The notes below the pieces were generated by a model. The model saw only the letters and a program-made list of their open reading frames with translations, searched no databases and had not been told where the DNA came from. A program made the translations under genes and the position numbers. Positions 1 to 64,000 of a stretch of DNA of 64,000 nucleotides are shown here, one piece after another (within the stretch, counting starts at the first letter, position 1; the number at the start of each line of letters is the position of its first letter). This DNA comes from a virus. Location of the stretch: IMG/VR virus record IMGVR_UViG_3300022562_001652, positions 32,001 to 96,000 of that record, one strand, 5' to 3'.

Positions 1-160
1 CCGTAGAAGCCTGCCCGAGCCGGACGAAGACGGACAGTTCGGGGATGTTGGTCAGGACAACCTGAATGCGGCGGCGAGCATCCTCGCACGCAGCCTTCTC
101 GTCGGTCGCCTCCACCAAGAGAACTGCCTTCATGGGAACTTCCACGCGATACTCACTCAT
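1..160 (-). CDS. hypothetical protein, truncated at the window edge (MSEYRVEVPMKAVLL...)
   Basis: ATG at 160 preceded by AAGGAGAAAGGAAG; the frame is open to position 1; not in the ORF track. Confidence 0.6.
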   Translation of the reverse strand, partial: MSEYRVEVPMKAVLLVEATDEKAACEDARRRIQVVLTNIPELSVFVRLGQAST

Positions 161-177
161 CGTTCTTCCTTTCTCCT

Positions 178-1209
178 TCACGACAGCCCGAGGGCTTCTT
201 TGTCTTCGTCACTAAGCTTCGCCAGAACGTCTGAAGGAAGCTCTTCTGGGTAGCAAGCGATGCCGGCGTTACGAAGGTGATCGATCGCCTCCGTCATGGT
301 TTCTATCCGCATCCCTTCTTTCTTGTACTTCTTGTAGATCGGGACAACGTCGCGAACAGGAGCAGAGCCAAGCTCGAGTACGGCGTTCACGAAGTACCAA
401 AGCTGCGTAGCTGGCTTCTCTGGGTTTGTGTCGACCTCGAGCACGCAGAGAATGCGATCGAGATCCAGCTTTTTCTTCTCTTCCGCCTTCGGCTCAGGAA
501 GAGACACGCCCGCCTTCTGAAGGACAACAGAAAAACCGTCCCTCATGTTCCCGAGAAAGCTGCGCACGCACTCTGCCTGGTCGGGACAAGCCGAACATTC
601 GGCAGAAGCCATGTCCACGTATATCCCGAAGCAACCACAAGCCTTGATGAGCTTGAGAGTCTCTTCTCCAGGAAGACGGCTCAGGATCTCCTTCTTCTCT
701 GCCTCATCCATAGATGAGAGGATGGAGTGGATCTCCAATCGCAATCCCTCATCAGAGACGTCAGAATTCGCCCTCTCCGAGTAACTCACGAGAGCGCCAG
801 CCTTCTTGAGCTCGGCGAGCGTAGCTAGCAAGATCTCTCGATCCAGCATCTTCGATGGCTCTAGTTTCGACTCCAGCTTCGGCTTCGGCTTCTTTTTCTC
901 CCTCTCTTCTTTTTCTTCTTCCTCCTCTTCGTCGTCGTTCTTCTTCTTCTTTCTCTTCTTCTTGACACTGGTCTTCTCTTCCGTCTTCTTCTCGGCGGTG
1001 TCGGGTGCGTCTTCGATCGTGATCCCCTTGTCACGGAAGAAGCGGCGGGCGGCTACGAGCGGCTTCTCCCCTTTCTGAATCGCTTCAGCCATGACGACCT
1101 TCAAGCGACCCGCGTGACGAGGAGCCAAACCACGCCCCTTGAACTTCTTGTCGTAGAGAGACGAAGCCTTGTCGGTGGCTTCTTGCTTAACGTTTGCCTT
1201 CGTTCCCAC
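178..1209 (-). CDS. hypothetical protein with a K/E-rich linker and a Cys cluster (CGCFG..CSAC....C)
   Basis: 343-aa ORF; GGAGG 6 nt before GTG; own upstream promoter. Confidence 0.75.
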   Translation of the reverse strand: MGTKANVKQEATDKASSLYDKKFKGRGLAPRHAGRLKVVMAEAIQKGEKPLVAARRFFRDKGITIEDAPDTAEKKTEEKTSVKKKRKKKKNDDEEEEEEKEEREKKKPKPKLESKLEPSKMLDREILLATLAELKKAGALVSYSERANSDVSDEGLRLEIHSILSSMDEAEKKEILSRLPGEETLKLIKACGCFGIYVDMASAECSACPDQAECVRSFLGNMRDGFSVVLQKAGVSLPEPKAEEKKKLDLDRILCVLEVDTNPEKPATQLWYFVNAVLELGSAPVRDVVPIYKKYKKEGMRIETMTEAIDHLRNAGIACYPEELPSDVLAKLSDEDKEALGLS

Positions 1210-1240
1210 TCATATCCTCCTTGTCAAAAAGAGCAAAACT

Positions 1241-1269
1241 ACTCTACGTCTGATAAAGACGACCTGCAA
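1241..1269 (-). promoter_or_regulatory. sigma70-like promoter TTGCAG-N17-TAGAGT
   Basis: Near-consensus boxes with a 17-nt spacer in the intergenic gap upstream of 178..1209. Confidence 0.5.
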
Positions 1270-1292
1270 GTCTTTTCGATCCCTTATTTCGT

Positions 1293-2303
1293 TTAGAAAC
1301 GCGCTAGCTTAGCACGCACGGTCTCTCGGAAGACGTCTCCGCATCCTAAAGGAACGCTTTTCGCGATCAAAGATCGGAGTTCTTCTCTGGGAAGATCGTC
1401 GGGGTCTTTTCCTTTCGGAAGAACGATCACGCGAACGAGCCAAACTTCGCTCAGGCGTTCGGCCAAAGCGTACGCCTTTTCCAGAGCATCCGGATCCCAC
1501 ATCACGACGATCTCGTTCGCGGCCGTCCTCGCCAGCAAGGAAAGCTGGGTCTGTGAAAAGTGCGTTCCGAAGGTTGCTACAGCTCCGGGACCAACGTGTA
1601 TGGCGGAAAAGACGTCCTCGACAAGGACGACTCTCTTTTTGTCGGCCAGAAGCTCTATCCCGTAGAGATCCTCAGAAGCGTGGGAAGCGATCGAGTTGAG
1701 ATACTTCTTCACGCCAGAAGGAGGCTTCGAAGCCATCCACCGTCCCTGAAACCAACGGAGCTGGTTTCCACGGTAGACAGGGACAATGAGCCGGTTCGCG
1801 TACCGACCGTGAGAACACCAGCCGATCTTTCTCCGCTGCCCTTCGCGTTTGGAAATGCCACGCTCTCTCAGGTAGGAGGGTGCTTCTTTTCCAACCTCCA
1901 CAGGCGTAAAGCTCTCTGGTAGAAAGCACGGATCGACGGCTAGAGGTTCAGAAGGTTCTGGCAGACCTCGAAAGGCTCGCTCGACGACATCGGCCAGGCT
2001 GGATGTGTCTCCCTCGTCAGTAGAAAACTCCTTGAGTATGTCGATCGTACGTAGGACGTTCTCTCCTTCGAGCCTCCCGATCAGATCGAAGGCGGTGCCT
2101 GCTTCATCGCAGTAGAAGCAAAGCCATGTTCCTGGCGGTCTGTCCTTCTTCTCACCTACCAAGACCCAGAGCTTGTCTTTCTTTCCGCAGACCGGACACT
2201 CGAGGCTCCAGTTGTCTCCGTGTTCTTTGTACTCGAACCTCTCGAGATAGCGTCTCGCATCGAAGTCCTTCTCGATCGATGCAACGACGTCTCGGAAACT
2301 CAC
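1293..2303 (-). CDS. dnaG: DNA primase (Zn finger + TOPRIM)
   Basis: CPVC...CFYC zinc finger, YLRERGI, RLIVPV, TOPRIM motifs VLVEDVFSA / WDPD / KDPDD. Confidence 0.9.
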   Translation of the reverse strand: MSFRDVVASIEKDFDARRYLERFEYKEHGDNWSLECPVCGKKDKLWVLVGEKKDRPPGTWLCFYCDEAGTAFDLIGRLEGENVLRTIDILKEFSTDEGDTSSLADVVERAFRGLPEPSEPLAVDPCFLPESFTPVEVGKEAPSYLRERGISKREGQRRKIGWCSHGRYANRLIVPVYRGNQLRWFQGRWMASKPPSGVKKYLNSIASHASEDLYGIELLADKKRVVLVEDVFSAIHVGPGAVATFGTHFSQTQLSLLARTAANEIVVMWDPDALEKAYALAERLSEVWLVRVIVLPKGKDPDDLPREELRSLIAKSVPLGCGDVFRETVRAKLARF

Positions 2304-2632
2304 CCCCCCTCCTTGTGCAACATGAGATCCATCACGGTGACTGTACCGTCTTCCTTCTTGAAGCCCATTATAGATACGTAGAAGTTCTCTACCCCGATCG
2401 CTTTCACGTAGTCACTAGAGGGTGTTCCATCGATAAGTATCCAGGAAAGACGAACTTCTTCAGAGGACATCACCAGACTCTGAGGAACGCCAATGGGCAC
2501 TACGTCCCCTCTAAACTGGAACTGTATCCAGCCAAAGCGCATGACGTTCGACCACCCTAGAAGGCTCTCGTAGGGCATGCCGAGAAGATCCAGTCGCGAA
2601 GTGATCGCCGTAGGGCTCTGCTCTTCCTTCAT
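2300..2632 (-). CDS. hypothetical protein (110 aa)
   Basis: Start moved to ATG 2632, which overlaps the MTase stop (ATGA); its stop overlaps the primase start. Confidence 0.6.
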   Translation of the reverse strand: MKEEQSPTAITSRLDLLGMPYESLLGWSNVMRFGWIQFQFRGDVVPIGVPQSLVMSSEEVRLSWILIDGTPSSDYVKAIGVENFYVSIMGFKKEDGTVTVMDLMLHKEGG

Positions 2633-4056
2633 GACTGCCTCCAATACCTGTTTCGAAGATGGGACACCGTCACGAACTCGTGTTCCTTTTCGAAGCCGAG
2701 GAAGCGCATCCCTTCCAGCCCTGCGGCACATCCCGTCGTTCCAGAGCCGCAGAATGGGTCGAGTATTAAGCCACCGGACGGTGTGATCAAGCGAATGAGC
2801 CAACGCATGAGCTCGATCCCCTTCAAAGTCGGGTGTCGGTTGTGGCGACCACCACGCCTACCAGCTCCAGCACGAGGATCGTTCAGTCCCAACGATCCGT
2901 CCTTCCGATCGGTGGCTTCGCCACCACTCCTGGTCGGCAGTGACTCGCACCCTGCGTCGCGCTCCTTGGACGACGGCTTAGCAACGTAATAGAAACGCGA
3001 TGCGCCACCAGCAGAAGCGTAGCCTTGATCAGCTCTGGGTCTTCCTTGACGTTTGCCATAGGTGTTGGCTTGTTTGTTACCCCCACCGTTACGCTGCACA
3101 GCGGTACCGTCTCTCTTAAAGCCACTCTGCTCATCGAGAAGTTTCACAGGACACCCTGGAAGACAGTCCCAGACCACCACGGTCTGCTCGCCGTGCAGCA
3201 CGCCGTTAGGCTTCGGGTCCCCGCTCGGGGCAAGCGGCTGGGCGAAACCCCCTCCACGCTTGCCGCTGTGAAACGTCTGACCAAGAGTTTTGTTCCCATG
3301 GCCTCGGCAAGCCTCGCCACGCTTCAGGTACTTGCAGGTCTGGGCCCGGGAGTCCCCTTTCAAAACGACCTCTCCCACAGGCGCGCACCACTCCGTGTGC
3401 GAGAAGACGAGGTGAGCAGGCCATCTCCCACCATCCTTGCCTGCGATAGGAGACCTGTTGATGCTTCGCCATCCGCTAGGACCGACCGTGGTCTTGCCGA
3501 GAACGCGCTCGAGCTTCTCCGTCGTCGCGATGCGACAGGCATCCACGTTCAGAGCTCCTGTTCCATAGATCTCCATGACCTGATCGACGGTCATGCCTTT
3601 TGGAAAAGGCTTGCGTCCCAAGATCCAGTGCTCCGCCGCCGGCTTCATACATGTTCCCCTGCTGCCTTTACGTGGTCCCTTGGCGAAGCCTGTTCCGAAC
3701 AGGTGGTGGACGATGTCCCTGATCTCGAAGCCCGCGTCTTCGACAGCCGTCCCCGTGCGATGAGAAGTTCGAGGAAGAGCCCATACGAGAGAGTACCCAC
3801 CTGGCTTGAGCACGCGAAGGCACTCTCTCATGATCGACGACAGCCACGACGTCCACAGCACACGGCCGCCTCTATCGCTGTCCCACGCCTTGCCCATGAA
3901 GCCGATGCCTGCGGGCGGGTCCGTCACGACGGCGTCGACGCTTTTGTCTGGGAGAAGACGAAGGAGATCGAGGCTGTCGCCCTGCACGACCGACCATCCT
4001 GGTTTCCCAGCGACAACGGACGAGAAAATCCTTTTCTTCCTCTTCCTCATCCTCAT
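2629..4056 (-). CDS. beta-class N6-A/N4-C DNA methyltransferase with a large central insertion
   Basis: GDSLDLL, motif IV VTDPPAG, RVLKPGG, HPTLK, motif I LDPFCGSGTTG; ATGA coupling at 4056. Confidence 0.9.
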   Translation of the reverse strand: MRMRKRKKRIFSSVVAGKPGWSVVQGDSLDLLRLLPDKSVDAVVTDPPAGIGFMGKAWDSDRGGRVLWTSWLSSIMRECLRVLKPGGYSLVWALPRTSHRTGTAVEDAGFEIRDIVHHLFGTGFAKGPRKGSRGTCMKPAAEHWILGRKPFPKGMTVDQVMEIYGTGALNVDACRIATTEKLERVLGKTTVGPSGWRSINRSPIAGKDGGRWPAHLVFSHTEWCAPVGEVVLKGDSRAQTCKYLKRGEACRGHGNKTLGQTFHSGKRGGGFAQPLAPSGDPKPNGVLHGEQTVVVWDCLPGCPVKLLDEQSGFKRDGTAVQRNGGGNKQANTYGKRQGRPRADQGYASAGGASRFYYVAKPSSKERDAGCESLPTRSGGEATDRKDGSLGLNDPRAGAGRRGGRHNRHPTLKGIELMRWLIRLITPSGGLILDPFCGSGTTGCAAGLEGMRFLGFEKEHEFVTVSHLRNRYWRQS

Positions 4057-4655
4057 GGTCCTGAAGGAGGAAGGGTACAATGCGTCTGCGCAATGCGCAG
4101 GATCTCGTCCCAGTCAGATGACCGACGGAAGCCTGTCCAAAAGATGCTCCCCACCACGTTGTAGGGTGTCGCCCAGAGCACAGGCGTGGTGCCTTTGAAT
4201 CGCCAATACTCTCCCCAGGCCGCTACGTGCTTCTCTTTGTCGTCTACGAACACGTCTCCGTGGATGAAGTACTTCTGCGCCGTGAAGATGATCTCGTCGT
4301 CCGCGAAGCCCATGCGCTTGCGGAGCCACGTATGTCTCTCGTAGTGCCAGTACGGGCTCGAGTGCCACGGAGTCGTGACACAGAAGACGTCGGCCACCTC
4401 GCGCAGAGCCTGTACACCATCTTTGGCTCCTGGTAGTACAGCAAGAGAGGCACAAAACCCTTGCGAGGTGACAAGGCTATTAACTTCTCTCTTTTCATTA
4501 GGGGTCAGCTCGCAGAACTCGTGAAGCTCGTACATGTTTATGTTTTCATGGTCATACGATCTGCCGGTCGCAATCTGTACTGCTTCGATGTAACTTTTTC
4601 CGAAGTCGGCGAAGACACCGTCGCAGTCTAAGAGAACACGCGCTCTTCTCTTCAT
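4053..4655 (-). CDS. 5'(3')-deoxyribonucleotidase (HAD, NT5C-like)
   Basis: LLDCDGV motif I, PGAKDG, TTP, K...GDVFVDD. Confidence 0.85.
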   Translation of the reverse strand: MKRRARVLLDCDGVFADFGKSYIEAVQIATGRSYDHENINMYELHEFCELTPNEKREVNSLVTSQGFCASLAVLPGAKDGVQALREVADVFCVTTPWHSSPYWHYERHTWLRKRMGFADDEIIFTAQKYFIHGDVFVDDKEKHVAAWGEYWRFKGTTPVLWATPYNVVGSIFWTGFRRSSDWDEILRIAQTHCTLPPSGP

Positions 4656-5302
4656 CTCTTCTTTCTCCTTCCACGACACCTAGAACACGTCAGGTAACCC
4701 TTGGTTCTCTTCCTACCACAAGCGCAAAAGCCCGCCTTTCGACGAGCCGTCCTTCTCTCTCGTGCTTTCTGATTCTCCTCGAGAACACAACCTCTGCATA
4801 CTCGTGTAAGACTACCCCACCCACAAATCACGCAGATTCCACTCCGTGCCTCTTCGTCTCGACGACGTCTCTTGCGCTCACGCTGTCGAGCAGCCATGGC
4901 TCCCTTCGTGTGCTCCTCGCATCGGTTTCCTTCGTGAGCAGGACGAGAGCACCAAAGAAGGTCACAGAGGCCCATGCTTCGACGTTCCTCAATACTGTGC
5001 AGAAAATTATTCCTGACTTCCTTGTTTCGCCGTTCGAGAGCCCTCTTACGAGAATCGTGGTTCTTCTTCTCCCTGTGCCTTTCACAGAGAACCTTGCCTC
5101 CGGTAGAAGCACCACACTGCAAGCACAGCCCTTGCCTTCTACGCTCTCTTCGAAGCTGTCGGTGTTTCTCGTTGTTCTCTTCCAAATGTCTTGCACAGAA
5201 CTGACGCCCTTTGAGAGGCTCTGTGCAGCTGATTACTCGACAAAGACCTGCTCGGCGTTTTTCGTACTCACGTTCTTTCAGCTTCTTGAGCTGACGCTTC
5301 AT
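4652..5302 (-). CDS. basic Cys-rich protein with repeated GxCxxC...CxxH/C modules
   Basis: About five GLC/GIC/GFC-initiated modules separated by Arg-rich segments. Confidence 0.7.
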   Translation of the reverse strand: MKRQLKKLKEREYEKRRAGLCRVISCTEPLKGRQFCARHLEENNEKHRQLRRERRRQGLCLQCGASTGGKVLCERHREKKNHDSRKRALERRNKEVRNNFLHSIEERRSMGLCDLLWCSRPAHEGNRCEEHTKGAMAARQRERKRRRRDEEARSGICVICGWGSLTRVCRGCVLEENQKARERRTARRKAGFCACGRKRTKGYLTCSRCRGRRKKR

Positions 5303-5618
5303 CGTCCTTGGCCTCTTCGTACTCCACGATGACGCAAAGCCTCTTCAAACGCTTACCTACGAGAGGACGAAAGGCCTCCTGTAAGGTACTACAGCAGAGA
5401 CGCCTCCTGATAGACGGATCGGGAGGAGCGACCAGGTGTTCGCTGTCGGAAGAACACTCGTCGATCACAATTCGTTGCTCAGGACCCGCCAAGCGCACTA
5501 CTGACGGCCGGCCGACATAGCGCTGAAACTGGTATTCGTAGTGACTGCTGATAGGAACCCCGTTTTCACAGAACGGACATTTGAAATCATCAACGCGTAC
5601 AGGGACGCCGCTACTCAT
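5268..5618 (-). CDS. hypothetical protein (CPFC)
   Basis: ATG 5618 after AGAAGGAA; overlaps both neighbours. Confidence 0.55.
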   Translation of the reverse strand: MSSGVPVRVDDFKCPFCENGVPISSHYEYQFQRYVGRPSVVRLAGPEQRIVIDECSSDSEHLVAPPDPSIRRRLCCSTLQEAFRPLVGKRLKRLCVIVEYEEAKDDEASAQEAERT

Positions 5619-5826
5619 CACAGATTCCTTCTTTCTTGGCAAACCACATCGGCACTTCGATCTCCTCCCGTTCGTCCCCCTCTTCCAGATCATCCGGATC
5701 AGGGTCTGTGATGATGCTCTTGGGGATCCACCGCTCTTCGCCTTCGTAAAGCACGAGAACTGCCTTCTCAGTGACCTTGATCACGTCTACGTCCTCGAGC
5801 CTGTAGAGCTCGTCATAGTCACGCAC
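5611..5826 (-). CDS. small acidic phage protein (TEKAVL...WIPKS...PMWFA type)
   Basis: GGAGGAG upstream of GTG 5826; motif pattern typical of small phage proteins. Confidence 0.7.
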   Translation of the reverse strand: MRDYDELYRLEDVDVIKVTEKAVLVLYEGEERWIPKSIITDPDPDDLEEGDEREEIEVPMWFAKKEGICDE

Positions 5827-6400
5827 CGTCTGTCTCCTCCGCCTGTTCGTTTTCTGTCTGAGCTTCCTCTCCGAAGAACTTCTTTTCCAGGTAGCGAGCG
5901 ACAAGATCCAGGACTGAAGCTGCGTACTTGAGATCCTTGTCAGGATCCCCTGTCATACCCTCTGGGGGAAAGCGCGTCCCTCGAAGCTTCGAGGTAAAGG
6001 CCTTCAGTGGAATACCATACTGCAGACCGATGGAGAGCACGATCGCCACAGCATCCAGAGCGCCGCGCGCCAAGCCTCCGGTCTGTCCAACGCGGAGAAA
6101 GACCTCGCCAAGCCTCCCGTCTTCATATGTGTTGGGAGTGATGTACACGTCGACCGGACCGTCTGCAGAACGGATGGTGAAGTGCCTGGTAAAACCATTC
6201 CTCTCGTCAGGCAGACGTTCTCGGAATCTTTTCTTCTTGACGGATCTTTCTACCTCAAGAATAGCGGCTGTCTCTATCAAATCGACTACATCGAATATTT
6301 CTTTGAGAAGAGGCCTGCTCTTCTTGCATTCCGCATCCACCTTGTGGAGGTAGGTCCTGAGTAGAACGAACAAGTCCAAGTCGCTAACCTTGTCGTTCAT
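5819..6400 (-). CDS. stand-alone class II ribonucleotide reductase C-terminal (NrdJ-C/TSCPD-like) domain protein
   Basis: RERLPDER.GFT, YITPNTYEDGRLGEVF, SIGLQYGIPL, TRFPPEG, ASVLD; start at ATG 6400 coupled to the helicase stop. Confidence 0.8.
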   Translation of the reverse strand: MNDKVSDLDLFVLLRTYLHKVDAECKKSRPLLKEIFDVVDLIETAAILEVERSVKKKRFRERLPDERNGFTRHFTIRSADGPVDVYITPNTYEDGRLGEVFLRVGQTGGLARGALDAVAIVLSIGLQYGIPLKAFTSKLRGTRFPPEGMTGDPDKDLKYAASVLDLVARYLEKKFFGEEAQTENEQAEETDGA

Positions 6401-7737
6401 ACGCCACGATCCACAACTCGGGCTCGAGACCAGTCCATCGCCACCGGCAGCTCGAAGCCAGCGGGACCTCCCCGGTTCTTGTCCAGATAGATTCTCCCGA
6501 TCATGGCCTTCTTCTCCTTGTCGTCTTGGTTGAGGACGAGCATCAAATCGCAGACATGCGCTTTCTTGATCGAATCGGACACGTTCTTCCCTGTCGCCGT
6601 TCCCCGCCCGATCCCCTCCCTGTTGAGCTGCGAAGCCGTCCACCCTGCCAGATTGCGCTCTCCAAGCAGAGCACGCGTCTCGACATAGACGCTGCCCTGA
6701 TCTTCGTAAGCGTCGTTCTTCTTCACTTCCGCAGAGGGAACCATGAGCTCGCACGTGTCGATCACCAAGAGATCTGGATAGAAGCCTATCTGCCCTTCCA
6801 GACGCAGCAGGTGAGATCGGAGAGCACTGACAGTGAGCGACATGGGAGGAAAGTACTTCACGACGAGGAACTCCCCCAACTTCGTTCCCAGATCGTTCAC
6901 GTTCTCCCGAATCACGTTCTCCTCTTCTATGATATCGGAGAGGGAGACGTCGGCGAACCCGGCGTCGAAGCGTTCGCACACCATGTCTTCGTCGAGCTCC
7001 ATGGTGACGTAGAGCACCTTCGCGCCGCTCTCCAGGATAGCAGCACGACTAAACGAGATCAGTGTGCTCGACTTTCCCGAACCATAAGCCCCAAGGACGC
7101 AGCCCAACGCCTTTCTCCAAATCCCTCCAGCACGGGTGTATTCATCCACGCGTGTGCCTGTAGAGATTCCCTTTTCCACGGCTTCCTTCCTCCTCTCTAT
7201 CCGGCTCTCTAGATCACGCACATACAACTGCCCCACCCCCCCGGCACGTGCAGCGTTCACGTTCAGGATCCGACTCACTTCACGATCCACAGATTCGAAG
7301 TCCTGGATCTTGAGATGGTCGACGCTCTTGATGATAGCGTCGCGAATCACCTGGTTCTTGACGAACTCGAAGATCGCGTCCTTCACGAAGGAACGATCCT
7401 TCACCGTCTTCTTCAAACGAAGTATGGCCGCCTCCGCCTCTCCTTCGTTTTCTTTGTGCAAGAGGCGGCCGATCTGCATGTCCTTCCTGAGACGCATGCG
7501 AATCGCGTCCAGACTCGCCCCCGTCCCGTACCTCCGAGCATGAGAAAGCAAGACGTTAGCAAGCCACCTCCGCACTCTGCCATCGAACAGCCGATGATCC
7601 AGGTACTCGGCTATCGCACAACAGAAATTCGGATCTTGGTACAAGGTCCGAAGCACGCGTCCTTGAAAAGCGGTATCGAACTCAACGCTCTTCGGCTTTT
7701 CGCCACCCTCTGCCACTTTTCTACCCGCCGCAAGCAA
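6397..7737 (-). CDS. dnaB: replicative DnaB/T4 gp41-like helicase
   Basis: Walker A GAYGSGKS, LYVTMEL, LLVID, WTASQLNR, KNRGG. Confidence 0.9.
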   Translation of the reverse strand: MLAAGRKVAEGGEKPKSVEFDTAFQGRVLRTLYQDPNFCCAIAEYLDHRLFDGRVRRWLANVLLSHARRYGTGASLDAIRMRLRKDMQIGRLLHKENEGEAEAAILRLKKTVKDRSFVKDAIFEFVKNQVIRDAIIKSVDHLKIQDFESVDREVSRILNVNAARAGGVGQLYVRDLESRIERRKEAVEKGISTGTRVDEYTRAGGIWRKALGCVLGAYGSGKSSTLISFSRAAILESGAKVLYVTMELDEDMVCERFDAGFADVSLSDIIEEENVIRENVNDLGTKLGEFLVVKYFPPMSLTVSALRSHLLRLEGQIGFYPDLLVIDTCELMVPSAEVKKNDAYEDQGSVYVETRALLGERNLAGWTASQLNREGIGRGTATGKNVSDSIKKAHVCDLMLVLNQDDKEKKAMIGRIYLDKNRGGPAGFELPVAMDWSRARVVDRGV

Positions 7738-8227
7738 ACGGGAATCTTCGCAAGACCTCTTCAGGGGTGATCCCTAACAAACAGGCCATGCTCTTGAGCT
7801 TCCTGTCGCGGCGAATCTCGGCCGCAACGAGTGCGTCTGGGTTGAACCCCTTCTCCTCGCCTCCTGGTCGACTACGTCGATCATGGGCTATAGACTCCGC
7901 CTCTGTTCTCTTGGCCTTCCCACCCTCTTGCACAGAACGCAACCTTCGTTCAGCTCCTGGTCCTGTCAGATGACCCGGCTTGGGGAGGAGCGTCTTTCCT
8001 TTGATGGAGGACACTGCATCGAACACCTCGAACTGTGCGCTCACCCACTCTAGTGGGGTAACGCCCAGTCTGGCGCAGTCATGCGCCGCTTCACGAAAAC
8101 GTCCATGATCGCGTTCGATCAGATCCGCAAGAATGACGCTTGGTCTTTTTTTGACGAAGCGATTGATTCGAACATAAAGGCTTTCTGTATAAAGAACCCG
8201 AATCTTTCGAGTCGTTTTTCCTCTCAC
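7721..8227 (-). CDS. hypothetical protein upstream of the helicase
   Basis: GGAGG upstream of GTG 8227; overlaps the helicase start. Confidence 0.6.
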   Translation of the reverse strand: MRGKTTRKIRVLYTESLYVRINRFVKKRPSVILADLIERDHGRFREAAHDCARLGVTPLEWVSAQFEVFDAVSSIKGKTLLPKPGHLTGPGAERRLRSVQEGGKAKRTEAESIAHDRRSRPGGEEKGFNPDALVAAEIRRDRKLKSMACLLGITPEEVLRRFPFACGG

Positions 8228-8238
8228 GTAAAGACCTC

Positions 8239-8586
8239 CTAGCTCGAAGCATCCTCTGGGTAGTAAGGTTTCGCCTTGAGAAAGGCCCTGTTCCGTTCGA
8301 TCCTTTCTTTCCTCCTCTCTAAGCAAAAAGAACACAGAAATGGCCTCCCCGCATGCCCGAAGATCACGTGTCGTGTTCCCTTCCTCCTTCGACATGACAT
8401 GCACAGACCGTCCTCAGGATCGTCAAAGACGATCCGATCGCAAGCCTTGGTGGTGCTTCCATAAAGAGGTACGGGAGGAGGGGCTTTACCAGACCCTGTT
8501 CTGCACCACGGGTCTTCGTGACTCGGGGCTGTCCTAGGCAACGCTGGGAATGGGTTAGGGAGACGGGCGCCAGGACGACTCCTCAT
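8239..8586 (-). CDS. hypothetical protein with CxxC pairs
   Basis: ATG 8586 immediately after the upstream stop; CMSC...CSFC. Confidence 0.55.
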   Translation of the reverse strand: MRSRPGARLPNPFPALPRTAPSHEDPWCRTGSGKAPPPVPLYGSTTKACDRIVFDDPEDGLCMSCRRRKGTRHVIFGHAGRPFLCSFCLERRKERIERNRAFLKAKPYYPEDASS

Positions 8587-8587
8587 C

Positions 8588-9202
8588 TCAGAACCCCCAG
8601 CGAGGAAAAAGCTTCCCACTACGAGCCTCCTCCACAGTAGCTCGCACCCACTTCTCTGCTGAACTGGAGCGCCACATCCATAGGTAGCCGGAACCCGCGA
8701 AGACGTCGGTGAGGAACTTGATGTACGACCCACGAGCTTCTTCGCTGCCCAGCCAACCAAGAAGGTAGGCAACGGCTATGCTCTCTCGATAAGCCTCTCG
8801 TTCGAACTTGGCGCGCAACGTGTAGAAAAACGGAAGAGGGAGAAAGAGGTAGGCAAAAGAGAACAACGGGATGTTGAAACGACCTGCCCAGCTCCCAAGA
8901 GGCCAGGAATATGCTTGGACGACGTGTACTGCTTCATGGTGAAGGAGAGACCACCTTCTTTCCGGAGACCACGAACCGAAGTTCTCAGGAACAAAGGTCG
9001 TAGCCGCAATCGTAGTCGCGTAGCTGGAAGCGTATCGTTTGTTGAACAAGCCTATGAGGAACCACAGCGCTCTCCAAAACCAAGAGCTCTCGCTTCGCTT
9101 CACGATCTTGTACTTGCCAGCGTATCGGCTTCGGATTTCTAACACGAAGCCATCCACTGCTTTGTCGGACACAGCGATCAGGTTGGTTGATCCCGTACTC
9201 AT
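8588..9202 (-). CDS. membrane-associated HExxH zinc metallopeptidase-like protein
   Basis: LLHHEAVHVVQ plus downstream FEREAY; hydrophobic segments. Confidence 0.65.
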   Translation of the reverse strand: MSTGSTNLIAVSDKAVDGFVLEIRSRYAGKYKIVKRSESSWFWRALWFLIGLFNKRYASSYATTIAATTFVPENFGSWSPERRWSLLHHEAVHVVQAYSWPLGSWAGRFNIPLFSFAYLFLPLPFFYTLRAKFEREAYRESIAVAYLLGWLGSEEARGSYIKFLTDVFAGSGYLWMWRSSSAEKWVRATVEEARSGKLFPRWGF

Positions 9203-10617
9203 GAAACCACCACCTTGAAGAATTCACGCTGATACGTCGAGATGCGTTCACGAGAGTGCTTGGCCAACAACGGGTGTGCTGTATCGGCTAGATCGACGAC
9301 AAGTACCACGTTCTCTCCCTCTTTCTTCTTGCGAAGCCCTCGTCCCACTTTCTGAAGAGTACCTCGGAATGACTTACCACCATCCGCGATGATCAAAGCT
9401 TCGATGATCGGAATGTCCACGCCTTCGCCGAACACTGGGGACGCTATGAGAACAGGGAAGATACGTTCGGCGAACTCCTCTTTGACCCCCTCGATCACCG
9501 ACACAGGTACTCTGGCATGCACGAACTTGTGGCGGATCTTCTGCACTTCGAAGAGAGATGAAAGAATCTCCCCGTGCCACACCTGCGCTACGAGAATGAG
9601 TACCTGCTTCCCGTCGTTCACCAGCGAAGTTGCCTTCCGCACAATCGTGGCGTTTCGATCGGGGTTTTCGACGATCCCAGTCTTGTAGATAGCCGACCAC
9701 TTCCACTCCCCGTCTAACGAAGGGGTGTCGTATCGCAGAATCTCGACCGTGGGTTTGGCGAGGTACCCAGCCTTGATGAGCTCGTCGCTCTTCACCTCCA
9801 AGAGGACGGGCCCCGTCGCTGCTTCGACCATCATGCGATCACCTTCGTTGGCCCAGGGCGTGGCAGATAGTCCGAAACGAAAAGAGGCACTGCTGCAAGC
9901 CTGAGATACAGGGAAATGCGTAGCTGCTCGCTGATGGTGCAGCTCGTCCAAGATCAACACGTCTCTCTTAGGAAGCCACGATTTGAAAGGGTTCTTCAGT
10001 CTCTTGCGAAAGAGACTGTTCACGATCCCTACGGTGATCTGTCTTGGGAAGAAAGCCCCGTTCCCAGCCAGGCCTATGTCCCCATGTGGGATCCCGAGGT
10101 ATCTGCTGAGATCCTTACGTGCCTGCTCCATGAGCACGCGCGTGTGGACCACGTATAGGATCTCGACATCCTCGTTGTTTGCGAGAAAGTTCTTGATCAA
10201 GGCAGCAGCGACTGCTGTCTTTCCCGCCCCCGTCGCCAGTTTGAGGATGCCCCTTCTGGCAAGAAGGGCACGCCGTACTGCTTCGATCTGGTAATCACGA
10301 AGATCTACGCCGTGGAGCATATTTGGTCCAACCTCTTCCACGTTGAACCGAACCTTGCTCAGCTTGCGCTCGTCTATGACGGTGGTCCTCTTTTTGGGCA
10401 GCACCGAGAGGGCTCGAGAAACCAAGCCGGTAGGAAGGGTCCTCTTCAAAACACTAAACAGGTGTTTCTTACCATCCCAGATCCCATTCTTGAAGAGAGT
10501 AGAGAACTGCGCCCCAGGGACATCGAAAGACAAAGCCTGGTCCACAACCAATAGCTCTTTGGCTGTGGCCTCCTCGATGAAAGCCTGGGTCTCAGACAAG
10601 ATACGGACGATCGACAT
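9199..10617 (-). CDS. SF2 DNA helicase (UvsW-like)
   Basis: LRDYQ, LATGAGKT, DELHH, GLSATP, GEGVDIP, QKVGRGLR. Confidence 0.9.
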   Translation of the reverse strand: MSIVRILSETQAFIEEATAKELLVVDQALSFDVPGAQFSTLFKNGIWDGKKHLFSVLKRTLPTGLVSRALSVLPKKRTTVIDERKLSKVRFNVEEVGPNMLHGVDLRDYQIEAVRRALLARRGILKLATGAGKTAVAAALIKNFLANNEDVEILYVVHTRVLMEQARKDLSRYLGIPHGDIGLAGNGAFFPRQITVGIVNSLFRKRLKNPFKSWLPKRDVLILDELHHQRAATHFPVSQACSSASFRFGLSATPWANEGDRMMVEAATGPVLLEVKSDELIKAGYLAKPTVEILRYDTPSLDGEWKWSAIYKTGIVENPDRNATIVRKATSLVNDGKQVLILVAQVWHGEILSSLFEVQKIRHKFVHARVPVSVIEGVKEEFAERIFPVLIASPVFGEGVDIPIIEALIIADGGKSFRGTLQKVGRGLRKKKEGENVVLVVDLADTAHPLLAKHSRERISTYQREFFKVVVS

Positions 10618-10694
10618 CGGCTAGGTGTCTCCCTCCACCCACCGGGTACGAAAAAACATGGTGTCAGATACAGCAGCGCCGAGTCAAGGAAAAG

Positions 10695-11096
10695 CTATGT
10701 GAGCGCACACAAAACTACGAGAATCTCCGCTGCGACTCCCGCACTCCGCTCTAAGGTCATAGCCGTGATCGGCGACGTCGACGACGTCAGGAAGAACATA
10801 GAAGAGAACGGAATCGCTTGCAGCGTCCCATCAGCGTGCGTGAGACGGACCAGGATGTTGCCGGATTCGAGAGAACGCACGTACAAGAAGACGGAATCGG
10901 CCTCGACGACATCATCGAAAGCCACCGCTTCCTGGCCGTCGGCATCCAGCGAAATCACCGTGGTCTTGTAGTTCGAAATCTCGAGCTCTTCGAGGAGGTC
11001 CACCTTGAATAACGTCTTGCCTCCCGCCTTGGACACGACAGCCGGCGGAAGCGCGATCTCGAGAGTTCCTGAGAGGACATATCCGTACGTGGTCAT
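10695..11096 (-). CDS. probable virion beta-sandwich protein; paralog of 55894..56316
   Basis: SD GGAG; beta-rich; last gene of the late operon. Confidence 0.6.
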   Translation of the reverse strand: MTTYGYVLSGTLEIALPPAVVSKAGGKTLFKVDLLEELEISNYKTTVISLDADGQEAVAFDDVVEADSVFLYVRSLESGNILVRLTHADGTLQAIPFSSMFFLTSSTSPITAMTLERSAGVAAEILVVLCALT

Positions 11097-11105
11097 GTTG
11101 ATCTC

Positions 11106-11522
11106 CTAGAAACGCGTGATGCTGGGACGTAGAAAGAGAGGAGAGTTACGAACTATGGGCTTCGTCTCTCCTGTGGGAGAAACGACCCAAGCGTCCCATC
11201 GAAGAGGGCCTTTTTTGTAGTCGAGCAGGTAGCTATCCTCGTACACGAGGTAGACCTGCCAAAGTCCAAGGCTCACGTTCTGATCCAAGATCAAGGCTTG
11301 AGCATCGCTGCCGCCAGCGTTCGTGGTTCGCTTCTTGATCGTCGCGACAGTGTCTTCGACGGACACGCGCGCCGTGAAGAAACCCTGCCACCCCGCAATG
11401 TTTCGCAGGTTCTTGGTGAGTGTCTCCCGGACTTCCAGGTTGATGATCTTCGTCTCCCCGATCATGAGATAGAGCGGAACCTCCGGATAGAGTTCTTCTT
11501 CGGTAGTTAAGGAACAGCCCAT
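11106..11522 (-). CDS. probable fibre attachment (BppU-like Ig fold) protein
   Basis: GETKIINLEV, FFTAR, WDAWV, PSITRF pattern; follows the fibre gene. Confidence 0.55.
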   Translation of the reverse strand: MGCSLTTEEELYPEVPLYLMIGETKIINLEVRETLTKNLRNIAGWQGFFTARVSVEDTVATIKKRTTNAGGSDAQALILDQNVSLGLWQVYLVYEDSYLLDYKKGPLRWDAWVVSPTGETKPIVRNSPLFLRPSITRF

Positions 11523-11543
11523 CTCACGAAGCCTCCGTTGAAG

Positions 11544-14500
11544 TTACACGACACTTATCACCGACACGACCGCGTAGAGCTCTCCTTCTATCGTGACCGT
11601 CGCGTAGAGCTCCCCTCCTATCGTGACCGCCGCCTGCAGATCTGGGGTATTGACCGCAGCAGCTCCTCCTAAGACACCGATCGAGAAGGCGTCATCGAAC
11701 TCGACGACAGATCCGACGCCCAGCCTCTTAGCGTGGGCCATCGAAGAAGACTGATCAACCTCGACGGCCTGCCCGAGAAGACGCAGTTGAATCCTGACAA
11801 TAGATCGCGCGTCGTCAGTCTCAAGCGCCTGGACAATTGCACGGACTTTATAGTGTCCAGTAGACGTCGCACTATCCTGCTCGAGAGCTTGGCCAACCAT
11901 CCTCGTCTTGACGATCGTCATAGCTCGGGACGACTCTGTCTCGAAGGCCTGCAACAACACTTTGACCTTGACAGAAGATACAAGACGAGCGTCGTCGAGC
12001 TCCAAAGCTTGCTGCACCGATTTCAACTTGGAATGATCTATAGAGAACGCGGCTTCTTGTTCAGACGCCTGCGCTACCAAGATCACGTGACTTGCAGAAA
12101 ACGTCTGCGCGTCGTCTTGCTCCAGGACCTGGCTAATCTGCTTGGTCTTGACTGAGCTGATCGCCTGGGCATCGTCTTGTTCGAGAGCCTGAGCTAGGGT
12201 GTAACCTAAGGAGGTGGTTACCGTCTGAGAATCATCCTGCTCGAGAGCCTCGGATACGACGAGCACCTTTCCAGGCCCAACGGGCTGCACGACATCCTCT
12301 TCCAAAGCTTGGGCGACGGCGAAGGTCCCTGAAAAACGCGTAATGTTCTGCGACCCGTCTTGCTCGAGAGCCTGCGAAAGCAGGTACTCCCTAGACGGCG
12401 CCGTCGCATGTGCTTCGTCCTGCTCCAAGGCTTGGTTAACCTGCTTGGCTTTGGCCGAGCTGATCGCCTGGGAATCGTCTTGCTCAAGAGCCTGAGCAAC
12501 GGTGCGCTCCTTGACGACAGTCAAGGCCTGGGAGTCATCCTGCTCGAGAGCCTGAGCAACTTGCTTGGTCTTGACGACAGTGACCGCCTGAGAATCATCC
12601 TGCTCGAGAGCCTGAGCAACAGTTTCCGCCTTAGCTGAGCTGATCGCCTGGGAATCGTCTTGCTCAAGAGCCTGGTTAACGAGACGAGCCATGGGGTTCC
12701 ATGCGATCGCCTGAGAATCATCCTGCTCGAGAGCCTGGTCGACAACTTTTGCAGTAGAAACAGACATCGCCTGGGCATCGTCCTGCTCGAGGGTCTGTCC
12801 TACTGACTTTGTCTTAACAGCGGTGACAGCTTGGGCGTCGTCTTGTTCGAGAGCTTGGTTGATCTGCTTGGTCTCGAGAGAGTTGATCGCCTGAGCGTCG
12901 TCCTGTTCAAGAGCCTGGCCAAGAGAAGCGCTCTTGACCGAGCTGATCGCCTGGGAATCGTCTTGCTCAAGAGCCTGAGACACTGCCCTCGTTTTGACAG
13001 CAGTGATGGCCTGAGAGTCGTCTTGCTCAAGAGCCTGGGCAATGGTGTTCGATGCTGGAGACGTGACCGCCTGAGCGTCGTCTTGTTCGAGAGCCTGGAC
13101 TATTGCCCTCGTCTTGACCGAGTTGATCGCCTGGGCATCATCTTGTTCGAGAGCCTGGTTAACGAGACGAGCCATGGGGTTCCATGCGATCGCCTGAGAA
13201 TCATCCTGCTCGAGAGCCTGGGCAACAGTTTCCGCCTTAGCTGAGCTGATCGCCTGGGAATCGTCTTGCTCAAGAGCCTGAGCAACTGACACGCTCTTGA
13301 GCGGACTGATCGCCTGCGCGTCGTCTTGCTCCAGGACCTGGCTAATCTGCTTGGTCTTGACTGAGCTGATCGCCTGAGCATCGTCTTGTTCGAGAGCCTG
13401 GCCCGTAAAGATGTTAACCGGATTCCGAACGATGGCCTGCGCGTCGTCCTGCTCGAGGGCTTGGGTTACCGCCTTGTTCTTGAGGGCTGCTATCGAAAAA
13501 GCATCATCCTGCTCGAGAGCCTGGTTCAACAACCTAATCTTCGGGTTCCAGACAATCGAAAAAGCGTCGTCCTGCTCAGAAACTTGACCAATGACCAGTG
13601 CTTTCAAAGGCACAATCGAGAAAGCGTCGTCTTCTTCAGATGGTTGTCCTATAGCCAGCAGCTTCAGAACCACGATCGAAAGAGCGTCGTCCTGCTCAAA
13701 AGCCTGCCCAACGACCTCTGTGATAGTCGTAGACGGAGCCCGGAGCTCGATAGCGCAAACCCCAAGCCATGTAGTGCCCCCCGAATTGATCGTGAGAGCA
13801 CTGTCGGGTGAATCAAACCACGCCACGGCACAGGTTCCGATGTTGGCGTCCTCCGTGTGATATACCCTCTCGTACTCTGTCTCGTCGGTCGTCAGGGCCG
13901 TGACATCCCAGTCACCGAAGAAAGCAAGGGTCTTGCTGGTAGAAGCAGGTGTTGCGTCGAAAGTGTCCGTGATCGAGCTCGTCTTGCTACTCGGATACGT
14001 CGTAGCGTCCTTGAACTGGACAACCGGATCCGTCGGATCGACCTCGGAGTCGTTGAACTTGAGCACCTGCCAGCGTGTAGAACCCTGTGTCGTGGACCCA
14101 AAATCAATCGTCTGCGCCCCCGAAAACGATCCATGCCTACGAAACACGGTCATGCCAACGGAGACACCGGAGCCGATCTTCACATGAGAAACCTGTGTCC
14201 ACCCAGAGATCGATGGCACCGTCGTGTCTGTCCCACCGCCTCCACTATCCCACGACCACACGCCGAGAAAGGCGACTTCGTCGGAAGCAATGCTGATGGA
14301 GGCGGTGTCGAAACTCGTTCCAGAGCTACCTGTACCCTCTGTAACTTTCCGCTGTGATACGAACGTGATCTCGGCAGCGATAACGATACATGGAGCGGGG
14401 ACGTTTACGCCTCCCATGAAAGAAGTATCGGAACCTAGTCTCCAAAACGAATGTATGGAATTATACGGAAAGGACTCGTTGCTGAGATCTTCAACGTTCA

Positions 14501-15710
14501 AGTGACCGATGCGACTGTATCGGACTTCAGGATCGATAATGGAATTCAGCATGTGGACAACGCCAATGGCGTTGTTGTGAATGTGTCCAAAGGCACTGAG
14601 CGTAACCGACGCACTGTAGGGAGCCGTTGTGTCGAGCGCAGTTGCCGTTTGGACAACACTTCCTCCGTGGATGTATTCCTCTACGATCCATCCACAGTTG
14701 TCCACAGCGTTACTAAAAGAGATAGTGATCGCCCCAGGGGTTGGTGCAGACGCGCCGCTGCTCGCCGACACCATCCACGCACGCACGTGATCGTCAGGAC
14801 CGCTGGTTACAGCAACGATCTCAGACGATGTACTGTCCGTATTCCAGGTTAGGCTCATTCCTGAAACAGAACTCAACGAGATCGCGGAAGTAGTATTGTC
14901 GAGAGCGAAGATCCAGACGACGACGCGAGTGTTGGCCGCAGGTCCTACGCTCGCTGTGTTAAAGGAGGACGAGTCGAGACCAAACCCTTGAGTGAGGCGA
15001 CGCGGATACGTGAAAGGCATCGACACGAGACGCAGCGCCGCATACACGTTGGCATGGTCCGCTGTACTCGTCGTAGGGTTGCTGGTGTCACCGGTCCCAG
15101 TGAGTATTCTGAACTCACCGCAGGAATTCACATTGGTGTCGTCTGCTCCTCCGGACGTGGCTTCCGATGTGAGCGCCGTGTAGTTCGTCGTCGCCGTGTA
15201 GCTCGTAGAAGCACTCTCTCGACCAACCCCTCTCACGAATAGGTATTCGCGGCTTGTGAGAGAAGAAAGGCTTTGTGACGGAGCATCGGCTGATGTCGCC
15301 GTTGTCACAACGACATCAGCTACGTAGGCAAACTTTCCGTTGGTATCGAAGACCCACCCTGTCAGTGCCTTCGCAGTAACCGCCTTGTAAAGTGTGATCG
15401 TGAACGTACCGGAAGTAGAAAGGGTAGCCGCAGCGACGGTGAACCAGACAGATGTCGTACACCCGGAACCAGAGGACCCTGAACCAACGGAAGACTCCCC
15501 GGCCTTGTACCAGGCGTTGCCTGCAGAATCGACAACCGCCATGTGGAAGTTGTCTTCGTCTACGAAGGAAACGAGGTTGTCGGTAGTGAGTACAAGAACA
15601 CCGAGCTGACCAGCGTTAAGAGCTCGGGTGAGTGTCCCACTCGTCGTCCAGGTGGCAGACGAAGTCTTGTCGTTCTCCGTATGGAGCTCGCCGACAGAAG
15701 AAAGTGCCAC
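11544..15710 (-). CDS. 1388-aa fibre/adhesin: N-terminal S/T-rich beta domains plus about 34 x 20-aa QALEQDD repeats
   Basis: ORF track; repeats visible in both protein and DNA. Confidence 0.8.
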   Translation of the reverse strand: MALSSVGELHTENDKTSSATWTTSGTLTRALNAGQLGVLVLTTDNLVSFVDEDNFHMAVVDSAGNAWYKAGESSVGSGSSGSGCTTSVWFTVAAATLSTSGTFTITLYKAVTAKALTGWVFDTNGKFAYVADVVVTTATSADAPSQSLSSLTSREYLFVRGVGRESASTSYTATTNYTALTSEATSGGADDTNVNSCGEFRILTGTGDTSNPTTSTADHANVYAALRLVSMPFTYPRRLTQGFGLDSSSFNTASVGPAANTRVVVWIFALDNTTSAISLSSVSGMSLTWNTDSTSSEIVAVTSGPDDHVRAWMVSASSGASAPTPGAITISFSNAVDNCGWIVEEYIHGGSVVQTATALDTTAPYSASVTLSAFGHIHNNAIGVVHMLNSIIDPEVRYSRIGHLNVEDLSNESFPYNSIHSFWRLGSDTSFMGGVNVPAPCIVIAAEITFVSQRKVTEGTGSSGTSFDTASISIASDEVAFLGVWSWDSGGGGTDTTVPSISGWTQVSHVKIGSGVSVGMTVFRRHGSFSGAQTIDFGSTTQGSTRWQVLKFNDSEVDPTDPVVQFKDATTYPSSKTSSITDTFDATPASTSKTLAFFGDWDVTALTTDETEYERVYHTEDANIGTCAVAWFDSPDSALTINSGGTTWLGVCAIELRAPSTTITEVVGQAFEQDDALSIVVLKLLAIGQPSEEDDAFSIVPLKALVIGQVSEQDDAFSIVWNPKIRLLNQALEQDDAFSIAALKNKAVTQALEQDDAQAIVRNPVNIFTGQALEQDDAQAISSVKTKQISQVLEQDDAQAISPLKSVSVAQALEQDDSQAISSAKAETVAQALEQDDSQAIAWNPMARLVNQALEQDDAQAINSVKTRAIVQALEQDDAQAVTSPASNTIAQALEQDDSQAITAVKTRAVSQALEQDDSQAISSVKSASLGQALEQDDAQAINSLETKQINQALEQDDAQAVTAVKTKSVGQTLEQDDAQAMSVSTAKVVDQALEQDDSQAIAWNPMARLVNQALEQDDSQAISSAKAETVAQALEQDDSQAVTVVKTKQVAQALEQDDSQALTVVKERTVAQALEQDDSQAISSAKAKQVNQALEQDEAHATAPSREYLLSQALEQDGSQNITRFSGTFAVAQALEEDVVQPVGPGKVLVVSEALEQDDSQTVTTSLGYTLAQALEQDDAQAISSVKTKQISQVLEQDDAQTFSASHVILVAQASEQEAAFSIDHSKLKSVQQALELDDARLVSSVKVKVLLQAFETESSRAMTIVKTRMVGQALEQDSATSTGHYKVRAIVQALETDDARSIVRIQLRLLGQAVEVDQSSSMAHAKRLGVGSVVEFDDAFSIGVLGGAAAVNTPDLQAAVTIGGELYATVTIEGELYAVVSVISVV
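11680..13720 (-). repeat. coding tandem repeat array, 60(-63)-bp unit, about 34 copies
   Basis: tcgtc(c/t)tgctc(g/a)agagcctg recurs every ~60 nt; near-identical multi-unit blocks around 12600-12740 and 13145-13285. Confidence 0.95.
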
Positions 15711-15723
15711 GCATCACCCTCAC

Positions 15724-15748
15724 GACCCCACCTCTTAAAGATGGGGCC
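15724..15748 (-). terminator. GC-rich stem-loop without a U tract (attenuator or mRNA-stabilising hairpin)
   Basis: GGCCCCATCT-TTAAG-AGGTGGGGTC in the intergenic gap. Confidence 0.4.
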
Positions 15749-15754
15749 AGCCTC

Positions 15755-16231
15755 TTACACCGGAGAAGCTCTGAAGAACCCGGTGCTGGCGATCTGCGCC
15801 GTGATGTCCGAGCCGTCGGGAGTAACCACGAAGTCGTGCAGCGTCATAGGAATCATGTCCGTGGTCGTCTGGGAACCGACAGGGTCGTAACAGATCACGA
15901 TGTCGTTCCACCCATCTCCGGCAGCCACGGCCGTCCACGTTTGATCAGGGATGTCCAGATCCACCCGATCGTTCGTGTCGTCAGGCGCGTAGGCCACGAG
16001 AACGGTGTCGTCCAGAACCTTCACGGCATAGTTCGTGTTCGTGACTTCGTTGGTGGTACCGGACACGACGTCGGAGAACGTATCCTTGTCCCGCAGAACG
16101 GCGTCCGTCTCGATGCCGGAAGTAGCGAGAACAGAGACTGTGAGCTCGGAAGCCGCCGGGTCGTTGGTCTTGACCCTGTTGTAAAACTCGGCCGCGCGGC
16201 CGAGTGCGATGTTGAAGACCAGGTCCGCCAT
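15755..16231 (-). CDS. small acidic virion protein, probable fibre subunit
   Basis: 158 aa; NEVTNTNY, VDLDIPDQTW, VTPDGSDIT; good SD. Confidence 0.7.
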   Translation of the reverse strand: MADLVFNIALGRAAEFYNRVKTNDPAASELTVSVLATSGIETDAVLRDKDTFSDVVSGTTNEVTNTNYAVKVLDDTVLVAYAPDDTNDRVDLDIPDQTWTAVAAGDGWNDIVICYDPVGSQTTTDMIPMTLHDFVVTPDGSDITAQIASTGFFRASPV

Positions 16232-16245
16232 GTTCGTTTCCCTTT

Positions 16246-16761
16246 CTACTCCAGCAGCTCGTCAGGAGCCGACTCGAGCTCGCACTCGTAGTAGTTGTCG
16301 CACAGATACCCCGCCGGATACTGAGGATCCGGTGACGGCTTGTTCCCGTGGGTCGACGCGACGTGTGCACGAGCAGCGCGGCCCTGGGGATCGTCGGGAA
16401 GCTTGGCGTCGCAGTGGCAGCACCACCGTCCGGGCTCGTAGAGGATCTTGTACACGACCTCCCCGTTGCTGCCATGAATGGTCAGCTTCTTGCGACCCAC
16501 GCTCATCCACCCTTGCGCGAGGCCAGCCTGCACGGTTTCCGTGGGAAAACCCTGCTTGGGGATGATCCGATGGACCTCGACGCCGATCGGAACCGGAGAA
16601 GGGATCTTGAGGTCAGCCTTCCGCGCCAAGGCCTCCGCCTCCTCTTTATCCATGCCCGCGCTGAGAAGAGCCTCGGCGATCTCCTTGATCCGAGCCTCTT
16701 TCACCGCCTTGTAGGTCACGATCTCGTCGGGGTCATACAGTCTCTTCAGCTCGATTCCCAT
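16246..16761 (-). CDS. hypothetical protein with a CCHC...H...H zinc-finger-like C-terminus
   Basis: AAAGGAG before ATG 16761. Confidence 0.7.
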   Translation of the reverse strand: MGIELKRLYDPDEIVTYKAVKEARIKEIAEALLSAGMDKEEAEALARKADLKIPSPVPIGVEVHRIIPKQGFPTETVQAGLAQGWMSVGRKKLTIHGSNGEVVYKILYEPGRWCCHCDAKLPDDPQGRAARAHVASTHGNKPSPDPQYPAGYLCDNYYECELESAPDELLE

Positions 16762-16786
16762 CGTCGTCTCCTTTCTTCGAATCTTC

Positions 16787-17254
16787 TCACGTCTGCTGTT
16801 CCCACGGAAGTCCGTGAGGAGCGACCATGGCAATCAGATCAGGCCGTCTGCGAATGTTCCTCACCTTCACGAAGGCGTTGCGCTTCGCCGCCGTCTTCAG
16901 ATCCTTCGTGTCCCTACCGCCTCCGCCGGCTTCGATCATGCGAAAACCGTCCAGGGCTACTCCAACATGGACAATTTCTCGGATTGATCTTCCGTAGAAG
17001 CAGAGAGTTGCGAGGTCTGCGACCGGCACGACCGCCCCATTCTCAGGTTTCACGAAGTGATCGAAGAGTCCCTGCGCTGTTTGGTCACCTTGTGGATCGA
17101 GACCAAGCCACTGGTAAAGGTCCTGCGTAATCCCAGAACAGTCAAACCCCAAGATGGGGTCGTCCCCTCCCCAGTAGTAAGGGATATTCAAGAACGTCAA
17201 GGCGTACGCTTCGAACCTCTCCCGCTCTCTTTCTGCCGTGTAAGTACGATTCAT
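16787..17254 (-). CDS. NlpC/P60 cysteine peptidoglycan hydrolase (candidate endolysin)
   Basis: PYYWGG...GFDCSG, HVG, MIEA. Confidence 0.85.
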   Translation of the reverse strand: MNRTYTAERERERFEAYALTFLNIPYYWGGDDPILGFDCSGITQDLYQWLGLDPQGDQTAQGLFDHFVKPENGAVVPVADLATLCFYGRSIREIVHVGVALDGFRMIEAGGGGRDTKDLKTAAKRNAFVKVRNIRRRPDLIAMVAPHGLPWEQQT

Positions 17255-17266
17255 CGTTGTTCTCTC

Positions 17267-17746
17267 CTACGGAGCTCCTGGATCTTTTCGAAGGGGCTCG
17301 AGCAGACGCCTGTTAATTTCCGAAAGCCTACGATTCACCTGGATATCGATCTCGATCACGCCGATCCGCTGCATCAGTACCTGGAACTCGTCGCGAGTCG
17401 GGTACCGAGAAACGTATAAGACGATCGTCACGACGGCCCCGATGATCGTCACGATCAAGGGAACAATACGCCAAGCGAACGAGACAGCAGTCATCGGTCT
17501 AAGATCCGAAAGTTTTCTTTCGATCTCCGATCGCATCTCATGGACTTCTTTGCGTAGATCTGCTGTCTTCTCAACGAGAGCTGAGAACTGAGGCTTGAGA
17601 CCTGCGTCTTCGTTCTCCAGCTTCCTAATTCGTTCATCAAAAACAGCATGCGCCGCCTTGTTCTCTGTATGATGGCGCTCGACCGTCGCGTACGCCGCCA
17701 TAAGAGGTACTCCTTGGACAGGAGTAACGTTGCCTTCATCGCTCAT
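17267..17746 (-). CDS. coiled-coil single-pass membrane protein (holin/antiholin-like)
   Basis: Heptad region plus TM IVPLIVTIIGAVVTIVLYV; adjacent to the hydrolase. Confidence 0.55.
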   Translation of the reverse strand: MSDEGNVTPVQGVPLMAAYATVERHHTENKAAHAVFDERIRKLENEDAGLKPQFSALVEKTADLRKEVHEMRSEIERKLSDLRPMTAVSFAWRIVPLIVTIIGAVVTIVLYVSRYPTRDEFQVLMQRIGVIEIDIQVNRRLSEINRRLLEPLRKDPGAP

Positions 17747-18060
17747 CCTGCTACCAAAGCCTCGACTTCGTAGTCCGTGGTGGAGGCGGCAGCTACCAAC
17801 GAAAGGCGTTCGATCGGACCGAAGAACTCTCTCGAGCCGCTCGCAGCCACGACGACGAAGTCGTCACCCCCTCCTTCAGCGGCCACGCTCTTCGCCCGAG
17901 GAAGGTAGACGTTGAGCGCATTCGTGGATCCTAGGTTCCTCACCACAACCTTGCGGGCGAAAGCGGATCTTCCCGTCAAAGGACTTACCATCCGAATATG
18001 GGTCACAGCCGACGACGCCGTTCCCTTGAAGATCGTCTCGTTTCCGTAGAACCCGTACAT
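17743..18060 (-). CDS. small beta-rich virion protein
   Basis: GAGGAGG SD; 105 aa. Confidence 0.6.
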   Translation of the reverse strand: MYGFYGNETIFKGTASSAVTHIRMVSPLTGRSAFARKVVVRNLGSTNALNVYLPRAKSVAAEGGGDDFVVVAASGSREFFGPIERLSLVAAASTTDYEVEALVAG

Positions 18061-18075
18061 CAGAAACCTCCTCGA

Positions 18076-21000
18076 CTAGTTGTTGTCTACCCGAAGACTC
18101 GTAGACCAGTTAGTAGCTGCGGGTACCGACGGATACGTAACTCCGTATGAGCCATCGTTCGTGAACTCCGTGTACATGACAGGATCCGTGGCAGCCCCTG
18201 GTACAGAAGCCACGATGCGATCGAAGATCAAGCTCCTCACGGTGATCTCGGAACTGAAGAACCACCCTTTGGTGGAGGCGAATTCCCCGCCTGTAACTGT
18301 GATCACCTCATCAGACACACTGACAACCTCAACGGTAGCACTCCCCGAGGCTGCGACGCGTAGTACGAACCAATCCACGTTGAGGGTCCCTGCGGGAGAG
18401 TCGATGAACCAGTCGTTACCATGCACGTGAAGGTTGTCGTTTACAGACGCAGTGCCCTCTGCCCAGATGTTCCAGCCATAGGCAGCAACGGACGTGGATG
18501 TCACGCTAGACGCAGTTCGATGCGTGTTGTTCGCGATCTTCAGCGAACCAATCTGGAGACCGGTCGTCGAAGACCCAACCTGAAGAAAAGAGCAGCGCGA
18601 ATTTGAGTCACCGAAACGGTTTCCTGTGATCGCACACCGCTCCAACACGGATCCGGCATCTACCGTCCCACGGAGCTTCACTCCTGCGTCGATGCACGTG
18701 ACTTGTTGGAAGTTAGCTCCTGACGAACTTGCACCGAGGAGCTCTCCTACGTTGTTCGCGATCGTCCACCTGTGAACATGTGCGTCGAGCTGGATCAGAC
18801 GATTCGGTCCTCCGTCATCCGGATCTGCCGTAGAGCCTGTGTAGACGACATTGTCGTTGGCTCGTCGAAAGGCGTTACCTTCGATCAAGGCGTCTATCTC
18901 GTAGGCCACCATGCGCAATCCGAGCCAGGTTGCCGCGCTCCCGTCGTTCGAGTAGCCCGAGTGAACGTTCCCTCTCCAGGTAGCTCTCGAAACGCCGTCC
19001 GTAGTGCTCATGGAGATGATAGGAGCTTGGAGACCTGGATAAATCGACAGAGACGCGAAGAACACGTTGCCTTCGACGATGAGGCCACCAAGCGTGAAAA
19101 CCACGCTATGTGCGACAATCGCGAACGTACCGTTCAAGAAAGTGCACCCTCGAACGACGAGTCCAGATACGTCGTAACCAGATGTCTGGAGGGCACCAAC
19201 CGTGAACCCTACCGAACTGAAGGCGCAGCTGTCCACGATGGTGTTGATCGCCGCTACGTCAAAATGGACTCCTCTGCAGCTCGACTGGTTCGATGCTGAA
19301 GCACCGACGAAGTGAGATGAAGAGATCACCAGGTTACCCGCAGTGTTACTCGCACCAGTCACCCGCACCCCGGAGAGGACGTGGTCGAATACGCAGCTAG
19401 AAACAACGACGGAACCGGCGTCGTACATCCTGACGCCTGTGTAGTTTGCCCTCCCTGCGTCGGTCAGACTCCCTCGAAAACGGCACCCTGTGACGGTCGT
19501 ACCTCGTCCGAAGTTACCATTCCTCAGGTAGATCATAGCCGTGTCGGCCGAAAGGTCCGACCCGTGCTCATACCCGAACACGAAGTAGCAACTGACGAAG
19601 CGGCCCCCGCTCCGAACCTCGAAGTCGTAATCGATCGTCACCGTCCGCTGCAGACTCCTGTTGTAGAAAGTGCAGCTATCGAACACCACCTCGCAGTTGA
19701 AGAGGGTGCCGGACGCGACGTGCACAGCACTCGTCGCCGTGTCATCGGCCGTATCGAGTGATCCCTCGAAGTAGCAGTTGAAGAAGCGAAGGTGTTCGAC
19801 GCTCGTAGCACCGGAAGTAAGGACGCTGGCTCCATCGTTGCTGACATTGCCAAACGAACTGTCGTGTGCCTCGAAGCGACCCCGTACCAGAAAGGCAGTC
19901 CCGTCGGCATCGACAGACAGATTTCGAAGAACCAGAAGGCCCCCGCTAGTGGGGGTTAGTATCTTGCGTCCTCCGAGCTGGATCATGCTGTAGGACGTCG
20001 GACCAAGAAGGCCTCGACGCCATCCCTCCAGCACGACGTCTTCCGTGCCATTCCCCTGATCGAAGGTCACATCGGCCGCGAAGTTGTCCAGCACCACACC
20101 AGGTTTGATAACGATGGTTCCGCCACCACGCGCAACCACGTCGTTATACGCCGCCTTGAGGAGAAGATCGTCGCTAGCGAAGTCAGACTGATCGAACGTC
20201 CCAAAGGAAACCACGCCGTCTCCGACGGTCACCAGATCCTTCGAAGCACGATCCACAGAATCGAGGCCCCTACGAACCTCGCTGTAGGCTCCGTAGTTAG
20301 TGGACTGTTGAGGAGGATCCACCCCACCAGGCAAGTCGTGCGCCAGCACAGACCAGACGATGGATCCATCGTTGGCGTCGGGCTGGACGGCGTTCTTGTT
20401 GTAGACGTCGACGGTGGTGCTGTTGATGTACCCCGTGATTCTGAAGACGCCGTTGTTCCCAGAGGACGCCGCGCCGGAAAGAGAGAGGCTCTGACCGACG
20501 AGTGCAGCGTTCATGCCAGAAAGTCCGGATATGCGGATGTGGCTCGTCGCCGCTCCGGTAGTGGTGCTAGCGGCAGAACCTGACAGACCACCTTGGTCTG
20601 TGAACTTGGCTCGCGCGAGCTCATAGAGCGTGCCTTGGGAGACGTCGTGGAGTGTTCTAGCAGATCCGCTCGAGGAAGAGCTGCTCGGACGAGCTGTCGG
20701 CGGTTTGACCGTTCCGATCCGGTTCTCAGTCGCTGAGCCGTCGTATGTCACGACGCCAGCAGAATTGGAAGCGATGCCCAGGAACAGCAAAGCCGTCGTC
20801 ACGCCGTTCACGGCATCGGAGGCCACCACCGTCCCTAAGGTTCCTGCCTTCACGTAGATCCCGATCGCCCCTTGGAACCTCGTGTAGGGAGTGATCGTGA
20901 ATTCCGTGAAGGGGGAAGTGGCAGGAATAGCTCTTCGCTTGGCTGCCTTGGTCGTGTCGTCGAGGTAGTAGAGGTAGACCTGGTAAGAGGCCCCACCAGC

Positions 21001-21315
21001 AGGAATCGCTACGGTGATGGCCGTCCCCTCAGGCTTGATCAGAGTCCGGCCGTCGGAATCAAGACCGACGAGCAACGTGGAATCCACACGAAGCAAACCA
21101 TCGGTTCCAGAGGTCGGGTTGACTGTGATCGACCCGCCTGCCAAGAGCATCCCCACAGGAGCAGCGGAAGAAGCCAAAGGCGTGGCCAAGACAGCCTTCG
21201 AGGAGGCGTCTGCGTAGGCTCGGGCCTGTTGCGACAGGTGGTCGGCGTCTACATGATCGAGACGTTCGTTCGCAACAAAGCGGACTCGCTCAGGGTTTTC
21301 GACTTCTCCCGCCAT
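18076..21315 (-). CDS. tailspike/receptor-binding protein with a right-handed beta-helix (pectin-lyase-like)
   Basis: Repeated xxCxF / GNxF beta-helix rungs; GGTIVIKPG; position after the baseplate genes. Confidence 0.8.
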   Translation of the reverse strand: MAGEVENPERVRFVANERLDHVDADHLSQQARAYADASSKAVLATPLASSAAPVGMLLAGGSITVNPTSGTDGLLRVDSTLLVGLDSDGRTLIKPEGTAITVAIPAGGASYQVYLYYLDDTTKAAKRRAIPATSPFTEFTITPYTRFQGAIGIYVKAGTLGTVVASDAVNGVTTALLFLGIASNSAGVVTYDGSATENRIGTVKPPTARPSSSSSSGSARTLHDVSQGTLYELARAKFTDQGGLSGSAASTTTGAATSHIRISGLSGMNAALVGQSLSLSGAASSGNNGVFRITGYINSTTVDVYNKNAVQPDANDGSIVWSVLAHDLPGGVDPPQQSTNYGAYSEVRRGLDSVDRASKDLVTVGDGVVSFGTFDQSDFASDDLLLKAAYNDVVARGGGTIVIKPGVVLDNFAADVTFDQGNGTEDVVLEGWRRGLLGPTSYSMIQLGGRKILTPTSGGLLVLRNLSVDADGTAFLVRGRFEAHDSSFGNVSNDGASVLTSGATSVEHLRFFNCYFEGSLDTADDTATSAVHVASGTLFNCEVVFDSCTFYNRSLQRTVTIDYDFEVRSGGRFVSCYFVFGYEHGSDLSADTAMIYLRNGNFGRGTTVTGCRFRGSLTDAGRANYTGVRMYDAGSVVVSSCVFDHVLSGVRVTGASNTAGNLVISSSHFVGASASNQSSCRGVHFDVAAINTIVDSCAFSSVGFTVGALQTSGYDVSGLVVRGCTFLNGTFAIVAHSVVFTLGGLIVEGNVFFASLSIYPGLQAPIISMSTTDGVSRATWRGNVHSGYSNDGSAATWLGLRMVAYEIDALIEGNAFRRANDNVVYTGSTADPDDGGPNRLIQLDAHVHRWTIANNVGELLGASSSGANFQQVTCIDAGVKLRGTVDAGSVLERCAITGNRFGDSNSRCSFLQVGSSTTGLQIGSLKIANNTHRTASSVTSTSVAAYGWNIWAEGTASVNDNLHVHGNDWFIDSPAGTLNVDWFVLRVAASGSATVEVVSVSDEVITVTGGEFASTKGWFFSSEITVRSLIFDRIVASVPGAATDPVMYTEFTNDGSYGVTYPSVPAATNWSTSLRVDNN

Positions 21316-21337
21316 GTGGGGCCTCTCCTTTTCTGTA

Positions 21338-21346
21338 ATTCTACCA
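21338..21346 (-). promoter_or_regulatory. extended -10 promoter TGGTAGAAT
   Basis: Intergenic, upstream of the AAGGAG SD of the tailspike; no -35. Confidence 0.5.
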
Positions 21347-21376
21347 TCTTCTGGAGATGTCCCACTCTTCGCCTTC

Positions 21377-22444
21377 TCACACCACTTCGAAGCGAACCAC
21401 GACCCCGGCCGCTTTCAGCACCTCCAGAATGTACTGCTTCGCGATATCCAGGAGACCTTGCCCTTGAAGATAGACACGGTCGTCATGGACAGGCGTCGTG
21501 GCCGTGTCCGACTGCTCATCGGCATCCGCAGGAGACGCTACGACGGCGTAGAACCCTGCAGGAGGCGTCGCTCCGTTCGCTCCAAGCGTAAAAGTGTCCG
21601 ACGTGTGAGAGAGAATCGGATAGAAGATCGCTCCGTCAGCAAGACGCAAGAAATAGCTGGCATACTGATCAGGAGTGAGGGACAGACCAGAATCCGTAAA
21701 GGTGTCAGGACCTACTGAAGTCGCCTCCCCGGTGACGTACCAGATAGGGGATATGTAGTCCCCTCGATAGCTGGAGGTGCTGTCTCCGGGAACCGTGACG
21801 AAGAACAGAGCCCCTGCCGTAGGCGTGTTCGAGTACGCGGACCCAACGGTGATCTCCGTTTCGTCGGATACGGCGTCGTATGTCGCGGTAGAAATCGTCT
21901 GCTCTTCCCAAGCCCCGTCGATGAGAACAGAACACCCCAAGCCAACGAGGTCGTCGGCCGCCGCGAGCGCGTTGCCCTTGGTCTGGAACACGGTGGTGGT
22001 CGCTCCATCAAGCACGACCCCCGACCAACCATGGAGGTAGGAGGCCGTCTCGTTCGTCGTTCCCAAGAGATCGAACGGAACCTCGATGATCGTCTCGTTG
22101 GGATTCACCTCGTAGACGCGCCACGGCCTTTTTCCATCTGTTACCAGGCTCCCCTGAGAACCGAACACTGCCTCGAGAAGAAAATAGAGCGTGGAAAGCA
22201 GCGTCTTGGGCCCAGGACACGCGATCGCCTGGATGATGCGTCTGTAGAGATCATCGTCGAAGGGTGAGAGATCCGGCCTGCGAATCCGGTAGTTCTGCCC
22301 AAGGGCTGTCAAAAACTTCCCGAGAGACGTGTCTACGAAGAGCATGTCTCTCAGAGAATCGACCGCGCTCTGCTCCTGCTCCGGAATCTCGGTCGAAGGC
22401 GGAACGATCGTGGGGGAGTCAAAGTAGCTACCTGAGGTAGGCAT
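21377..22444 (-). CDS. baseplate wedge protein (P2 gpI-like) with inserted beta domains
   Basis: LTALGQNY.I.RP...DDDLYRRII at the N-terminus and VLKAAGVVV at the C-terminus. Confidence 0.7.
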   Translation of the reverse strand: MPTSGSYFDSPTIVPPSTEIPEQEQSAVDSLRDMLFVDTSLGKFLTALGQNYRIRRPDLSPFDDDLYRRIIQAIACPGPKTLLSTLYFLLEAVFGSQGSLVTDGKRPWRVYEVNPNETIIEVPFDLLGTTNETASYLHGWSGVVLDGATTTVFQTKGNALAAADDLVGLGCSVLIDGAWEEQTISTATYDAVSDETEITVGSAYSNTPTAGALFFVTVPGDSTSSYRGDYISPIWYVTGEATSVGPDTFTDSGLSLTPDQYASYFLRLADGAIFYPILSHTSDTFTLGANGATPPAGFYAVVASPADADEQSDTATTPVHDDRVYLQGQGLLDIAKQYILEVLKAAGVVVRFEVV

Positions 22445-24394
22445 CTATTCCTCCTCCAATCCAAGAACGGTGATCGGGTATACAGTGAACTCAGGAGGAG
22501 CCGGCCATCCCCCATCTCTGAGAACCGTGAACTCAAACCCAGGAGTCGCGGAATCTAGAGAAACGACACCGTTGACGACTCCCTGAAAATTCGGCCCAAA
22601 CTCCGTTCCGTCGTACAGAAAGTCCCAACCCGCACGTCCAGCATAGCGAGCTCGCACGAGCATGCGGCGCATGGGCGCGCTACACAGAACGCGGAAGGTG
22701 ACAGCCGTGTAGCGGTAGACTGCCTGGCCAAGCGGAGGAGACACGAACTGGACAGTTGGCCTGTTTCCCGACCCTCCGGGGTTAATGCACGTATCGAACG
22801 CCGGCTCAGCGACACCCCACGAGAACGTTTCGACCGTCAGATGCCCTTCTGAGTCAAAAGCGTAGGCAGTCAAAGACATGTTCGCAGGCCAACCCCCTCG
22901 ATCAAAACTAAAACGCCAACCGTTCGTGATGGCCACCAAGGTGGAGTTCGTTATGTAAGCAGGCTCGAAGCCCACACCCCAAACATGAGCGAGCTCCCCG
23001 GAGTGCCCTGTAAAGGTAAAAATAGGAATGATGAACGTGATGTCGTCGTCTACGTCCGTAAAATCGACAATGATGACATCGTCTGGATCTATCGCGCCTT
23101 CCGGAGGATCGACGAGAGTGATGACAGGCGGAGAACCACTGAACTCCTCGGTTCCAGCAAACTCGAAAAAGATTCCGCCGGCTACCACTGTCCCACCATC
23201 AAGGTAGACCGACGGCGCATCGTCCGCGTTGGTTCGCCACAGACCACCAAACCCTGATGTGCCTGTGGAATAGCCCTGTTTCCACCCAGTAGGTGGGTTA
23301 GAGGTACCAAAACCAACAGCCATGATCAACATACCGTTTGCTCGATCAGACACGGGGTCATCGAGCGTGAAGGAAAACTCACCGTTGGCGTTGACCGTCT
23401 CGGCCTTGCTCTGAATGATGCCTGTACCACTCCCCACGCTAGGATCGAAGTTGGCCACCTCGATGATACGAAAATCGTGAATCGAGCCTGTAGACGAGCG
23501 TGTCAATCGTATCGTAACCGTCGACGACACAGTTGGGATCGACATCCTCCAGACGTAGTGCTTCCTGGATGTTCCGCTCGTCGCGAACGACTGCTCCACC
23601 GTGAAGGTGTACCCCGTCGCGTCGATCGTCGCAGATTGTGGATGATTGAGGCAGAAGTGAACGAAGTACTGTCTCCCTTTAATCACGTCTACGTTATGGA
23701 TGAAGACGGTAGAAGAAGCCGCTCCTGTGTCGAATGCGAAAGCAACGCGGAAACTAACAGGGTTGGCTCCGTGAAGAATCTCCACGGCGATACCACACCA
23801 TGACGTATTAGGCCCTGAGGCAGACACTGAACCAGTAGGGTCAATTCCTTCGAGAGCCTGAAGCTCTAGTCTGTTGCTAGACGCCCCAAGCTGTATGTCC
23901 AGCGTCTCTGAAAAACCCGTCCTAGGAGTAATGGCGGACGTCGTACTGGCAGCAAAGAAAGCAGCTGTACCATTACGCTGATCGGTGCCGGTAAGACCGA
24001 AAGAAAAAGAGGTTCCGGATCCTGTTCCCTTTGTAGCCGTCCCGACAGCGTTAGCCCCCCAAGTACCGGTAGTGTCAACACCGCTCCACCACTGACCACC
24101 CCAACCGATCGCCGTCTGAGAGGCACCAGCATTTATGGTGACGGCGGTCAGTGTGTCCGTGTCCATCATGGTCCGGAAAAGGCACAGCCTTCTAGTAGTG
24201 CTGATCAGGACCGTGTCTATGAAAACCCACGTCTCTCCCCCATTGCCGGTCAGCGTGGGTTGTGCCGGAGTTGTGTCGTTGGTAAGGGTTGCTACAAGAC
24301 AGACGCAGTTAGCCGGAAGCGTCATGTTCCCGACGATCGAAGAAACAGACGCCCCGCTTCCAGAACCAAGACTTCCTGAAAAAGGTGCCGTCAT
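22445..24394 (-). CDS. virion adhesin-like protein (S/T/G-rich beta domains; two C-terminal Ig-like repeats)
   Basis: N-terminal domains resemble those of 11544..15710; duplicated P.(I/V).(L/F)V.PP...GGWP unit. Confidence 0.65.
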   Translation of the reverse strand: MTAPFSGSLGSGSGASVSSIVGNMTLPANCVCLVATLTNDTTPAQPTLTGNGGETWVFIDTVLISTTRRLCLFRTMMDTDTLTAVTINAGASQTAIGWGGQWWSGVDTTGTWGANAVGTATKGTGSGTSFSFGLTGTDQRNGTAAFFAASTTSAITPRTGFSETLDIQLGASSNRLELQALEGIDPTGSVSASGPNTSWCGIAVEILHGANPVSFRVAFAFDTGAASSTVFIHNVDVIKGRQYFVHFCLNHPQSATIDATGYTFTVEQSFATSGTSRKHYVWRMSIPTVSSTVTIRLTRSSTGSIHDFRIIEVANFDPSVGSGTGIIQSKAETVNANGEFSFTLDDPVSDRANGMLIMAVGFGTSNPPTGWKQGYSTGTSGFGGLWRTNADDAPSVYLDGGTVVAGGIFFEFAGTEEFSGSPPVITLVDPPEGAIDPDDVIIVDFTDVDDDITFIIPIFTFTGHSGELAHVWGVGFEPAYITNSTLVAITNGWRFSFDRGGWPANMSLTAYAFDSEGHLTVETFSWGVAEPAFDTCINPGGSGNRPTVQFVSPPLGQAVYRYTAVTFRVLCSAPMRRMLVRARYAGRAGWDFLYDGTEFGPNFQGVVNGVVSLDSATPGFEFTVLRDGGWPAPPEFTVYPITVLGLEEE

Positions 24395-24403
24395 TTTTCT
24401 TCT

Positions 24404-25282
24404 TTAGACCTCGTCTGGAAGGAAGTCTTCGTCGCCGAAAAGACCGCCCAGATCGTTGTCGCAGCCTCCGATCGCCGTGAGTAGATTCGCCGTGAGCTCG
24501 CCGTAGGTAACATCAAAGGCAGGAGGCATGAACTGGTGTCTCATGATCTTCGCCTTGTACGTATCGTAGGAGTCCGCCGCCTCGACCAGAGGCTCGAAGA
24601 CCCGAACGAGCCCGACAGCGCCAGAAAGCGTCACCGACGCGTTCGACGCGACGGATGAAAGAGGACTCGTGTGCGGGTTCGTCTGAAGAGAGTCGACGAG
24701 CATCGCCGACGCCTGTGCCGATTCCACGCGTGATCGAATCGCCAGAAAAGGGGACGGATCGGAGAGCTTCGGCGTGAGCGAGGCATGCGTAGCTCCGAAG
24801 AAGAAAAGAGAACGTGAGTAGGCCTTGAAGCTCGACGACCCTGAGGAAGGAGTCGACACGGACGTGACGCCGGTCTGTGTGTTGGCCGTCCCCACGCTCC
24901 CTCCAGGAGCGTAATACCCAAACGGGTAGTTGACCGGATCATACAGGATATCCTGCTGCACGCCTCGACAGGCCTCTACGACGCACACCATCGGCTTGGA
25001 TGCCGAGTAGCTGAAGACGGACGAGGTAGGGCCTTCTTGATCTTCTTCATCCACACTCACGTAGTGAAGAGCGGTGAAGACGATCTGATCACCTATCTCG
25101 ATCGGGTTCGGCTCCACGACCCATGCAGACGGCGGCGTAAGCACCGTCCCCACATATCCCTGAACGACGATGTAGGCGAAGAGGAGATCTCCGGCCTTCA
25201 GGCTCTCAAAGGCAGGCGTAGCCACCTCTATTGAGGAGCCCACGACGGCGCTAGACGTGCTTCCGAGGAACTTGACCGACAT
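24404..25282 (-). CDS. baseplate-associated virion protein
   Basis: AGDLLFAYIV...TPPSAW beta domain; coupled to baseplate J. Confidence 0.6.
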   Translation of the reverse strand: MSVKFLGSTSSAVVGSSIEVATPAFESLKAGDLLFAYIVVQGYVGTVLTPPSAWVVEPNPIEIGDQIVFTALHYVSVDEEDQEGPTSSVFSYSASKPMVCVVEACRGVQQDILYDPVNYPFGYYAPGGSVGTANTQTGVTSVSTPSSGSSSFKAYSRSLFFFGATHASLTPKLSDPSPFLAIRSRVESAQASAMLVDSLQTNPHTSPLSSVASNASVTLSGAVGLVRVFEPLVEAADSYDTYKAKIMRHQFMPPAFDVTYGELTANLLTAIGGCDNDLGGLFGDEDFLPDEV

Positions 25283-27603
25283 CAGAACACGAACACGTTG
25301 GCCCCAGTGATGCGGGCCAACTGGCTATCGGCAACGGGTACGTTGGATGACGGAGACACGATCCTCACGTCCGCAACGTCGCGAAGCGCCTTCGTCCTAT
25401 GAATGATCTCGGAAAGAATGATCTCATCCCCCATGCCGAGGTTGTTCACGTAGGCCTGCACCACCTGCTTCACGAGATCGTAGAGAGGGCCAGCCGACAC
25501 ACCGGATCTTGGAAGAACAGCGATCTGGAAAGTCGGGACAATGACCGTCGGCGCCACCACGAGGACTTTCACCCCGTGAGAGCGCACACCCATGAAGTCC
25601 GCGAAGTCGGTCGGATCTCCGTTCACAGCCCGCTGGACCAAAGCAGCCAGCCCTTTAGCGAATGAGTAAGCTCCAACACTAGGAGACACGTTGTCGCCCG
25701 CCGCCACGACGGCGTCGTGGTCCAGGAGAGGATCGGCGACCTCCAAGTCCCCGTTGGCCTCGTTGAAGTTGAACCCCTCTCCAGGAACCAGAGGAAGGCT
25801 CTTTTCAGAAAAAAGAACCTGGTAGGGGCCAGATGCCGGCGTGGCTCCTCCTGCGTCGAGCGTGAAGGTATCAGCCGTGTTGGAAACGATCGTCCAGAGA
25901 TCCTCGTTTGAATCGAGCAACACACGGTTCGCATGCTCGTTCACGGTCATGGTCTGCGTGGTGTCTACGAGCGTATTGGCGCTGGTACCAGTGCTACTCG
26001 AGGAGACGTATGGGGACGAGGCGAGATCGAGAACGGCGTACGCTCCAGACGTGGGGGTACCGCCCGAAGCATCCAAAGTGAAGCGGATCGCCGTGTTCGA
26101 CAGGATCTCGTAGAACTGATCGTCCGCCGTTTTGAGGAACATCCCCGCGAAGGCGTCCGTCGTCATATTTTGCGTCGTGTCTTCCAGGTAATTCGTCCCT
26201 ACGCTCGTGGATTCGCCACGGTTCACGCTCACGTAGACGCGAGGAGTACGCGACACCAAGGGCTGCTCTTGCACGAGGAAAGGAGCGGCAGCATGAAGCC
26301 TCCCTCTCCGATCTCCGGACGTCGCATTGGAGATGAGCACGTCCCTCCCTGTAAACGTCTCTCGCTCCACGACAAAGCTCGTGGATCCGTCGGAGATGTA
26401 CAAAAGAGAGGTCCCAGTGGGAAGAACAGGCTCGATCACCTGTGCGAACCGAACCCTGCTGTTAGACACCTCGTCGTATAGACGAACAACGTGCGTTTCT
26501 ATAGAGAGCGCCGTCCTTCCTCCGAAGCTGGCTACGAAGTTCTCGATCCTCTCGGCGTACTCCTCGTCTTTCTCCCGATCGCGGCCTCCGCCTGCAGGAA
26601 GCGGGTTAGACACCACGGCGCCAGAGAAGGGTGCGGAGGTGATCTTGGAGATCGTCCCAGATCCGACGTTCGTGTCCAACCCGACCACCGAACACAGAGC
26701 GTCTACGAGCTCCGTCCAGAACTCCCCGTCACGAAGAGTGACAGCCTCCAGCGTCTCGAAGGTAACCTGCTTGGAGCTCTCCGTAGCTGGAACGTAGACC
26801 AGCGTCCCTGTGCCCACCACACGGTCACTTCCGAACGTGCTTTGAACGACCACGGTATCGGCCAGATGTGCGAACGTCGTACCAGAACCCAAGGAAAGCA
26901 CGTCTCCAGCACGAGTGAACGTCCGTGCCTCCTCCTGCGCCGTCCCCTGCTCGAAGATCACGGTTCCGGACAGGTTCCACGCTGCTCCGGTCCCAGACGC
27001 GAGGGTAGCCGTCATGCCGCCGATGCTGATGCCGCTCGCCAAGGAGCTGTGCACGGCCGCGAGAGCGACCTCTCCGTATATGGCGTGCGGGTACGCGAAC
27101 GCAGCCGGAGGCCACACTCGCGTGAACACATCTCCATTCCTAGTGAAGACCACGCGCTCGTACCGAGCCGTGCCTCTTTCCACGTCCAAGGCACCTGACG
27201 AAGGAAAGACGTCACCTTCTCCGACACCCAACGTGAAAGTGGTATCGGAAACAAGAACATCTGCAGACAGATGCCCGGATACGAGCAACGTACCGTCCCC
27301 GAACGTAACCTTGGCCGTAGACCCCTCTGCCTGAAGGCGTCGTAGGTTCTTGCGAAGGAGAGTGCCGAAATCCAAAGCCCGACGATCTAGGTCTTCGCCA
27401 CGACAGCTACGGAGACTGAAGAGCTTCGGAATCTTGGACATCTGGACATGGATGTCCGCATCGGACATGGCTGCGGCCTGCATGACGCTGAGGAGCCACG
27501 AACCTATGGTGAAGTCCGAAGTGAGACCCTGCAGCTTGCGAAAGCGCGCGACCATGTTGTCGAGCACTTCCGGGAAGGTCTTGGGTCTATAGATCGTCGT
27601 CAC
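25282..27603 (-). CDS. baseplate J/gp47-like wedge protein with four inserted domains
   Basis: SDFTIGS, GEDLDRRA, NPLPAGGGRDREKDEEY, YVNNLGMGDEIILSEI. Confidence 0.9.
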   Translation of the reverse strand: MTTIYRPKTFPEVLDNMVARFRKLQGLTSDFTIGSWLLSVMQAAAMSDADIHVQMSKIPKLFSLRSCRGEDLDRRALDFGTLLRKNLRRLQAEGSTAKVTFGDGTLLVSGHLSADVLVSDTTFTLGVGEGDVFPSSGALDVERGTARYERVVFTRNGDVFTRVWPPAAFAYPHAIYGEVALAAVHSSLASGISIGGMTATLASGTGAAWNLSGTVIFEQGTAQEEARTFTRAGDVLSLGSGTTFAHLADTVVVQSTFGSDRVVGTGTLVYVPATESSKQVTFETLEAVTLRDGEFWTELVDALCSVVGLDTNVGSGTISKITSAPFSGAVVSNPLPAGGGRDREKDEEYAERIENFVASFGGRTALSIETHVVRLYDEVSNSRVRFAQVIEPVLPTGTSLLYISDGSTSFVVERETFTGRDVLISNATSGDRRGRLHAAAPFLVQEQPLVSRTPRVYVSVNRGESTSVGTNYLEDTTQNMTTDAFAGMFLKTADDQFYEILSNTAIRFTLDASGGTPTSGAYAVLDLASSPYVSSSSTGTSANTLVDTTQTMTVNEHANRVLLDSNEDLWTIVSNTADTFTLDAGGATPASGPYQVLFSEKSLPLVPGEGFNFNEANGDLEVADPLLDHDAVVAAGDNVSPSVGAYSFAKGLAALVQRAVNGDPTDFADFMGVRSHGVKVLVVAPTVIVPTFQIAVLPRSGVSAGPLYDLVKQVVQAYVNNLGMGDEIILSEIIHRTKALRDVADVRIVSPSSNVPVADSQLARITGANVFVF

Positions 27604-27628
27604 GCCTGCCTCAGCTTTCTATTATGCC

Positions 27629-29821
27629 CTATCGGGACAGCTCCACAGAACTCGCTCGTTGAGCGTTGACGGGACGCACGTTCATACTCACACGAGCGGT
27701 TCCGGAGCTAAAAGAGAGCTTCAAGTCCGTCACGGTGTCTGTTCTCACGTCCTCCAGAAGGGACTGGCGAGCATAGAAGGTGTACAAAGGCAGGATTTCC
27801 GTCGAAGCAGGACGACCAATCGGTAGAGAAAGCCCGTAGAAAGAATCGAACGGGTGCCCGCCACGGTTGGTCGCCATCCGAAGACGGAGGGCTTGGATGT
27901 AGTTCTCGAGTCCTGCTAGGGTCGCCACATCGCTCAAGCTGTTCAAGACAGCCTTAGCCTTGAGGGGGCTCTTCGTGACCCCGTTCTTGACGTCGAACAG
28001 CAGAAGAGCATCTCGTCCGTACGCGATCTCCTCAAGTGAAGGAGGAGATCGCAGAACGAACTCATCCAAGAAGAGGGAGAAGTCGTCGCCGATCGTGGGG
28101 GTCACGGCCCACGCCCGATTCAGCGTAAGCGTGTCTTCTGTGTTCGAAACCACGTATCTCACAGGATCGACAGTCCCCGATCCCGACAACAGCGTGACCG
28201 TGAAGCCGATCCACTGATCTTCACGCCACGGATCGTGGCTCGCACACACGACCTCCAGGCTCGAACCCGTAGCTGTGATACTGCCTGCGAAGCTAGCCAC
28301 TGGGGGTGTCGGAGGATCGTTTGCGATCGTACTCCCTGTCCCCGTCCTCACAGGAACCTTGATGTACTCACCCCAAGCGATCGTACCGGAAGGCTTTCCC
28401 ACGAGCTCGGCCACGATGTAGGGAAACGAGAGGTCGTTCACGAAGACGAGATCCGTAAACGCATAGATCGTCCCCATCGTCCTGCGAGCCACGTCGTAGA
28501 TCGTCTCTCCCCTATTCACGACCACGCTTCGAAACCCGTCTGTCGAAAGCAGACGAGCGCTATCCGCAACCGGGGACCTGTCCTCTTCTCCGACGAACGG
28601 GTTCACAGGGAGAGGAGATCCCTTCTCCGGCATGAAGTCAGTCGTGAATCCTTCCTTACCACGCACCTCTGCGAAAGAAGACACCCCTTCCACAACCTTG
28701 GAAGAAAGGGGACTCTGATCCCCAAGTGGTGACACCGCGAGGTGATCCACGAGCGACGTGGCTTCGATCACCCACTCGTTCCACTCGAACGCCGGACCAT
28801 CGGACATCTCCTCGTACGTGTAGAGACGCGGCATCTCGTTGAACAAGCGATCCTTGGCTGCTTCGAAAGCCGCGATGGAAGACTGCACGAGAAGCCCCAT
28901 CGAATGCACGAGAGAGGTTCCCTCATCATACAGAGACACGATCTCGTGCACGGCGTCGACGGCCTGGTTGGCTAGCTCTCCGATCGCATACGGAACCGCA
29001 CCGACAGCAGCCCTTCCGTTAGCGACGAGCTCACGCATCCTTCCGATGGCCGATCGTACTGCTGGAAGACCTACAGCGCGTGATAGCCCCGACGCGAAAG
29101 AGCCATCGAGCAAGGAGGTACCGAACGCGACAGTACCAGGGGAAAGAACCGCGTCGGTGATCCGATCGAACAAGGAGATAGACGAACGTGGACGACGGGT
29201 CACGATGGAAGATCCGGATGGCTCGATGCATGTGAATCGGATCTCGTAGTCGTGCAGAAAGTTTCGCCCAGAAGAAAGGCGGAGAACGAACACCTGAGGC
29301 TCGATCAACCAGAACTCATCGTACTTCGTGTCGAAGTAGTGCATGCGTACCTGGTTCCCTTTCCTCTTTTCGAGCCCAAACTTGTTGAAGAGGTGCTTGA
29401 GTTCCAAGAACGCCTTGTAGCCGCTTCGGTTGGCCCTGCTCTCGTTCGCAGCAGTACTCTCGTCGACCAGCCTCCCAGAAAAACGCGTAGAAGACGCGAC
29501 CCCAGCAGCTTCTCTACGTGACAGGAGAGGATGAAGTCCCGTCGTTCCGACGATGACGGCGCTCTTCACGAGCTGTCCTCTCGACTCGATGATCTTCCCA
29601 CCTCCCTGCGAGAAGGTGATAGCTGTCGCAAACGGCTCGCTATAAGAGACCTGCTGCGGATTCAGCGCAAGGCCTACGTAGTCCGAAGATCCGACAACAT
29701 CGTCGATGTTCGCACGGAAACGAGCATCCTGATCACTGGGATCGAACTCCAAGTAGAAACCGTACATGGAAGCATCGGCCCAACGGGAAGCCGGAGGTGG
29801 AGGAGGGAGACGGAGCGTCAT
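27629..29821 (-). CDS. baseplate protein: tube-initiator-like N-terminus, LysM domain, gp25-like C-terminus
   Basis: LNPQQVSY; VVNRGETIYDVARR...NDL (LysM); GLENYIQALRLRMAT..G.HPF..YG (gp25-like). Confidence 0.75.
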   Translation of the reverse strand: MTLRLPPPPPASRWADASMYGFYLEFDPSDQDARFRANIDDVVGSSDYVGLALNPQQVSYSEPFATAITFSQGGGKIIESRGQLVKSAVIVGTTGLHPLLSRREAAGVASSTRFSGRLVDESTAANESRANRSGYKAFLELKHLFNKFGLEKRKGNQVRMHYFDTKYDEFWLIEPQVFVLRLSSGRNFLHDYEIRFTCIEPSGSSIVTRRPRSSISLFDRITDAVLSPGTVAFGTSLLDGSFASGLSRAVGLPAVRSAIGRMRELVANGRAAVGAVPYAIGELANQAVDAVHEIVSLYDEGTSLVHSMGLLVQSSIAAFEAAKDRLFNEMPRLYTYEEMSDGPAFEWNEWVIEATSLVDHLAVSPLGDQSPLSSKVVEGVSSFAEVRGKEGFTTDFMPEKGSPLPVNPFVGEEDRSPVADSARLLSTDGFRSVVVNRGETIYDVARRTMGTIYAFTDLVFVNDLSFPYIVAELVGKPSGTIAWGEYIKVPVRTGTGSTIANDPPTPPVASFAGSITATGSSLEVVCASHDPWREDQWIGFTVTLLSGSGTVDPVRYVVSNTEDTLTLNRAWAVTPTIGDDFSLFLDEFVLRSPPSLEEIAYGRDALLLFDVKNGVTKSPLKAKAVLNSLSDVATLAGLENYIQALRLRMATNRGGHPFDSFYGLSLPIGRPASTEILPLYTFYARQSLLEDVRTDTVTDLKLSFSSGTARVSMNVRPVNAQRASSVELSR

Positions 29822-30690
29822 TGAAGAACCACCACGTCGGAGAGATCGTCCTCTTCCATGCTCTTCGCACTAGGAAGAGTAATAGGACTACCAAAACCAC
29901 TGGTACCGGCACTCGGGTCGAACGCCGGTTTAGAAGTAGGTGCACCAAACACAGAATGCAGGTGGCTTAGAAACTTGTCCTTCAGGTTGTTGTGATCACT
30001 CACGAGAGCGTTGAACCGCTCGAGCAGGTTGTCCCCCTTCACGGCTGGATGCACCGCGTCCATTCCGAGCTGGATGGAGCCAGTTCCTTCTAGCTGCACA
30101 TGGAACGACCGATCCGTAGGACCTTCGACCACGATATTCCCTTCTGGAGTGATCGTGACTTTTGTCGGAGAGCTGCCGACGATGCGTGTGATGGACGCCG
30201 TGCCGTCCTCCTTCACCTCGAACACTGTGTCGTAGTGGCGCACCACCCTACGTTCGCCGTTCGAAGAAGCAGACGCGTAGCTCGATGACGTGCCGCGTGG
30301 GATCGCCCCCAGGATCACTGCCCTCTCCCGAGAACCGTTCAGGAAACCCACCAGAACGATGTCTCCGTCCGTGTCCCGCGCTCGTGTCGTCGTCTTCGAA
30401 AAAGAACCACCGTTCAGATTGCGGGAAGCAGGGTGGTAGACGACCTCTTCTCCGTTCGACACGCCACCGCTCCGCTCGAGAGATCGGGCTCCGTGGATAG
30501 GTTGTCCCGTAGCCGTGTCTCGGAGGTCGTACTCTACTCCTGTCCTGTTTCTGTTCCCGTCCTCGTCCACGAAGCGTCGATCGATCACAAGCGCCTCCAC
30601 CAGGCCACTGATGGAGTACCCAGAAAGACTACCAACAAGGACCGTCCCGACCCCCGCTTGCCTCGGATGCCCGTCGTACGCGTCGCTCAT
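29818..30690 (-). CDS. baseplate central spike (gpV/gp45-like)
   Basis: GDIVLVGFLNG...AVILG OB-fold, beta repeats, apical HLH motif; ATG 30690 coupled to the hub stop. Confidence 0.8.
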   Translation of the reverse strand: MSDAYDGHPRQAGVGTVLVGSLSGYSISGLVEALVIDRRFVDEDGNRNRTGVEYDLRDTATGQPIHGARSLERSGGVSNGEEVVYHPASRNLNGGSFSKTTTRARDTDGDIVLVGFLNGSRERAVILGAIPRGTSSSYASASSNGERRVVRHYDTVFEVKEDGTASITRIVGSSPTKVTITPEGNIVVEGPTDRSFHVQLEGTGSIQLGMDAVHPAVKGDNLLERFNALVSDHNNLKDKFLSHLHSVFGAPTSKPAFDPSAGTSGFGSPITLPSAKSMEEDDLSDVVVLQ

Positions 30691-32567
30691 TCGTCTTCTC
30701 CCCTTGGTTCGATGGGAGCTGGTTCGTTGGCCGCCTTCTTCATCAGCCCGTTCACGTAGTAATCGAACGGATCCTTCACAGGAAGCATCCGCTTTTTCTC
30801 CGTCCAAAAGATGCTCGCCGCCGGGTTTTCCTTGTCGTTCGCATCGATTCCTCGAATCAGCACGACGTTCGTCGTGCTTCGACCAGGATCGTAGGCGAAG
30901 CTGTGCGACACTTTCTGAACGTAGAAGTGCAGCTCTTCTCGTCCCCCGCCAGACTTCCCGCGACGCAACACCAGACGCGTACCACATCTGATGTCGGGGC
31001 GAAAACGCATGGTGAGCGAACCCTCAAGCATGAGCTCGTTGAAAGCATGCCACGTAGACACGAGCCACACGTAGTATTCGTACACATCTTTGAAACCGAC
31101 CCCGAACTGACGTCCTTTGGCTACCGACGTAGCATACTGGTTGGACACGAACGGGAACACCGTCTCTATCTCGCACCTGCGTAGGCCGAACCTAGAGATC
31201 GACTCTTTGTTTACCATGATCCCGAAAATCAGCTCTTGAAGCTGAGGCGGGAGGGTAATCGCGTGGAGTCGGAAGAAGTTCATGACGTTGTGGATGCTCT
31301 TCGAGAGCTCAGAAGAGACCAACTCCGTCTCTTCCACCACGCTGTGCGGCAGCTTCATGAAGGTGCCTGTGTCATAAGGACGCTGACGAAACACGAGAGC
31401 CAACGCTGCCGAGCCTGTTTTTCCAATACTGATTCGCGAAGGAACGAAGTCTCGCCTGCCTTGATTCACTTCCTGCGCCCTGGGTGCTGAAGAACTCACG
31501 GAGGCAGGGATACTAGGATCAGGGATCACGTTCCCGACATTCTCTTCTCCAGAGACGAAGCGCTTCCTGTCCACGTCGCTGATGCCGAGGAGGTTGTTCC
31601 AGACGCGCCTCTTCTCGCGCACCTGTTCATCGGCATCTTTTGAAGGAACGAAGTTCCGCGCAAGGTTTTCCTGATAGGCATGAGCCTCTAGAGCCTCAGG
31701 AGTCACGTCACGTATGTCCACGAACATCTCGTTCACGTCAGCGTTCTGGTAGTGCTGAAGAAGCTTCCAAAGACTGCCCGCCTCCGCCACCGGATACGTG
31801 TGAATGCCGTATCCGAACGTAGGGGCTTGAACAAAAGTCGAGACATCGAGGAAGGAGGCGATCGGAACCTCTTCGGCACCAGGAAACCTCCACTGTGTCC
31901 GAACGAGCTCGGAAGCCCCAGGCGTGGCGAGGAAAACATCGAGAAGCTGCAGAATCGTCTCCGTCGGACTCAGGATCCTCTCTATCTGTTTGAAGAGGAG
32001 CTCCTGGTTGTAGAAGATCTGGTCAACAGCCAGAAAAGCAGGATCTGAGACGAGGGCGGACTCAGCCAGGATCTTGCCGATATCACGAGCTGACACGGTG
32101 ACAGCTTCGACCGTGGCCCCATTCCCATCCACTGCCCTCGTCTCGACGACGCTATCCACAAATACGATAGACACGGTAGTAGGGACTAGCCGATCGGACC
32201 CATCTAACGTCGACATGAAGACGAGAAGAGCATCACCGGGACGGATCAGGTTTTTCCAATCCCTTCCTTGCTTCAAAACCACGCTCAAGACACCAGCAGG
32301 GTTGTTCGTGTCCACCGTCTTTTGCCACGTGCAGGCGAGCACGTCGTTACGCACGTAACCCGCAGACCCAGACTGAAGCCATCTGCCAGACTGAAGCCAC
32401 CTATCGCGGAACCCGGAAGCTGCGGGAATTTCGTCCAACGACCTTTGTCGAAAACTCCCAAAGTCATGACTCTTCTGCGCGAACCACAGAACATCACAAC
32501 CAGAAAAGCTTCGCCAAAAGGTACGCTCTTCGGAAGGGTTCCCGGTACTGTACGAAGCGAACGACAT
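30687..32567 (-). CDS. baseplate hub protein (gpD/gp27-like)
   Basis: VSARDIGKIL, NEMFVD, RFGLR, RPDIRCG, FYVQKVSHSF; position. Confidence 0.75.
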   Translation of the reverse strand: MSFASYSTGNPSEERTFWRSFSGCDVLWFAQKSHDFGSFRQRSLDEIPAASGFRDRWLQSGRWLQSGSAGYVRNDVLACTWQKTVDTNNPAGVLSVVLKQGRDWKNLIRPGDALLVFMSTLDGSDRLVPTTVSIVFVDSVVETRAVDGNGATVEAVTVSARDIGKILAESALVSDPAFLAVDQIFYNQELLFKQIERILSPTETILQLLDVFLATPGASELVRTQWRFPGAEEVPIASFLDVSTFVQAPTFGYGIHTYPVAEAGSLWKLLQHYQNADVNEMFVDIRDVTPEALEAHAYQENLARNFVPSKDADEQVREKRRVWNNLLGISDVDRKRFVSGEENVGNVIPDPSIPASVSSSAPRAQEVNQGRRDFVPSRISIGKTGSAALALVFRQRPYDTGTFMKLPHSVVEETELVSSELSKSIHNVMNFFRLHAITLPPQLQELIFGIMVNKESISRFGLRRCEIETVFPFVSNQYATSVAKGRQFGVGFKDVYEYYVWLVSTWHAFNELMLEGSLTMRFRPDIRCGTRLVLRRGKSGGGREELHFYVQKVSHSFAYDPGRSTTNVVLIRGIDANDKENPAASIFWTEKKRMLPVKDPFDYYVNGLMKKAANEPAPIEPRGEDE

Positions 32568-32574
32568 TCAGTTC

Positions 32575-34929
32575 CTACTTGCCTCCGAAAAGCTGTCCTA
32601 CAGGACGAACGACGGAGCTCGTGATCCGCTCCACCGTAGTACGTGCGTCGTGCACCATGACGTTGAGAGAGTGCCCCATCGTGGCTCCGTACCCAACCAT
32701 GGAAGAGAAACCTGCTTCCCCCATCACTGCAGATGGTTGTACAGCCTGACCTCCTTGGCTCGTATTTACATGGAGGTGCGAAGGATCACCCCCTGGGAAG
32801 TTTTTCTTCCTGGTTTTGCCAAGGTAGGTCCCTGCTCTCACTTTCCCTTTTCCGACGCCAACGTGTTCCAGATGATGAAACTGGTAAAGGATCCCGCTCT
32901 GATCACCCTGGAAAGTGACTGTCATCCCATATTGATCAGGGGGACCGTTCGTTGTGCCGATACGCAAAACCGTACCATCTTCAGGAGCTCGGATTTCTGT
33001 TCCTGGAGGAAGGTCGACGTCTTGAGCCATGTGCAACCTATTCCCTTTTACGTAGCCACCATGGCCGTCAGGACGGGTTCCGCGAGGCGCCATCCAACCT
33101 CGTGCTAACGAGGTAAAGTACCCTTGCTCCTTAGCAGGAGTAGGTGCTCCTGACGAAGAGGTAGTAGCTGCGGTGGCTACAGAAGGGGCTGTGGTGGGTT
33201 CTGGTTCACCGGTAATGCCTCTTTTTATGAAACCCCACGCATTGGTCCACACCCGATGTGCGGCACCTGCATCATCCTCCGTATAGACCCTGTTCCCTCT
33301 TGCTTTCCTCTCCGCAGTCTTTCGAGCCTCGTCTCCCTCGTCTATGAAAGATCCTCGCCTGATCCCCTCGACTCCAGGGAAACCACCGGTACCGCCCCCA
33401 GCCTTGGTGACACCGAAGTGTCTGTCCAATATATCCACCATAACGGGACGAGGGATCCCAGGAAACAGGAGAGCGAGAGCCTCGGCCGCACGGCTCTTGC
33501 TGAGGGTGTCCCCCGGAGGCTGTCCCACGAAGGCCTCACGAAGACCAGGGATTTTGTCCGCCATCATGGCAAGGGACTGTTCGTCCGAAACCTTCCCGCG
33601 CTCCACCGCAAGTCGGGCCTCTGTGTAGGAGAGGCCCTGCTTCATCCCAGCCATCGTAGCCATGATTTGGGACACGCCTCCTGCCTGGCCTGTCCTCAAC
33701 GCTTCGAGAGACTGACGCGCCACGAGCCCTGAAGCAGAGGCTCCTTGGTAAGCCGGTCCCATGCCCCCCACGAACGACTCACGCGCAAGCACGTTTTGGA
33801 CGTTGACGTACCCAGTCGTGACGGAGGCAATAGACTGAGCCGTGAGAGAAAGAACCTCTCCGAGGCGACCTTCCTCCAGTCCGTGCGCCAAGGATCGTCC
33901 TATCACTTCACCGATTACGCGCTGTTGCTCACGCGTGTCCGTGATGCCTCCTTTGCGAAGAGCCCCAGCAGTGGCTGTACCCTCCGCCCCCAGCATTTTC
34001 CACCCTTCGAGACCACCGATAAAAGGAAGGATGTCTTGTGACAGACCAGCACGGCCTACTCCAATACCAAGTTTAGCCCGGTCTTCGGGAGACAAGCCCA
34101 TCCGCTCAAAAATTGTCGATGGGGCGTCTCCGGTCGTAAGAGCACCAGAGCTGCGTTCACCTGCTTCGAAGGCTGCCCTACCCGTAGGGCCTATCATCTG
34201 ACCCATGCGGTAACGAAGAAGAGAACGAGCCTCTCTTTTTTGACTAGCGTTGCCTACGAGCTCGGCACCAAGCTGTATAACCCCACCAACAACAGGGATA
34301 CCGAGAGCAGCCTGCCCTACGAGTCGTGCAATCGAAGAGTCTTGGTAACCTTCAAACTGTGCCTGCTGAGCTGCCCCAGCCACACCCATCATGTACATCC
34401 CGAAACGGCGAACCCTCTCTGCGGCGACGCCTCCTTCTCGGTAAGGGCCTCCGCCTCCGCCTCCGCCTCCTCCGCCTCCTCCCCCACTCATTGTCCCGCC
34501 GTAGGTTCCTCCTCCGCCAGGAGCGCCAGGCCCTGTTACAAAACCACCAAACCCACCGAAACCTCCGCCTCCGCCTCCGCCACCCCCACCGCCTGCTCCA
34601 AAACCAAAGAAACCAAACCCACCCGCCATAGCTCCCTTCGAGCCAGACCACGGTCCACCTGGACCACCTCCCATGTGCGAAAAGATAGAGCTGGCGATCT
34701 GAGACATGGCGTTCATCTGACGCAACATGTGATCGCCACTTCGGATGTTCTCGGCGACTGCACCCGTAATCCTGCGAATCTGGGTGTCGGTAGCACGGGT
34801 GAACGAGTCACCCATTCGAAGAATGGCCTGCTCGAACTGACGAAGCTCTCGGGTTGCTTCTTGGACCGTCGACCTGAGGTGGTCGAGGTCAATCCCGACA
34901 CGAAGGAGTTCTTCGAAATCGACCGCCAC
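32575..34929 (-). CDS. tape measure protein with a Gly-rich segment and a C-terminal M23 metallopeptidase
   Basis: Follows the chaperones; helical A/G-rich body; HMAQD (HxxxD) and HLH (HxH); GTG 34929 with GGAGGAG. Confidence 0.75.
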   Translation of the reverse strand: MAVDFEELLRVGIDLDHLRSTVQEATRELRQFEQAILRMGDSFTRATDTQIRRITGAVAENIRSGDHMLRQMNAMSQIASSIFSHMGGGPGGPWSGSKGAMAGGFGFFGFGAGGGGGGGGGGGFGGFGGFVTGPGAPGGGGTYGGTMSGGGGGGGGGGGGGPYREGGVAAERVRRFGMYMMGVAGAAQQAQFEGYQDSSIARLVGQAALGIPVVGGVIQLGAELVGNASQKREARSLLRYRMGQMIGPTGRAAFEAGERSSGALTTGDAPSTIFERMGLSPEDRAKLGIGVGRAGLSQDILPFIGGLEGWKMLGAEGTATAGALRKGGITDTREQQRVIGEVIGRSLAHGLEEGRLGEVLSLTAQSIASVTTGYVNVQNVLARESFVGGMGPAYQGASASGLVARQSLEALRTGQAGGVSQIMATMAGMKQGLSYTEARLAVERGKVSDEQSLAMMADKIPGLREAFVGQPPGDTLSKSRAAEALALLFPGIPRPVMVDILDRHFGVTKAGGGTGGFPGVEGIRRGSFIDEGDEARKTAERKARGNRVYTEDDAGAAHRVWTNAWGFIKRGITGEPEPTTAPSVATAATTSSSGAPTPAKEQGYFTSLARGWMAPRGTRPDGHGGYVKGNRLHMAQDVDLPPGTEIRAPEDGTVLRIGTTNGPPDQYGMTVTFQGDQSGILYQFHHLEHVGVGKGKVRAGTYLGKTRKKNFPGGDPSHLHVNTSQGGQAVQPSAVMGEAGFSSMVGYGATMGHSLNVMVHDARTTVERITSSVVRPVGQLFGGK

Positions 34930-34930
34930 G

Positions 34931-35266
34931 CTACTCCTCCGTCCTGGGGTTCTTCCTTCTCTGGAAGAATCCTTCAATCATGGCACGCTCCTCGTCGGGA
35001 ATACCGTCGAGAGCGTCGACCTCTTCCCCGCGATCGATCGCCTCCTCGATTCGCTGCGTGGCTGTCTTGGCCAGGGAGGAGGCGCGAGTGGCACGAACCA
35101 CGGCAGGACCACCGTCCTTCTCGATCTCGTCCATCAGAAACTCCACGTAGAGCTCCTCCTCTGTGTACTCCGCGAGGAGCGGATCTTTGGACGGTCGGTG
35201 GTACTTATCGCACCACCACTTCTTTAGCCACTCATGCTCGAGAGTCTCGAGTGCGATCTCACGCAA
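34931..35266 (-). CDS. tail assembly chaperone, downstream (T) segment, probably expressed by frameshift
   Basis: WWCDKYHRPSKDPLL..YT.EEL; no SD before the TTG; frame open back across the upstream stop. Confidence 0.7.
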   Translation of the reverse strand: MREIALETLEHEWLKKWWCDKYHRPSKDPLLAEYTEEELYVEFLMDEIEKDGGPAVVRATRASSLAKTATQRIEEAIDRGEEVDALDGIPDEERAMIEGFFQRRKNPRTEE

Positions 35267-35294
35267 TAGGTCTGCATCGTTTTCCCACGCCTTC

Positions 35295-35306
35295 TCAACG
35301 AAAGGA
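35295..35306 (-). other. candidate +1 programmed ribosomal frameshift site UCC_UUU_CGU_UGA
   Basis: A +1 shift (UUU to UUC) joins 35295..35729 to 34931..35266. Confidence 0.7.
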
Positions 35307-35729
35307 ACTCTCCCAGTGCCTCACGTGGTCGAGAACGACACCCACAGGACCGTCGTCGAAGAACTCTTCCGGCTTCCACCAGTCGGGAAACTCGATCAAG
35401 GCGATCTTGAGATAGGCCAACGCGTAGTGAAGGCCTGCCGTGTACCCGTCCAAGGCCTGGCCCTCGTTCAGACGAGCCTCCATAACACGGACCTTGCTCA
35501 CACCACCGATGGTAAGGCGCTGAGCACGAAAAACACCGATCTTGGTCTCTTTCGATTCCGGATCGTCCCACTCAACGTCGAACGCCAGCTCGCGCCGAAG
35601 CTTGTCCGTACTGTCTGGACGACGGTCCGTGATCCGGAACTTCTTCTTCTCTTCAGCAAGACCGTCTTTCTTCTTGTTCTGGGTCTCATCTTCTAGAGGC
35701 GACACTTCTTTCAGATTCGCGGAAGCCAC
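35295..35729 (-). CDS. tail assembly chaperone (G)
   Basis: Lies between tube and tape measure; ALAYLKIALIEFPDWW. Confidence 0.75.
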   Translation of the reverse strand: MASANLKEVSPLEDETQNKKKDGLAEEKKKFRITDRRPDSTDKLRRELAFDVEWDDPESKETKIGVFRAQRLTIGGVSKVRVMEARLNEGQALDGYTAGLHYALAYLKIALIEFPDWWKPEEFFDDGPVGVVLDHVRHWESSFR

Positions 35730-35738
35730 GATCTCCTC

Positions 35739-36251
35739 CTACGGAGTGGTGAGGATCGGCGGCGTGAAGACCTGGATCTCGGGATCACCCTCATCCAGCA
35801 TACGGGTCGTCACGAAGGTAAGGTTCTCGAGGACGACCCCACGTGCCGGAATGTTGAAGTTCCTGGACGCCGCCTTGACCTGTTCGAAGAAGTAGATCGC
35901 TTTCTTCGACAGCTCGTCGTACACCGCCACGTCCACGCCCTCGACAATCAGAATCTGACTGAGACGAGGGAAGATGTTCTGCTCTCGAAGAGAGCCTGGT
36001 GACGCCGACGTCTTCGGATCCGTTCTCCGCGAAATCGAACGGAAAATGGAACACGACAACGTGCAGCGATAACTGATGGGAACATGCTCCACAGCGGGAA
36101 GGCGGCCGAGAACCTCGATCGCCTCCTGCCCGATGTCCTCGCTCCCGGAAATACCGGTAGCCAGAGCGATGATCTCTCCGTTGTAGCTGAAGATCGCCCG
36201 GTCTCCAGCAAAGACCCTCGTCCCAGGCCCTATTGGCAACGCGTTCGGCAT
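35739..36251 (-). CDS. tail tube protein
   Basis: Follows the sheath; GQEAIEVLG....EHVP, VVLENLTF. Confidence 0.8.
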   Translation of the reverse strand: MPNALPIGPGTRVFAGDRAIFSYNGEIIALATGISGSEDIGQEAIEVLGRLPAVEHVPISYRCTLSCSIFRSISRRTDPKTSASPGSLREQNIFPRLSQILIVEGVDVAVYDELSKKAIYFFEQVKAASRNFNIPARGVVLENLTFVTTRMLDEGDPEIQVFTPPILTTP

Positions 36252-36266
36252 TGGTCGTTTCCTTTC

Positions 36267-38303
36267 TTACACCTCGATCACAGGAGGAACGAGAGAGGTA
36301 GTGATGAGCGCGTAGTCGATGCTCTCCGTCGGAGATATCGTGACTCCTACCGCCAGCGCACCACCGGAGAAGGACGCCGTCACGTTCCTCCATGCGTTGA
36401 GGGTGGTCCCGTCGCGAACGCTGTCCGTGATGGCCTTGTTGTCTCGGTACTGGTTACCGACGGTGTTTACCACCCCGGGCACAGAATTGATCTTCGACAG
36501 GTCGCTACCACGACCCACGAAACGTTCCTCGATCGCCCTGCGCATGTCATAGGAGAAGTGCTTCCAGATCTGGACGACGGTCTCCTGGATGAAAGCGTCG
36601 TTGTCGCTAGCGGTATACGTCGTCACGACCTTGTCGTTCACGTACGTGACGCCGCGATCGCGATTCACACCACAGACCGTCACTCCGTTCAGGGTGAGAT
36701 CTCCGACGTGGCCGTCGTCCTCATTCGACCACGAAGCATCCTGACGTACGCCGAAGCAGTTCACCCGCTTCTTCGTGATCGGCTCTCCTAGAGGAGCTCC
36801 TCCGCGCATGCCGGCGAGAGCGCACGCGTAGGACCACGCCGGCAACCACTCGATAGAGGAGGTCGCCACTTTCAAGAGAAGAAGCTCCTGCCCCGTCACA
36901 ACCACGTGCGCGCTGTTCATGGACTGCGCCAACGTGATGAGCTCGTCCTTCGTCCTCTTGGTGCCGATCCATCCCTGGCACTCCGATCGCCCCGCCGTAG
37001 AGCTTCGCGTCCGCATGGAAGCGGCCAGAGCAGCGGCGATCGAATCGAAGGTAAACGTGCCCTGCGATGCCGTAGCATCGTCGGATACGAGAGCGACGAG
37101 CTGGTTGATCCGCGTAGTCTGCAGAGCGGCGAAGGCGTTGACCCAATCGGCGTTCGTAGAGGTTCCCCGAGTACCGCCGGAAAACCCTGTCTCCGAGAAG
37201 ATCGCGATCGGACCAACTGCCCCCTTCGTGTAGGAGTCGGTATCGTCGACCACCACCGAGCTCTGCTGGTTCACCCAGTCGAGCAGGTCGAAGTTCGTCG
37301 CGTACACGTAATACGAACCCGTCGTCCACGCGATGGATCCGTCGTTGCCGTCAGGCTGTACAGCGGTCGCGTTGTAGATGTCCACGCTGGTAGCATTGTT
37401 GTAGGCCGCGATCTTGAACGTGCCGTTGTTCCCAGCACTGGCCGCACCGGAAATCGTGAGGTACTGGCCAACGTCTGTGGCGAGCATGCCTGTCAGACCA
37501 GTGAGCCGCAGCTGACCGGCGGCTGCGCCTGCACCCGTGCTCGCAGCCGCTCCGCTTCGGGCAATGATGGGCACAGCAGCTAGAGCATCAAGATACGTCG
37601 GATCGAAGCTCCCGACGTTCGTGATGAGTGCTGTGCACGTGTACGCAGCCAGAGAATTGATGTACGCGACGATCTCGAGAAGGCTACGGTAGTCGGCGAA
37701 CGTAATGCTCAGGTTCTCACCACCAGGACCCCCTGTGACCGACGTCGTCAGCTGCGTCGCGGAGATCGTAAGGCTGCAGGCGGATCCTGCCCCCACGTAG
37801 GCGATCGTAAGCTTGGCATTCTCTCCCAGGCTGGGGGAAACCTCCGTGGTCTGGTTCCCTTGTGGATCGATGGCCTGGATGGTTAGAACACGACCGATCG
37901 TGGTGGTGCCCTCTGCAAGAGCCATCGTGATCGAGTTGGCCTGTAGACCATAGATCTGGCTCTTGAACGTGTGAGGACTCTTAACCAGGCTCGACTGCGT
38001 CGAGTTGTTGATCTTGTAGACGATGATCTTCTGAGCCCCAGCAGGAACACGTTCGTCGTTCGCTGGGTTAGCAACGATGTTAGCTGCCTCCACGATATCG
38101 CCTGAGCCGAACACGCTCTGAACGGCCTTGGCTCCTCCGATGAAGGCCATGATCGTCCGGGGAGGGCCGTAGTCGGCCTCCCCTACGAGAGCGACGATCC
38201 CGTTTCCACCGAGCTGAACATCCTCATACTGCGAGGCGTCGATCTTCGTCGCGGCTCCAGGGCGGATGATGACCGAGCCGTTGAAAACTACGAACCGCGC
38301 CAT
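36267..38303 (-). CDS. contractile tail sheath protein
   Basis: RPGAATKID, ALVGEADYGPP, GEPITKK, C-terminal ISPTESIDY. Confidence 0.9.
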   Translation of the reverse strand: MARFVVFNGSVIIRPGAATKIDASQYEDVQLGGNGIVALVGEADYGPPRTIMAFIGGAKAVQSVFGSGDIVEAANIVANPANDERVPAGAQKIIVYKINNSTQSSLVKSPHTFKSQIYGLQANSITMALAEGTTTIGRVLTIQAIDPQGNQTTEVSPSLGENAKLTIAYVGAGSACSLTISATQLTTSVTGGPGGENLSITFADYRSLLEIVAYINSLAAYTCTALITNVGSFDPTYLDALAAVPIIARSGAAASTGAGAAAGQLRLTGLTGMLATDVGQYLTISGAASAGNNGTFKIAAYNNATSVDIYNATAVQPDGNDGSIAWTTGSYYVYATNFDLLDWVNQQSSVVVDDTDSYTKGAVGPIAIFSETGFSGGTRGTSTNADWVNAFAALQTTRINQLVALVSDDATASQGTFTFDSIAAALAASMRTRSSTAGRSECQGWIGTKRTKDELITLAQSMNSAHVVVTGQELLLLKVATSSIEWLPAWSYACALAGMRGGAPLGEPITKKRVNCFGVRQDASWSNEDDGHVGDLTLNGVTVCGVNRDRGVTYVNDKVVTTYTASDNDAFIQETVVQIWKHFSYDMRRAIEERFVGRGSDLSKINSVPGVVNTVGNQYRDNKAITDSVRDGTTLNAWRNVTASFSGGALAVGVTISPTESIDYALITTSLVPPVIEV

Positions 38304-38319
38304 GTCAAAGCCTCCTCAG

Positions 38320-38553
38320 CTAGAACTTCTCGAAGAGCAACGCCCAATCAAGAGGCGTCGCCTTCCGCACCTTCGTGAAGGCCTTCATCGCGGCCTGCCT
38401 CGCAGGATCGCGAATTCCCTCCAACTTGAAGAACACTTCGATCGGAACAGCCTTCGGGTCGTCGTACTTCTTCTGCAGCTCAGTCCTGGCAGCGATCTCC
38501 GCTGCAGAGAGCGTAGGTACGAAGGCCTGTCCTCTGTAAATCTTGGCTCCCAT
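38320..38553 (-). CDS. small hypothetical protein preceding the sheath
   Basis: 77-aa ORF filling the gap; TATACT box upstream. Confidence 0.65.
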   Translation of the reverse strand: MGAKIYRGQAFVPTLSAAEIAARTELQKKYDDPKAVPIEVFFKLEGIRDPARQAAMKAFTKVRKATPLDWALLFEKF

Positions 38554-38576
38554 CGTCGTGCTCGTAAGTATACACC

Positions 38577-39335
38577 CTATCCCTGTTCACCCGGAACCGG
38601 GGTCTCTTGGTACTCTCCATCCTTCAACGCGTCCACCAACAAGCCGAGGCCGAAGTTGACGCTCTTCACGACAGGGGAGTCGTCCGCCGGATCGTTCCAC
38701 TCGAACACGGTCATGTATGTGAGATCGATCTCTTTGTAGAAACCGAACGTAGGGAACTTGGACGTGTCCAGCTTCAAGTCACGACTCGAGATCGAGAGGT
38801 TGTGGACGTCGTAGAACTCCGTCAACTGATGCTTGTTGACGAAGAAGATGATCTTCACGATGTGGTGTAGGTACATCGTGAGATCCGCATCCGTTGTTCC
38901 CACGACGACCTTCGTCACGCAGCGCATCCCGACCCCCCGTTGGACACGCTCCATCACCACAGGACCCTCAGGGGTCTTGATCCGCATCACCCCCAGCCGG
39001 TCACCAAGGAAGGTGAATTTCCCATCCTCCGCCTCTCCTTGGTTGATAACACAGACGATCGGAAGCGCCTCGTCCGTGCTCGGCCAGTTCACCTGCGCTT
39101 TGAGGTTGGGGTGGTCTCGAAAAAAGGACTTGATCCGCCGAATCTCTTCTTCTGGCAAGTTAGCAAACAGATCGTCGATGACACCAAAAGGTTCGTCGAT
39201 GTTAGAGCGGATGAGCTTGAGGTTGTACCCTACGAGCTGCCTAAAAGCGTACTCAGGGATACGCGCTCCAAAAGGCGTGTTCTCAGATCGCGTGTAGTTC
39301 TGCCCAGGATCGAGCAGATCGTCTTGATCGATCAT
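38577..39335 (-). CDS. tail terminator/neck protein
   Basis: Position between neck and sheath genes; coupled. Confidence 0.6.
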   Translation of the reverse strand: MIDQDDLLDPGQNYTRSENTPFGARIPEYAFRQLVGYNLKLIRSNIDEPFGVIDDLFANLPEEEIRRIKSFFRDHPNLKAQVNWPSTDEALPIVCVINQGEAEDGKFTFLGDRLGVMRIKTPEGPVVMERVQRGVGMRCVTKVVVGTTDADLTMYLHHIVKIIFFVNKHQLTEFYDVHNLSISSRDLKLDTSKFPTFGFYKEIDLTYMTVFEWNDPADDSPVVKSVNFGLGLLVDALKDGEYQETPVPGEQG

Positions 39336-39973
39336 CCGCCACCCTTTTTCAACTCATCGTCGAAGCTAGGACGGATCCCATCCGCCACTTTGGAAAGACG
39401 GGCGCGCATCTGCTCGTCCTCATCGTCCGGATTTCCGGGAATGATCCCCTTGCCGGGACCAAACCGCGTGCCGAATTGCCTAGGAGCAGACTGCTTCCCT
39501 GCCCCACCGAACCCAGGATGGATCCACGACCATATAGGGCTCCTAAGAGAAACCCTACGAAACAAGATAGGGCCGGACCCACGCTTGGGGTTCACAACGA
39601 AGCCAGGAGTACTCCAGGCCGCAAGGAGAGAGATCGTCTCCGGTTTATTTGCCAACCGGGACATGTTGACGGGCACGTCGACGTATGGCTCTCCCTTGTG
39701 CTTGCCCTTCTTCACGTGCTTCTTGGTTTTCGCCAAAAGGCCAGGTTTGATGTCCCAAGGCGCCGCACCCCGTGTGATCGCTTGCGAGAGTCTCACGTTG
39801 AAGCCGAAGAACTCCTCTCCACGATCAGTGCTCTCTACACGTACTTCTGGAGTGTTTTGGACGGCAGCTTGTGCCTCCCGTCTCTTTTCGTCGATGACAT
39901 GGCGTGCAACCTTTCGCACGCGAGCCAGGATGCGTGCTCCGAGCTGTTCTACTACTGAAAACAGGATCTTCAC
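39332..39973 (-). CDS. neck/tail completion protein
   Basis: PWDIKPGLL, YVDVP, FRRVS, WIHPG motifs resembling SPO1/Twort-like neck proteins. Confidence 0.65.
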   Translation of the reverse strand: MKILFSVVEQLGARILARVRKVARHVIDEKRREAQAAVQNTPEVRVESTDRGEEFFGFNVRLSQAITRGAAPWDIKPGLLAKTKKHVKKGKHKGEPYVDVPVNMSRLANKPETISLLAAWSTPGFVVNPKRGSGPILFRRVSLRSPIWSWIHPGFGGAGKQSAPRQFGTRFGPGKGIIPGNPDDEDEQMRARLSKVADGIRPSFDDELKKGGG

Positions 39974-40773
39974 CGTCTCAACTCGAAGGGGTCCGCGTCG
40001 TTCTGATCCGCGACATCGCGGCTTTCATCACGAACCATGAAGTCGAGCTTCGCCACCGCTTGCACCGGGAAAGAGCGAACCGACCCACCGCTACTCCCAT
40101 CAGGGGCCTCCCGATGCTGATGCAGCAGATCTTGGACCACGTATCGTGGCCTGTACTGGTAGGAGATCTCGTAATAGGAACCGGCATCGGGTGCCGATGC
40201 CCCCCAAGAAACTTGGTTACCTACGATCGTTGCGTTGCTCGAATTTATGAGACCCCCTTCCAGCTCCACGAGCCCCCCTGCTCTGTCTACCCAAGAAACA
40301 TGATCTACCTGTAGGACGTCGTACTTGACTGCGTCCACGCCTCCTGAAGGCTGCCTGCGTATGATCTCAGAGGAACGGGCAGTACCGTTCCTCAGTGTGA
40401 TCCGGTCCCACCAGCTGATGCGGTATTCAGGTCGCGCGGTAACCAGAACAGAGCCGGCGTCCCATCGTCCCTGCGCATAGAACTGTTGACTCAGGCGTAC
40501 AGCCTGAACCAGCATCTCTGTGTCCCGAGCTCCGTAGTAGATAAAGCCTTTGCCATCACAGAAGGAGCAGTTCACGTGATGCCGTTCCGGAGCAACACCA
40601 TCCAATGGGCGATTCGGACACATGGCCGCCTTCTCCCACGTAACACAGTAGCCGTGGTCTCGAAGGAGAGCATCGAATTCTCCACGATCGAATAGAGCAG
40701 GAGAGGTGGGAAGGGAACCGCCTTCACGAACGACGAACCCCTCTCGAACCACGAGTGAGGATCGGAGCGTCAT
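39970..40773 (-). CDS. head closure (stopper) protein
   Basis: VTWEKAAMCP...CSFCDGKGFIY, WWDRITL, YQYRPRY. Confidence 0.7.
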   Translation of the reverse strand: MTLRSSLVVREGFVVREGGSLPTSPALFDRGEFDALLRDHGYCVTWEKAAMCPNRPLDGVAPERHHVNCSFCDGKGFIYYGARDTEMLVQAVRLSQQFYAQGRWDAGSVLVTARPEYRISWWDRITLRNGTARSSEIIRRQPSGGVDAVKYDVLQVDHVSWVDRAGGLVELEGGLINSSNATIVGNQVSWGASAPDAGSYYEISYQYRPRYVVQDLLHQHREAPDGSSGGSVRSFPVQAVAKLDFMVRDESRDVADQNDADPFELRR

Positions 40774-41540
40774 GCTGCAGTTACCCTAACCCCGAAGTAC
40801 GTGCTGCGAATCTGACTAATGATCCCTGTTCCAGGAACTCCAGGCGTGCCAAACACGTCGGCTCGGTACTGGTTGATCCGAGCCTGGAAAGCAGGCACCA
40901 GGTAGCCACGAGACTGAGAGAGGCCGTCCACAGACAGTGATTGAGAACCAACCCCTAAGGGATTGATCAGATCCGATACGATCGACAAGATTTCGATCGA
41001 CGCGATTTTACAGATCGCGTCGACGATGATTCGTGGGATCTCGTTAGGGTTAAAACCACTCCTGTAGTCGACTTCCCAAAGATGAGGCAGGTAATCAGAA
41101 AACCAGATCAACGGGTAGAAACCGCCACGACCCACGACGATCTGTGCAACGGTTCCCCCGATCGGAACCAGGTTCAGCATCCCCTGCTCAATCTCGAGAC
41201 GAACCCACTCGGTGGGAAAGATCTGAACCATGGCTCCATCGGGAAACACCGCCCGAACCTCAGACACGGACGTGCACGGCACCCTGAACAACTGCATGAA
41301 GGCGTAGTTCAGGTAGTCGAGAGCATGGTAGTCGTGCCTCTCGCCAACAGTGTCACGTTCAAGGACGTCGATCCCCGTCTCCTTCTCCAGAAGGTTCAAG
41401 GCATTACGGAGCTTCTCCTCGAAGAACTCGACGGGGAAAGGCTGCTTCTGACCGTTGAAGAGCTGAAAACCGGTAAGGTAGTTCGCCTGAAGGTAATCGG
41501 CGTCAACTTCGGAGAGCTTCTTGAACTCGGAGTAATCCAC
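40770..41540 (-). CDS. head-tail adaptor protein
   Basis: ERHDY, VDYRSGF, GVGSQSLSVDGLSQS. Confidence 0.75.
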   Translation of the reverse strand: MDYSEFKKLSEVDADYLQANYLTGFQLFNGQKQPFPVEFFEEKLRNALNLLEKETGIDVLERDTVGERHDYHALDYLNYAFMQLFRVPCTSVSEVRAVFPDGAMVQIFPTEWVRLEIEQGMLNLVPIGGTVAQIVVGRGGFYPLIWFSDYLPHLWEVDYRSGFNPNEIPRIIVDAICKIASIEILSIVSDLINPLGVGSQSLSVDGLSQSRGYLVPAFQARINQYRADVFGTPGVPGTGIISQIRSTYFGVRVTAA

Positions 41541-41558
41541 GAAGACCTCCGAAGACGA

Positions 41559-41819
41559 CTAGCCCTTCTCCTTCTTAGGAGCCTTCTTCTCGTCCGCCTT
41601 CTTCTCGCCTACGTCATCCAAGACCTCAGCGAACCATCCGACGGACTTGTAGCGCGGAAGATCTTCGGCCACAGCGTCGACCTCCGCGTTTCCATGCTTG
41701 TCGAAGTCGACGCGGCCGATACTGGTCCCTACAGCAGGACTCTTGCCCGCGAGGGCGGCGCAGAATAGACGTACCTTCATTTTACGACCTACCTCTCCAG
41801 GGACACGATAGGGACTCAT
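41559..41819 (-). CDS. small protein downstream of the MCP (start may be 41780)
   Basis: VDFDKHGNAEV; position. Confidence 0.6.
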   Translation of the reverse strand: MSPYRVPGEVGRKMKVRLFCAALAGKSPAVGTSIGRVDFDKHGNAEVDAVAEDLPRYKSVGWFAEVLDDVGEKKADEKKAPKKEKG

Positions 41820-41838
41820 CAGTTCCCTATTTTTTTCC

Positions 41839-43269
41839 TCAATCGTCGTTCACGTTATCGAAGATCACGTACTTCTGAGGAGCACGAGCGATCGGAGCGA
41901 TGTACATGCCCTGCGCCCAACGCATCGACAGCGCCTGCGTCCCGAACGGGATCTTGAACATCGGCGCGAGCTGAATGAGGCCAACACACTCCTCGTTCAT
42001 CTGGAACATGAACGCGCGCGACTTCCCAGGAAGGAACCTGTTGACGTCGTACGCCGTAGTCGTAGCCGCACCAGGAACGCGAGGCACGCTCATGATGAGC
42101 TTCTCGGTCCCGGCCGCTCCTCCTACCGCACTACGGTAGATGTCGTAACACGTTGCCGTGTCACCACCACCACCATCCGTAATGACGAGGTTCACGCGAT
42201 CGCCAGAGGCCGTCACAGCGACACCACCAGCCTCCTGCACGCCAGCCGAGGAACCGAAGCGGTTTCGCGCGGCGACCTTGTACTGATACGTGCCGATGTC
42301 CGACGTCGCGAACAGTGTTCCCTGTGCCGCAGTGATACTGCCCACGACCGACACGATCGACGACGGAGCCCGAACAGCCGTAGCAGAAGCAGGGGCGAAC
42401 TGCGATCCTCTGTCTTTCCCAGGCCGCAGAAAGATCGACTTCTTCAGGTTCACTTCGTTCGACTGCAGCTGGACGGCACGAAGAGCCATGCCGATCACGC
42501 CGGCTTGTGGTGCAGGCAGAACGATCCGCTCCTTGGTGTGCTGCTGCTTCCCGAGATCCGAGAGAGCGCGCATCGACAGGTACAGATCAGTGGCTTCTCC
42601 GTATGCCTCTTCGATGATGTTAGCCCCCTCCTCGAGCTTGTCGTAGGAGAGGGGGCCGCCACGAAGATCGAGGATGTTCGAAGCCCCGAACACCGAATCC
42701 TCACGCAGCAGTCGATCGTACCCGTCGTACTCCTCCGGCACGCAGTCCGAGCGACCGTTGTACATGGCCTTCTCCGCCATCTTCATCAGCCACAGAGCTC
42801 CGTTGGCCGTGTACATGGCGATGACGTCACCGTGCGCCGAACGCACGAGAGAAGTCGGGTGGTCGACTTCTCGCTGCGTTGCCAGGTACTTGACAGGGAC
42901 GAACTTGCGAACGAAAGACGACTCCTGCACCTGCGGCGCTTCACCCGCACGAACGAAGGCTCCGTTCTCGACGCCGTACGAGGTCTGCTGATTAAACTCG
43001 TGGACCGTTGAGTACGTCGGTGCCTTGGGAACGTCATGAAAGAGCACGATGTGACGAGCTCGATACGTGAGGACGCGGAGCGTCGCCTCGAGCGACTCCA
43101 CACGCAACGCGCCGGAACCCGAAACACGCGGACTCTGGTAGTTGGCCGCAAGAGCCTTCTTGAACTCCTCGATCGGCATCTTCTCGAGAGGACCCTGCCG
43201 ACCAGCAAAGCCTCCGTAGAACCCGCCTCCAAGACCTTCGTAGTCACGAAGAGAGATATCGCCGTACAT
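41839..43269 (-). CDS. major capsid protein (SPO1/Twort-like, with Ig/FN3-like insertion)
   Basis: FKKAL propeptide site, GALRVESLEATL, STVHEF, ILDLRG, YQYKVAARNRFG. Confidence 0.9.
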   Translation of the reverse strand: MYGDISLRDYEGLGGGFYGGFAGRQGPLEKMPIEEFKKALAANYQSPRVSGSGALRVESLEATLRVLTYRARHIVLFHDVPKAPTYSTVHEFNQQTSYGVENGAFVRAGEAPQVQESSFVRKFVPVKYLATQREVDHPTSLVRSAHGDVIAMYTANGALWLMKMAEKAMYNGRSDCVPEEYDGYDRLLREDSVFGASNILDLRGGPLSYDKLEEGANIIEEAYGEATDLYLSMRALSDLGKQQHTKERIVLPAPQAGVIGMALRAVQLQSNEVNLKKSIFLRPGKDRGSQFAPASATAVRAPSSIVSVVGSITAAQGTLFATSDIGTYQYKVAARNRFGSSAGVQEAGGVAVTASGDRVNLVITDGGGGDTATCYDIYRSAVGGAAGTEKLIMSVPRVPGAATTTAYDVNRFLPGKSRAFMFQMNEECVGLIQLAPMFKIPFGTQALSMRWAQGMYIAPIARAPQKYVIFDNVNDD

Positions 43270-43284
43270 TCTTTGCTCCTTTCC

Positions 43285-44184
43285 CTACTCCGCCGAACGA
43301 AGGTCCCGGACGATCTCCGAAACCAGATTGCTGGGCAGCGCCCGGGGGTTGTACCGATTGGCCTCGAAGATCATCACCACGTCTTCAAGTGACTTCCTCA
43401 GCTTGCCCTCTGGCGTGGTATCCACCTTCTGGTAGAGCCAGCCCTTGATGAGGTCGGAAGGAACCTCGTCGAGAGGGTGTCCGGTGAACAGGAGACTGTT
43501 CTGCTCCGTCTCCTCGTGAGGATCGACGATGTCGCCTTTCTCCAAGACCATGGGACGATTGCCATAGTCGACGGGACTGTTGAGTGCCTTCTGGACTCCG
43601 TTCCCTATCTTGGATAGGCGATCTTTGATAGTCGCGAGGCTACGAGCGATCGAAGCCATCTCCTCAGAGAGGACTACGAAACCCTTCGCGAGCTTCTTGT
43701 TGAACTCGGACTGCTCAGCGCGCACCGCAGTTCCGTGGCTGACAAGAGCTTTCGCCAGACCATTGAACTCCGCTTCGAAGTGTTCGCTGATAAGCGTGAC
43801 GAAGGAATCGAGGAAGTCGCTTGCGTTGAACGCCTTGCGCATCTCGCCGTCGCGCTCCGCACGCTCGCGAAGTGACTTCCGGGTGTCGCTGTCGTCGTCG
43901 TCGTCATCGTCGTCATCATCTGAACCATCGTCCGACGACGTGTTGTCTGAGTCGTCGTCTTCATCAGACGCCGACATCATCTTGGCCACGTGCTCGCCAG
44001 AGCGGCCCGCCTTACCTGAAAGAGGAGTCCCCACCTTGGGAAGACCTCCTTCGGGATCTTGTGCAAGGACAGGATCACTCTTCTCGACGACAGCATCTTG
44101 AAGCTCGTCGAGCGCCTTGAGAAGACTCTCTTCCGAGACGATCTCCTCTTCTGCCTTCTTGATCTGCTTGGTCTTCGTCGCCAT
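43285..44184 (-). CDS. scaffold-like acidic coiled-coil protein
   Basis: Directly upstream of the MCP; poly-D tract; many [LIVM]xK[AS] sites. Confidence 0.7.
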   Translation of the reverse strand: MATKTKQIKKAEEEIVSEESLLKALDELQDAVVEKSDPVLAQDPEGGLPKVGTPLSGKAGRSGEHVAKMMSASDEDDDSDNTSSDDGSDDDDDDDDDDSDTRKSLRERAERDGEMRKAFNASDFLDSFVTLISEHFEAEFNGLAKALVSHGTAVRAEQSEFNKKLAKGFVVLSEEMASIARSLATIKDRLSKIGNGVQKALNSPVDYGNRPMVLEKGDIVDPHEETEQNSLLFTGHPLDEVPSDLIKGWLYQKVDTTPEGKLRKSLEDVVMIFEANRYNPRALPSNLVSEIVRDLRSAE

Positions 44185-44196
44185 GTGCCGCTCCTC

Positions 44197-44553
44197 TCAG
44201 GCGTACGCCCCCAGGAGCCCACCCACGGCGGTCACGCCAGTGATCGTGTAGACCAGAACTCCGTTGAGAGTGACCGTGATCGCGTTCGAGACCACCGAGC
44301 CGAGGATCAGGACATCCCCAGGCTGAAGAACGAGGCCGTCAAACGTGAGATCGGTCGGACCCGCAGCGTCGTTGAACGCCGCATAGACGGTCGCGTACGC
44401 GACCTGGCGACGCGCGTCGAACGTCGTCACGGGGGAGACACCGCTGGACGCGTTTGTCGGCGACGGCGCCGTCACGTTGTCCGGAACGGTGAAGGTCTCG
44501 CCCTGAACCACCTTGAATCGCGTCGTGCCGCTGAAGTTGATTCCCGGATTCAT
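44197..44553 (-). CDS. probable capsid decoration protein
   Basis: Beta-rich 118 aa in the head module; AAGGAG. Confidence 0.55.
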   Translation of the reverse strand: MNPGINFSGTTRFKVVQGETFTVPDNVTAPSPTNASSGVSPVTTFDARRQVAYATVYAAFNDAAGPTDLTFDGLVLQPGDVLILGSVVSNAITVTLNGVLVYTITGVTAVGGLLGAYA

Positions 44554-44578
44554 CCTCTACTCCTTGTTGCCGCCGTCC

Positions 44579-44887
44579 CTAGTACAGAGACGCCGCGTTG
44601 CCCTCGAGAACGACGAAGGTGACATTGCGGGCCACCGTATCGGCGATCAAGTTGCCGAAAGCAGCATCCTGCTTGGCGATCGTGATGACGAAGGTGCCCG
44701 GAACGGTTCCATAGTCCCACGCGGGCTCAAAGCCATTCGCGATCGCGGTAAGACCGCCTTTCGCGAGCAGGGAGACGACTAGAAAGTTGTTGTGTCGGAT
44801 GCCCAGATCTACCGTGAGAGTCCCGGTAACCGACACAGTTCCTTGGTGAAACTGTGGGAAATTCGGGTGTCGATAGTACGGGACCAT
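44579..44887 (-). CDS. probable capsid decoration protein
   Basis: Beta-rich 102 aa in the head module. Confidence 0.55.
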   Translation of the reverse strand: MVPYYRHPNFPQFHQGTVSVTGTLTVDLGIRHNNFLVVSLLAKGGLTAIANGFEPAWDYGTVPGTFVITIAKQDAAFGNLIADTVARNVTFVVLEGNAASLY

Positions 44888-44890
44888 TGT

Positions 44891-45652
44891 TCATCCTCCT
44901 CGGGCACGATGTACGACGAAGCGGGCTGCCCTCTGCGTGGCCTTCTCCGTCAAGTGGGGCCACCTGTGCTTCACCAAGCGCATCGCGTGCTGAAACGCAG
45001 GACCGCTGGTCAACAAGGTCGGCGATGATTCGAGCTCTTCAGGGCGAAGAACACCTGGACCACCCGCAGCCGGGCTGGTCGTAGTAACTGACAAGGCCTT
45101 ATCGGCGGCGTCGCTCACAGCAGATGGATCAGCGAAGGCCTTGGTAAGAACAGACCAAGAGCAACTCGTGTTCACAGGCATGCGTGTGATGGCGACATCG
45201 CGGACTTTGGCACGGAGGATCTTGTTGTACCCGTCTCTCTCGACCACCTTCCCTTCGATCGAGAAACCGAGTTTGCGAGGAGCTTGCATGCGTGCGAGGC
45301 TCTTGGCAAGCTCCCAGATCCGATCAGAAGGCGGATACCCAGGAATCAGATTCCCCTCCACCCACCAACGTCCTTTTTCCAACCGTGCGTCCGTCGGGTA
45401 TCCGAGAGCAGCGGACGTCTCTTGCCGATGGTTATCGTTGAACCACCCCCAAGAAACGAACTCAGAGAAATCCAACCCCTTTTGGACGACGATCTCCCCC
45501 TGTCGATCGAGATCTTCCGTCGAGGCAAAACCACCGATTGATCGACTCACTTCTACGTCGTCACCCGCCTTCTCCAGGATCTGGAAAACCCCGGGCACAA
45601 AGACGTTGAAGACGTCTTTGTCGGCTTGTTCAGAAGTTGTCTCTTCCAGCAT
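44891..45652 (-). CDS. prohead (maturation) protease, HK97/herpes-like fold
   Basis: GFASTEDLDRQGE, NDNH, LGFSIEG, VAITRMPVN; ATG 45652 after GAGGA. Confidence 0.9.
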   Translation of the reverse strand: MLEETTSEQADKDVFNVFVPGVFQILEKAGDDVEVSRSIGGFASTEDLDRQGEIVVQKGLDFSEFVSWGWFNDNHRQETSAALGYPTDARLEKGRWWVEGNLIPGYPPSDRIWELAKSLARMQAPRKLGFSIEGKVVERDGYNKILRAKVRDVAITRMPVNTSCSWSVLTKAFADPSAVSDAADKALSVTTTSPAAGGPGVLRPEELESSPTLLTSGPAFQHAMRLVKHRWPHLTEKATQRAARFVVHRARGG

Positions 45653-45690
45653 GTGTTCCTCGGCAGCCGCCACTCTGTAAGTAGATACTA

Positions 45691-46560
45691 CTACGAATTC
45701 AGAATCTGCAAAGGTGGGAAAGGAGAACCACTTCCCACAGCCTCTCTGAACATGGTTTCGTACGCCGGAAAGGAGGAGACACCCATCGTCCTTTGCGACA
45801 CCTTTGCCCAAGGCATCTTGTACGGGAACGTCTCCAAGAAAGCCTTCCTCACACAAGCATGTTCTACTTCAACAGGACTCACTAGTCCCGACAACGCATC
45901 GCGTATCTGATCCTCCGTCACGCTCATAAAGGAGTCCCACAAGGGATCCAAATGAATGCGCTCGTGGAAAAGGTACTTGTGGAAGATTTGGTGATAGAAA
46001 CGCAACGTTTGTCCAAAAGAAACAGCGTTGTCCCACGCCACCAGACCATGCGACACGGTCCCGCCATCCAGCAGAACTCGCACGCCGACGTTGTTAGCGT
46101 GCCTGTCTCGAGCCCCTGCTACGAAGTCAAGAATCACAAGCTTCGTCCACTGTGTCTTTGGAACCAAAGAACAGACGGCTATGAGATCACTAACCCAGTT
46201 CGGGTTTCGTCGTGAACGAAGCGACTTGCGAAACGATGATAGAGGAGCAGCAGAGATCCATGCCTGTGCAGACGCTTCTGCGCCATCGAGCTCGAAGAGA
46301 ACTGTTTCAGGAACGATGTCTTGGTACCCGTACAGGCTAGCAAGCTGCCAAAAAGCGACCTCTCGGCGAGGATGTGACAAGGCAGTTATTCCACGCTGCG
46401 CTACCTTGCCGCTAGGCAGCTTTTCCTTCGAAAACTTCACCAATGCCCGGGTTCCGTCCTGCCACCGTGCTTCGAAGGTTTCGCTTTTACCAACCTTGAT
46501 AGGGGTCATCTCCCTGGGAGGAGATGATGTCACTCTCTTTTGGAAATCAGAAGGACCCAC
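45691..46560 (-). CDS. PI3/PI4-kinase / HipA-like atypical kinase
   Basis: ALVK, REVAFWQL, IVPETV, catalytic loop LDFVAGARDRHANN, AWDNAVSF. Confidence 0.8.
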   Translation of the reverse strand: MGPSDFQKRVTSSPPREMTPIKVGKSETFEARWQDGTRALVKFSKEKLPSGKVAQRGITALSHPRREVAFWQLASLYGYQDIVPETVLFELDGAEASAQAWISAAPLSSFRKSLRSRRNPNWVSDLIAVCSLVPKTQWTKLVILDFVAGARDRHANNVGVRVLLDGGTVSHGLVAWDNAVSFGQTLRFYHQIFHKYLFHERIHLDPLWDSFMSVTEDQIRDALSGLVSPVEVEHACVRKAFLETFPYKMPWAKVSQRTMGVSSFPAYETMFREAVGSGSPFPPLQILNS

Positions 46561-46563
46561 CGC

Positions 46564-47325
46564 CTATGACCCCTTCTCCGATACGTGCACGACACGAAGC
46601 TCACAGCGACACCCTACATGGACAGAGCCAACTACAGGCAACCACTCTGTGGCATTCTCCCCTTTAAACGTAGGACGGCCAGCTCTACGACCAACATTGC
46701 TGCCGTTCGACATAAGCTGGTCAATACGAAAGACACGAGGTCTGCTCCCGTCAACCGTGTAGAGAAGTCGACAATAGGAGCAGCAGTCTGGGTGTGTTTT
46801 CTTCCAGACCAGCGTGGTAGTCCCACTCTTCTTGATGATGGACGAAGCCCTGCCCTCCTCCATCGCATCGTGGATCGTGGTCCCTATGTCACGACGCCAC
46901 TCACGAGAGGCGACAGATAGCGCCTTCTCAATCTGACCTTTGGCTATAGCCAAAGCGGCTCGTCGTGCTTTGCTGAGGTCTCTGGCAGAGAGCTTCCTCT
47001 TACGCAGAAGAGAAGAACCTTCTCGTAGAGCCAGGCGTACTTTCGACAAGAGACGATCACGAACAGACTGGGCTATGTCGGTAAGCTGATCTCGCAAAGC
47101 ATCAGCGGCTGCTCGATCGATAGGGACCTTGCCTTTTTCGATCATAGACCTGACGTACCACACCGTCGGCATGCTGCTGCTTCTAGATCCAGCACCAGAC
47201 AGAAACCCGAGAGCCACGCTTACCTCTGGTAAGTCGCTACCTGTAACTCCCTTGATGAGTTTGGCATGTGCGTCTCGCACACGACGCACCAAGGCTGCTT
47301 CTTGACTTTTGGACAACAGCCTCAC
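46564..47325 (-). CDS. MuF/SPP1 gp7-like minor head protein
   Basis: CCSYCRLLY...NGSNVGR...W.PVVGSVHVGCRC C-terminal signature. Confidence 0.75.
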   Translation of the reverse strand: MRLLSKSQEAALVRRVRDAHAKLIKGVTGSDLPEVSVALGFLSGAGSRSSSMPTVWYVRSMIEKGKVPIDRAAADALRDQLTDIAQSVRDRLLSKVRLALREGSSLLRKRKLSARDLSKARRAALAIAKGQIEKALSVASREWRRDIGTTIHDAMEEGRASSIIKKSGTTTLVWKKTHPDCCSYCRLLYTVDGSRPRVFRIDQLMSNGSNVGRRAGRPTFKGENATEWLPVVGSVHVGCRCELRVVHVSEKGS

Positions 47326-48764
47326 GCAGCGTCCTCCTCACCGGTCGTCACAGTAGGTGAAGTCGGAAACATCCTCTTAGCCCCCTCGATCACCGTAACG
47401 AAATCTGACGACTTCGTAGAAGCCACGAAGACTTCACGAACAACAGGATCCCCCTCGTTGGCTCTATTGAGCGCTTCAGCAAGGAACGACAGCAGCTCGT
47501 CAAGACGCTCTCTCAGTACTTCGAGCGTTCCGTCCTCGGGAGAAGTCATGACGCGCAAGCGAAGGGCCGAAAGACAGGTTTCTCCCAGCTTGGTATCGGG
47601 GACCACTCCAGTAGACAGCTCGTACGAAAGCTTTTCAGGATGCCAAGCAACCATGAGTGCGGCAGCACAGTACAACAGAACTACGACGTGCAACGGCGGC
47701 TGCCGGAGCTCATCCAGGCTGATCTCAGCTAGAGAGCCGATACTTTCTTCGTCTTCAGAAAGAAGTTTCTCGTTTGGAGAGATGCTTTCTTCGTCCCCCG
47801 CCACAAGCAGCCCTAGCCTAGATAGAGCTACGATAGCTGCTAGCACGTCATCGCACCAATCGGTAGTGCCAGACATCCGACTCCCTACGCTCGCTAAGAA
47901 AAGCGTGTCGGGATGAGAGGCCCCTTTGAGCCATGCGTCAGGAGAGGCGGCGTCTCCTTTCTTCAAAGAAGGAACACTTGATTCCTTCTCTCCGAGTAGG
48001 AAAGCCTGTCGACGATTTTTTGACGCAACCACAATCGAAGAAAAGGTTGTCGGAAGACGTTCTGCACGAACGAGCGGATGTGGGGCTTCTTTCGAAACGT
48101 ACGAAAGCGTCACGTGTGGGATATACCCATGCTTCCTAGACATGAGGCTTCCCAGCGATCCGAGCTGAGACAAGAGTCTGTTACGAAAATCAGGAAGCTC
48201 AGGTGAGTCTACGAGAGCGACGATCACGTCTTTTCCGTCACTGCTGTCGCTAGCAGCAAAACGACCCACACCCCCAACTTCCCCAGAAAAAGGGGCCTGT
48301 TTCGCAGCAAATCCCGACACGACAGAACAGAGACTGTCCCACGTATCACCGTCTGACGTTTCCGGGAAATAAGCGAGCGTCACGTGCATGTCTTCAGGAG
48401 AGACCGACCCGAGAGGAGCCAACTGCTTTCCTGTAGTCTGGGGTACTTCAAGAGCGATCATGATCCCAGAATGTTTGTTCTCGTTTGTCGTCGATTTGAC
48501 GAGATCTTCTAGATCTCCAACAAAGATCCCGTCGGCCTTCTCCAACGGCTTCTTGGAAAGCACATCATCTAGTACAAAGCGCACGTCTCGTAGACACGCC
48601 TCGTACGTCGAGGAGAGTTCATCCTCCAAAGATGCAGCTGCTCCCGAAGACTTTGATCGGACGAGAAGCTGCGCCTTGAGAACGAAGTCGTCATCGAGCT
48701 GGGCTCCGTCGCCAAGTACGGCGTCGAAGACGGAGCCCAGCTCTTGTGAACGAACCCGTCGCAC
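47322..48764 (-). CDS. multidomain head-module protein with a central 2H phosphoesterase (Acb1/T4 57B-like)
   Basis: SGIMIAL, two HxT motifs MHVTLAY and YIPHVTLSY. Confidence 0.8.
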   Translation of the reverse strand: MRRVRSQELGSVFDAVLGDGAQLDDDFVLKAQLLVRSKSSGAAASLEDELSSTYEACLRDVRFVLDDVLSKKPLEKADGIFVGDLEDLVKSTTNENKHSGIMIALEVPQTTGKQLAPLGSVSPEDMHVTLAYFPETSDGDTWDSLCSVVSGFAAKQAPFSGEVGGVGRFAASDSSDGKDVIVALVDSPELPDFRNRLLSQLGSLGSLMSRKHGYIPHVTLSYVSKEAPHPLVRAERLPTTFSSIVVASKNRRQAFLLGEKESSVPSLKKGDAASPDAWLKGASHPDTLFLASVGSRMSGTTDWCDDVLAAIVALSRLGLLVAGDEESISPNEKLLSEDEESIGSLAEISLDELRQPPLHVVVLLYCAAALMVAWHPEKLSYELSTGVVPDTKLGETCLSALRLRVMTSPEDGTLEVLRERLDELLSFLAEALNRANEGDPVVREVFVASTKSSDFVTVIEGAKRMFPTSPTVTTGEEDAA

Positions 48765-48773
48765 GGGCAGCTC

Positions 48774-51700
48774 CTACCGCTGTCGGAACAGCTTGTCAAT
48801 CGGTGGCACCGGCCTGAGAGCAGTGCCGTTGTCACCCTTGGAAATCAGATCTGCCGTGTACCGATCGAGACCTGAATCCACCCAGGTGAAGAAAGGACTT
48901 CCCGCAACGACCTCGGGGGCCATGATGCCCTTCATCAAGGCCACCTCGTCGACAGCCACCCCTTCCCCTACGGAAGCGTCGTCGTCGGCGTCGGTGTCGG
49001 CATCAGCATCAGCGTCAGCCTTCTTGATCTTCACAGACGAGTCCGCCTTCTTGAGATCAGGCTTTTCACGAAGAGCCTTTCCTACGATCTGGCTCTTCGT
49101 GATGGGTTCGTCACAGTGGGGACAGTCGATGATAGCCTTCTCCTCTGCCATCTCGTTCCCGATCTCACTCTTGAAAAGGTCGTGCATCTTTCCCATTTCG
49201 TTCTCCTCCAGCGGCTTCACGCTCTTTCCAACCTTACGAGACATGCCTGTCTGTCTAGACAGGTTTTCATGAGCATGTGCCAGCGCCTCGTGTACACCAG
49301 CACCAATGTGGTTGTTGTTGGCGCGCTCTCCATCAGCATGTTTTTGGTGTGTATAGCCCCACATCTGGTGGTCGGCAGATGTGTTGGGACCAGGGACTTG
49401 GGAACTAGTGTACGAGTAAGCCATGTGCGTCGCAGCTCGTTGTACTTCCTCGTGCGCCTTTGCTGCTTGGGCACTTTTCACGCCGTGCTTTAGCTGCGCC
49501 ATACGGTGGTTGACGACAGCATGATGAAGCTTGAGTTCTGAGATCTCCGCTCCAACGTGATCAGAGCCTTCATACTGTCCAGAAGAAACGAAGCGCGATG
49601 CCTTTTTCACGACAGGACCTTCTCCTTTCTCTGGAGCAGGTACGGCGGGCATTTCTTGAGTCTTGCGAGAGTGTGTTCGCAAAAGGTTGATCTTCGCCTT
49701 CTCATGCGCCACCGACAGAGCACGGTGTACCTTGCTCGTCACACCCCTGCCCGAGGTTTTTGCATCAGCAGCCAATCCACCATGTATATGTTCCCACGTC
49801 TCATGGGTAGCTCGGTTAGGATTCGTAGTGTAGTGGCGCGCGATGTGGTCAGCTGCACGTTCCACGGCGGCATGCGTTTTTTGCGTATAGGGATGCTCGT
49901 CGCCGTGCTCCAGCCGAGCAATGTGGTGCTGCACCACAGCATGGTGCAACTTGAGCTCAGCGAGAGCAGCCCCTTTAGCGTCGCTACCCGTATACTGCTG
50001 AGGGGGTTTTTTTTCTTCTTCCTCCCCTTTCTTGATCTTCCGCGTCGACGCGCCAGTAGAGACCGCCGATACCGAAGATGCAGCCGGAACTTTGGCGGCC
50101 ATAAGATGGTTGCCCCCTAGCTTGCTAAGCTCCTCTCGATGGGCCCAAGAAAGAGCCTCGTGCGCTTGAGCAGTGTGTGCATCGCCCGCCGACCGAGCAG
50201 CGCCAGCTCGACCAAGATGCTCCACATGAAGAGCCCTGTGCACACCTAGCATGTGAGAGGCGTAGGCCCGCGAATCATCGTGAAATGTCGAGGACCCCTT
50301 CGGCGATTTTGGTTCGAACCGTCCTTGTACAGAAGCCACGTGTGAAACATGCAGCTTGGCCGCGTTGTGTAATGCTTGAAACGCCCGTTGCGTCAGCGGA
50401 TGGTCCGGGCCGTTCTTCACCGACGACATGTGGTGGAGCAGCGCTGCCTGGTGGACCCGTAGATACGAAAGCTCGGCCTTCTTTCCTCCAGATCCATCTG
50501 CCTTCGACAGCTGGTCGAGAAACGAGGAAGCTGCCTTATTCGTAGACAACCCCGCATGAGCAGCCTCTTGGTGGACTTTGGAGAAAGTGCGGTGTATTAG
50601 GAGAGTACGCTCTCCATAAGGAAAAGCCACTCCGCTACCGGAAGATAGTCTCTTCTTGTTGCTCTCGTAGGCATGGGCCAGCCGATCGTGGTGCGCTGCC
50701 AAAGAAAGATGTGCCTCCGGAGACAGGCCAGAGAAGTGTTCCCCTACGTGCCTGCGCACGCGGCGTGATAGGGTCTTCTCAGAAGCTTTGCCTTCAAGCA
50801 CACGCTTGGCATTTGCGTGCATCTCCGACGTAGGCAAGCTCGCGTCTACGGGAGACCACTTCTTCTTCTTCGGAGAAGAGCCTGTTGGAAGATGCGGCTC
50901 CGTCATGTATCGCGTGCCGCCCACGTTTATGATCGTCTTGGCGAGCTCCTCGAACGTGCTCGAGGCATCCATCGCAGCGACGCTCTTCTCGACCAGAGAA
51001 GGGAAAGAAGCATCGCGATCAAGGTCGATGAAGATCCCTACGAAGGATTTCACCTTCGAGTGAGGAGCGTTCTTCCGACGCTCGCTTCGATCGTATTGTT
51101 CGATGCGTTTCACTGTTCCCGCCTCGTCGTTGTTGACGGAGACGAGATGCGCCCTACGTCGAGCCTCGTAGTCGATCTGGTGTCTGTTCGAGGACGAAAC
51201 CTTGCTTTTCGTCTTCTTGCCCTTCTTGGGAGGAGGCGCCTTCTTCTTTTGCTTCTTGTCTTTACCTAGCCACTTGCCCTTGGTCTTCTTCCCCGTCTTA
51301 AAACGTCCGTAGGGAACGTTTCCGTGTACACGCCCTGAGCGTGCCTTCTCCTGCGAGACGTAACGAGGCTTCCCCTGCGTGTCGAAATGCTCGACCTGTC
51401 CTCCTCGACTTCCGACCCCTTCGCCGGCCTTCTCTACGTCGACGTAGATGCCGACGCTTTTCCCGACCCCTTTTGCTCCAATCTGACGAGCCCGTTGAAT
51501 ATGTGCCGAGGCTAGAGACTCATGGACCTGGGCAAGGGCTGAATGTGTCGGATGGAGAGGGCTCCCGTCGTTAATTTTGGCATACTTCGGGCTCTGGTTA
51601 CTGCGCGCCTCTTTCTCGTGATGCTCCTGCCACGCACGATGCCAACGAGCTTGCGCTTCGTGCTGTCCGGAAGACATGCCCCCAGAGGCTTCCTCCGTAG

Positions 51701-52787
51701 CCTTCACATGAGCACGTACCGCCCCTCTCCACTGAGACGTTCTGTCGCCAACGTTTTGGTGAGCGAGCCTCATCAGATGGGCACCCGTCTCTCCGGTCGG
51801 GTGCATAGCCTGTCCTGGTGGAGCGTTGCCAGGAAGTGGGGCCTTGACGTACTTCGCTTTGGCTAGATCGAACACCAGCCCCGCCTTCTCCACCTTCTTC
51901 AGCTTCTGATAGTAGTGTGGATCTTCCACCAAGTGATCCATCGCGATCTCACGAGCAAGCTTGAGATCCTTCGTGTGTTCCATCTCGTGCTTCGCTCCCT
52001 CATGAAGTTGATCCTGGTCGAAGTCCTCAGGCTTCTTGTCGTCAGCCTTGCCTCCAGGAATTTGGTCCGCTTTCCCGATACCAGGATATTTTCGACGAAC
52101 TGAAGAGCGAACCCGTGTCTTCTCTTCAGGGCTCCCAAACTGAGACACACGAGCCAAAGCGTTCCGAGCATGGGAAGCATCGTGGATGGGGTATCTGCGA
52201 CCAGGCAACGCGAAGTCTTTGCTTTTGATCTTCTTCCGAGCTCGCGTCGTCAGCTTGGCTTTTTCAAGGTCAATGACCGCTTCTTCAGACTTCCCGACCT
52301 TGCGATCATACTTCAAGGCAAAGTCCTCCGTATCCGTGCTGCCTGAAAGCTTTCGACGTGTTGGGTACAGCATCTCACGGTGTGCGTCACGCATAGCTGC
52401 GTGTGCTATACGTTTGTGAAACTCGTCATCGGTAATTTCTTTACCAGCACGGTTTCGCAAATCAATGCGAAACTTAGCGGCAGCATGCGCGTTGTAAGCG
52501 CGCTCATGATCGTCAGAAGACATGTGCGTAAGACGTGAAACATGGTTCCGTGCCTCTGCTCTTGCCAGACGGTAGTTAGATCGCGACAAGGCAGACATAA
52601 CTGCGTATGGGATATCGGCAGCCTTCCCAAGATCAGCTACAAAGTCTTCGGACTTCCCACCCCGAAGCTTGTTGACAGTCGCCCAGCCAATCCTCTCAGC
52701 TTCCTCCTTCGAGGCGCCACGACGACGCTCAGAAGCGGTGATGTGCTTCACCTGTCGCTTCTCCTTGGCGCTATGGGAGCCTGGCAT
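48774..52787 (-). CDS. 1337-aa modular His/Lys/Ala-rich head-module protein (ChaB-like, DUF6582-like, DUF5661-like and His-rich repeat modules)
   Basis: AERIGWATVNK; DFALPGRRYPIHDASHARNALAR; GAKHEMEHT...IAMDHLVEDPHYY; recurrent D[LV]xK[AS] linkers. Confidence 0.8.
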   Translation of the reverse strand: MPGSHSAKEKRQVKHITASERRRGASKEEAERIGWATVNKLRGGKSEDFVADLGKAADIPYAVMSALSRSNYRLARAEARNHVSRLTHMSSDDHERAYNAHAAAKFRIDLRNRAGKEITDDEFHKRIAHAAMRDAHREMLYPTRRKLSGSTDTEDFALKYDRKVGKSEEAVIDLEKAKLTTRARKKIKSKDFALPGRRYPIHDASHARNALARVSQFGSPEEKTRVRSSVRRKYPGIGKADQIPGGKADDKKPEDFDQDQLHEGAKHEMEHTKDLKLAREIAMDHLVEDPHYYQKLKKVEKAGLVFDLAKAKYVKAPLPGNAPPGQAMHPTGETGAHLMRLAHQNVGDRTSQWRGAVRAHVKATEEASGGMSSGQHEAQARWHRAWQEHHEKEARSNQSPKYAKINDGSPLHPTHSALAQVHESLASAHIQRARQIGAKGVGKSVGIYVDVEKAGEGVGSRGGQVEHFDTQGKPRYVSQEKARSGRVHGNVPYGRFKTGKKTKGKWLGKDKKQKKKAPPPKKGKKTKSKVSSSNRHQIDYEARRRAHLVSVNNDEAGTVKRIEQYDRSERRKNAPHSKVKSFVGIFIDLDRDASFPSLVEKSVAAMDASSTFEELAKTIINVGGTRYMTEPHLPTGSSPKKKKWSPVDASLPTSEMHANAKRVLEGKASEKTLSRRVRRHVGEHFSGLSPEAHLSLAAHHDRLAHAYESNKKRLSSGSGVAFPYGERTLLIHRTFSKVHQEAAHAGLSTNKAASSFLDQLSKADGSGGKKAELSYLRVHQAALLHHMSSVKNGPDHPLTQRAFQALHNAAKLHVSHVASVQGRFEPKSPKGSSTFHDDSRAYASHMLGVHRALHVEHLGRAGAARSAGDAHTAQAHEALSWAHREELSKLGGNHLMAAKVPAASSVSAVSTGASTRKIKKGEEEEKKPPQQYTGSDAKGAALAELKLHHAVVQHHIARLEHGDEHPYTQKTHAAVERAADHIARHYTTNPNRATHETWEHIHGGLAADAKTSGRGVTSKVHRALSVAHEKAKINLLRTHSRKTQEMPAVPAPEKGEGPVVKKASRFVSSGQYEGSDHVGAEISELKLHHAVVNHRMAQLKHGVKSAQAAKAHEEVQRAATHMAYSYTSSQVPGPNTSADHQMWGYTHQKHADGERANNNHIGAGVHEALAHAHENLSRQTGMSRKVGKSVKPLEENEMGKMHDLFKSEIGNEMAEEKAIIDCPHCDEPITKSQIVGKALREKPDLKKADSSVKIKKADADADADTDADDDASVGEGVAVDEVALMKGIMAPEVVAGSPFFTWVDSGLDRYTADLISKGDNGTALRPVPPIDKLFRQR

Positions 52788-52793
52788 GTTGAG

Positions 52794-52802
52794 AATGTAC
52801 CA
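52794..52802 (-). promoter_or_regulatory. extended -10 promoter TGGTACATT, 6 nt before the ATG (predicted leaderless mRNA)
   Basis: TGGTACATT-CTCAAC-ATG; no SD. Confidence 0.55.
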
Positions 52803-52817
52803 CGTATTGGAGTCTAG

Positions 52818-53225
52818 CTACTTACGGCCCACAGATGCGTCGAAGACGCGTCCCCAGTAACCAGACTCTATCTTGTGCTTCTTCGCGAACTCCTTCAGGT
52901 GACTGCCCATGAAGCCAACGAAGCCCTTCTTCCCTCCAGGAGCCTTGCCCTGGTGAAAAGAGCCAGCGATCTTGTGGATCGTGTCTGGGTGAAAGCCTAG
53001 GCGAGCAGCTAACTTATCGATCGAGACAGGGAGGGTACTGGCCTCAGGCACCTGCTCCTGCCCAACACTGTTAGAAGGAACACCCCCATTCCCCTTCTTG
53101 TCAGCAGGGTACGTGTACTTGGTGCGTCCTCCTGCACCAACCTTCTTCTTGGAAACAGCACGAACCGGGGTCTTCTTGACCTTCTCGGTTCGCTCCTTCT
53201 TCGGCAACGCCTTCTCCACAATCAT
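52818..53225 (-). CDS. basic head-module protein (MIVEKA...; TKYTY)
   Basis: 135 aa, ATGA coupled. Confidence 0.7.
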   Translation of the reverse strand: MIVEKALPKKERTEKVKKTPVRAVSKKKVGAGGRTKYTYPADKKGNGGVPSNSVGQEQVPEASTLPVSIDKLAARLGFHPDTIHKIAGSFHQGKAPGGKKGFVGFMGSHLKEFAKKHKIESGYWGRVFDASVGRK

Positions 53226-53464
53226 CCTCGCTCCTCTGCGTCCTCGAGTTTTTCAAACTCGTCCCAGAGGCGTTCTTGGCTCTCGTTCGCCTCTCGAACG
53301 AAGAAGCCGTCACCCGACAAAGAGAAGCGACGCAGACGGCCGTCTACCTCCACGAGCCCCTCGTAACGAGGTCCTGTCTTACGAAGAGCCACGCGACCGA
53401 CCTTCGCCGGCTTCATCATCTCGACTACGTCATTTTTGATAGCCGCCATCCGAGTGTGAAGCAC
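53222..53464 (-). CDS. hypothetical protein
   Basis: 80 aa, GGAG-TAG-TCC-GTG junction. Confidence 0.6.
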   Translation of the reverse strand: MLHTRMAAIKNDVVEMMKPAKVGRVALRKTGPRYEGLVEVDGRLRRFSLSGDGFFVREANESQERLWDEFEKLEDAEERG

Positions 53465-53467
53465 GGA

Positions 53468-55198
53468 CTACTCCATATCTATGATCAGGTACTCGTCTTC
53501 GTCTCGCTTCTGCTTCTCTCCTTTGCGGAGATCGTTATCACGAGACACGGAAGCGTGTACGGAGCTGACCCAGTCGTCGCGCAGGAAGCCCTCGTCCACG
53601 GGCACTGGCGCAATCTTCTTCTCGCCGATGCGAGACGCAGCATCGAGAAGACGCTGCGCTCCTTGGTGCTCTTCATGACCGTGGTCTTCTCCCTCAAACA
53701 TGCGGTCTTCCTCATGCTGGGGTTGAGCGGCGGCCTGAGACGCGTCTCCTCCGGCCGCCTGTTGCTGCTGAGCCATCTGCGCCTTGAACTGAAGAGCGGC
53801 GATGTACGCAGGGTTCATGATGATGTCGCCACCCTCCTTCAGAGGCCCTAGATCCTCGAGCTCGCGGACCTCATTTACCGTGAGGTAGGTCTGTCCCTGT
53901 TTCGCACGAAGCTCGACCGCTTGTTCCTCGGTCTTGGCATCCAGCCCGACGAATTCAAACTCGAACTGATCATCGATCGGCCAGACGACGTGGTTATTCA
54001 GAGACTCCGCGTAGAAATGAAGTAGTGGACGAAGCCCTCTGTCCTTCGATGCCTTCTGCTGTGCTTCGTTCGTCGACATGAAGAGGGGCTGCTGCGCCAC
54101 GCTGCCACGAAGATCGTGGTTGATCTCGGCAGGATCTACCAGGAACACAGCGCAGGCACACTTCACCAAGAACTCCACCCAGAGCTGATACTCCATCTCC
54201 TTGTTGGTGGCCTGAAACGGGACCCATTGGATCTCGTCAGAGTTGACGATCGGCGTCTTCCACGCCTGCCCGACGCCTACGAGCTGCTGGTACCAGCTCT
54301 TGCGGAGCTCCTCCAGCTTCCTCTCGTTCAGCTTCCCCTTAATATTCAGGATCCCCTTCGCCGTAGTTCCCTGACTGAAGCCTTTGGCGTTGTAAGTCAG
54401 AGCCCACAGAAGCCAGGTGATCGTCTGAACTAGGATCTCTACTTCCGACAGACCGTAGCCGAAGGATCGGATGTCCGTGCTGGGGTTGCGCACCAAGAAG
54501 GCCAGCTCATCGGACGTATACTCGCGGACTTTACGCGCATCGATCACCTGCGCATACTCGATCCGGTTTTTGAGTTCCGCCGTAGACGGGGGTGTTCCTC
54601 GACGATTCTTGGGATGCGCGATCCTGACGGTGCCGGCGTCAACCGCGTGGATCGAATGCAAGCTCCCTCCGCGAGTCCACACCTTCTCGAAACACCCTCG
54701 ATCCAAGGTCAAGGAGTCGGGCACGACCTTGCGAAGTAAGTTCGTCAGAGAACCCCTCTTCAGGTTGTACTCAACTCCTGTATTGACCAAGAAGTGAGTC
54801 AAGTAGTCGACGCGATCCCGCTCCGAGTCGCTGAGCCTCCGAGCCGGATTGCCCCAACGTGGTTTGAATCTGAACCCGACGCTGTACTTGTTCGGCTGGG
54901 GCTGGCAGAAAGAGGTGATCTGGTTCTTCCGAAGAAGAATGATCGAAGAGATGATGTCGACGTGCTTCGCAGCGTTTCGCAGATCGTTATCGGAGAGACG
55001 AGAAGGGATATTCCTGTATCCCATCCCGAACGAGTCGGCCATCATGTCGGGATCGACGAAGTAGGACTTGGGCTCCTCTTCTTTAGGAGGACCGTCGTCG
55101 TCCTTGACTCCCGCCTGAGCAAGTTTCTCGGCAAACGTTCCGAAAGCCTCTATAGCAGCTTTCGTGACTTGTTCCGGAATGAACTCCACTAGGCTCAT
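53468..55198 (-). CDS. portal protein
   Basis: DSLTLDRGCFE, AVDAGTV, RNPSTDI..FGYGLSEVE, TVNEVR...LGPL..GDII. Confidence 0.92.
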   Translation of the reverse strand: MSLVEFIPEQVTKAAIEAFGTFAEKLAQAGVKDDDGPPKEEEPKSYFVDPDMMADSFGMGYRNIPSRLSDNDLRNAAKHVDIISSIILLRKNQITSFCQPQPNKYSVGFRFKPRWGNPARRLSDSERDRVDYLTHFLVNTGVEYNLKRGSLTNLLRKVVPDSLTLDRGCFEKVWTRGGSLHSIHAVDAGTVRIAHPKNRRGTPPSTAELKNRIEYAQVIDARKVREYTSDELAFLVRNPSTDIRSFGYGLSEVEILVQTITWLLWALTYNAKGFSQGTTAKGILNIKGKLNERKLEELRKSWYQQLVGVGQAWKTPIVNSDEIQWVPFQATNKEMEYQLWVEFLVKCACAVFLVDPAEINHDLRGSVAQQPLFMSTNEAQQKASKDRGLRPLLHFYAESLNNHVVWPIDDQFEFEFVGLDAKTEEQAVELRAKQGQTYLTVNEVRELEDLGPLKEGGDIIMNPAYIAALQFKAQMAQQQQAAGGDASQAAAQPQHEEDRMFEGEDHGHEEHQGAQRLLDAASRIGEKKIAPVPVDEGFLRDDWVSSVHASVSRDNDLRKGEKQKRDEDEYLIIDME

Positions 55199-55201
55199 CG
55201 A

Positions 55202-55882
55202 CTACTCCGCTGCTTCCCGAGCGGCCTCCTCCAACTCGGAAACCGCCTTGTCCAGAATGTCGGTACCTTCTTCTGCGCCCCCCTTCGCTGTCGTCGTGGA
55301 AGTAGCCGTTGTCGTGGTCGGCTTGGGCTTACCCTTCTTGCCATACCGCATCGGCGACTTCGGATCGTGGACACCGGGGAGGTAAACACCAGGAGGTGTT
55401 TTGGCCGCGTCGGAAGATGGGGCGACCGGCGTCATGGCACGCATCACGAACTCGTCGGCTTCTTCTCTCGTCGTCACGGCGCGGACTCGGTTCGGAAGCT
55501 TCTGCCAGAACCCATCGCACACGAGACTACGCGCGACAGTGCCACAGCGACACGCCTCCTCCGAATAGAAACCGCCGCCGTCTGAGTGCCGTGGGCAGTG
55601 AGAACGCATGAGCGTCTGAAGATCAGACACGATCGACTTGACCATTCCCAGGTGCTTGTCGCCCAAGTGCTCTATCAGGCTCTTCGGGGTCTGCGGCGTA
55701 TACGGTGCGAATGATCGCAAGGGATCACTTCCCGTTCCACACCCAGCCGGCTGCTGCCCTACGGCGCAGACTCCGCTCATGCTCTTGTTCGCCTCGTAGT
55801 GCAGGCAGGATTCGCACTTCCTGTTGGGAAACACCGTACGAGAGAGCATCCCCTGTCCCGAAATACCTAGCAGCATCGTCAT
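55202..55882 (-). CDS. Cys-rich hypothetical protein upstream of the portal
   Basis: CESCLHY...C...C and CPRH...CRC clusters; AAGGAG. Confidence 0.7.
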   Translation of the reverse strand: MTMLLGISGQGMLSRTVFPNRKCESCLHYEANKSMSGVCAVGQQPAGCGTGSDPLRSFAPYTPQTPKSLIEHLGDKHLGMVKSIVSDLQTLMRSHCPRHSDGGGFYSEEACRCGTVARSLVCDGFWQKLPNRVRAVTTREEADEFVMRAMTPVAPSSDAAKTPPGVYLPGVHDPKSPMRYGKKGKPKPTTTTATSTTTAKGGAEEGTDILDKAVSELEEAAREAAE

Positions 55883-55893
55883 CGTCGTACTCC

Positions 55894-56316
55894 TTAGGAC
55901 GCCTCCCCGACAAGGGCGACGTAGAAGCTCGCCGTCTCTGTAGACGACGGATTCGTGACATGAATAGAGCTCAGACTCCCCGTCAGAAGAAACAAGCCGG
56001 GCTGGTCATAGCGCTGAAGGTTCGACAAGATGTCTGAGGCAACGACCGCCGGCAGCGCGCTGATGGGTATGCTCGCTTGTCCTATCCCGTCTAGCTTCAC
56101 CTCGATATCCTGGTACGCCAAGATCAGAACGATCGAGGCGTCGGTCACTGCTCCAAAGGGAACGGCATAGTCCGCCTGCGCGGCTACCAGCGTCTGTCTG
56201 TGAGAAGAGAACGTGGAAGAGCTCGCATCGTCGATCGCCCACTTCCCCTTCAGCAAGGCGTCGAGCTGTTCGTCGTCCTCTGAGATCAGTGCTCGTATCT
56301 CGACGAAGCTGCGCAC
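55894..56316 (-). CDS. probable virion beta-sandwich protein; paralog of 10695..11096
   Basis: GAGG before GTG; similarity seen by eye. Confidence 0.65.
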   Translation of the reverse strand: MRSFVEIRALISEDDEQLDALLKGKWAIDDASSSTFSSHRQTLVAAQADYAVPFGAVTDASIVLILAYQDIEVKLDGIGQASIPISALPAVVASDILSNLQRYDQPGLFLLTGSLSSIHVTNPSSTETASFYVALVGEAS

Positions 56317-56493
56317 TTAGAACCTCTTCCGAAGATCGGAGTCGTCGACGATCTTCTTGGTGATCTCGCCACCCCCACCCTTCGACAAAGACCCGCACTG
56401 CGGGCACGACGATGTAGAGGACAACCACCTGTGTCCGCAACTTGGGCACTCTCTCTCGTAGTGCCTGCTGCTGTTCTTCTTCTCTTCGCTCAT
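56317..56493 (-). CDS. 58-aa zinc-ribbon protein (CPSC...CPQC)
   Basis: Manually translated MSEEKKNSSRHYERECPSCGHRWLSSTSSCPQCG...; ATGA overlap with the upstream gene; below the ORF-track cutoff. Confidence 0.7.
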   Translation of the reverse strand: MSEEKKNSSRHYERECPSCGHRWLSSTSSCPQCGSLSKGGGGEITKKIVDDSDLRKRF

Positions 56494-56795
56494 CTTGGCC
56501 TCGTAGGAGGAGGCGGTATTTTCCCATCACGGCGCGCGTTCTCGACCGCCTCTCTCCTCTTGCTCTCGATCGCGTCCCGCTCCTTGGCGTACTTTTCCGA
56601 AGGATCTTGGAGTACTTCCTCCTCTAGCTGGCCTATGAGCTCTCCGCCAGAGATTCCTTCACCACGGCGCTTCCTGAGCTCGGCGAGCTTCTTCTTCTCC
56701 GCTTGGTGTCGTGCCTCGAAGGCCTCTTCGTCCGCCTCGCGCAGCTTCCCGATCAAGGCTTCGAGAGACACGTACTCAACTTCTGGCTCCTTCAC
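56490..56795 (-). CDS. charged helical hypothetical protein
   Basis: 101 aa, coupled on both sides. Confidence 0.65.
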   Translation of the reverse strand: MKEPEVEYVSLEALIGKLREADEEAFEARHQAEKKKLAELRKRRGEGISGGELIGQLEEEVLQDPSEKYAKERDAIESKRREAVENARRDGKIPPPPTRPR

Positions 56796-57094
56796 GGAGA
56801 ATCTCCTTTATCCTTGGAGGATACCACGATGCGCTCGACCACGCGTCGCTTCCGCGCGTACACCCGATTCACACACCCACAAGAACGCGCGACCGTCTCC
56901 CCCATGGCCTTGCCATCTCGTGAAGGAACGACGGCGGAGAACACCCCACGGCCGTAACACGTGCGACACTTCTGATCAGCGTTCTCCTTAGGGTCAAGGG
57001 AGAGACCGAGCTCGTCGCGAACCCGAATTTTCTTCCCGTTAGGAAGTAGGGACTCTTGATTGGGAGGGCCTATGTTCAGAGAGACCTTGCTCAT
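56792..57094 (-). CDS. CxxCxGxG...CxC zinc-finger protein
   Basis: CRTCYGRG...CGC; ATG 57094 coupled to the dcd stop. Confidence 0.65.
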   Translation of the reverse strand: MSKVSLNIGPPNQESLLPNGKKIRVRDELGLSLDPKENADQKCRTCYGRGVFSAVVPSRDGKAMGETVARSCGCVNRVYARKRRVVERIVVSSKDKGDSP

Positions 57095-57651
57095 GTTCCT
57101 TCTTCCTTCAAGAAGTTCTCCCACATCCGACTCGAGATCGGTTTGGGATCCGAAGTACGAGCCCCTTGGTACTTCGCGTCCGACTTGACGCCGTACGGCC
57201 TGTCCACGACGCCCTCCACCGTCATCCAGTAGATCTGTCCGATGGGCATCTTCGGATAGACACGAACACACTGGACTACGCTGATCTCCATGGTCCAGTG
57301 CCCGCAGAACCCGACGTCTCCTCTGCCGGCCGTGGCGTGGATGAAGATGCCGAGGCGGCCAGCAGAAGACTTCCCGTCCAGAAACGGGACGAAGTCGTGC
57401 GACTCCGTGTATTCCTCCGTGACGCCGAGATAGATCCTGCCCGGATAGAGAATGGTCCCCTCATCCGGGATCTCGAAGAGGAAGACCTCGTTGTTCTTGG
57501 CCGCGTCGATGAGCCCGGGATCGTACATGAGAAGATTGCGCCCGAGCCGAACGTCGTAGCTGTTCGATCCCAACCGTTGTGGGTCGAAGGGCTCTACGAC
57601 GATCCTGCCTTTGTCGATCTCTTCTCGGATCCTGCTATCTGAGAGAATCAT
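57091..57651 (-). CDS. dcd: dCTP deaminase
   Basis: MILSD, SYDVRLG, GKSSAGRLGI, GDVGFCGHWTMEI, IGQI, KYQG. Confidence 0.92.
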   Translation of the reverse strand: MILSDSRIREEIDKGRIVVEPFDPQRLGSNSYDVRLGRNLLMYDPGLIDAAKNNEVFLFEIPDEGTILYPGRIYLGVTEEYTESHDFVPFLDGKSSAGRLGIFIHATAGRGDVGFCGHWTMEISVVQCVRVYPKMPIGQIYWMTVEGVVDRPYGVKSDAKYQGARTSDPKPISSRMWENFLKEEGT

Positions 57652-58343
57652 GAAAGCCACCCCCTCTTCTCCAAAACGAGCAGCATCTCGTTCACCGTCT
57701 CGTCAGGGTTGTTGCGCTCAGTATTCACGTACGCCACCTTGTCCACAGCCCCTGCTTCTTCGAGCCGGCTGCTGTAAAGGGCGTAGTGTCTGTGGGTTCT
57801 TTCTAGTAGGTCTTCGTCCTTATCAAAGGAAGAGAGGTTTCCCCTTCCCTGCATCCTGTCCTTAGTAGCTTGGGGTGATGCCAGCAGAACAAAAAGCAAA
57901 GTGGTGTCTGGAACCAAAGTAAAAGGATCATCACCACCCGACCTTAAAGCCCTAGGAACGATGTTCCTAAAAACACGGTGCACTACAGACGACCACCACG
58001 CGCTACCTTGATACACGTAGCTGGTCGTCAGCGGGTGTCGATCGCAGATGACGACCCCTCCCTCCTTCAAGAAAGGGTTGATGTGCTTGAAGTGCTCGTC
58101 GAGTGCGTCTGCGACTAGCAGATGCAGCATGGCGGCATCGTGGAAGCATGAGGGGGAGCTACCACCACCCGTGGACAACTTTTCCCGAATCAACTTCCCG
58201 ATCGGACTATGCTTCGTAGGAAAGTGAAAAGCCTTTACCAGGATCTGCTTCTCTTGAATCCTCTCCACCAGACCGGCTACGGCGGTCGTCTTGCCTACCC
58301 CGTCTGGGCCATCGACGATCATGAATCTGCGATTACCCTGCAT
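57648..58343 (-). CDS. tmk: thymidylate (dTMP) kinase
   Basis: DGPDGVGKTT P-loop, FP, VICDRH..TSYVYQG. Confidence 0.88.
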   Translation of the reverse strand: MQGNRRFMIVDGPDGVGKTTAVAGLVERIQEKQILVKAFHFPTKHSPIGKLIREKLSTGGGSSPSCFHDAAMLHLLVADALDEHFKHINPFLKEGGVVICDRHPLTTSYVYQGSAWWSSVVHRVFRNIVPRALRSGGDDPFTLVPDTTLLFVLLASPQATKDRMQGRGNLSSFDKDEDLLERTHRHYALYSSRLEEAGAVDKVAYVNTERNNPDETVNEMLLVLEKRGWLS

Positions 58344-58370
58344 CTGAAACCTCCTCTTCTGGTGAACGAA

Positions 58371-58379
58371 AGGCTAGCA
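58371..58379 (-). promoter_or_regulatory. extended -10 promoter TGCTAGCCT for tmk-dcd
   Basis: Intergenic, upstream of the GAGGAGG SD. Confidence 0.4.
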
Positions 58380-58456
58380 CTTTTCGCCTAAAACAGCTAC
58401 GAAACGTGTACCTTGTTTTTTCACCTAAAACCGCGAACATGCTGAGAAAATAGTTG

Positions 58457-58485
58457 TTGACATTTTATTAAAAATATGCTACATT
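58457..58485 (+). promoter_or_regulatory. strong sigma70 promoter TTGACA-N17-TACATT with extended TG
   Basis: Perfect -35, 17-nt AT-rich spacer, TGC-TACATT. Confidence 0.85.
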
Positions 58486-58499
58486 TCAGCTTGCTGAAA
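58484..58499. promoter_or_regulatory. palindrome TTTCAGC-TT-GCTGAAA over the -10/+1 region (candidate operator)
   Basis: Perfect 7-bp inverted repeat. Confidence 0.45.
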
Positions 58500-58905
58500 A
58501 GGTGGCGGAGCCACGGTTGGTGCAGCGGTCTCCCGGCAGGGAGGCCCTGGACAACCAACCACTCCTCGTAAAAGAGATCAACACAACCAAGCAAAAATGA
58601 AGAAGCGACAAGGTCGAGCTCCGCGAGACCGTCTTCGCTTCTTCATTCGCGAAGCGAATCTTCGCGCTCCACGAGGAAGAAAAGCACGGAGCAGACGGCC
58701 AAAGCTCTGTGTTCTCACGAACACGATCCTACAACCCCTGTGGACACTGTCTCATAGAACGTGTGAAGTAGGACCCACGTAGCTCCTACCCCTCGCCAGT
58801 CTGCCTCTTTCCTCCCTCCCCCTTTCCTCTCGTATCGGCTCGTGTATAACGCTTGTTATAACTTGGTCTGCTTTTCCCCTGATCCTGGAAAAAGCGGAAA
58901 GGGAG
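58492..58905 (+). ncRNA. candidate structured non-coding RNA (~320-410 nt)
   Basis: At least seven consecutive stems downstream of the promoter, including a perfect 13-bp helix; G.U pairs favour the + strand. Confidence 0.6.
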
Positions 58906-58914
58906 CTCTTTGAG

Positions 58915-59220
58915 TCAGGGTTTGCGCAGACAGCGCGCGTCCGCGATCGCTGCTCGAGCAACGAGCAACCGGACGTTGAAGAGGAGGGCAGCGTGTTGCC
59001 CGGCGTCGTAGCACACCTCGTCAGGAAGACACTTCTTAGCTAGACACGTTTCCAGGGAGTCGTCGTCTTCGCATGCGTGCGGCTCGCCGACCGGGAGAAG
59101 GTCGGCGAGCATCGGCATATCCAGGCAAGGAAGAGTCTCGGTACGCACGACCACGCTAGGTGGGGGACATGTCTTGCAACAAGCCTCTAGGAGCAGGGTC
59201 ACCAGAAGGAGAGCTCTCAT
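58915..59220 (-). CDS. o-spanin (Rz1-like lipoprotein)
   Basis: Signal peptide MRALLLVTLLLEA-C, Pro/Cys-rich; overlaps the i-spanin end. Confidence 0.65.
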   Translation of the reverse strand: MRALLLVTLLLEACCKTCPPPSVVVRTETLPCLDMPMLADLLPVGEPHACEDDDSLETCLAKKCLPDEVCYDAGQHAALLFNVRLLVARAAIADARCLRKP

Positions 59221-59561
59221 GGAGAGTCCTCTTCTTTCTTGGGCCATAGAGAGGCCATCTCCTTTGCCTGCTGCTTGGCGTTCGCGCTCATGTTGCTCTT
59301 CAGGATCTCTTGCAGCAGAGCGTCGGCTTTCGCAAAGGCTGCCTTGTTTCTCTTCTCCTCTTCTTCCTTTTGCATCTCTGAGTCCAGGAGCTCTTTCTCC
59401 AACGTAGCGAGGTTCTCACGCATCGATCCGATGCGTGTGTCACGCTCAGACAGCTCCTTCTTCAGGCTCTTCTCGTCCGACAAGCTGATACGCCACAGGA
59501 CGAAAAAGAATCCGGCGAGCACCCCGCCTCCCAGGAGGCTCACCAGGGTATAGACGCTCAT
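59217..59561 (-). CDS. i-spanin (Rz-like)
   Basis: N-terminal TM plus long coiled coil; follows the holin. Confidence 0.7.
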   Translation of the reverse strand: MSVYTLVSLLGGGVLAGFFFVLWRISLSDEKSLKKELSERDTRIGSMRENLATLEKELLDSEMQKEEEEKRNKAAFAKADALLQEILKSNMSANAKQQAKEMASLWPKKEEDSP

Positions 59562-59980
59562 GGGCTCGTCTTGGCGAACCCACGCGCGATGGTGTAGCCG
59601 AGCGCCACCAGCGTAGACTGCGCCAGAGCAAAGGCCTGCGCGACAGGTCCGTCGGTCGGCATGAGGCCTGAAGTCGCCGCCAAGCCTACAGCCAAGCTCA
59701 CCACAGTGAGCCAGAACTCCGTCGTCTTGTACCCAGGCCCTGGCTCGTCCGACTCTCCGTGCTTCACCAGGCCGCGAACCATGGTGTAGCCGAGCGTGGA
59801 CAGCATCATCGTGACGAACGCGATGACCTGTCCGACGACGCCGCTGTCGCTGAGCAGGTGGTTGGCTCCGAGCAGGCCCAGGACGGCGGCCAGCACAGTT
59901 AGCCAGAACTCCGTCGTCTTGTATCCTGGCTTGATGGGTGCTTCTTCCGTAGAAGAGGTCGTGAGAGTTTCAGATGTCAT
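59558..59980 (-). CDS. holin, internally duplicated (2 x 64 aa, 4 TM)
   Basis: PGYKTTEFWLTV and LGYT..RG..K each occur twice, 192 nt apart. Confidence 0.75.
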   Translation of the reverse strand: MTSETLTTSSTEEAPIKPGYKTTEFWLTVLAAVLGLLGANHLLSDSGVVGQVIAFVTMMLSTLGYTMVRGLVKHGESDEPGPGYKTTEFWLTVVSLAVGLAATSGLMPTDGPVAQAFALAQSTLVALGYTIARGFAKTSP

Positions 59981-59991
59981 TTTTTCCTCCT

Positions 59992-60291
59992 TCAGTCGTA
60001 CTTCTCTTCATCTGCGTGTCGAGATAAGGTTCTCTTCTGCTCGTATTTCGCATGAACATCTTCGACGATCTTCGTCACTTCATTGAACATCTTCTCCTGT
60101 AGGTCAGGTAGGTTTCTGTCCCCACGACCCACGTACACGACGACCTCGAGGTGATCAGGAGACAGGCGCAGCTCGAACAGCCTCATCGTGGCTACGAGCT
60201 CTCGCACGATGTCTCCGGCCTCGTCGGAAGTCAGTTCCCGCCGCCACCATAGAGGACGCACGACGATGTCTAGCCTCGGTAACATGCTCAT
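59992..60291 (-). CDS. hypothetical protein
   Basis: 99-aa ORF; TGCTATTAT upstream. Confidence 0.6.
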   Translation of the reverse strand: MSMLPRLDIVVRPLWWRRELTSDEAGDIVRELVATMRLFELRLSPDHLEVVVYVGRGDRNLPDLQEKMFNEVTKIVEDVHAKYEQKRTLSRHADEEKYD

Positions 60292-60320
60292 TTTGGCTTT
60301 GCTCCCGTCGTTTCGGGCTC

Positions 60321-60329
60321 ATAATAGCA
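60321..60329 (-). promoter_or_regulatory. extended -10 promoter TGCTATTAT for the lysis operon
   Basis: Located in the divergent intergenic gap. Confidence 0.5.
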
Positions 60330-60381
60330 CGCGTTCTCGAAAGAGGGACGTTCGTCAAAAAGAGAGAAGAGGGAGGACGAT

Positions 60382-61281
60382 ATGAAAATCATCGACAAGC
60401 CGCAAGTGTTCCTGATCGCGTCTCCGACCCTGCGTTGGCAGGGTATCGAGAGGTATCTGGCAGAGGTAGGAGGAGAAGCATGGGAAGAGCAGAAGGTATT
60501 ATCGGAGGAGTCTGGTCTAAATGAGCCAGAGGCAGAGACTCTCGTCGAGTTCATGGGGCGGGTCTGCTACCGAAGCTGGAAACCAGGACTGAACGCTAAC
60601 GTGACGAAGGTGAGGACGGACACGAAGGAGTATCTTCATAACGTCCTGAAGAGTGGGCACGGCCGCCTCCTCGAGCACGCGAACTTCAGTTTCGTCTTCC
60701 ACAACGTCTCTCGAATTTTGACACATGAGCTGGTTAGACATAACGTCGGTACGGTGTTCGCGCAGGAGTCGATGCGCTTCGTCAGGCTCACCGACATCCC
60801 GTTCTGGTTTCCTGAGTGGGCTCTTTGTGATGAAGAGTTGAAGAAGCACGCCTACGATCTCCTACAACACATGGAAACCTTCCAGCTCTGGATGGCGAAG
60901 CACTTCGAGCTCGACGAAAAGGAGATCACCTGCCCGAACTGTGGGGGGAGTGGGAAATGGGAGATGGGGTGTGTGCGAGAGTCCTGTTCTGCGTGCGGCG
61001 GCTCCGGGAAGTTCGCCAACAGCTTTGCTAACAAGAAACACAAGACATCCTTCATGCGTCGATTCGCCCCTCAGGGCGTAGCCACCGGTATCGGAGCTAC
61101 GTTCAACATCCGAGCGTTACGGCACATCATCTACATGCGGACTGCGCTGGCCGCTGAGGAAGAGATCAGGTTGGTCATGGACGATGTGGCTGAGATCGTC
61201 CTACATGAGGTGCCGAATCTCCTGCAGGACTACTCTCCGAATGAAGACAGGGAGTGGATCCCTGAGTTCATGAAGGTGTGA
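60382..61281 (+). CDS. thyX: FAD-dependent thymidylate synthase with a DnaJ-type zinc-finger insertion
   Basis: GRVCYRS, GHGRLLEH, SRILTHELVRH...QESMRF, NIRALRH, AEEEIR. Confidence 0.92.
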   Translation: MKIIDKPQVFLIASPTLRWQGIERYLAEVGGEAWEEQKVLSEESGLNEPEAETLVEFMGRVCYRSWKPGLNANVTKVRTDTKEYLHNVLKSGHGRLLEHANFSFVFHNVSRILTHELVRHNVGTVFAQESMRFVRLTDIPFWFPEWALCDEELKKHAYDLLQHMETFQLWMAKHFELDEKEITCPNCGGSGKWEMGCVRESCSACGGSGKFANSFANKKHKTSFMRRFAPQGVATGIGATFNIRALRHIIYMRTALAAEEEIRLVMDDVAEIVLHEVPNLLQDYSPNEDREWIPEFMKV

Positions 61282-61484
61282 AAATGGCACTGTACCCAAG
61301 CCGAAGCCTCATCCACAAGTACATGGGACCACCCGATTCGTGCTCTAAGTGTTGCGGGATGGGGTGGTACCCAGACGAGGTCGGCGATCGGTACTGCGAC
61401 TGCGGTACAGAGAGGAAACGTCTAGATAAGAAATGGGAAGAACAAAAGCTTCGAGAAAAGGAGAAGAGGCAGCGTGGCAGCTAG
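61278..61484 (+). CDS. small CxxCxGxG...CxC protein
   Basis: GTGA coupling to thyX; CSKCCGMG...CDC. Confidence 0.6.
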   Translation: MKMALYPSRSLIHKYMGPPDSCSKCCGMGWYPDEVGDRYCDCGTERKRLDKKWEEQKLREKEKRQRGS

Positions 61485-62152
61485 CCGACCTTTCGACCGC
61501 GCGACAGGCTTCGTAGCTGCTCGAGTTTCACCCTAGCCCACACCTTGTTCCTCTTCCCTGGCGCCAGGTGTTCGTCCCAGAAGGCGCCACACTCCTTCTT
61601 CAGACGCTTGATCAGGAGGTCGTCTCTAGGCACGGGGAAGACCTCTATGTCTCCCCCACCGAGGAGGGCGACGACAGTGATTTCGGAGTAGCCGAGCACA
61701 GCCATCTGCCACTGGCACTGGACGGCTACATACTCGGGTACCTTCTTTCCCCAGTCCCAGTGGCTGAGTTGCTTCCACCCCACGCACTTGATCTCGATGA
61801 CACGCGCCTGTTCCTCAGGGATGGGTTTTCCCTTTCGATAGGTCTCGCTGCCCGTTCTCAGCACGTAGAAGTCTGGCGTGGTCGACATCCATTCGTTCGC
61901 GATCACGGTGTAGCCACCTACGAGAGATACCCCTTCTATCTTCCCTAGCTCTAGCGCCAGTTCTGCTACAGGACGTTCCAGCTTGTGACCGATCTTGAAG
62001 GCGTCTTTCTCCTCTGACTTCTTCGGGTCGAGCTTCCTCTCCAGGACCTGACTTCCAGAGGACCACGGGCTCATCCCAACGATAGACGGCACGTCCGAGC
62101 TCCCTACGGTCCACTTTCTCTTCTCTAGCTCTGCAGGACTGAGCATACCCAT
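61481..62152 (-). CDS. YqaJ/lambda-exonuclease family recombination nuclease (start may be 62146)
   Basis: GSSDV....G.SPW, GHKLE, TPDF, IEIK, VPEY..QCQWQM. Confidence 0.88.
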   Translation of the reverse strand: MGMLSPAELEKRKWTVGSSDVPSIVGMSPWSSGSQVLERKLDPKKSEEKDAFKIGHKLERPVAELALELGKIEGVSLVGGYTVIANEWMSTTPDFYVLRTGSETYRKGKPIPEEQARVIEIKCVGWKQLSHWDWGKKVPEYVAVQCQWQMAVLGYSEITVVALLGGGDIEVFPVPRDDLLIKRLKKECGAFWDEHLAPGKRNKVWARVKLEQLRSLSRGRKVG

Positions 62153-62501
62153 GATGATACACGATCTTTTAGTCGAAACGGCGTTAGCTTTTTTTGGCGA
62201 AAAAAGACCTTGCTACCTGTTGGAAGGAGAGCTACTCTTCACGTTGAAGATGGCCGTGTATGTAGCCTACAGAGAACGAGGAAAAGGGCCGAAGAGACTG
62301 GCCAGGCAGAACGCTTTGGAGCTGCGCCAGGAGCTCCGCACGTTCGCGAACACGACGTGGACCGTTGCTCGCTACACCACCTCCTCGTGGAAGGAGGAAA
62401 CGTTGTGTCGTCTTTTTGAGAACCCGCTAAAGGTCGAGGCTGACGACGTCGAGCGCTACGACGTCTCCTCTTCTGGCAGAATAAGGAGGGTGTACGAATG
62501 A
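62151..62501 (+). CDS. hypothetical protein (true start probably 62244 or 62250)
   Basis: First gene of the + strand small-gene cluster. Confidence 0.55.
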   Translation: MMIHDLLVETALAFFGEKRPCYLLEGELLFTLKMAVYVAYRERGKGPKRLARQNALELRQELRTFANTTWTVARYTTSSWKEETLCRLFENPLKVEADDVERYDVSSSGRIRRVYE

Positions 62502-62523
62502 CGACCCTCCTGGAGAAGAGAGA

Positions 62524-62760
62524 ATGAAGCGAAGACTGCGCATCTCGACCACGAAGCCGAAGGAGCTAGGAGCTCTGATTCGTAGTCTTCGAAAGGATCT
62601 TGGCCTCTCCCTCAGAGAGGTGGCTGAGAAGACGGGGATGGGCACGGCTCACGTGAGCCGGATCGAGCTCGGCCAATCGGTTCCCACGGTGAGCACGCTG
62701 AACCGGCTTGCTAGCGTGCTCAAGGTCAAGTGGGTGCTGGTAGCTAAGGAGAGGAAGTGA
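62524..62760 (+). CDS. XRE-family HTH transcriptional regulator
   Basis: IRSLRKDLGLSLREVAEKTG....HVSRIELG...PTVSTL.RLA. Confidence 0.9.
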   Translation: MKRRLRISTTKPKELGALIRSLRKDLGLSLREVAEKTGMGTAHVSRIELGQSVPTVSTLNRLASVLKVKWVLVAKERK

Positions 62761-62885
62761 GGAAAGTTCGAGATTGGATCGGGTACGTGTTGATCCGGTT
62801 CGGACTCAAAGTCCTCCCGGCCAGCAGGACGAAGGAAGAGCTCTACATCGTCTTCGAACTGTGGAAAGGGGATGATGATGCATGA
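62757..62885 (+). CDS. 42-aa hypothetical protein (MRKVRDWIGYVLIRFG...)
   Basis: Manually translated; GTGA and ATGA overlaps at both ends. Confidence 0.6.
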   Translation: MRKVRDWIGYVLIRFGLKVLPASRTKEELYIVFELWKGDDDA

Positions 62886-63130
62886 GTGGGCGCCGTAGAA
62901 GACGGGTCTGGGGGAAAGTCTTTCTGAACGAAATTCCGTGCAACAAAACCTGGAGCGCGTGGGTGTTCTGCCCGAATCCAGACTACGAGCTGTACAACAG
63001 GTACGATGTTGTCTTTCTGGCTTCTCTAGGAAACCAGACGGCACAAGAAGCGATAGATAGGGTCGGCAAGTTGTTGGAGAGAGACAGACAGAAGATCGAA
63101 GAACTCAGAGAGAGGAGAAGGGTACGATGA
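62882..63130 (+). CDS. hypothetical protein
   Basis: 82 aa, coupled. Confidence 0.6.
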   Translation: MSGRRRRRVWGKVFLNEIPCNKTWSAWVFCPNPDYELYNRYDVVFLASLGNQTAQEAIDRVGKLLERDRQKIEELRERRRVR

Positions 63131-63309
63131 CGATCGCCGAGATGTTCGAAGAGCTGAAGCGCCTCGTGGACGAGGACGAGTACAACGCAGACGACACCGT
63201 CGTAGCGATGGTGGTCGAGAAGTCCGACGGATCTGGTGCCTTCGCGGAGGAGATCGTGTCTCTAGCGCCAGAGAAGTGGGGAGGTCGGACGGTCATCGTG
63301 GTGCGGTGA
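63127..63309 (+). CDS. hypothetical protein
   Basis: 60 aa, coupled. Confidence 0.6.
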   Translation: MTIAEMFEELKRLVDEDEYNADDTVVAMVVEKSDGSGAFAEEIVSLAPEKWGGRTVIVVR

Positions 63310-63497
63310 TGAGACCCTCTCGGGAGGAGGGTTTCTGTCTCGCCGAGCGCGAAGAGGAGGCGAAGCATCGGCGAAACAAGAAAGGGGTAGCGGAGTGTGG
63401 GACTCCCGCCAAGCAGGAGGATCTGACGGACGACATCGACGAGGTTACTTGCCCAAGATGCGCCGTTACTCCGCTCTTTCCGAGAGGTACTCAATGA
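63309..63497 (+). CDS. small protein with C...VTCPRC motif
   Basis: TGATG overlap with the upstream gene. Confidence 0.55.
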   Translation: MRPSREEGFCLAEREEEAKHRRNKKGVAECGTPAKQEDLTDDIDEVTCPRCAVTPLFPRGTQ

Positions 63498-64000
63498 AGG
63501 CGATAGCTGCCGCGTGTGTCGTAGCTTTTTCAACTTCCTGTGGATCCTCTACACCTGACTCGAACGCGACGGCGTTGTTCGTGGACATGTCGACTCTGCC
63601 GTACCCAGATCGGATCGACGACGCTGAGGCCACTGTCGAAGAAACCATCTCGTTTTACGAAGAGCGTGGCTTCTCGATACTCCGAGCCAGTACCAGGGAG
63701 ACGTCGAACGTGTACCTGTACTGGGGGGAAACGACGTATCTTGGGTATACCAGCCACAACCCTGGCGGTGTCGTGATCGTGATTCGAGACCACCTAGCCA
63801 ACCACCTCGAGTGGTGGTGGGAAGAGGATGGTTTGGAGCGCTGCAGCCCCGGCATGGCCGACATGACTGGGATCATCATGCATGAAATCGGACACGCTCT
63901 CGGGCTCGTGCATGTCGAGGATGACCGGGACGTGATGGACCCTGGGCTGGTCCCTTGCGAACCGCGTCGACGGTTGTCACAGACGCGGAACGGAGTCTTC
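63494..64000 (+). CDS. matrixin/M10-like metzincin lipoprotein (truncated by the window edge)
   Basis: Manually translated: signal MKAIAAACVVAFSTS-C; HEIGHALGLVH plus Met-turn DVM. Confidence 0.85.
   Translation, partial: MKAIAAACVVAFSTSCGSSTPDSNATALFVDMSTLPYPDRIDDAEATVEETISFYEERGFSILRASTRETSNVYLYWGETTYLGYTSHNPGGVVIVIRDHLANHLEWWWEEDGLERCSPGMADMTGIIMHEIGHALGLVHVEDDRDVMDPGLVPCEPRRRLSQTRNGVF

Follow-up and report, generated by a model that had tools for sequence, protein, structure and literature searches.

A head-module protein built of small modules and repeated copies of the capsid maturation site in an uncultured SPO1-like phage

In the window analyzed here (the whole stretch of 64,000 nucleotides at positions 32,001 to 96,000 of IMG/VR record IMGVR_UViG_3300022562_001652), a large gene flanked by the portal and prohead-protease genes encodes a protein, P0001, whose modules are joined by copies of the maturation site of the major capsid protein (MCP), and which the head protease of the phage therefore probably cleaves into numerous small proteins of the head interior. 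We give slightly better than even chances to the reading that P0001 is a protease-processed precursor of such proteins, a variant of the polyvalent or T4 type, and we infer its cleavage, capsid retention or packaging, injection, and module functions from sequence comparison. P0001 itself is a real gene of an SPO1/Herelleviridae-like uncultured myophage: the open reading frame and its strings are as the first-pass annotation of this DNA gave them (its interpretation is supported in part), and the ATG start is supported by the first 39 residues being kept in the orthologue of related locus L003. On the minus strand of this 113.8-kb virus contig, the portal, P0001, 2H enzyme, protease, scaffold, and MCP genes make up the head morphogenesis module; cultured relatives are distant, with a best MCP identity of 35% in the phage collection. 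The principal features are as follows.

48774..52787, minus strand: P0001, a head-module polyprotein-like gene (1337 aa, 146.9 kDa, pI 9.7)
44891..45652, minus strand: prohead protease, the presumed enzyme (phrog_1028, 5.7e-52)
43285..44184, minus strand: scaffold gene, separate from P0001
43150..43176, minus strand: predicted MCP maturation site K38/A39 (conserved motif, alignment to ISP/phi812)

The first 770 residues of P0001 hold six copies of an acidic/hydrophobic peptide of 9-21 aa with Lys-Ser/Ala at both ends.

52620..52664, minus strand: linker 1, aa 42-56; GK-S, a 10-mer, then D-L-x-K-A; MCP-site matrix 14.6 bits at K55
52257..52301, minus strand: linker 2, aa 163-177; MCP-site matrix 10.9 bits at K176
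51855..51896, minus strand: linker 3, aa 298-311; MCP-site matrix 10.9 bits at K310
51426..51470, minus strand: linker 4, aa 440-454; strict motif match
50982..51059, minus strand: linker 5, aa 577-602; long variant with KVK-S, hydrophobic-I-D-L-D, then LVEK-S
50499..50546, minus strand: linker 6, aa 748-763; MCP-site matrix 13.7 bits at K762

These peptides stand out against both the proteome and 5000 composition-preserving shuffles. The double-site pattern occurs six times in P0001 and nowhere else in the proteome (shuffle mean 0.05, reached in 0/5000), and four of the six matches to the strict motif [LIVFMAY]2-x-D-[LIVFM]-x-K-[ASG] in the whole 35.7-kaa proteome lie in P0001. Shorter forms follow the same trend, with five [VI]GK[AS] sites observed for 0.17 expected and 17 [LIVFM]xK[AS] sites for 5.0 expected (0/5000 shuffles). 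Bare K[AS], with 34 observed for 26.2 expected and 238/5000 shuffles reaching that count, mostly reflects Lys/Ala/Ser composition without enrichment. Measured against the Lys-rich background, on which the first-pass annotation had made its reading depend, the extended and double-site motifs are thus enriched and the bare dipeptide is not; likewise, the double-site linker in its list of sites holds up, while the later IKKG, VKKA, and LFKS are each weak individually. Linker codons differ at synonymous positions, so the linkers are not recent DNA repeats and are, by this sign, kept at the protein level rather than the DNA level.

The likeness of the linkers to the MCP site was scored with a matrix whose sole input was the set of MCP maturation sites from 21 related phages, the present phage being left out, which makes the matrix independent of the motif's derivation from P0001. 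At a threshold of >=10 bits the top matches were K55, K176, K310, and K762 of P0001 (range 10.9-14.6); these four compare with two across the remaining 34,000 aa of the proteome; in shuffled P0001 the mean was 0.12 and four matches were reached in 0/5000. The motif D-V-x-[DE]-L-x-K-A-L is common to the MCP N-termini of 23 relatives, and SPO1 has it too. The MCP site of these relatives aligns with the Lys24/Ser25 cut of Staphylococcus phage ISP/phi812, for which PDB 9row holds a 439-aa chain beginning at residue 25 of the 463-aa MCP precursor. MCP maturation in Herelleviridae resembles the present case in MCP fold family (phrog_752, 31-35% identity), in having a related protease, in the place where the predicted cut aligns, and in the [DE]-hydrophobic-x-K-[SA] motif, whereas the cultured ISP, SPO1, and LP-124 are without a large polyprotein between portal and protease. 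Loessner and Scherer are said to have found in 1995 that Cps of phage A511 is cut at Lys/Ser. The earlier comparison of the linkers with Twort-like MCP maturation after Lys is supported by this match to the MCP site and its alignment with ISP/phi812 K24/S25. Considered as a candidate substrate of an SPO1/Twort-type S78/U35-like prohead protease, P0001 carries the MCP-cleavage recognition sequence and is encoded in the head module beside the protease.

Sites of this kind are also concentrated in head proteins generally, as had been predicted. Hydrophobic-x-K[AS] occurs 12.7 times per 1000 aa in P0001, 8.35 in other head proteins, and 1.74 in the rest of the proteome, a within-genome comparison that is not fully independent because the motif was derived from the P0001 sequence itself; in relatives, the values are 7.9 upstream of the MCP gene and 2.1 downstream. 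The P3 position of K[AS] dipeptides is hydrophobic in 65% of cases in head proteins vs 27% in the rest (p 4e-6). All of the [LIVF]xK[AS] strings listed earlier for the MCP, protease, portal, and 135-aa protein are present, as is the portal C-terminus YLIIDME. When the protease is aligned pairwise to its L001 orthologue, His75 and Ser131 are unchanged. The C-terminal region of the protease contains conserved K-[AS] sites, three of which are kept in all relatives, plus a mimic of the MCP N-arm. In this respect other presumed substrates, namely the protease C-terminal region and the x-K-S-rich SPO1 and ISP scaffolds, resemble P0001.

Between and beyond the acidic linkers, P0001 consists of about a dozen small modules: a conserved N-terminal one of 45 aa, about ten with masses of 5-17 kDa, which are helical, frequently His-rich, and for the most part basic (pI 9-11.7), and a conserved acidic C-terminal domain of ~135 aa.

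52653..52787, minus strand: module A, aa 1-45; conserved basic N-terminal module (pI 11), 67% identity to the L003 N-terminus
52290..52622, minus strand: module B, aa 56-166; orphan, helical (pI 9.8)
52071..52259, minus strand: module C, aa 177-239 (pI 11.7); phrog_16160 at 5e-16, weak DUF6582
51885..52070, minus strand: module D, aa 240-301; DUF5661, with K239/A and K301/A at its edges
51459..51857, minus strand: module E, aa 311-443; orphan, His-rich, helical
51048..51428, minus strand: module F, aa 454-580; GSRGG...GKPxY knuckle, then a Lys-rich tract (pI 10.7)
50535..50984, minus strand: module G, aa 602-751; orphan
49224..50501, minus strand: modules H, I, and J, aa 763-1188; three paralogous His-rich helical repeats
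48777..49223, minus strand: acidic conserved C-terminal domain, aa 1189-1337 (pI 4.5); candidate capsid anchor

Two of the ~12 segments are defined by Pfam or PHROG and three make up the paralogous repeat array; the modules at the two termini are conserved. DUF5661 (PF18905), proposed from the letters alone, is confirmed by Pfam at aa 257-301 (39.5 bits vs a cutoff of 27, E 7e-10). The DUF6582-like unit of the first-pass annotation fared less clearly: DUF6582 (PF20223) scores 14.3 bits on module C, below the Pfam gathering threshold of 27.3, and the same stretch matches phrog_16160. The GSRGG...GKPRY motif and His-rich units that it named are both present; the knuckle recurs after an L-E-K-A site at the N-terminus of a 514-aa protein of locus L004 and twice in protein P0037. 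A ChaB-like helix pair in module A (ChaB being Pfam PF06150) is unsupported, as aa 1-45 match no Pfam family at E<=5. Repeats I and J share 43% identity (E 8e-22) and H and I 29% (E 3e-9); they are separated by the weaker sites K920/G and K1062/A, and the array terminates at VGK1188/S. The C-terminal domain starts with D-L-F-K-S and has a CPHC...ITK-S stretch and a conserved tail. It is the only part of aa 302-1337 for which homologues were detected, among them stand-alone proteins of 131-134 aa that open with M-x(3-8)-D-L-F-K-S, and this conserved ~135-aa domain is at least as good a candidate for the capsid anchor as the linker peptide.

Conservation is confined to the N-terminal 40 and C-terminal ~135 residues, the middle being an orphan expansion: the nearest orthologue, from L003, has ~390 aa vs 1337 aa and conserves only the termini of P0001. 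Middle modules except DUF5661 and module C had no detectable homologue among 1.84 billion representatives, and no catalytic or LPD domain was detected by Pfam (whole protein at E<=1); with most modules lacking a homologue, an effector function is unsupported. Module shuffling among homologues is accordingly seen for the two terminal parts, for DUF5661, and for module C and not for the others.

Where edges can be drawn by homology, the sites coincide with them. DUF5661 spans K239/A to K301/A, and in alignment A177 pairs with residue 2 of gp26 from phage Tunturi_2, a stand-alone protein of 67 aa (51% identity), so that the predicted product after linker 2 would start exactly like that free-standing protein. 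Structure models agree in part with the earlier expectation that linkers fall between domains: low-pLDDT segments cover aa 38-67 (linker 1), 285-335 (linker 3), 435-468 (linker 4), and 573-599 (linker 5), the H/I/J junctions are coil gaps, and linker 6 is modeled as a weak helix. The AF2 models of P0001 are poor (mean pLDDT 48 and 42), which makes this domain-boundary evidence weak. Site depletion inside the Pfam domains of relatives' polyvalent proteins was not significant (2.6 vs 4.2 per 1000, p 0.49).

A plausible course of events is that P0001 enters the assembling procapsid, likely anchored by its conserved C-terminal domain, with the hydrophobic-acidic strands of the linkers possibly helping. 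The Ser-His prohead protease (44891..45652) would then cut it after Lys, at (K)-V-G-K/S at the end of one module and at hydrophobic-hydrophobic-x-D-L-x-K/A at the start of the next, and such paired cuts would release a ~10-residue acidic spacer. The freed basic modules would stay alongside the DNA and pass into the host upon infection, a delivery like that of T4 internal proteins and of the relatives' polyvalent effectors encoded at the same position. More tentatively, and at well under even chances, we suggest a phage polyprotein logic in which the maturation protease cuts P0001, the procapsid-loaded product of a single late gene, at its repeated MCP-type sites into at least ten basic proteins plus ~10-residue acidic spacers, the linker serving as a portable address-and-cut cassette that takes up cargo by insertion; such insertion would account for the growth from the ~390 aa of the nearest orthologue to 1337 aa.

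Polyvalent proteins of phages or plasmids have two to fifteen distinct domains per polypeptide and are predicted to travel with DNA (Iyer, Burroughs, Anand, de Souza, Aravind 2017; PMC5512222), and the ~12 segments of P0001 fall within that range. Like them, it is a large multi-module protein of the head/packaging region. Their shared repertoire includes MuF, zincin peptidase, ART, SNF2, LPD, and others; the one domain that P0001 has in common with such proteins is DUF5661, which occurs in 31 large multidomain proteins of phages alongside 2H, NUDIX, GNAT, topoisomerase, portal, or S78 protease domains. Its modules, however, are tiny (45-160 aa), mostly orphan, and without a detected catalytic domain, and release is proposed to be by a separate prohead protease at repeated MCP-like sites rather than, as proposed in PMC5512222, by a zincin-like peptidase embedded in the protein or an assemblin-like one at its C-terminus. 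T4 IPI-III and Alt have a capsid-targeting sequence (Mullaney and Black 1996, as cited in PMC10052503). Common to the T4 internal proteins and the P0001 modules are small size, basic charge, and, as predicted here, a head-internal location and a ~10-residue leader-like peptide ending at a prohead-protease site; a ~10-residue peptide ending in K-A/S also starts the stand-alone C-terminal-domain relatives and two relatives' proteins. The T4 proteins, in contrast, have no sequence homology to P0001, are cut after Glu rather than, as predicted here, after Lys, and come from separate genes, whereas P0001 concatenates about a dozen units with the leader-like peptide internal and repeated. In phiKZ-like giant phages, inner-body/ejection proteins are proteolytically matured. 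The capsid-protease cases known to us are single propeptide removals. [quoted passage not shown] If its sites are cut, P0001 would give phages a clear case of tandem polyprotein processing by the capsid protease, the MCP-site peptide would predict packaged proteins across a large uncultured SPO1-like clade and offer a natural linker design for foreign cargo in capsids whose protease cuts after Lys, and the orphan basic/His-rich proteins would be candidate DNA-associated internal or early-acting injected proteins. If they are uncut, the repeated peptide, shared with the MCP propeptide junction, remains strongly non-random and unexplained.

An unlikely alternative is that P0001 is a disposable core or auxiliary scaffold, its sites cut and the pieces expelled so that only the C-terminal (or N-terminal) part lasts. 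SPN3US provides a precedent in N-terminal propeptides of 111-254 aa with several protease motifs, the bulk of whose fragments are lost from the head (PMC10052503); x-K-S sites crowd the scaffolds of SPO1 and ISP, orphan middle modules may evolve fast under little constraint, and it is the termini that L003 conserves. Against this reading, a separate scaffold gene is present (43285..44184), two modules (DUF5661 and the phrog_16160 unit) belong to conserved domains known also as stand-alone proteins or as parts of polyvalent proteins, and products of 5-17 kDa with a basic charge would be inclined to remain on the DNA. We regard it as less probable again that P0001 is an uncleaved giant internal/ejection protein, packaged whole like N4 vRNAP, with the peptide a docking or assembly strand for MCP, scaffold, portal, or protease. 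The linker core (hydrophobic-hydrophobic-x-D/E-hydrophobic-D/E) does resemble the family portal tail hydrophobic-x-hydrophobic-Y-E-I-D-hydrophobic, and some polyvalent proteins are packaged unprocessed (Iyer et al., PMC5512222), but the linkers end in an MCP-site K-A and begin after a second K-S, a pairing that a pure docking motif would not need, and stand-alone homologues begin at or just after sites. A chance or compositional artifact of a Lys/Ala/Ser-rich low-complexity protein, for which the just marginal excess of bare K[AS] might speak, is most improbable and is effectively refuted by extended and double-site counts that were unreached in 5000 shuffles, the motifs themselves occurring hardly at all in the remaining 34 kaa.

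A related arrangement is seen next to P0001 in a neighboring 480-aa protein.

48492..48548, minus strand: linker-like double site, aa 73-91 of the 480-aa protein, preceding its 2H phosphoesterase domain

The N-terminal ~95 aa of this protein are homologous to the N-terminus of an L003 SNF2/ART polyvalent protein; the neighbors earlier described as kinase and MuF had no Pfam or PHROG match. In 43 related loci, the position of P0001 is held by proteins of 1000-2800 aa, some with SNF2+ART, InPase+Mom, or LPD1 domains, and by these domain assignments the relatives encode bona fide polyvalent effector proteins there. The full linker is present only once or twice per protein in relatives. By eye, four apparent linker matches in relatives resemble a kinase DFG-like motif instead, and the L004 counterpart of the 480-aa protein has the same N-terminal motifs.

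The 1337-aa polyprotein-like product P0001 (ORF 48774..52787, minus strand; 146.9 kDa, pI 9.7), in which Ala, Lys, Ser, Gly, Arg and His are abundant, is encoded in a head-morphogenesis block whose genes all lie on the minus strand. The source virus record is a single contig of 113,815 bp, of which the window is part. The major capsid protein (MCP) is 31-35% identical to those of SPO1-like Bacillus phages and more remote from Twort-like MCPs, and, as judged by these comparisons, the uncultured phage has a head module distantly related to that of the Herelleviridae type.

Genes of the head block around P0001
53468..55198, minus strand: portal (Pfam Phage_portal, 1e-21)
between portal and P0001, minus strand: two small genes
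48774..52787, minus strand: P0001
47322-48764, minus strand: 480-aa product, phosphoesterase domain of the 2H/LigT type (7.6e-12; weak Acb1)
46564-47325, minus strand: 253-aa protein, no Pfam or PHROG match
45691-46560, minus strand: 289-aa protein, no Pfam or PHROG match
44891..45652, minus strand: prohead protease (phrog_1028, 5.7e-52)
between protease and scaffold-like protein, minus strand: two small genes
between these two small genes and MCP, minus strand: acidic scaffold-like protein, 299 aa
41839..43269, minus strand: MCP (phrog_752, 5.5e-79)

Every string that the first-pass annotation had quoted as a protease linker was recovered in P0001. Each of the six linkers (aa 42-56, 163-177, 298-311, 440-454, 577-602 and 748-763) opens with (K/G)-x-K|[SA] and, 2-4 residues on, continues with hydrophobic-hydrophobic-x-D-hydrophobic-x-K|A; the fifth is a longer variant. 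Because synonymous codons differ among them, they are kept as peptides and do not represent recent DNA repeats.

Motif counts in P0001, in 5000 shuffles and in the rest of the proteome
strict 8-residue motif: P0001 4; rest of proteome 2 (35.7 kaa in all)
double-site pattern: P0001 6; shuffle mean 0.05, count reached in 0/5000; rest of proteome 0
[VI]GK[AS]: P0001 5; shuffle mean 0.17, count reached in 0/5000; rest of proteome 0
[LIVFM]xK[AS]: P0001 17; shuffle mean 5.0, count reached in 0/5000; rest of proteome 79
bare K[AS]: P0001 34; shuffle mean 26.2, count reached in 238/5000; rest of proteome 243

The signal is the extended peptide, not the K-[A/S] dipeptide, which we rejected since the composition of P0001 accounts for its count.

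The same peptide recurs at the capsid maturation site. Searching viral contigs with a two-protease alignment yielded 43 related loci, with MCPs 33-50% identical to that of this phage, while a scan of viral contigs with the MCP as a single-protein query gave no match. The relatives' MCP N-termini share a D-V-x-[DE]-L-x-K-A-L block, also present in SPO1 Gp6.1 and aligned with K38|A39 in this phage. The Lys that aligns in the MCP of Staphylococcus phage ISP/phi812 is K24, with S25 next to it, and since the 439-aa chain of PDB 9row is the 463-aa ISP/phi812 precursor minus its first 24 residues, the aligned Lys marks a real maturation cut in that lineage. We then scored P0001 with a matrix of 21 distinct relatives' MCP sites, this phage being left out; its best matches were, in order, K55, K762, K176 and K310, which lie in linkers 1, 6, 2 and 3. 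At 10 bits or more, four matches fell in P0001 versus two in the remaining 34,031 aa, and shuffled P0001 gave a mean of 0.12 with four matches in 0/5000. The matrix derives from a different protein in different genomes, so the test does not hinge on how the first-pass annotation defined the motif. Listeria phage A511 Cps undergoes the same Lys|Ser cut.

Consistent with the expectation that such sites would be concentrated in head proteins, hydrophobic-x-K[AS] occurs 1.74 times per 1000 aa outside the head module, 8.35 times in the other twelve head-module proteins and 12.7 times in P0001, and P3 is hydrophobic in 27% of K[AS] dipeptides outside the head module versus 65% within it (Fisher p 4e-6). 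The relatives' loci show 7.9 such sites per 1000 aa upstream of the MCP gene and 2.1 downstream (P3 preference, p 1.6e-4), with 13 stringent matrix matches upstream and 0 downstream. Depletion of sites within Pfam domains of the relatives' polyvalent proteins was not significant. We discounted linker matches in four giant head-module proteins (L012:3328-6390, L024:4278-9653, L025:5398-7578 and L037:3-6362), where a conserved H-K-x-G-Y...D...hydrophobic-D-hydrophobic-G-K-A block resembles by eye a protein-kinase catalytic loop and DFG motif, yielding false matches.

Other presumed substrates carry related sites. All of the family's proteases have three K|[AS] sites in their C-terminal region flanking a segment that mimics the MCP N-arm, a mimic likewise found in the ISP and SPO1 proteases, which suggests self-processing and an MCP-like docking element. 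In every protease of the family, and in those of ISP and SPO1 (44891-45652, minus strand; L045:4020-4793; L046:7416-8186; proteases of L003-L041), a conserved hydrophobic-L-x-K|[SA] site follows the catalytic domain; past it come the segment resembling the N-arm of the mature MCP, then a poly-Lys tract, and lastly the third K|S site. The SPO1 and ISP scaffold proteins contain many x-K-S. In SPO1, the small, very basic gp5.3 (L046:5285-5701), whose gene lies directly upstream of the portal gene, begins with a peptide of ~13 residues, hydrophobic-I-D-I-E-K-G; because this resembles the P0001 linkers, a leader may have gone unnoticed here in a model phage.

Several module edges coincide with the putative cuts. 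The DUF5661 unit (aa 257-301; profile positions 16-64 of 65) occupies the K239|A240 to K301|A302 interval, and aa 177 is the first residue of the phrog_16160 unit. In an alignment with gp26 of Tunturiibacter phage Tunturi_2, a free-standing 67-aa protein (51% identity), A177 falls opposite residue 2, so a cut after K176 would leave the same N-terminus as in that independent protein. Three paralogous repeats, modules H, I and J, make up aa 763-1188 (I versus J, 43% identity, E 8e-22; H versus I, 29%, E 3e-9). The modules are basic (pI 9-11.7) with the exception of DUF5661 (5.4), and both the linkers (pI about 4-6) and the C-terminal domain (4.5) are acidic. Single-sequence AF2 models, made without an alignment and poor (mean pLDDT 48 and 42), were used for coarse gap positions alone; in them the helical bundles are separated by gaps of low confidence or coil, in which linkers 1-5 and junctions K920, K1062 and K1188 lie, but linker 6 is modelled as a weak helix. 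Looking up aa 921-1188 and 1-166 in the ESM Atlas yielded no usable result. The ChaB-like identity proposed for the N-terminal module found no support in Pfam and was dropped.

We lean towards the reading that P0001 is a precursor from which the prohead protease, cutting at the linker sites within the procapsid, would release many small, basic internal proteins; that these products stay in the capsid and are injected is a more tentative proposal. On this precursor reading, P0001 would work like T4 internal proteins and phiKZ-type processed inner-body proteins. It is a loose member of the polyvalent-protein class (Iyer et al., PMC5512222), but the catalytic domains usual in such proteins are missing, and its release is proposed to come from a separate capsid protease acting on MCP sites repeated in tandem. 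The full linker occurs once or twice in each of the relatives' proteins, whereas P0001 has six. It is unlikely, though SPN3US propeptides are comparable, that P0001 is cut merely as disposable core or propeptide-like filler. Somewhat more doubtful is an uncleaved giant internal protein with the linker peptide as a docking strand, for which the family's portals offer some support, since a comparable hydrophobic-acidic strand, in several cases following D-L-R-K-[SG], forms their end. Chance hardly enters as an explanation of the linker pattern, given the shuffles.

Conservation of P0001 is confined to its ends. We found no full-length homologue, DUF5661 alone being shared; an HMMER search of 1.84 billion representatives with aa 302-1337 as the query returned seven proteins, each matching the last ~135 residues only. 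Two of the seven stand alone (131-134 aa) and start M-x(3-8)-[DE]-[LI]-F-K-[SA]-E, and in longer homologues (230, 514 and 557 aa) other modules precede the [DE]-[LI]-F-K-[SA]-E peptide; in one of the longer ones these comprise a pair of GSRGG knuckles together with His-rich helices and a single linker. A viral-contig scan with the C-terminal-domain alignment found the L003 contig again and nothing else. This closest relative (MCP 50%) encodes a 390-aa orthologue sharing only the ends (aa 1-39 at 67% identity, aa 1201-1242 at 52%), so that P0001 looks like a ~1150-aa expansion between two conserved ends, and the conserved C-terminal domain would be the most economical candidate procapsid anchor. 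A related 1228-aa polyprotein in L001 (IMGVR_UViG_3300037461_000409, 2830-6516), in NCBI a hypothetical protein of a Planctomycetes MAG, contains the unit G-[WFY]-x-P-[IV]...G-G-[YF]-[RH]-K...G-Y-[IV]-Y-W-Y-P-G three times, each time with a K-[SA] or K-R site ahead.

Among neighbouring genes, the 2H protein starts with a domain of ~95 aa that closes with a linker-like double site (aa 73-91) and is homologous to the N-terminus of a 1655-aa SNF2+ART polyvalent protein in L003; by eye, the 1469-aa SNF2 protein of L004 has the same N-terminal motifs. Perhaps this is a delivery or propeptide domain common to several proteins, with cargo that can be swapped. Annotation of the 289-aa and 253-aa proteins as a kinase and MuF was not borne out by Pfam or PHROG, and the Cys/His-rich C-terminal half of the latter is homologous to a region within 600-2200-aa proteins of many relatives. 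There is overlap between the 289-aa ORF, which encodes K-V-G-K-S near its N-terminus, and the long, TTG-initiated version of the protease ORF. The basic 135-aa product of 52818-53225 (minus strand) starts M-I-V-E-K|A, and longer L003 and L004 proteins (320 and 417 aa) have a C-terminal part homologous to it. Finally, the portal C-terminus (window 53468-53530, minus strand) is a hydrophobic-x-hydrophobic-Y/V-E-I/V-D/E-hydrophobic strand resembling the P0001 linker core; portals of L001, L005, L006, L009, L010, L012, L013, L024, L027, L035 and L043 end in the same type of strand, several with D-L-R-K-[SG] ahead of it.

Follow-up and report, generated by a model that had tools for sequence, protein, structure and literature searches.

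A host-type promoter convergent on a putative lysis cassette and a candidate structured antisense RNA in an uncultured phage from marine sediment

Antisense RNAs that overlap the 3' end of their targets include the lambda oop RNA, directed against cII, and the type I antitoxins RatA and SR4 from prophage regions of B. subtilis. These RNAs, 77-220 nt in length and equipped with an intrinsic terminator of their own, are produced from strong promoters that converge on the 3' end of mRNAs encoding small membrane-active proteins or regulators; the overlap takes in the terminator hairpin of the target, and RNase III is the expected effector. In PAK_P3 and PAK_P4, early cis-antisense RNAs extend over structural genes, and the one over the endolysin gene (PAK_P4as15) has been proposed to delay lysis (PMC5563952). 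The locus described here, a 571-base non-coding gap in the genome of an uncultured phage from marine sediment, combines elements of both types of systems. It shares with PAK_P3 and PAK_P4 the virulent myovirus-type genome, the antisense orientation convergent on late or lysis genes, and the proposed early restraint of late functions. The RNAs of PAK_P3 and PAK_P4 were seen by RNA-seq and lie within genes, whereas the present one is predicted from sequence, would start in an intergenic region, and has a long, structured 5' domain; the sequences are unrelated. Compared with oop, RatA and SR4, the apparent target is a putative three-gene lysis cassette rather than a single toxin, and no intrinsic terminator is seen on the plus strand. 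Another potential analog is the phi29 pRNA, also an orphan structured RNA encoded after a strong early sigma-A/sigma-70-type promoter in a phage genome. The phi29 pRNA is among the covariance models of Rfam, none of which matches this locus, and both the position in the genome and the type of phage differ.

The gap is located within the 64,000-nt stretch of DNA that was analyzed (the window; all positions refer to it unless genome coordinates are indicated) and is flanked on both sides by genes on the minus strand. Its features, and those of the adjacent sequences, are as follows.

58344-58456, minus strand: leader and upstream region of tmk, with the tmk start codon at 58343, the Shine-Dalgarno sequence GAGGAGG and a structure z-score of about 0
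58381-58394 and 58418-58431, plus-strand coordinates, within the tmk leader: two direct repeats, TTTTCRCCTAAAAC, with no further copy in the genome when up to 2 mismatches are allowed
58447-58486, both strands: 40-bp window with 82% AT, the genome maximum (the runner-up has 72%)
58457-58485, plus strand: sigma-70-type promoter, consisting of the -35 element TTGACA (58457-58462), a 17-nt spacer, TGc of the extended -10 (TG at 58477-58478) and the -10 element TACATT (58480-58485)
58462-58489, minus strand: weaker promoter-like site CTGAAA-16-TAAAAT (9/12) that faces tmk and fully overlaps the plus-strand promoter
58502-58514, both strands: hairpin 1, GTGGC-GGA-GCCAC; as minus RNA it has -6.7 kcal/mol, and CUUUUC comes next, giving a terminator shape that stays below threshold
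58515-58560, plus strand: hairpin 2, a stem of some 19 bp that is interrupted by three bulges and contains a single U.G pair, -28.8 kcal/mol on plus versus -22.9 on minus
58561-58595, both strands: A/C-rich linker, unpaired in the predicted plus RNA (probability about 0.8, and 0.95 at 58583-58592)
58596-58647, both strands: hairpin 3, a perfect 13-bp stem with an inner 4-bp stem, -26.8 (plus) and -24.8 kcal/mol (minus)
58648-58666, both strands: hairpin 4, CGCGAAG-CGAAT-CTTCGCG
58667-58803, both strands: competing weak helices without a local excess of structure (z from -1.6 to +0.1 on plus)
58804-58831, minus strand: purine-rich, Shine-Dalgarno-like run with GGAGG motifs, which on plus is a 28-nt pyrimidine run
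58832-58914, both strands: two small hairpins (58845-58860 and 58867-58898), right behind the stop codon that ends the o-spanin-like ORF
58915-59247, minus strand: o-spanin-like ORF, coding score 3.7 (near zero)
59217-59561, minus strand: i-spanin-like ORF, coding score 32.7
59558-59980, minus strand: holin-like membrane protein of 140 aa, coding score 30.0

The promoter proposed in an earlier reading made without database searches (the sequence-only reading) lies on the plus strand exactly where it had been placed, with a predicted start at about 58492-58493. When scored against the sigma-70 consensus TTGACA/TATAAT, whose recognition by the host is assumed, it retains all six bases of the -35 element and four of six in the -10 element (A2 and T6 among them), together with the 17-nt spacer and the TG. 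No other site on the two strands of the entire 113,815-bp genome agrees with the consensus at 10 or more of the 12 positions, and the promoter is embedded in the windows of 40, 60 and 100 bp with the highest AT content in that genome. In shuffles of the gap, 10/12 was reached in 2.3% of the trials (p 0.023), and 10/12 accompanied by TG in 0.3% (p 0.003). Genomes simulated with a Markov-1 model contain 0-6 matches of at least 10/12 (mean about 2.6), so that, apart from its location, the match is not significant. Sigma-70-like sites are, however, half as frequent in the genome as in the simulations (15 versus about 30), and the surviving perfect -35 element is therefore less likely to be noise. 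None of the other intergenic regions of the genome contains a comparable sigma-70 site; the phage thus clearly uses further promoters, and k-mer counts and inspection by eye revealed no common phage promoter motif across these regions. A phage that shares dcd (54% identity) has a near-consensus TTGACA/TATGAT promoter downstream of a terminator, within an AT-rich island; canonical promoters thus do occur in such phages. The 9/12 site on the minus strand is not significant alone because local shuffles yield 9/12 in 14-18% of the cases. An invertible promoter was considered and rejected: the flanking inverted repeats are just 9-11 nt long and contain mismatches, and no recombinase is present among the neighboring ORFs scanned.

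The helices previously listed for the gap all exist where they had been placed, and hairpins 1-4 are present in the minimum-energy and centroid folds alike. For the segment 58493-58670, which encompasses these four hairpins, the predicted fold has z = -6.2 and the minimum-energy structure coincides with the centroid. The complete fold of 58493-58914 has z = -4.56 on plus and -3.29 on minus, which corresponds to the top 0.4% and the top 1.25%, respectively, of 800 windows from the same genome after dinucleotide correction. The structure signal is limited to 58460-58700; 120-nt windows in 58700-58914 show z of about -1 to 0 on plus, so that the helices in that part are locally no better than chance and alternatives compete with them. 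Accordingly, the expectation that the gap folds better than shuffled sequences holds, as predicted by folding, for 58493-58670 and not for 58700-58914. Within the structured part, an alternative 8-bp pairing of 58634-58641 with 58651-58658 exists because GAAGCGA is common to hairpins 3 and 4. The argument that G.U wobbles work only on the plus strand comes down to a single U.G pair in hairpin 2; what stands is the greater stability of the plus RNA in hairpin 2 (by 5.9 kcal/mol) and hairpin 3 (by 2.0 kcal/mol). The advantage of the plus strand in z-score is partly compositional because shuffles of the G/U-rich minus strand fold better.

The gap shows no coding potential. There is no frame with a positive score, and every ORF scores negatively; all three kinds of stop codons interrupt every frame, and no recoding of a single stop opens one. 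The idea of a hidden recoded ORF arose from a suppressor-like tRNA encoded at another place in this genome and was dropped on the same grounds, the frames staying broken by stops. Neither the 61-aa plus-strand ORF nor the 69-aa minus-strand ORF has a match in Pfam, and the former has none among the PHROGs. The sequence-only reading, which saw neither a credible protein gene nor a tRNA, tmRNA, SRP or RNase P RNA in this region, is thus borne out: Rfam 15, whose families also include 6S, GOLLD/ROOL, HEARO, riboswitches and leaders, yields zero matches in the window at the gathering score, the search of 58300-59000 at E<=10 retrieves only four sub-threshold matches to eukaryotic miRNA, lncRNA and snoRNA families, and ARAGORN finds no tRNA or tmRNA.

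Comparative searches returned no homolog of the gap. Blastn against 50,697 phage records found nothing, and five related virus records share with the gap only chance matches of 11-19 nt. No close relatives were obtained among viral contigs, either through tmk or through the portal alone; the best tmk match among 5.8 billion proteins is 32% identical, and a tmk-guided scan of metagenomes found nothing. The exact 20-mer from hairpin 2 has five chance matches in metagenomes, all with dissimilar flanks. Relatives identified via dcd and portal alignment (27-54% protein identity) have no alignable intergenic DNA, and a single-sequence covariance model of 58493-58670 reached a best E of 0.8 in 46 sources (743 kb). 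Homologous intergenic regions, in which compensatory changes could be compared, are absent from the collections searched. Among sequencing runs, the locus was traced to one DNA run, which may be the source of the window, and to no RNA run. The gap has no second copy elsewhere in the genome, and being single-copy it was rejected as a repeated or mobile element.

The genes in the path of the plus-strand promoter, 58915-59980, form a putative lysis cassette, as suggested by the character of the predicted proteins. Pfam and PHROG provide no names for these ORFs; relatives of the 140-aa holin-like protein are found on about 300 viral contigs, and a protein atlas places this protein in unnamed viral clusters only. 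The host may have an outer membrane, as the spanin-like genes suggest. The terminator scan detects no intrinsic terminator on the plus strand within the gap, and the terminator-like sites beyond it, at 59213-59227 and 59324-59341 on either side of the o-spanin start, are weak. Thus, the predicted plus RNA would lack a 3' end of its own within the gap, and the end near 58914 suggested earlier is merely the boundary of the adjacent ORF. Farther along, a block of plus-strand genes that includes thyX begins at 60382; in the 90 bp that precede thyX, the best sigma-70 site is 8/12.

Read on the minus strand, hairpin 3 resembles the terminator of the holin/spanin-like operon because a U-rich tail comes after it. 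This U/G-rich tail, UUUGCUUGGUUGUGUUGA (58595-58578), contains 10 U in 18 nt, with 5 U in the first 8, and its complement is the A/C-rich linker that appears open in the predicted plus RNA. As in typical intrinsic terminators, a stable hairpin with an immediate U-rich tail follows a stop codon and precedes the next promoter region. Unlike in these, hairpin 3 has a 26-nt loop with an inner stem and an A-U-rich stem base, is located some 320 nt past the stop codon, and is not called on minus by the consensus terminator scan, the loop being longer than the rule of the tool permits; genome-wide terminator and hairpin scans are too noisy for ranking it. A long hairpin with a U-tail of a similar kind closes a plus-strand gene group at genome positions 5285-5345. 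Much of the folding of the gap can be explained just as well by ordinary terminators of minus-strand transcripts.

The purine run at 58804-58831 also fits the minus strand. Purine runs occur on the sense strand, here minus, throughout the genome and are often located just 5' of start codons; behind this one, there is no ORF on minus, the best candidate being 15 codons that start from CTG. Most of the run is paired in either of the predicted RNAs; as the complementary pyrimidine run on plus, it has a probability of being unpaired of about 0.3. These observations weaken the idea that the CCTCCCTCC tract serves as an anti-Shine-Dalgarno sequence. Stabilizers of mRNA 5' ends that resemble Shine-Dalgarno sequences and lack an ORF, namely STAB-SD of cryIIIA and the polypurine stabilizer of an SP82 phage mRNA, are known (cited in PMC3997798 and PMC7509114). 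The likeness consists in a GGAGG-bearing purine run without a start codon and in the distant, portal-based relation (39% identity) of the present phage to the SPO1 type; the differences are that the run found here is in a 3' UTR, away from any mapped 5' end, and that the host perhaps possesses an outer membrane.

The interpretation that we prefer, if only tentatively, is that the gap is the boundary of two minus-strand operons in which a canonical host-type promoter lies on the opposite strand, so that a structured cis-antisense RNA could be launched over the 3' UTR of the lysis operon. On the minus strand, the mRNA of the holin/spanin-like operon would carry some 330 nt of 3' UTR and stop at hairpin 3 with its U-rich tail; hairpins 2 and 1 with CUUUUC would provide a back-up terminator, and tmk-dcd would depend on the AT-rich island together with the leader that bears the repeats. 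From the plus-strand promoter, TTGACA-17-TGcTACATT, the host RNA polymerase in its unmodified form would start at about 58493 and produce a non-coding RNA in which the initial 175 nt or so are predicted to form four stable hairpins. Hairpins 3 and 4 would mirror the terminator hairpins, whereas hairpins 1 and 2, which have no obvious role in the minus RNA because both lie past the terminator tail, would be exclusive to the plus RNA and shield its 5' end. Since the plus strand has no intrinsic terminator, this RNA would be antisense to the entire 3' UTR and probably extend into the o-spanin and i-spanin genes. The promoter is oriented toward the lysis-cassette-like ORFs, and the overlap of the two RNAs would depend on the 3' ends of both. 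The likeliest function would be an early brake on the lysis operon, by cis-antisense action or convergent transcription while the host polymerase is still unmodified, through duplex formation and RNase III-type cleavage and/or collision of polymerases. Among the functions suggested previously, an antisense brake on the spanin/holin operon is the best anatomical fit. Against this interpretation, a minus-strand terminator fully accounts for the A/C-rich linker as well as for hairpins 3 and 4, 0-6 matches of 10/12 are expected per genome by chance, the neighbors have no family names, and the coding score of the o-spanin-like ORF is near zero. Nevertheless, the non-coding, promoter-led, structured plus-strand RNA is a live candidate, judging from the sequence features.

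It is quite possible, although in our view doubtful, that only the minus strand matters. The hairpins would then be tandem intrinsic terminators and 3'-UTR elements for stability or processing of the holin/spanin-like mRNA, the purine run a Shine-Dalgarno-like stabilizer or a relic ribosome-binding site, the AT island the promoter region of tmk-dcd, and the plus-strand sigma-70 match either incidental in AT-rich DNA or a source of pervasive, functionless antisense transcription. The orientation of all the flanking genes, the U-rich tail after hairpin 3 and CUUUUC after hairpin 1, the similar hairpin with a U-tail near the start of the genome, the sense-strand purine runs, often just 5' of starts, the 9/12 site that faces tmk, and the yield of 10/12 matches in simulated genomes are all consistent with this possibility, as is the precedent of the ORF-less stabilizers mentioned above. 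It is less compatible with a terminator so far (about 320 nt) beyond the stop codon, with an A-U-rich stem base next to the U-tail and a 26-nt loop that violates the rule of the tool, with hairpins 1 and 2 that lie downstream of the terminator and are more stable on plus, and with the occurrence of a perfect -35 element, a 17-nt spacer and a TGn-extended -10 element in a 571-bp gap (local p about 0.003). An RNA of about 175-420 nt that is made early from the host-type promoter and acts in trans, as a decoy, sponge or scaffold unrelated to the neighbors, would represent a new family. The well-defined four-hairpin 5' domain (z = -6.2), the accessible 35-nt linker, the lack of Rfam matches and the unusual richness of this genome in other structured or tRNA-like elements argue for such an RNA, but it would lack its own plus-strand terminator, the opposite strand accounts for the linker and for two of the four hairpins, no second copy or relative is found in the genome, the 46 related loci or metagenomes, and there is no adjacent partner protein; this possibility appears unlikely. 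Equally improbable is the scenario in which the single host-recognized promoter of the phage produces the first transcript of the infection, a new structured RNA family of about 180-420 nt that acts beyond antisense while also silencing the lysis cassette; such an RNA, with a protected 5' end, might serve a host or defense protein as decoy or scaffold, or else it might be a cis-acting leader that reprograms the polymerase.

The remaining explanations assign the gap to other processes. By analogy with T4 ori(uvsY) and ori(34), the T7 primary origin and RNA II of ColE1, the AT-rich unwinding element, two iteron-like repeats, hairpins and strong promoter could constitute a replication origin that is activated by transcription or primed from an R-loop. 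The most AT-rich window of the genome, the adjoining repeats unique in this genome, and the proximity (1.4 kb) to the point where gene orientation diverges and the cumulative GC skew turns are compatible with an origin. However, there are just two repeats and neither a DnaA-box cluster nor any DnaA boxes in the gap, the genes for helicase, primase and polymerase are 50-60 kb away, the plus RNA is C-rich rather than G-rich over the homopurine/homopyrimidine tract, which would disfavor a stable R-loop, and a repeat-rich block with A/T tracts at genome positions of about 102.3-103.1 kb looks more origin-like. The primer-RNA alternative put forward in the sequence-only reading thus gains little and is, in our estimate, distinctly unlikely. 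Still less probable is decay of a small gene between the lysis genes and tmk, with the ribosome-binding purine run surviving and the frame lost. Two distant relatives (G001 and G002) do have ORFs of 72-106 aa directly upstream of tmk, and the Shine-Dalgarno-like run indeed has no ORF behind it, but tblastn of the proteins of relatives (endolysin and small ORFs) against the gap gives nothing at E<=10, all frames score negatively, and perfect palindromes of 13 bp and 7-8 bp along with z = -6.2 would be unexpected in decaying coding DNA. The slimmest chance is given to an early promoter with a long structured leader of the processive-antitermination type, from which the polymerase would read through about 1.9 kb of antisense DNA into thyX and the plus-strand block. 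This would make sense of the only host-type promoter of the genome pointing at the block that starts at 60382, of stem-loops immediately after the start, and of the 90 bp before thyX offering only an 8/12 site. It requires, however, read-through of 1.4 kb of opposing genes past terminator-like plus-strand sites, shows no similarity to Rfam leaders, and would have to cope with a C-rich, G-poor segment (58785-58835) that resembles a Rho entry site.

Altogether, the significance of this locus depends on which strand is read. If the minus strand alone matters, the locus is an ordinary boundary between a terminator and a promoter, and it illustrates how palindromic terminators combined with an AT-rich promoter island can imitate an 'orphan structured RNA'; the methodological lesson would be that z-scores favor the C/A-rich strand through composition. 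If the plus RNA exists, it would provide a clear example of lysis timing controlled by an early antisense RNA driven by a host promoter, and it would be a new structured RNA without a family in an uncultured lineage distantly related to SPO1-type phages. The promoter would then be the sole entry point for the unmodified host polymerase in this genome and would bear on how the phage programme starts.

The window covers bases 32001-96000 of a 113,815-bp record with a 144-bp terminal overlap. Among public sequencing runs, the window was found in a single marine-sediment metagenome, possibly its source, and in no RNA run. Almost all genes between window positions 178 and 60291 are on the minus strand, where an ORF-poor gap separates the thymidylate kinase gene from three small ORFs:

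53468-55198, minus strand: portal protein, 39% identical to portals of SPO1-type Bacillus phages
57648-58343, minus strand: thymidylate kinase (tmk), Pfam PF02223
58344-58914: ORF-poor gap of 571 bp, with tmk on one side and three small minus-strand ORFs on the other
58915-59247, minus strand: o-spanin-like ORF that begins with a signal-peptide/Cys-rich stretch and overlaps the one listed next
59217-59561, minus strand: i-spanin-like ORF, in which a membrane helix at the N-terminus precedes a charged helical region
59558-59980, minus strand: holin-like 140-aa membrane protein with an internal duplication (PGYKTTEFWLTV present twice)

The portal is also 45-53% identical to those of about 15 uncultured contigs. 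Two of these, G001 (43% GC) and G002 (63% GC), are complete genomes of about 117 kb each and collinear with this one. Of 5.8 billion proteins searched, none is more than 32% identical to the tmk product. The three small ORFs look like o-spanin, i-spanin and holin genes by their sequence features only; none received a Pfam or PHROG name, nor did the holin-like protein receive one from the protein atlas. Parts of the holin-like protein are matched by shorter relatives encoded in about 300 IMG/VR contigs. A tblastn search of the whole genome with the relatives' endolysins found no homologue. The coding score of the o-spanin-like ORF is near zero (3.7 over 110 codons, versus 30-33 for its neighbours); if this ORF is not a gene, the non-coding stretch extends to 873 bp.

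The gap itself contains no credible protein gene and no known RNA, as the sequence-only reading had proposed. Every ORF in it has a negative codon-usage score, and all six frames are broken by all three kinds of stop codons, so that no single reassignment opens a gene, even though the genome has a suppressor-like tRNA at another place. Nothing in the gap reached the gathering score of an Rfam family, the hits at E<=10 were noise, and ARAGORN found nothing there. Elsewhere in the genome, ARAGORN called a tRNA-Ile(AAU), the suppressor-like tRNA (anticodon UUA) and an 88-nt tRNA-Cys-like gene (L133:16945-17101, genome 16945-17101, minus; L135:14918-15005, plus), none of which reaches the Rfam gathering score. 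No gap-like sequence is present in the phage records, the five relatives or the metagenome contigs searched, and a covariance-model search of 46 related loci revealed no homologue.

The promoter that the sequence-only reading regarded as the best in the window is indeed present on the plus strand, facing the minus-strand operon:

58457-58462, plus strand: -35 element, TTGACA
58480-58485, plus strand: -10 element, TACATT, preceded by a 17-nt spacer that ends in TGc

Scanned on both strands, the rest of the genome lacks any site that matches the sigma-70 consensus at 10 or more of its 12 positions, and no other intergenic region has a comparable site. Sites with 9 of 12 matches are half as frequent as expected (15, versus about 30 in Markov-1 simulations); the same simulations gave 0-6 sites of 10/12 per genome, so a single one is not surprising genome-wide. 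Within shuffles of the gap, 10/12 was reached in 2.3% of trials, and 10/12 plus the TG in 0.3%. At window sizes of 40, 60 and 100 bp, the most AT-rich spot in the genome is the one that contains the promoter. The main promoters of the phage belong to an unrecognised type. Canonical promoters do occur in such phages: in L082, a phage contig of 68% GC that shares the dcd gene, a GC hairpin with a T-run is followed by an AT-rich island in which TTGACA-16-TATGAT (11/12) precedes a 155-aa ORF (6397-6530). Both promoters share GTTGACATT, as well as CTTGCTG 4 nt past the -10 element; this resemblance was spotted after the fact and is weak.

The predicted plus-strand transcript would start near 58492-58493 and run into a series of stem-loops:

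58502-58514: hairpin 1
58515-58560: hairpin 2, about 19 bp
58561-58595: A/C-rich linker, open in the plus RNA (unpaired probability 0.8-0.95)
58596-58647: hairpin 3, a perfect 13-bp stem plus an inner stem
58648-58666: hairpin 4

All helices listed in the sequence-only reading exist, and the fold of 58493-58914 has z = -4.56 on the plus strand and z = -3.29 on the minus strand. Against a background obtained by regressing minimum free energy on dinucleotide content in 800 windows of the same genome, the plus fold ranks in the top 0.4% and the minus fold in the top 1.25%. The claim of a highly structured RNA holds for 58493-58670 (z = -6.2), where the minimum-energy and centroid structures are nearly identical, but not for the 3' half, where the helices compete with alternatives and are locally not above chance. 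Sliding 120-nt windows limit the excess of structure to about 58460-58700 (z from -3 to -6 on plus, from -1 to -2 on minus), with plus-strand values of about -1.6 to +0.1 over 58700-58914. Composition accounts for part of the larger plus-strand z, as the G/U-rich strand has better-folding shuffles. Weight is given to absolute energies rather than to the z difference: hairpin 2 favours the plus RNA by 5.9 kcal/mol and hairpin 3 by 2.0 kcal/mol.

The minus strand, which the sequence-only reading did not weigh, offers an ordinary role for part of this structure. On this strand, hairpin 3 is directly followed by UUUGCUUGGUUGUGUUGA, with U at 5 of the first 8 and 10 of 18 positions (about 2 in 1000 by a simple binomial at the genomic T frequency), and CUUUUC comes after hairpin 1. 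Such hairpins with U-rich tails have the shape of intrinsic terminators for the putative holin/spanin operon, and a similar long hairpin with a U-tail closes a group of plus-strand genes at another place in the genome. The open linker of the plus RNA would then simply be the complement of the U-rich tail, and two of the four hairpins would have an ordinary minus-strand job. Against terminator function, the loop of hairpin 3 is 26 nt, its stem base is A-U rich, it lies about 320 nt from the stop codon and it was not called by a consensus scan. The 28-nt pyrimidine run at 58804-58831, a purine run on the minus strand, includes CCTCCCTCC, which had been taken for an anti-Shine-Dalgarno device. 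This proposal is weakened: the tract is mostly paired in the predicted plus RNA, and purine runs of at least 18 nt are a sense-strand habit of this genome, many of them forming extended GGAGG-rich leaders immediately ahead of start codons (one example precedes thyX at window positions 60357-60377). Because these runs are sense-strand, the tract resembles an ORF-less Shine-Dalgarno-type leader or stabiliser; untranslated stabilisers of this kind are documented, for example STAB-SD and a polypurine stabiliser in an SP82 phage mRNA (cited in PMC3997798 and PMC7509114). The tmk leader contains two copies of TTTTCRCCTAAAAC (58381-58394 and 58418-58431, 37 bp apart), which recur nowhere else in the genome even when 2 mismatches are allowed and for which an operator is one possibility. 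A minus-strand boundary alone, with terminators, a stabiliser, a tmk promoter and this repeat-containing leader, is almost as likely as the reading that includes a plus RNA.

What still speaks for a plus RNA are the promoter statistics, the greater plus-strand stability of hairpins 2 and 3, and the position of hairpins 1 and 2. The latter would be idle on the minus strand because they lie between the putative terminator and the promoter-like site that faces tmk, whereas in the plus transcript they occupy +9 to +68; 5' stem-loops at such positions protect RNAs. The plus strand of the gap has no hairpin followed by a U-tract; the first terminator-like sites beyond it, 59213-59227 and 59324-59341, flank the o-spanin start, and the C-rich, G-poor stretch at about 58785-58835 could be a Rho entry site. 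With or without a Rho stop, the plus RNA would be complementary to the minus-strand operon's entire 3' UTR, and probably also to spanin coding sequence, which makes cis-antisense control of, or transcriptional interference with, the lysis operon the best-supported mechanism. Such a brake would act while the promoter is still recognised by the host polymerase. Lambda oop and the 3'-overlapping type I antitoxin RNAs have a comparable geometry. [quoted passage not shown]

Other functions appear less compelling than cis-antisense control. The RNA could instead act in trans and represent a new family, with support confined to the structure. A replication origin has some support from the AT-rich element, the two direct repeats in the tmk leader and the nearby switch in gene orientation, but the locus lacks a repeat array, no DnaA boxes were found, the replication genes are distant and a repeat block elsewhere in the genome is more origin-like. 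A dense series of hairpins (-30 to -38 kcal/mol) occupies genome positions 101000-107000, 5-11 kb past the window end, and includes perfect 18-19-bp stems near 102741 and 103837. Minor options are a long leader for a plus-strand gene block and a decayed small gene; the proteins encoded by two relatives at the equivalent place have no match in the gap even at E<=10.

Altogether, the description that fits the locus best is a boundary between operons that carries a convergent host-type promoter and a structured RNA as a candidate cis-antisense regulator. The observation behind the sequence-only reading is real, although overstated, its interpretation is supported only in part, and the locus would be an ordinary one if the plus RNA is not real. 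In G001, the 366-bp gap upstream of tmk (L084:4000-4170) has no sequence homology to the gap in the window but contains, beside a 72-aa ORF, 6-7 repeats of the TCTCGCG type and a 17-bp hairpin, likely a syntenic cluster of operators or iterons, which suggests that a regulatory non-coding region at this place may be a trait of the family.
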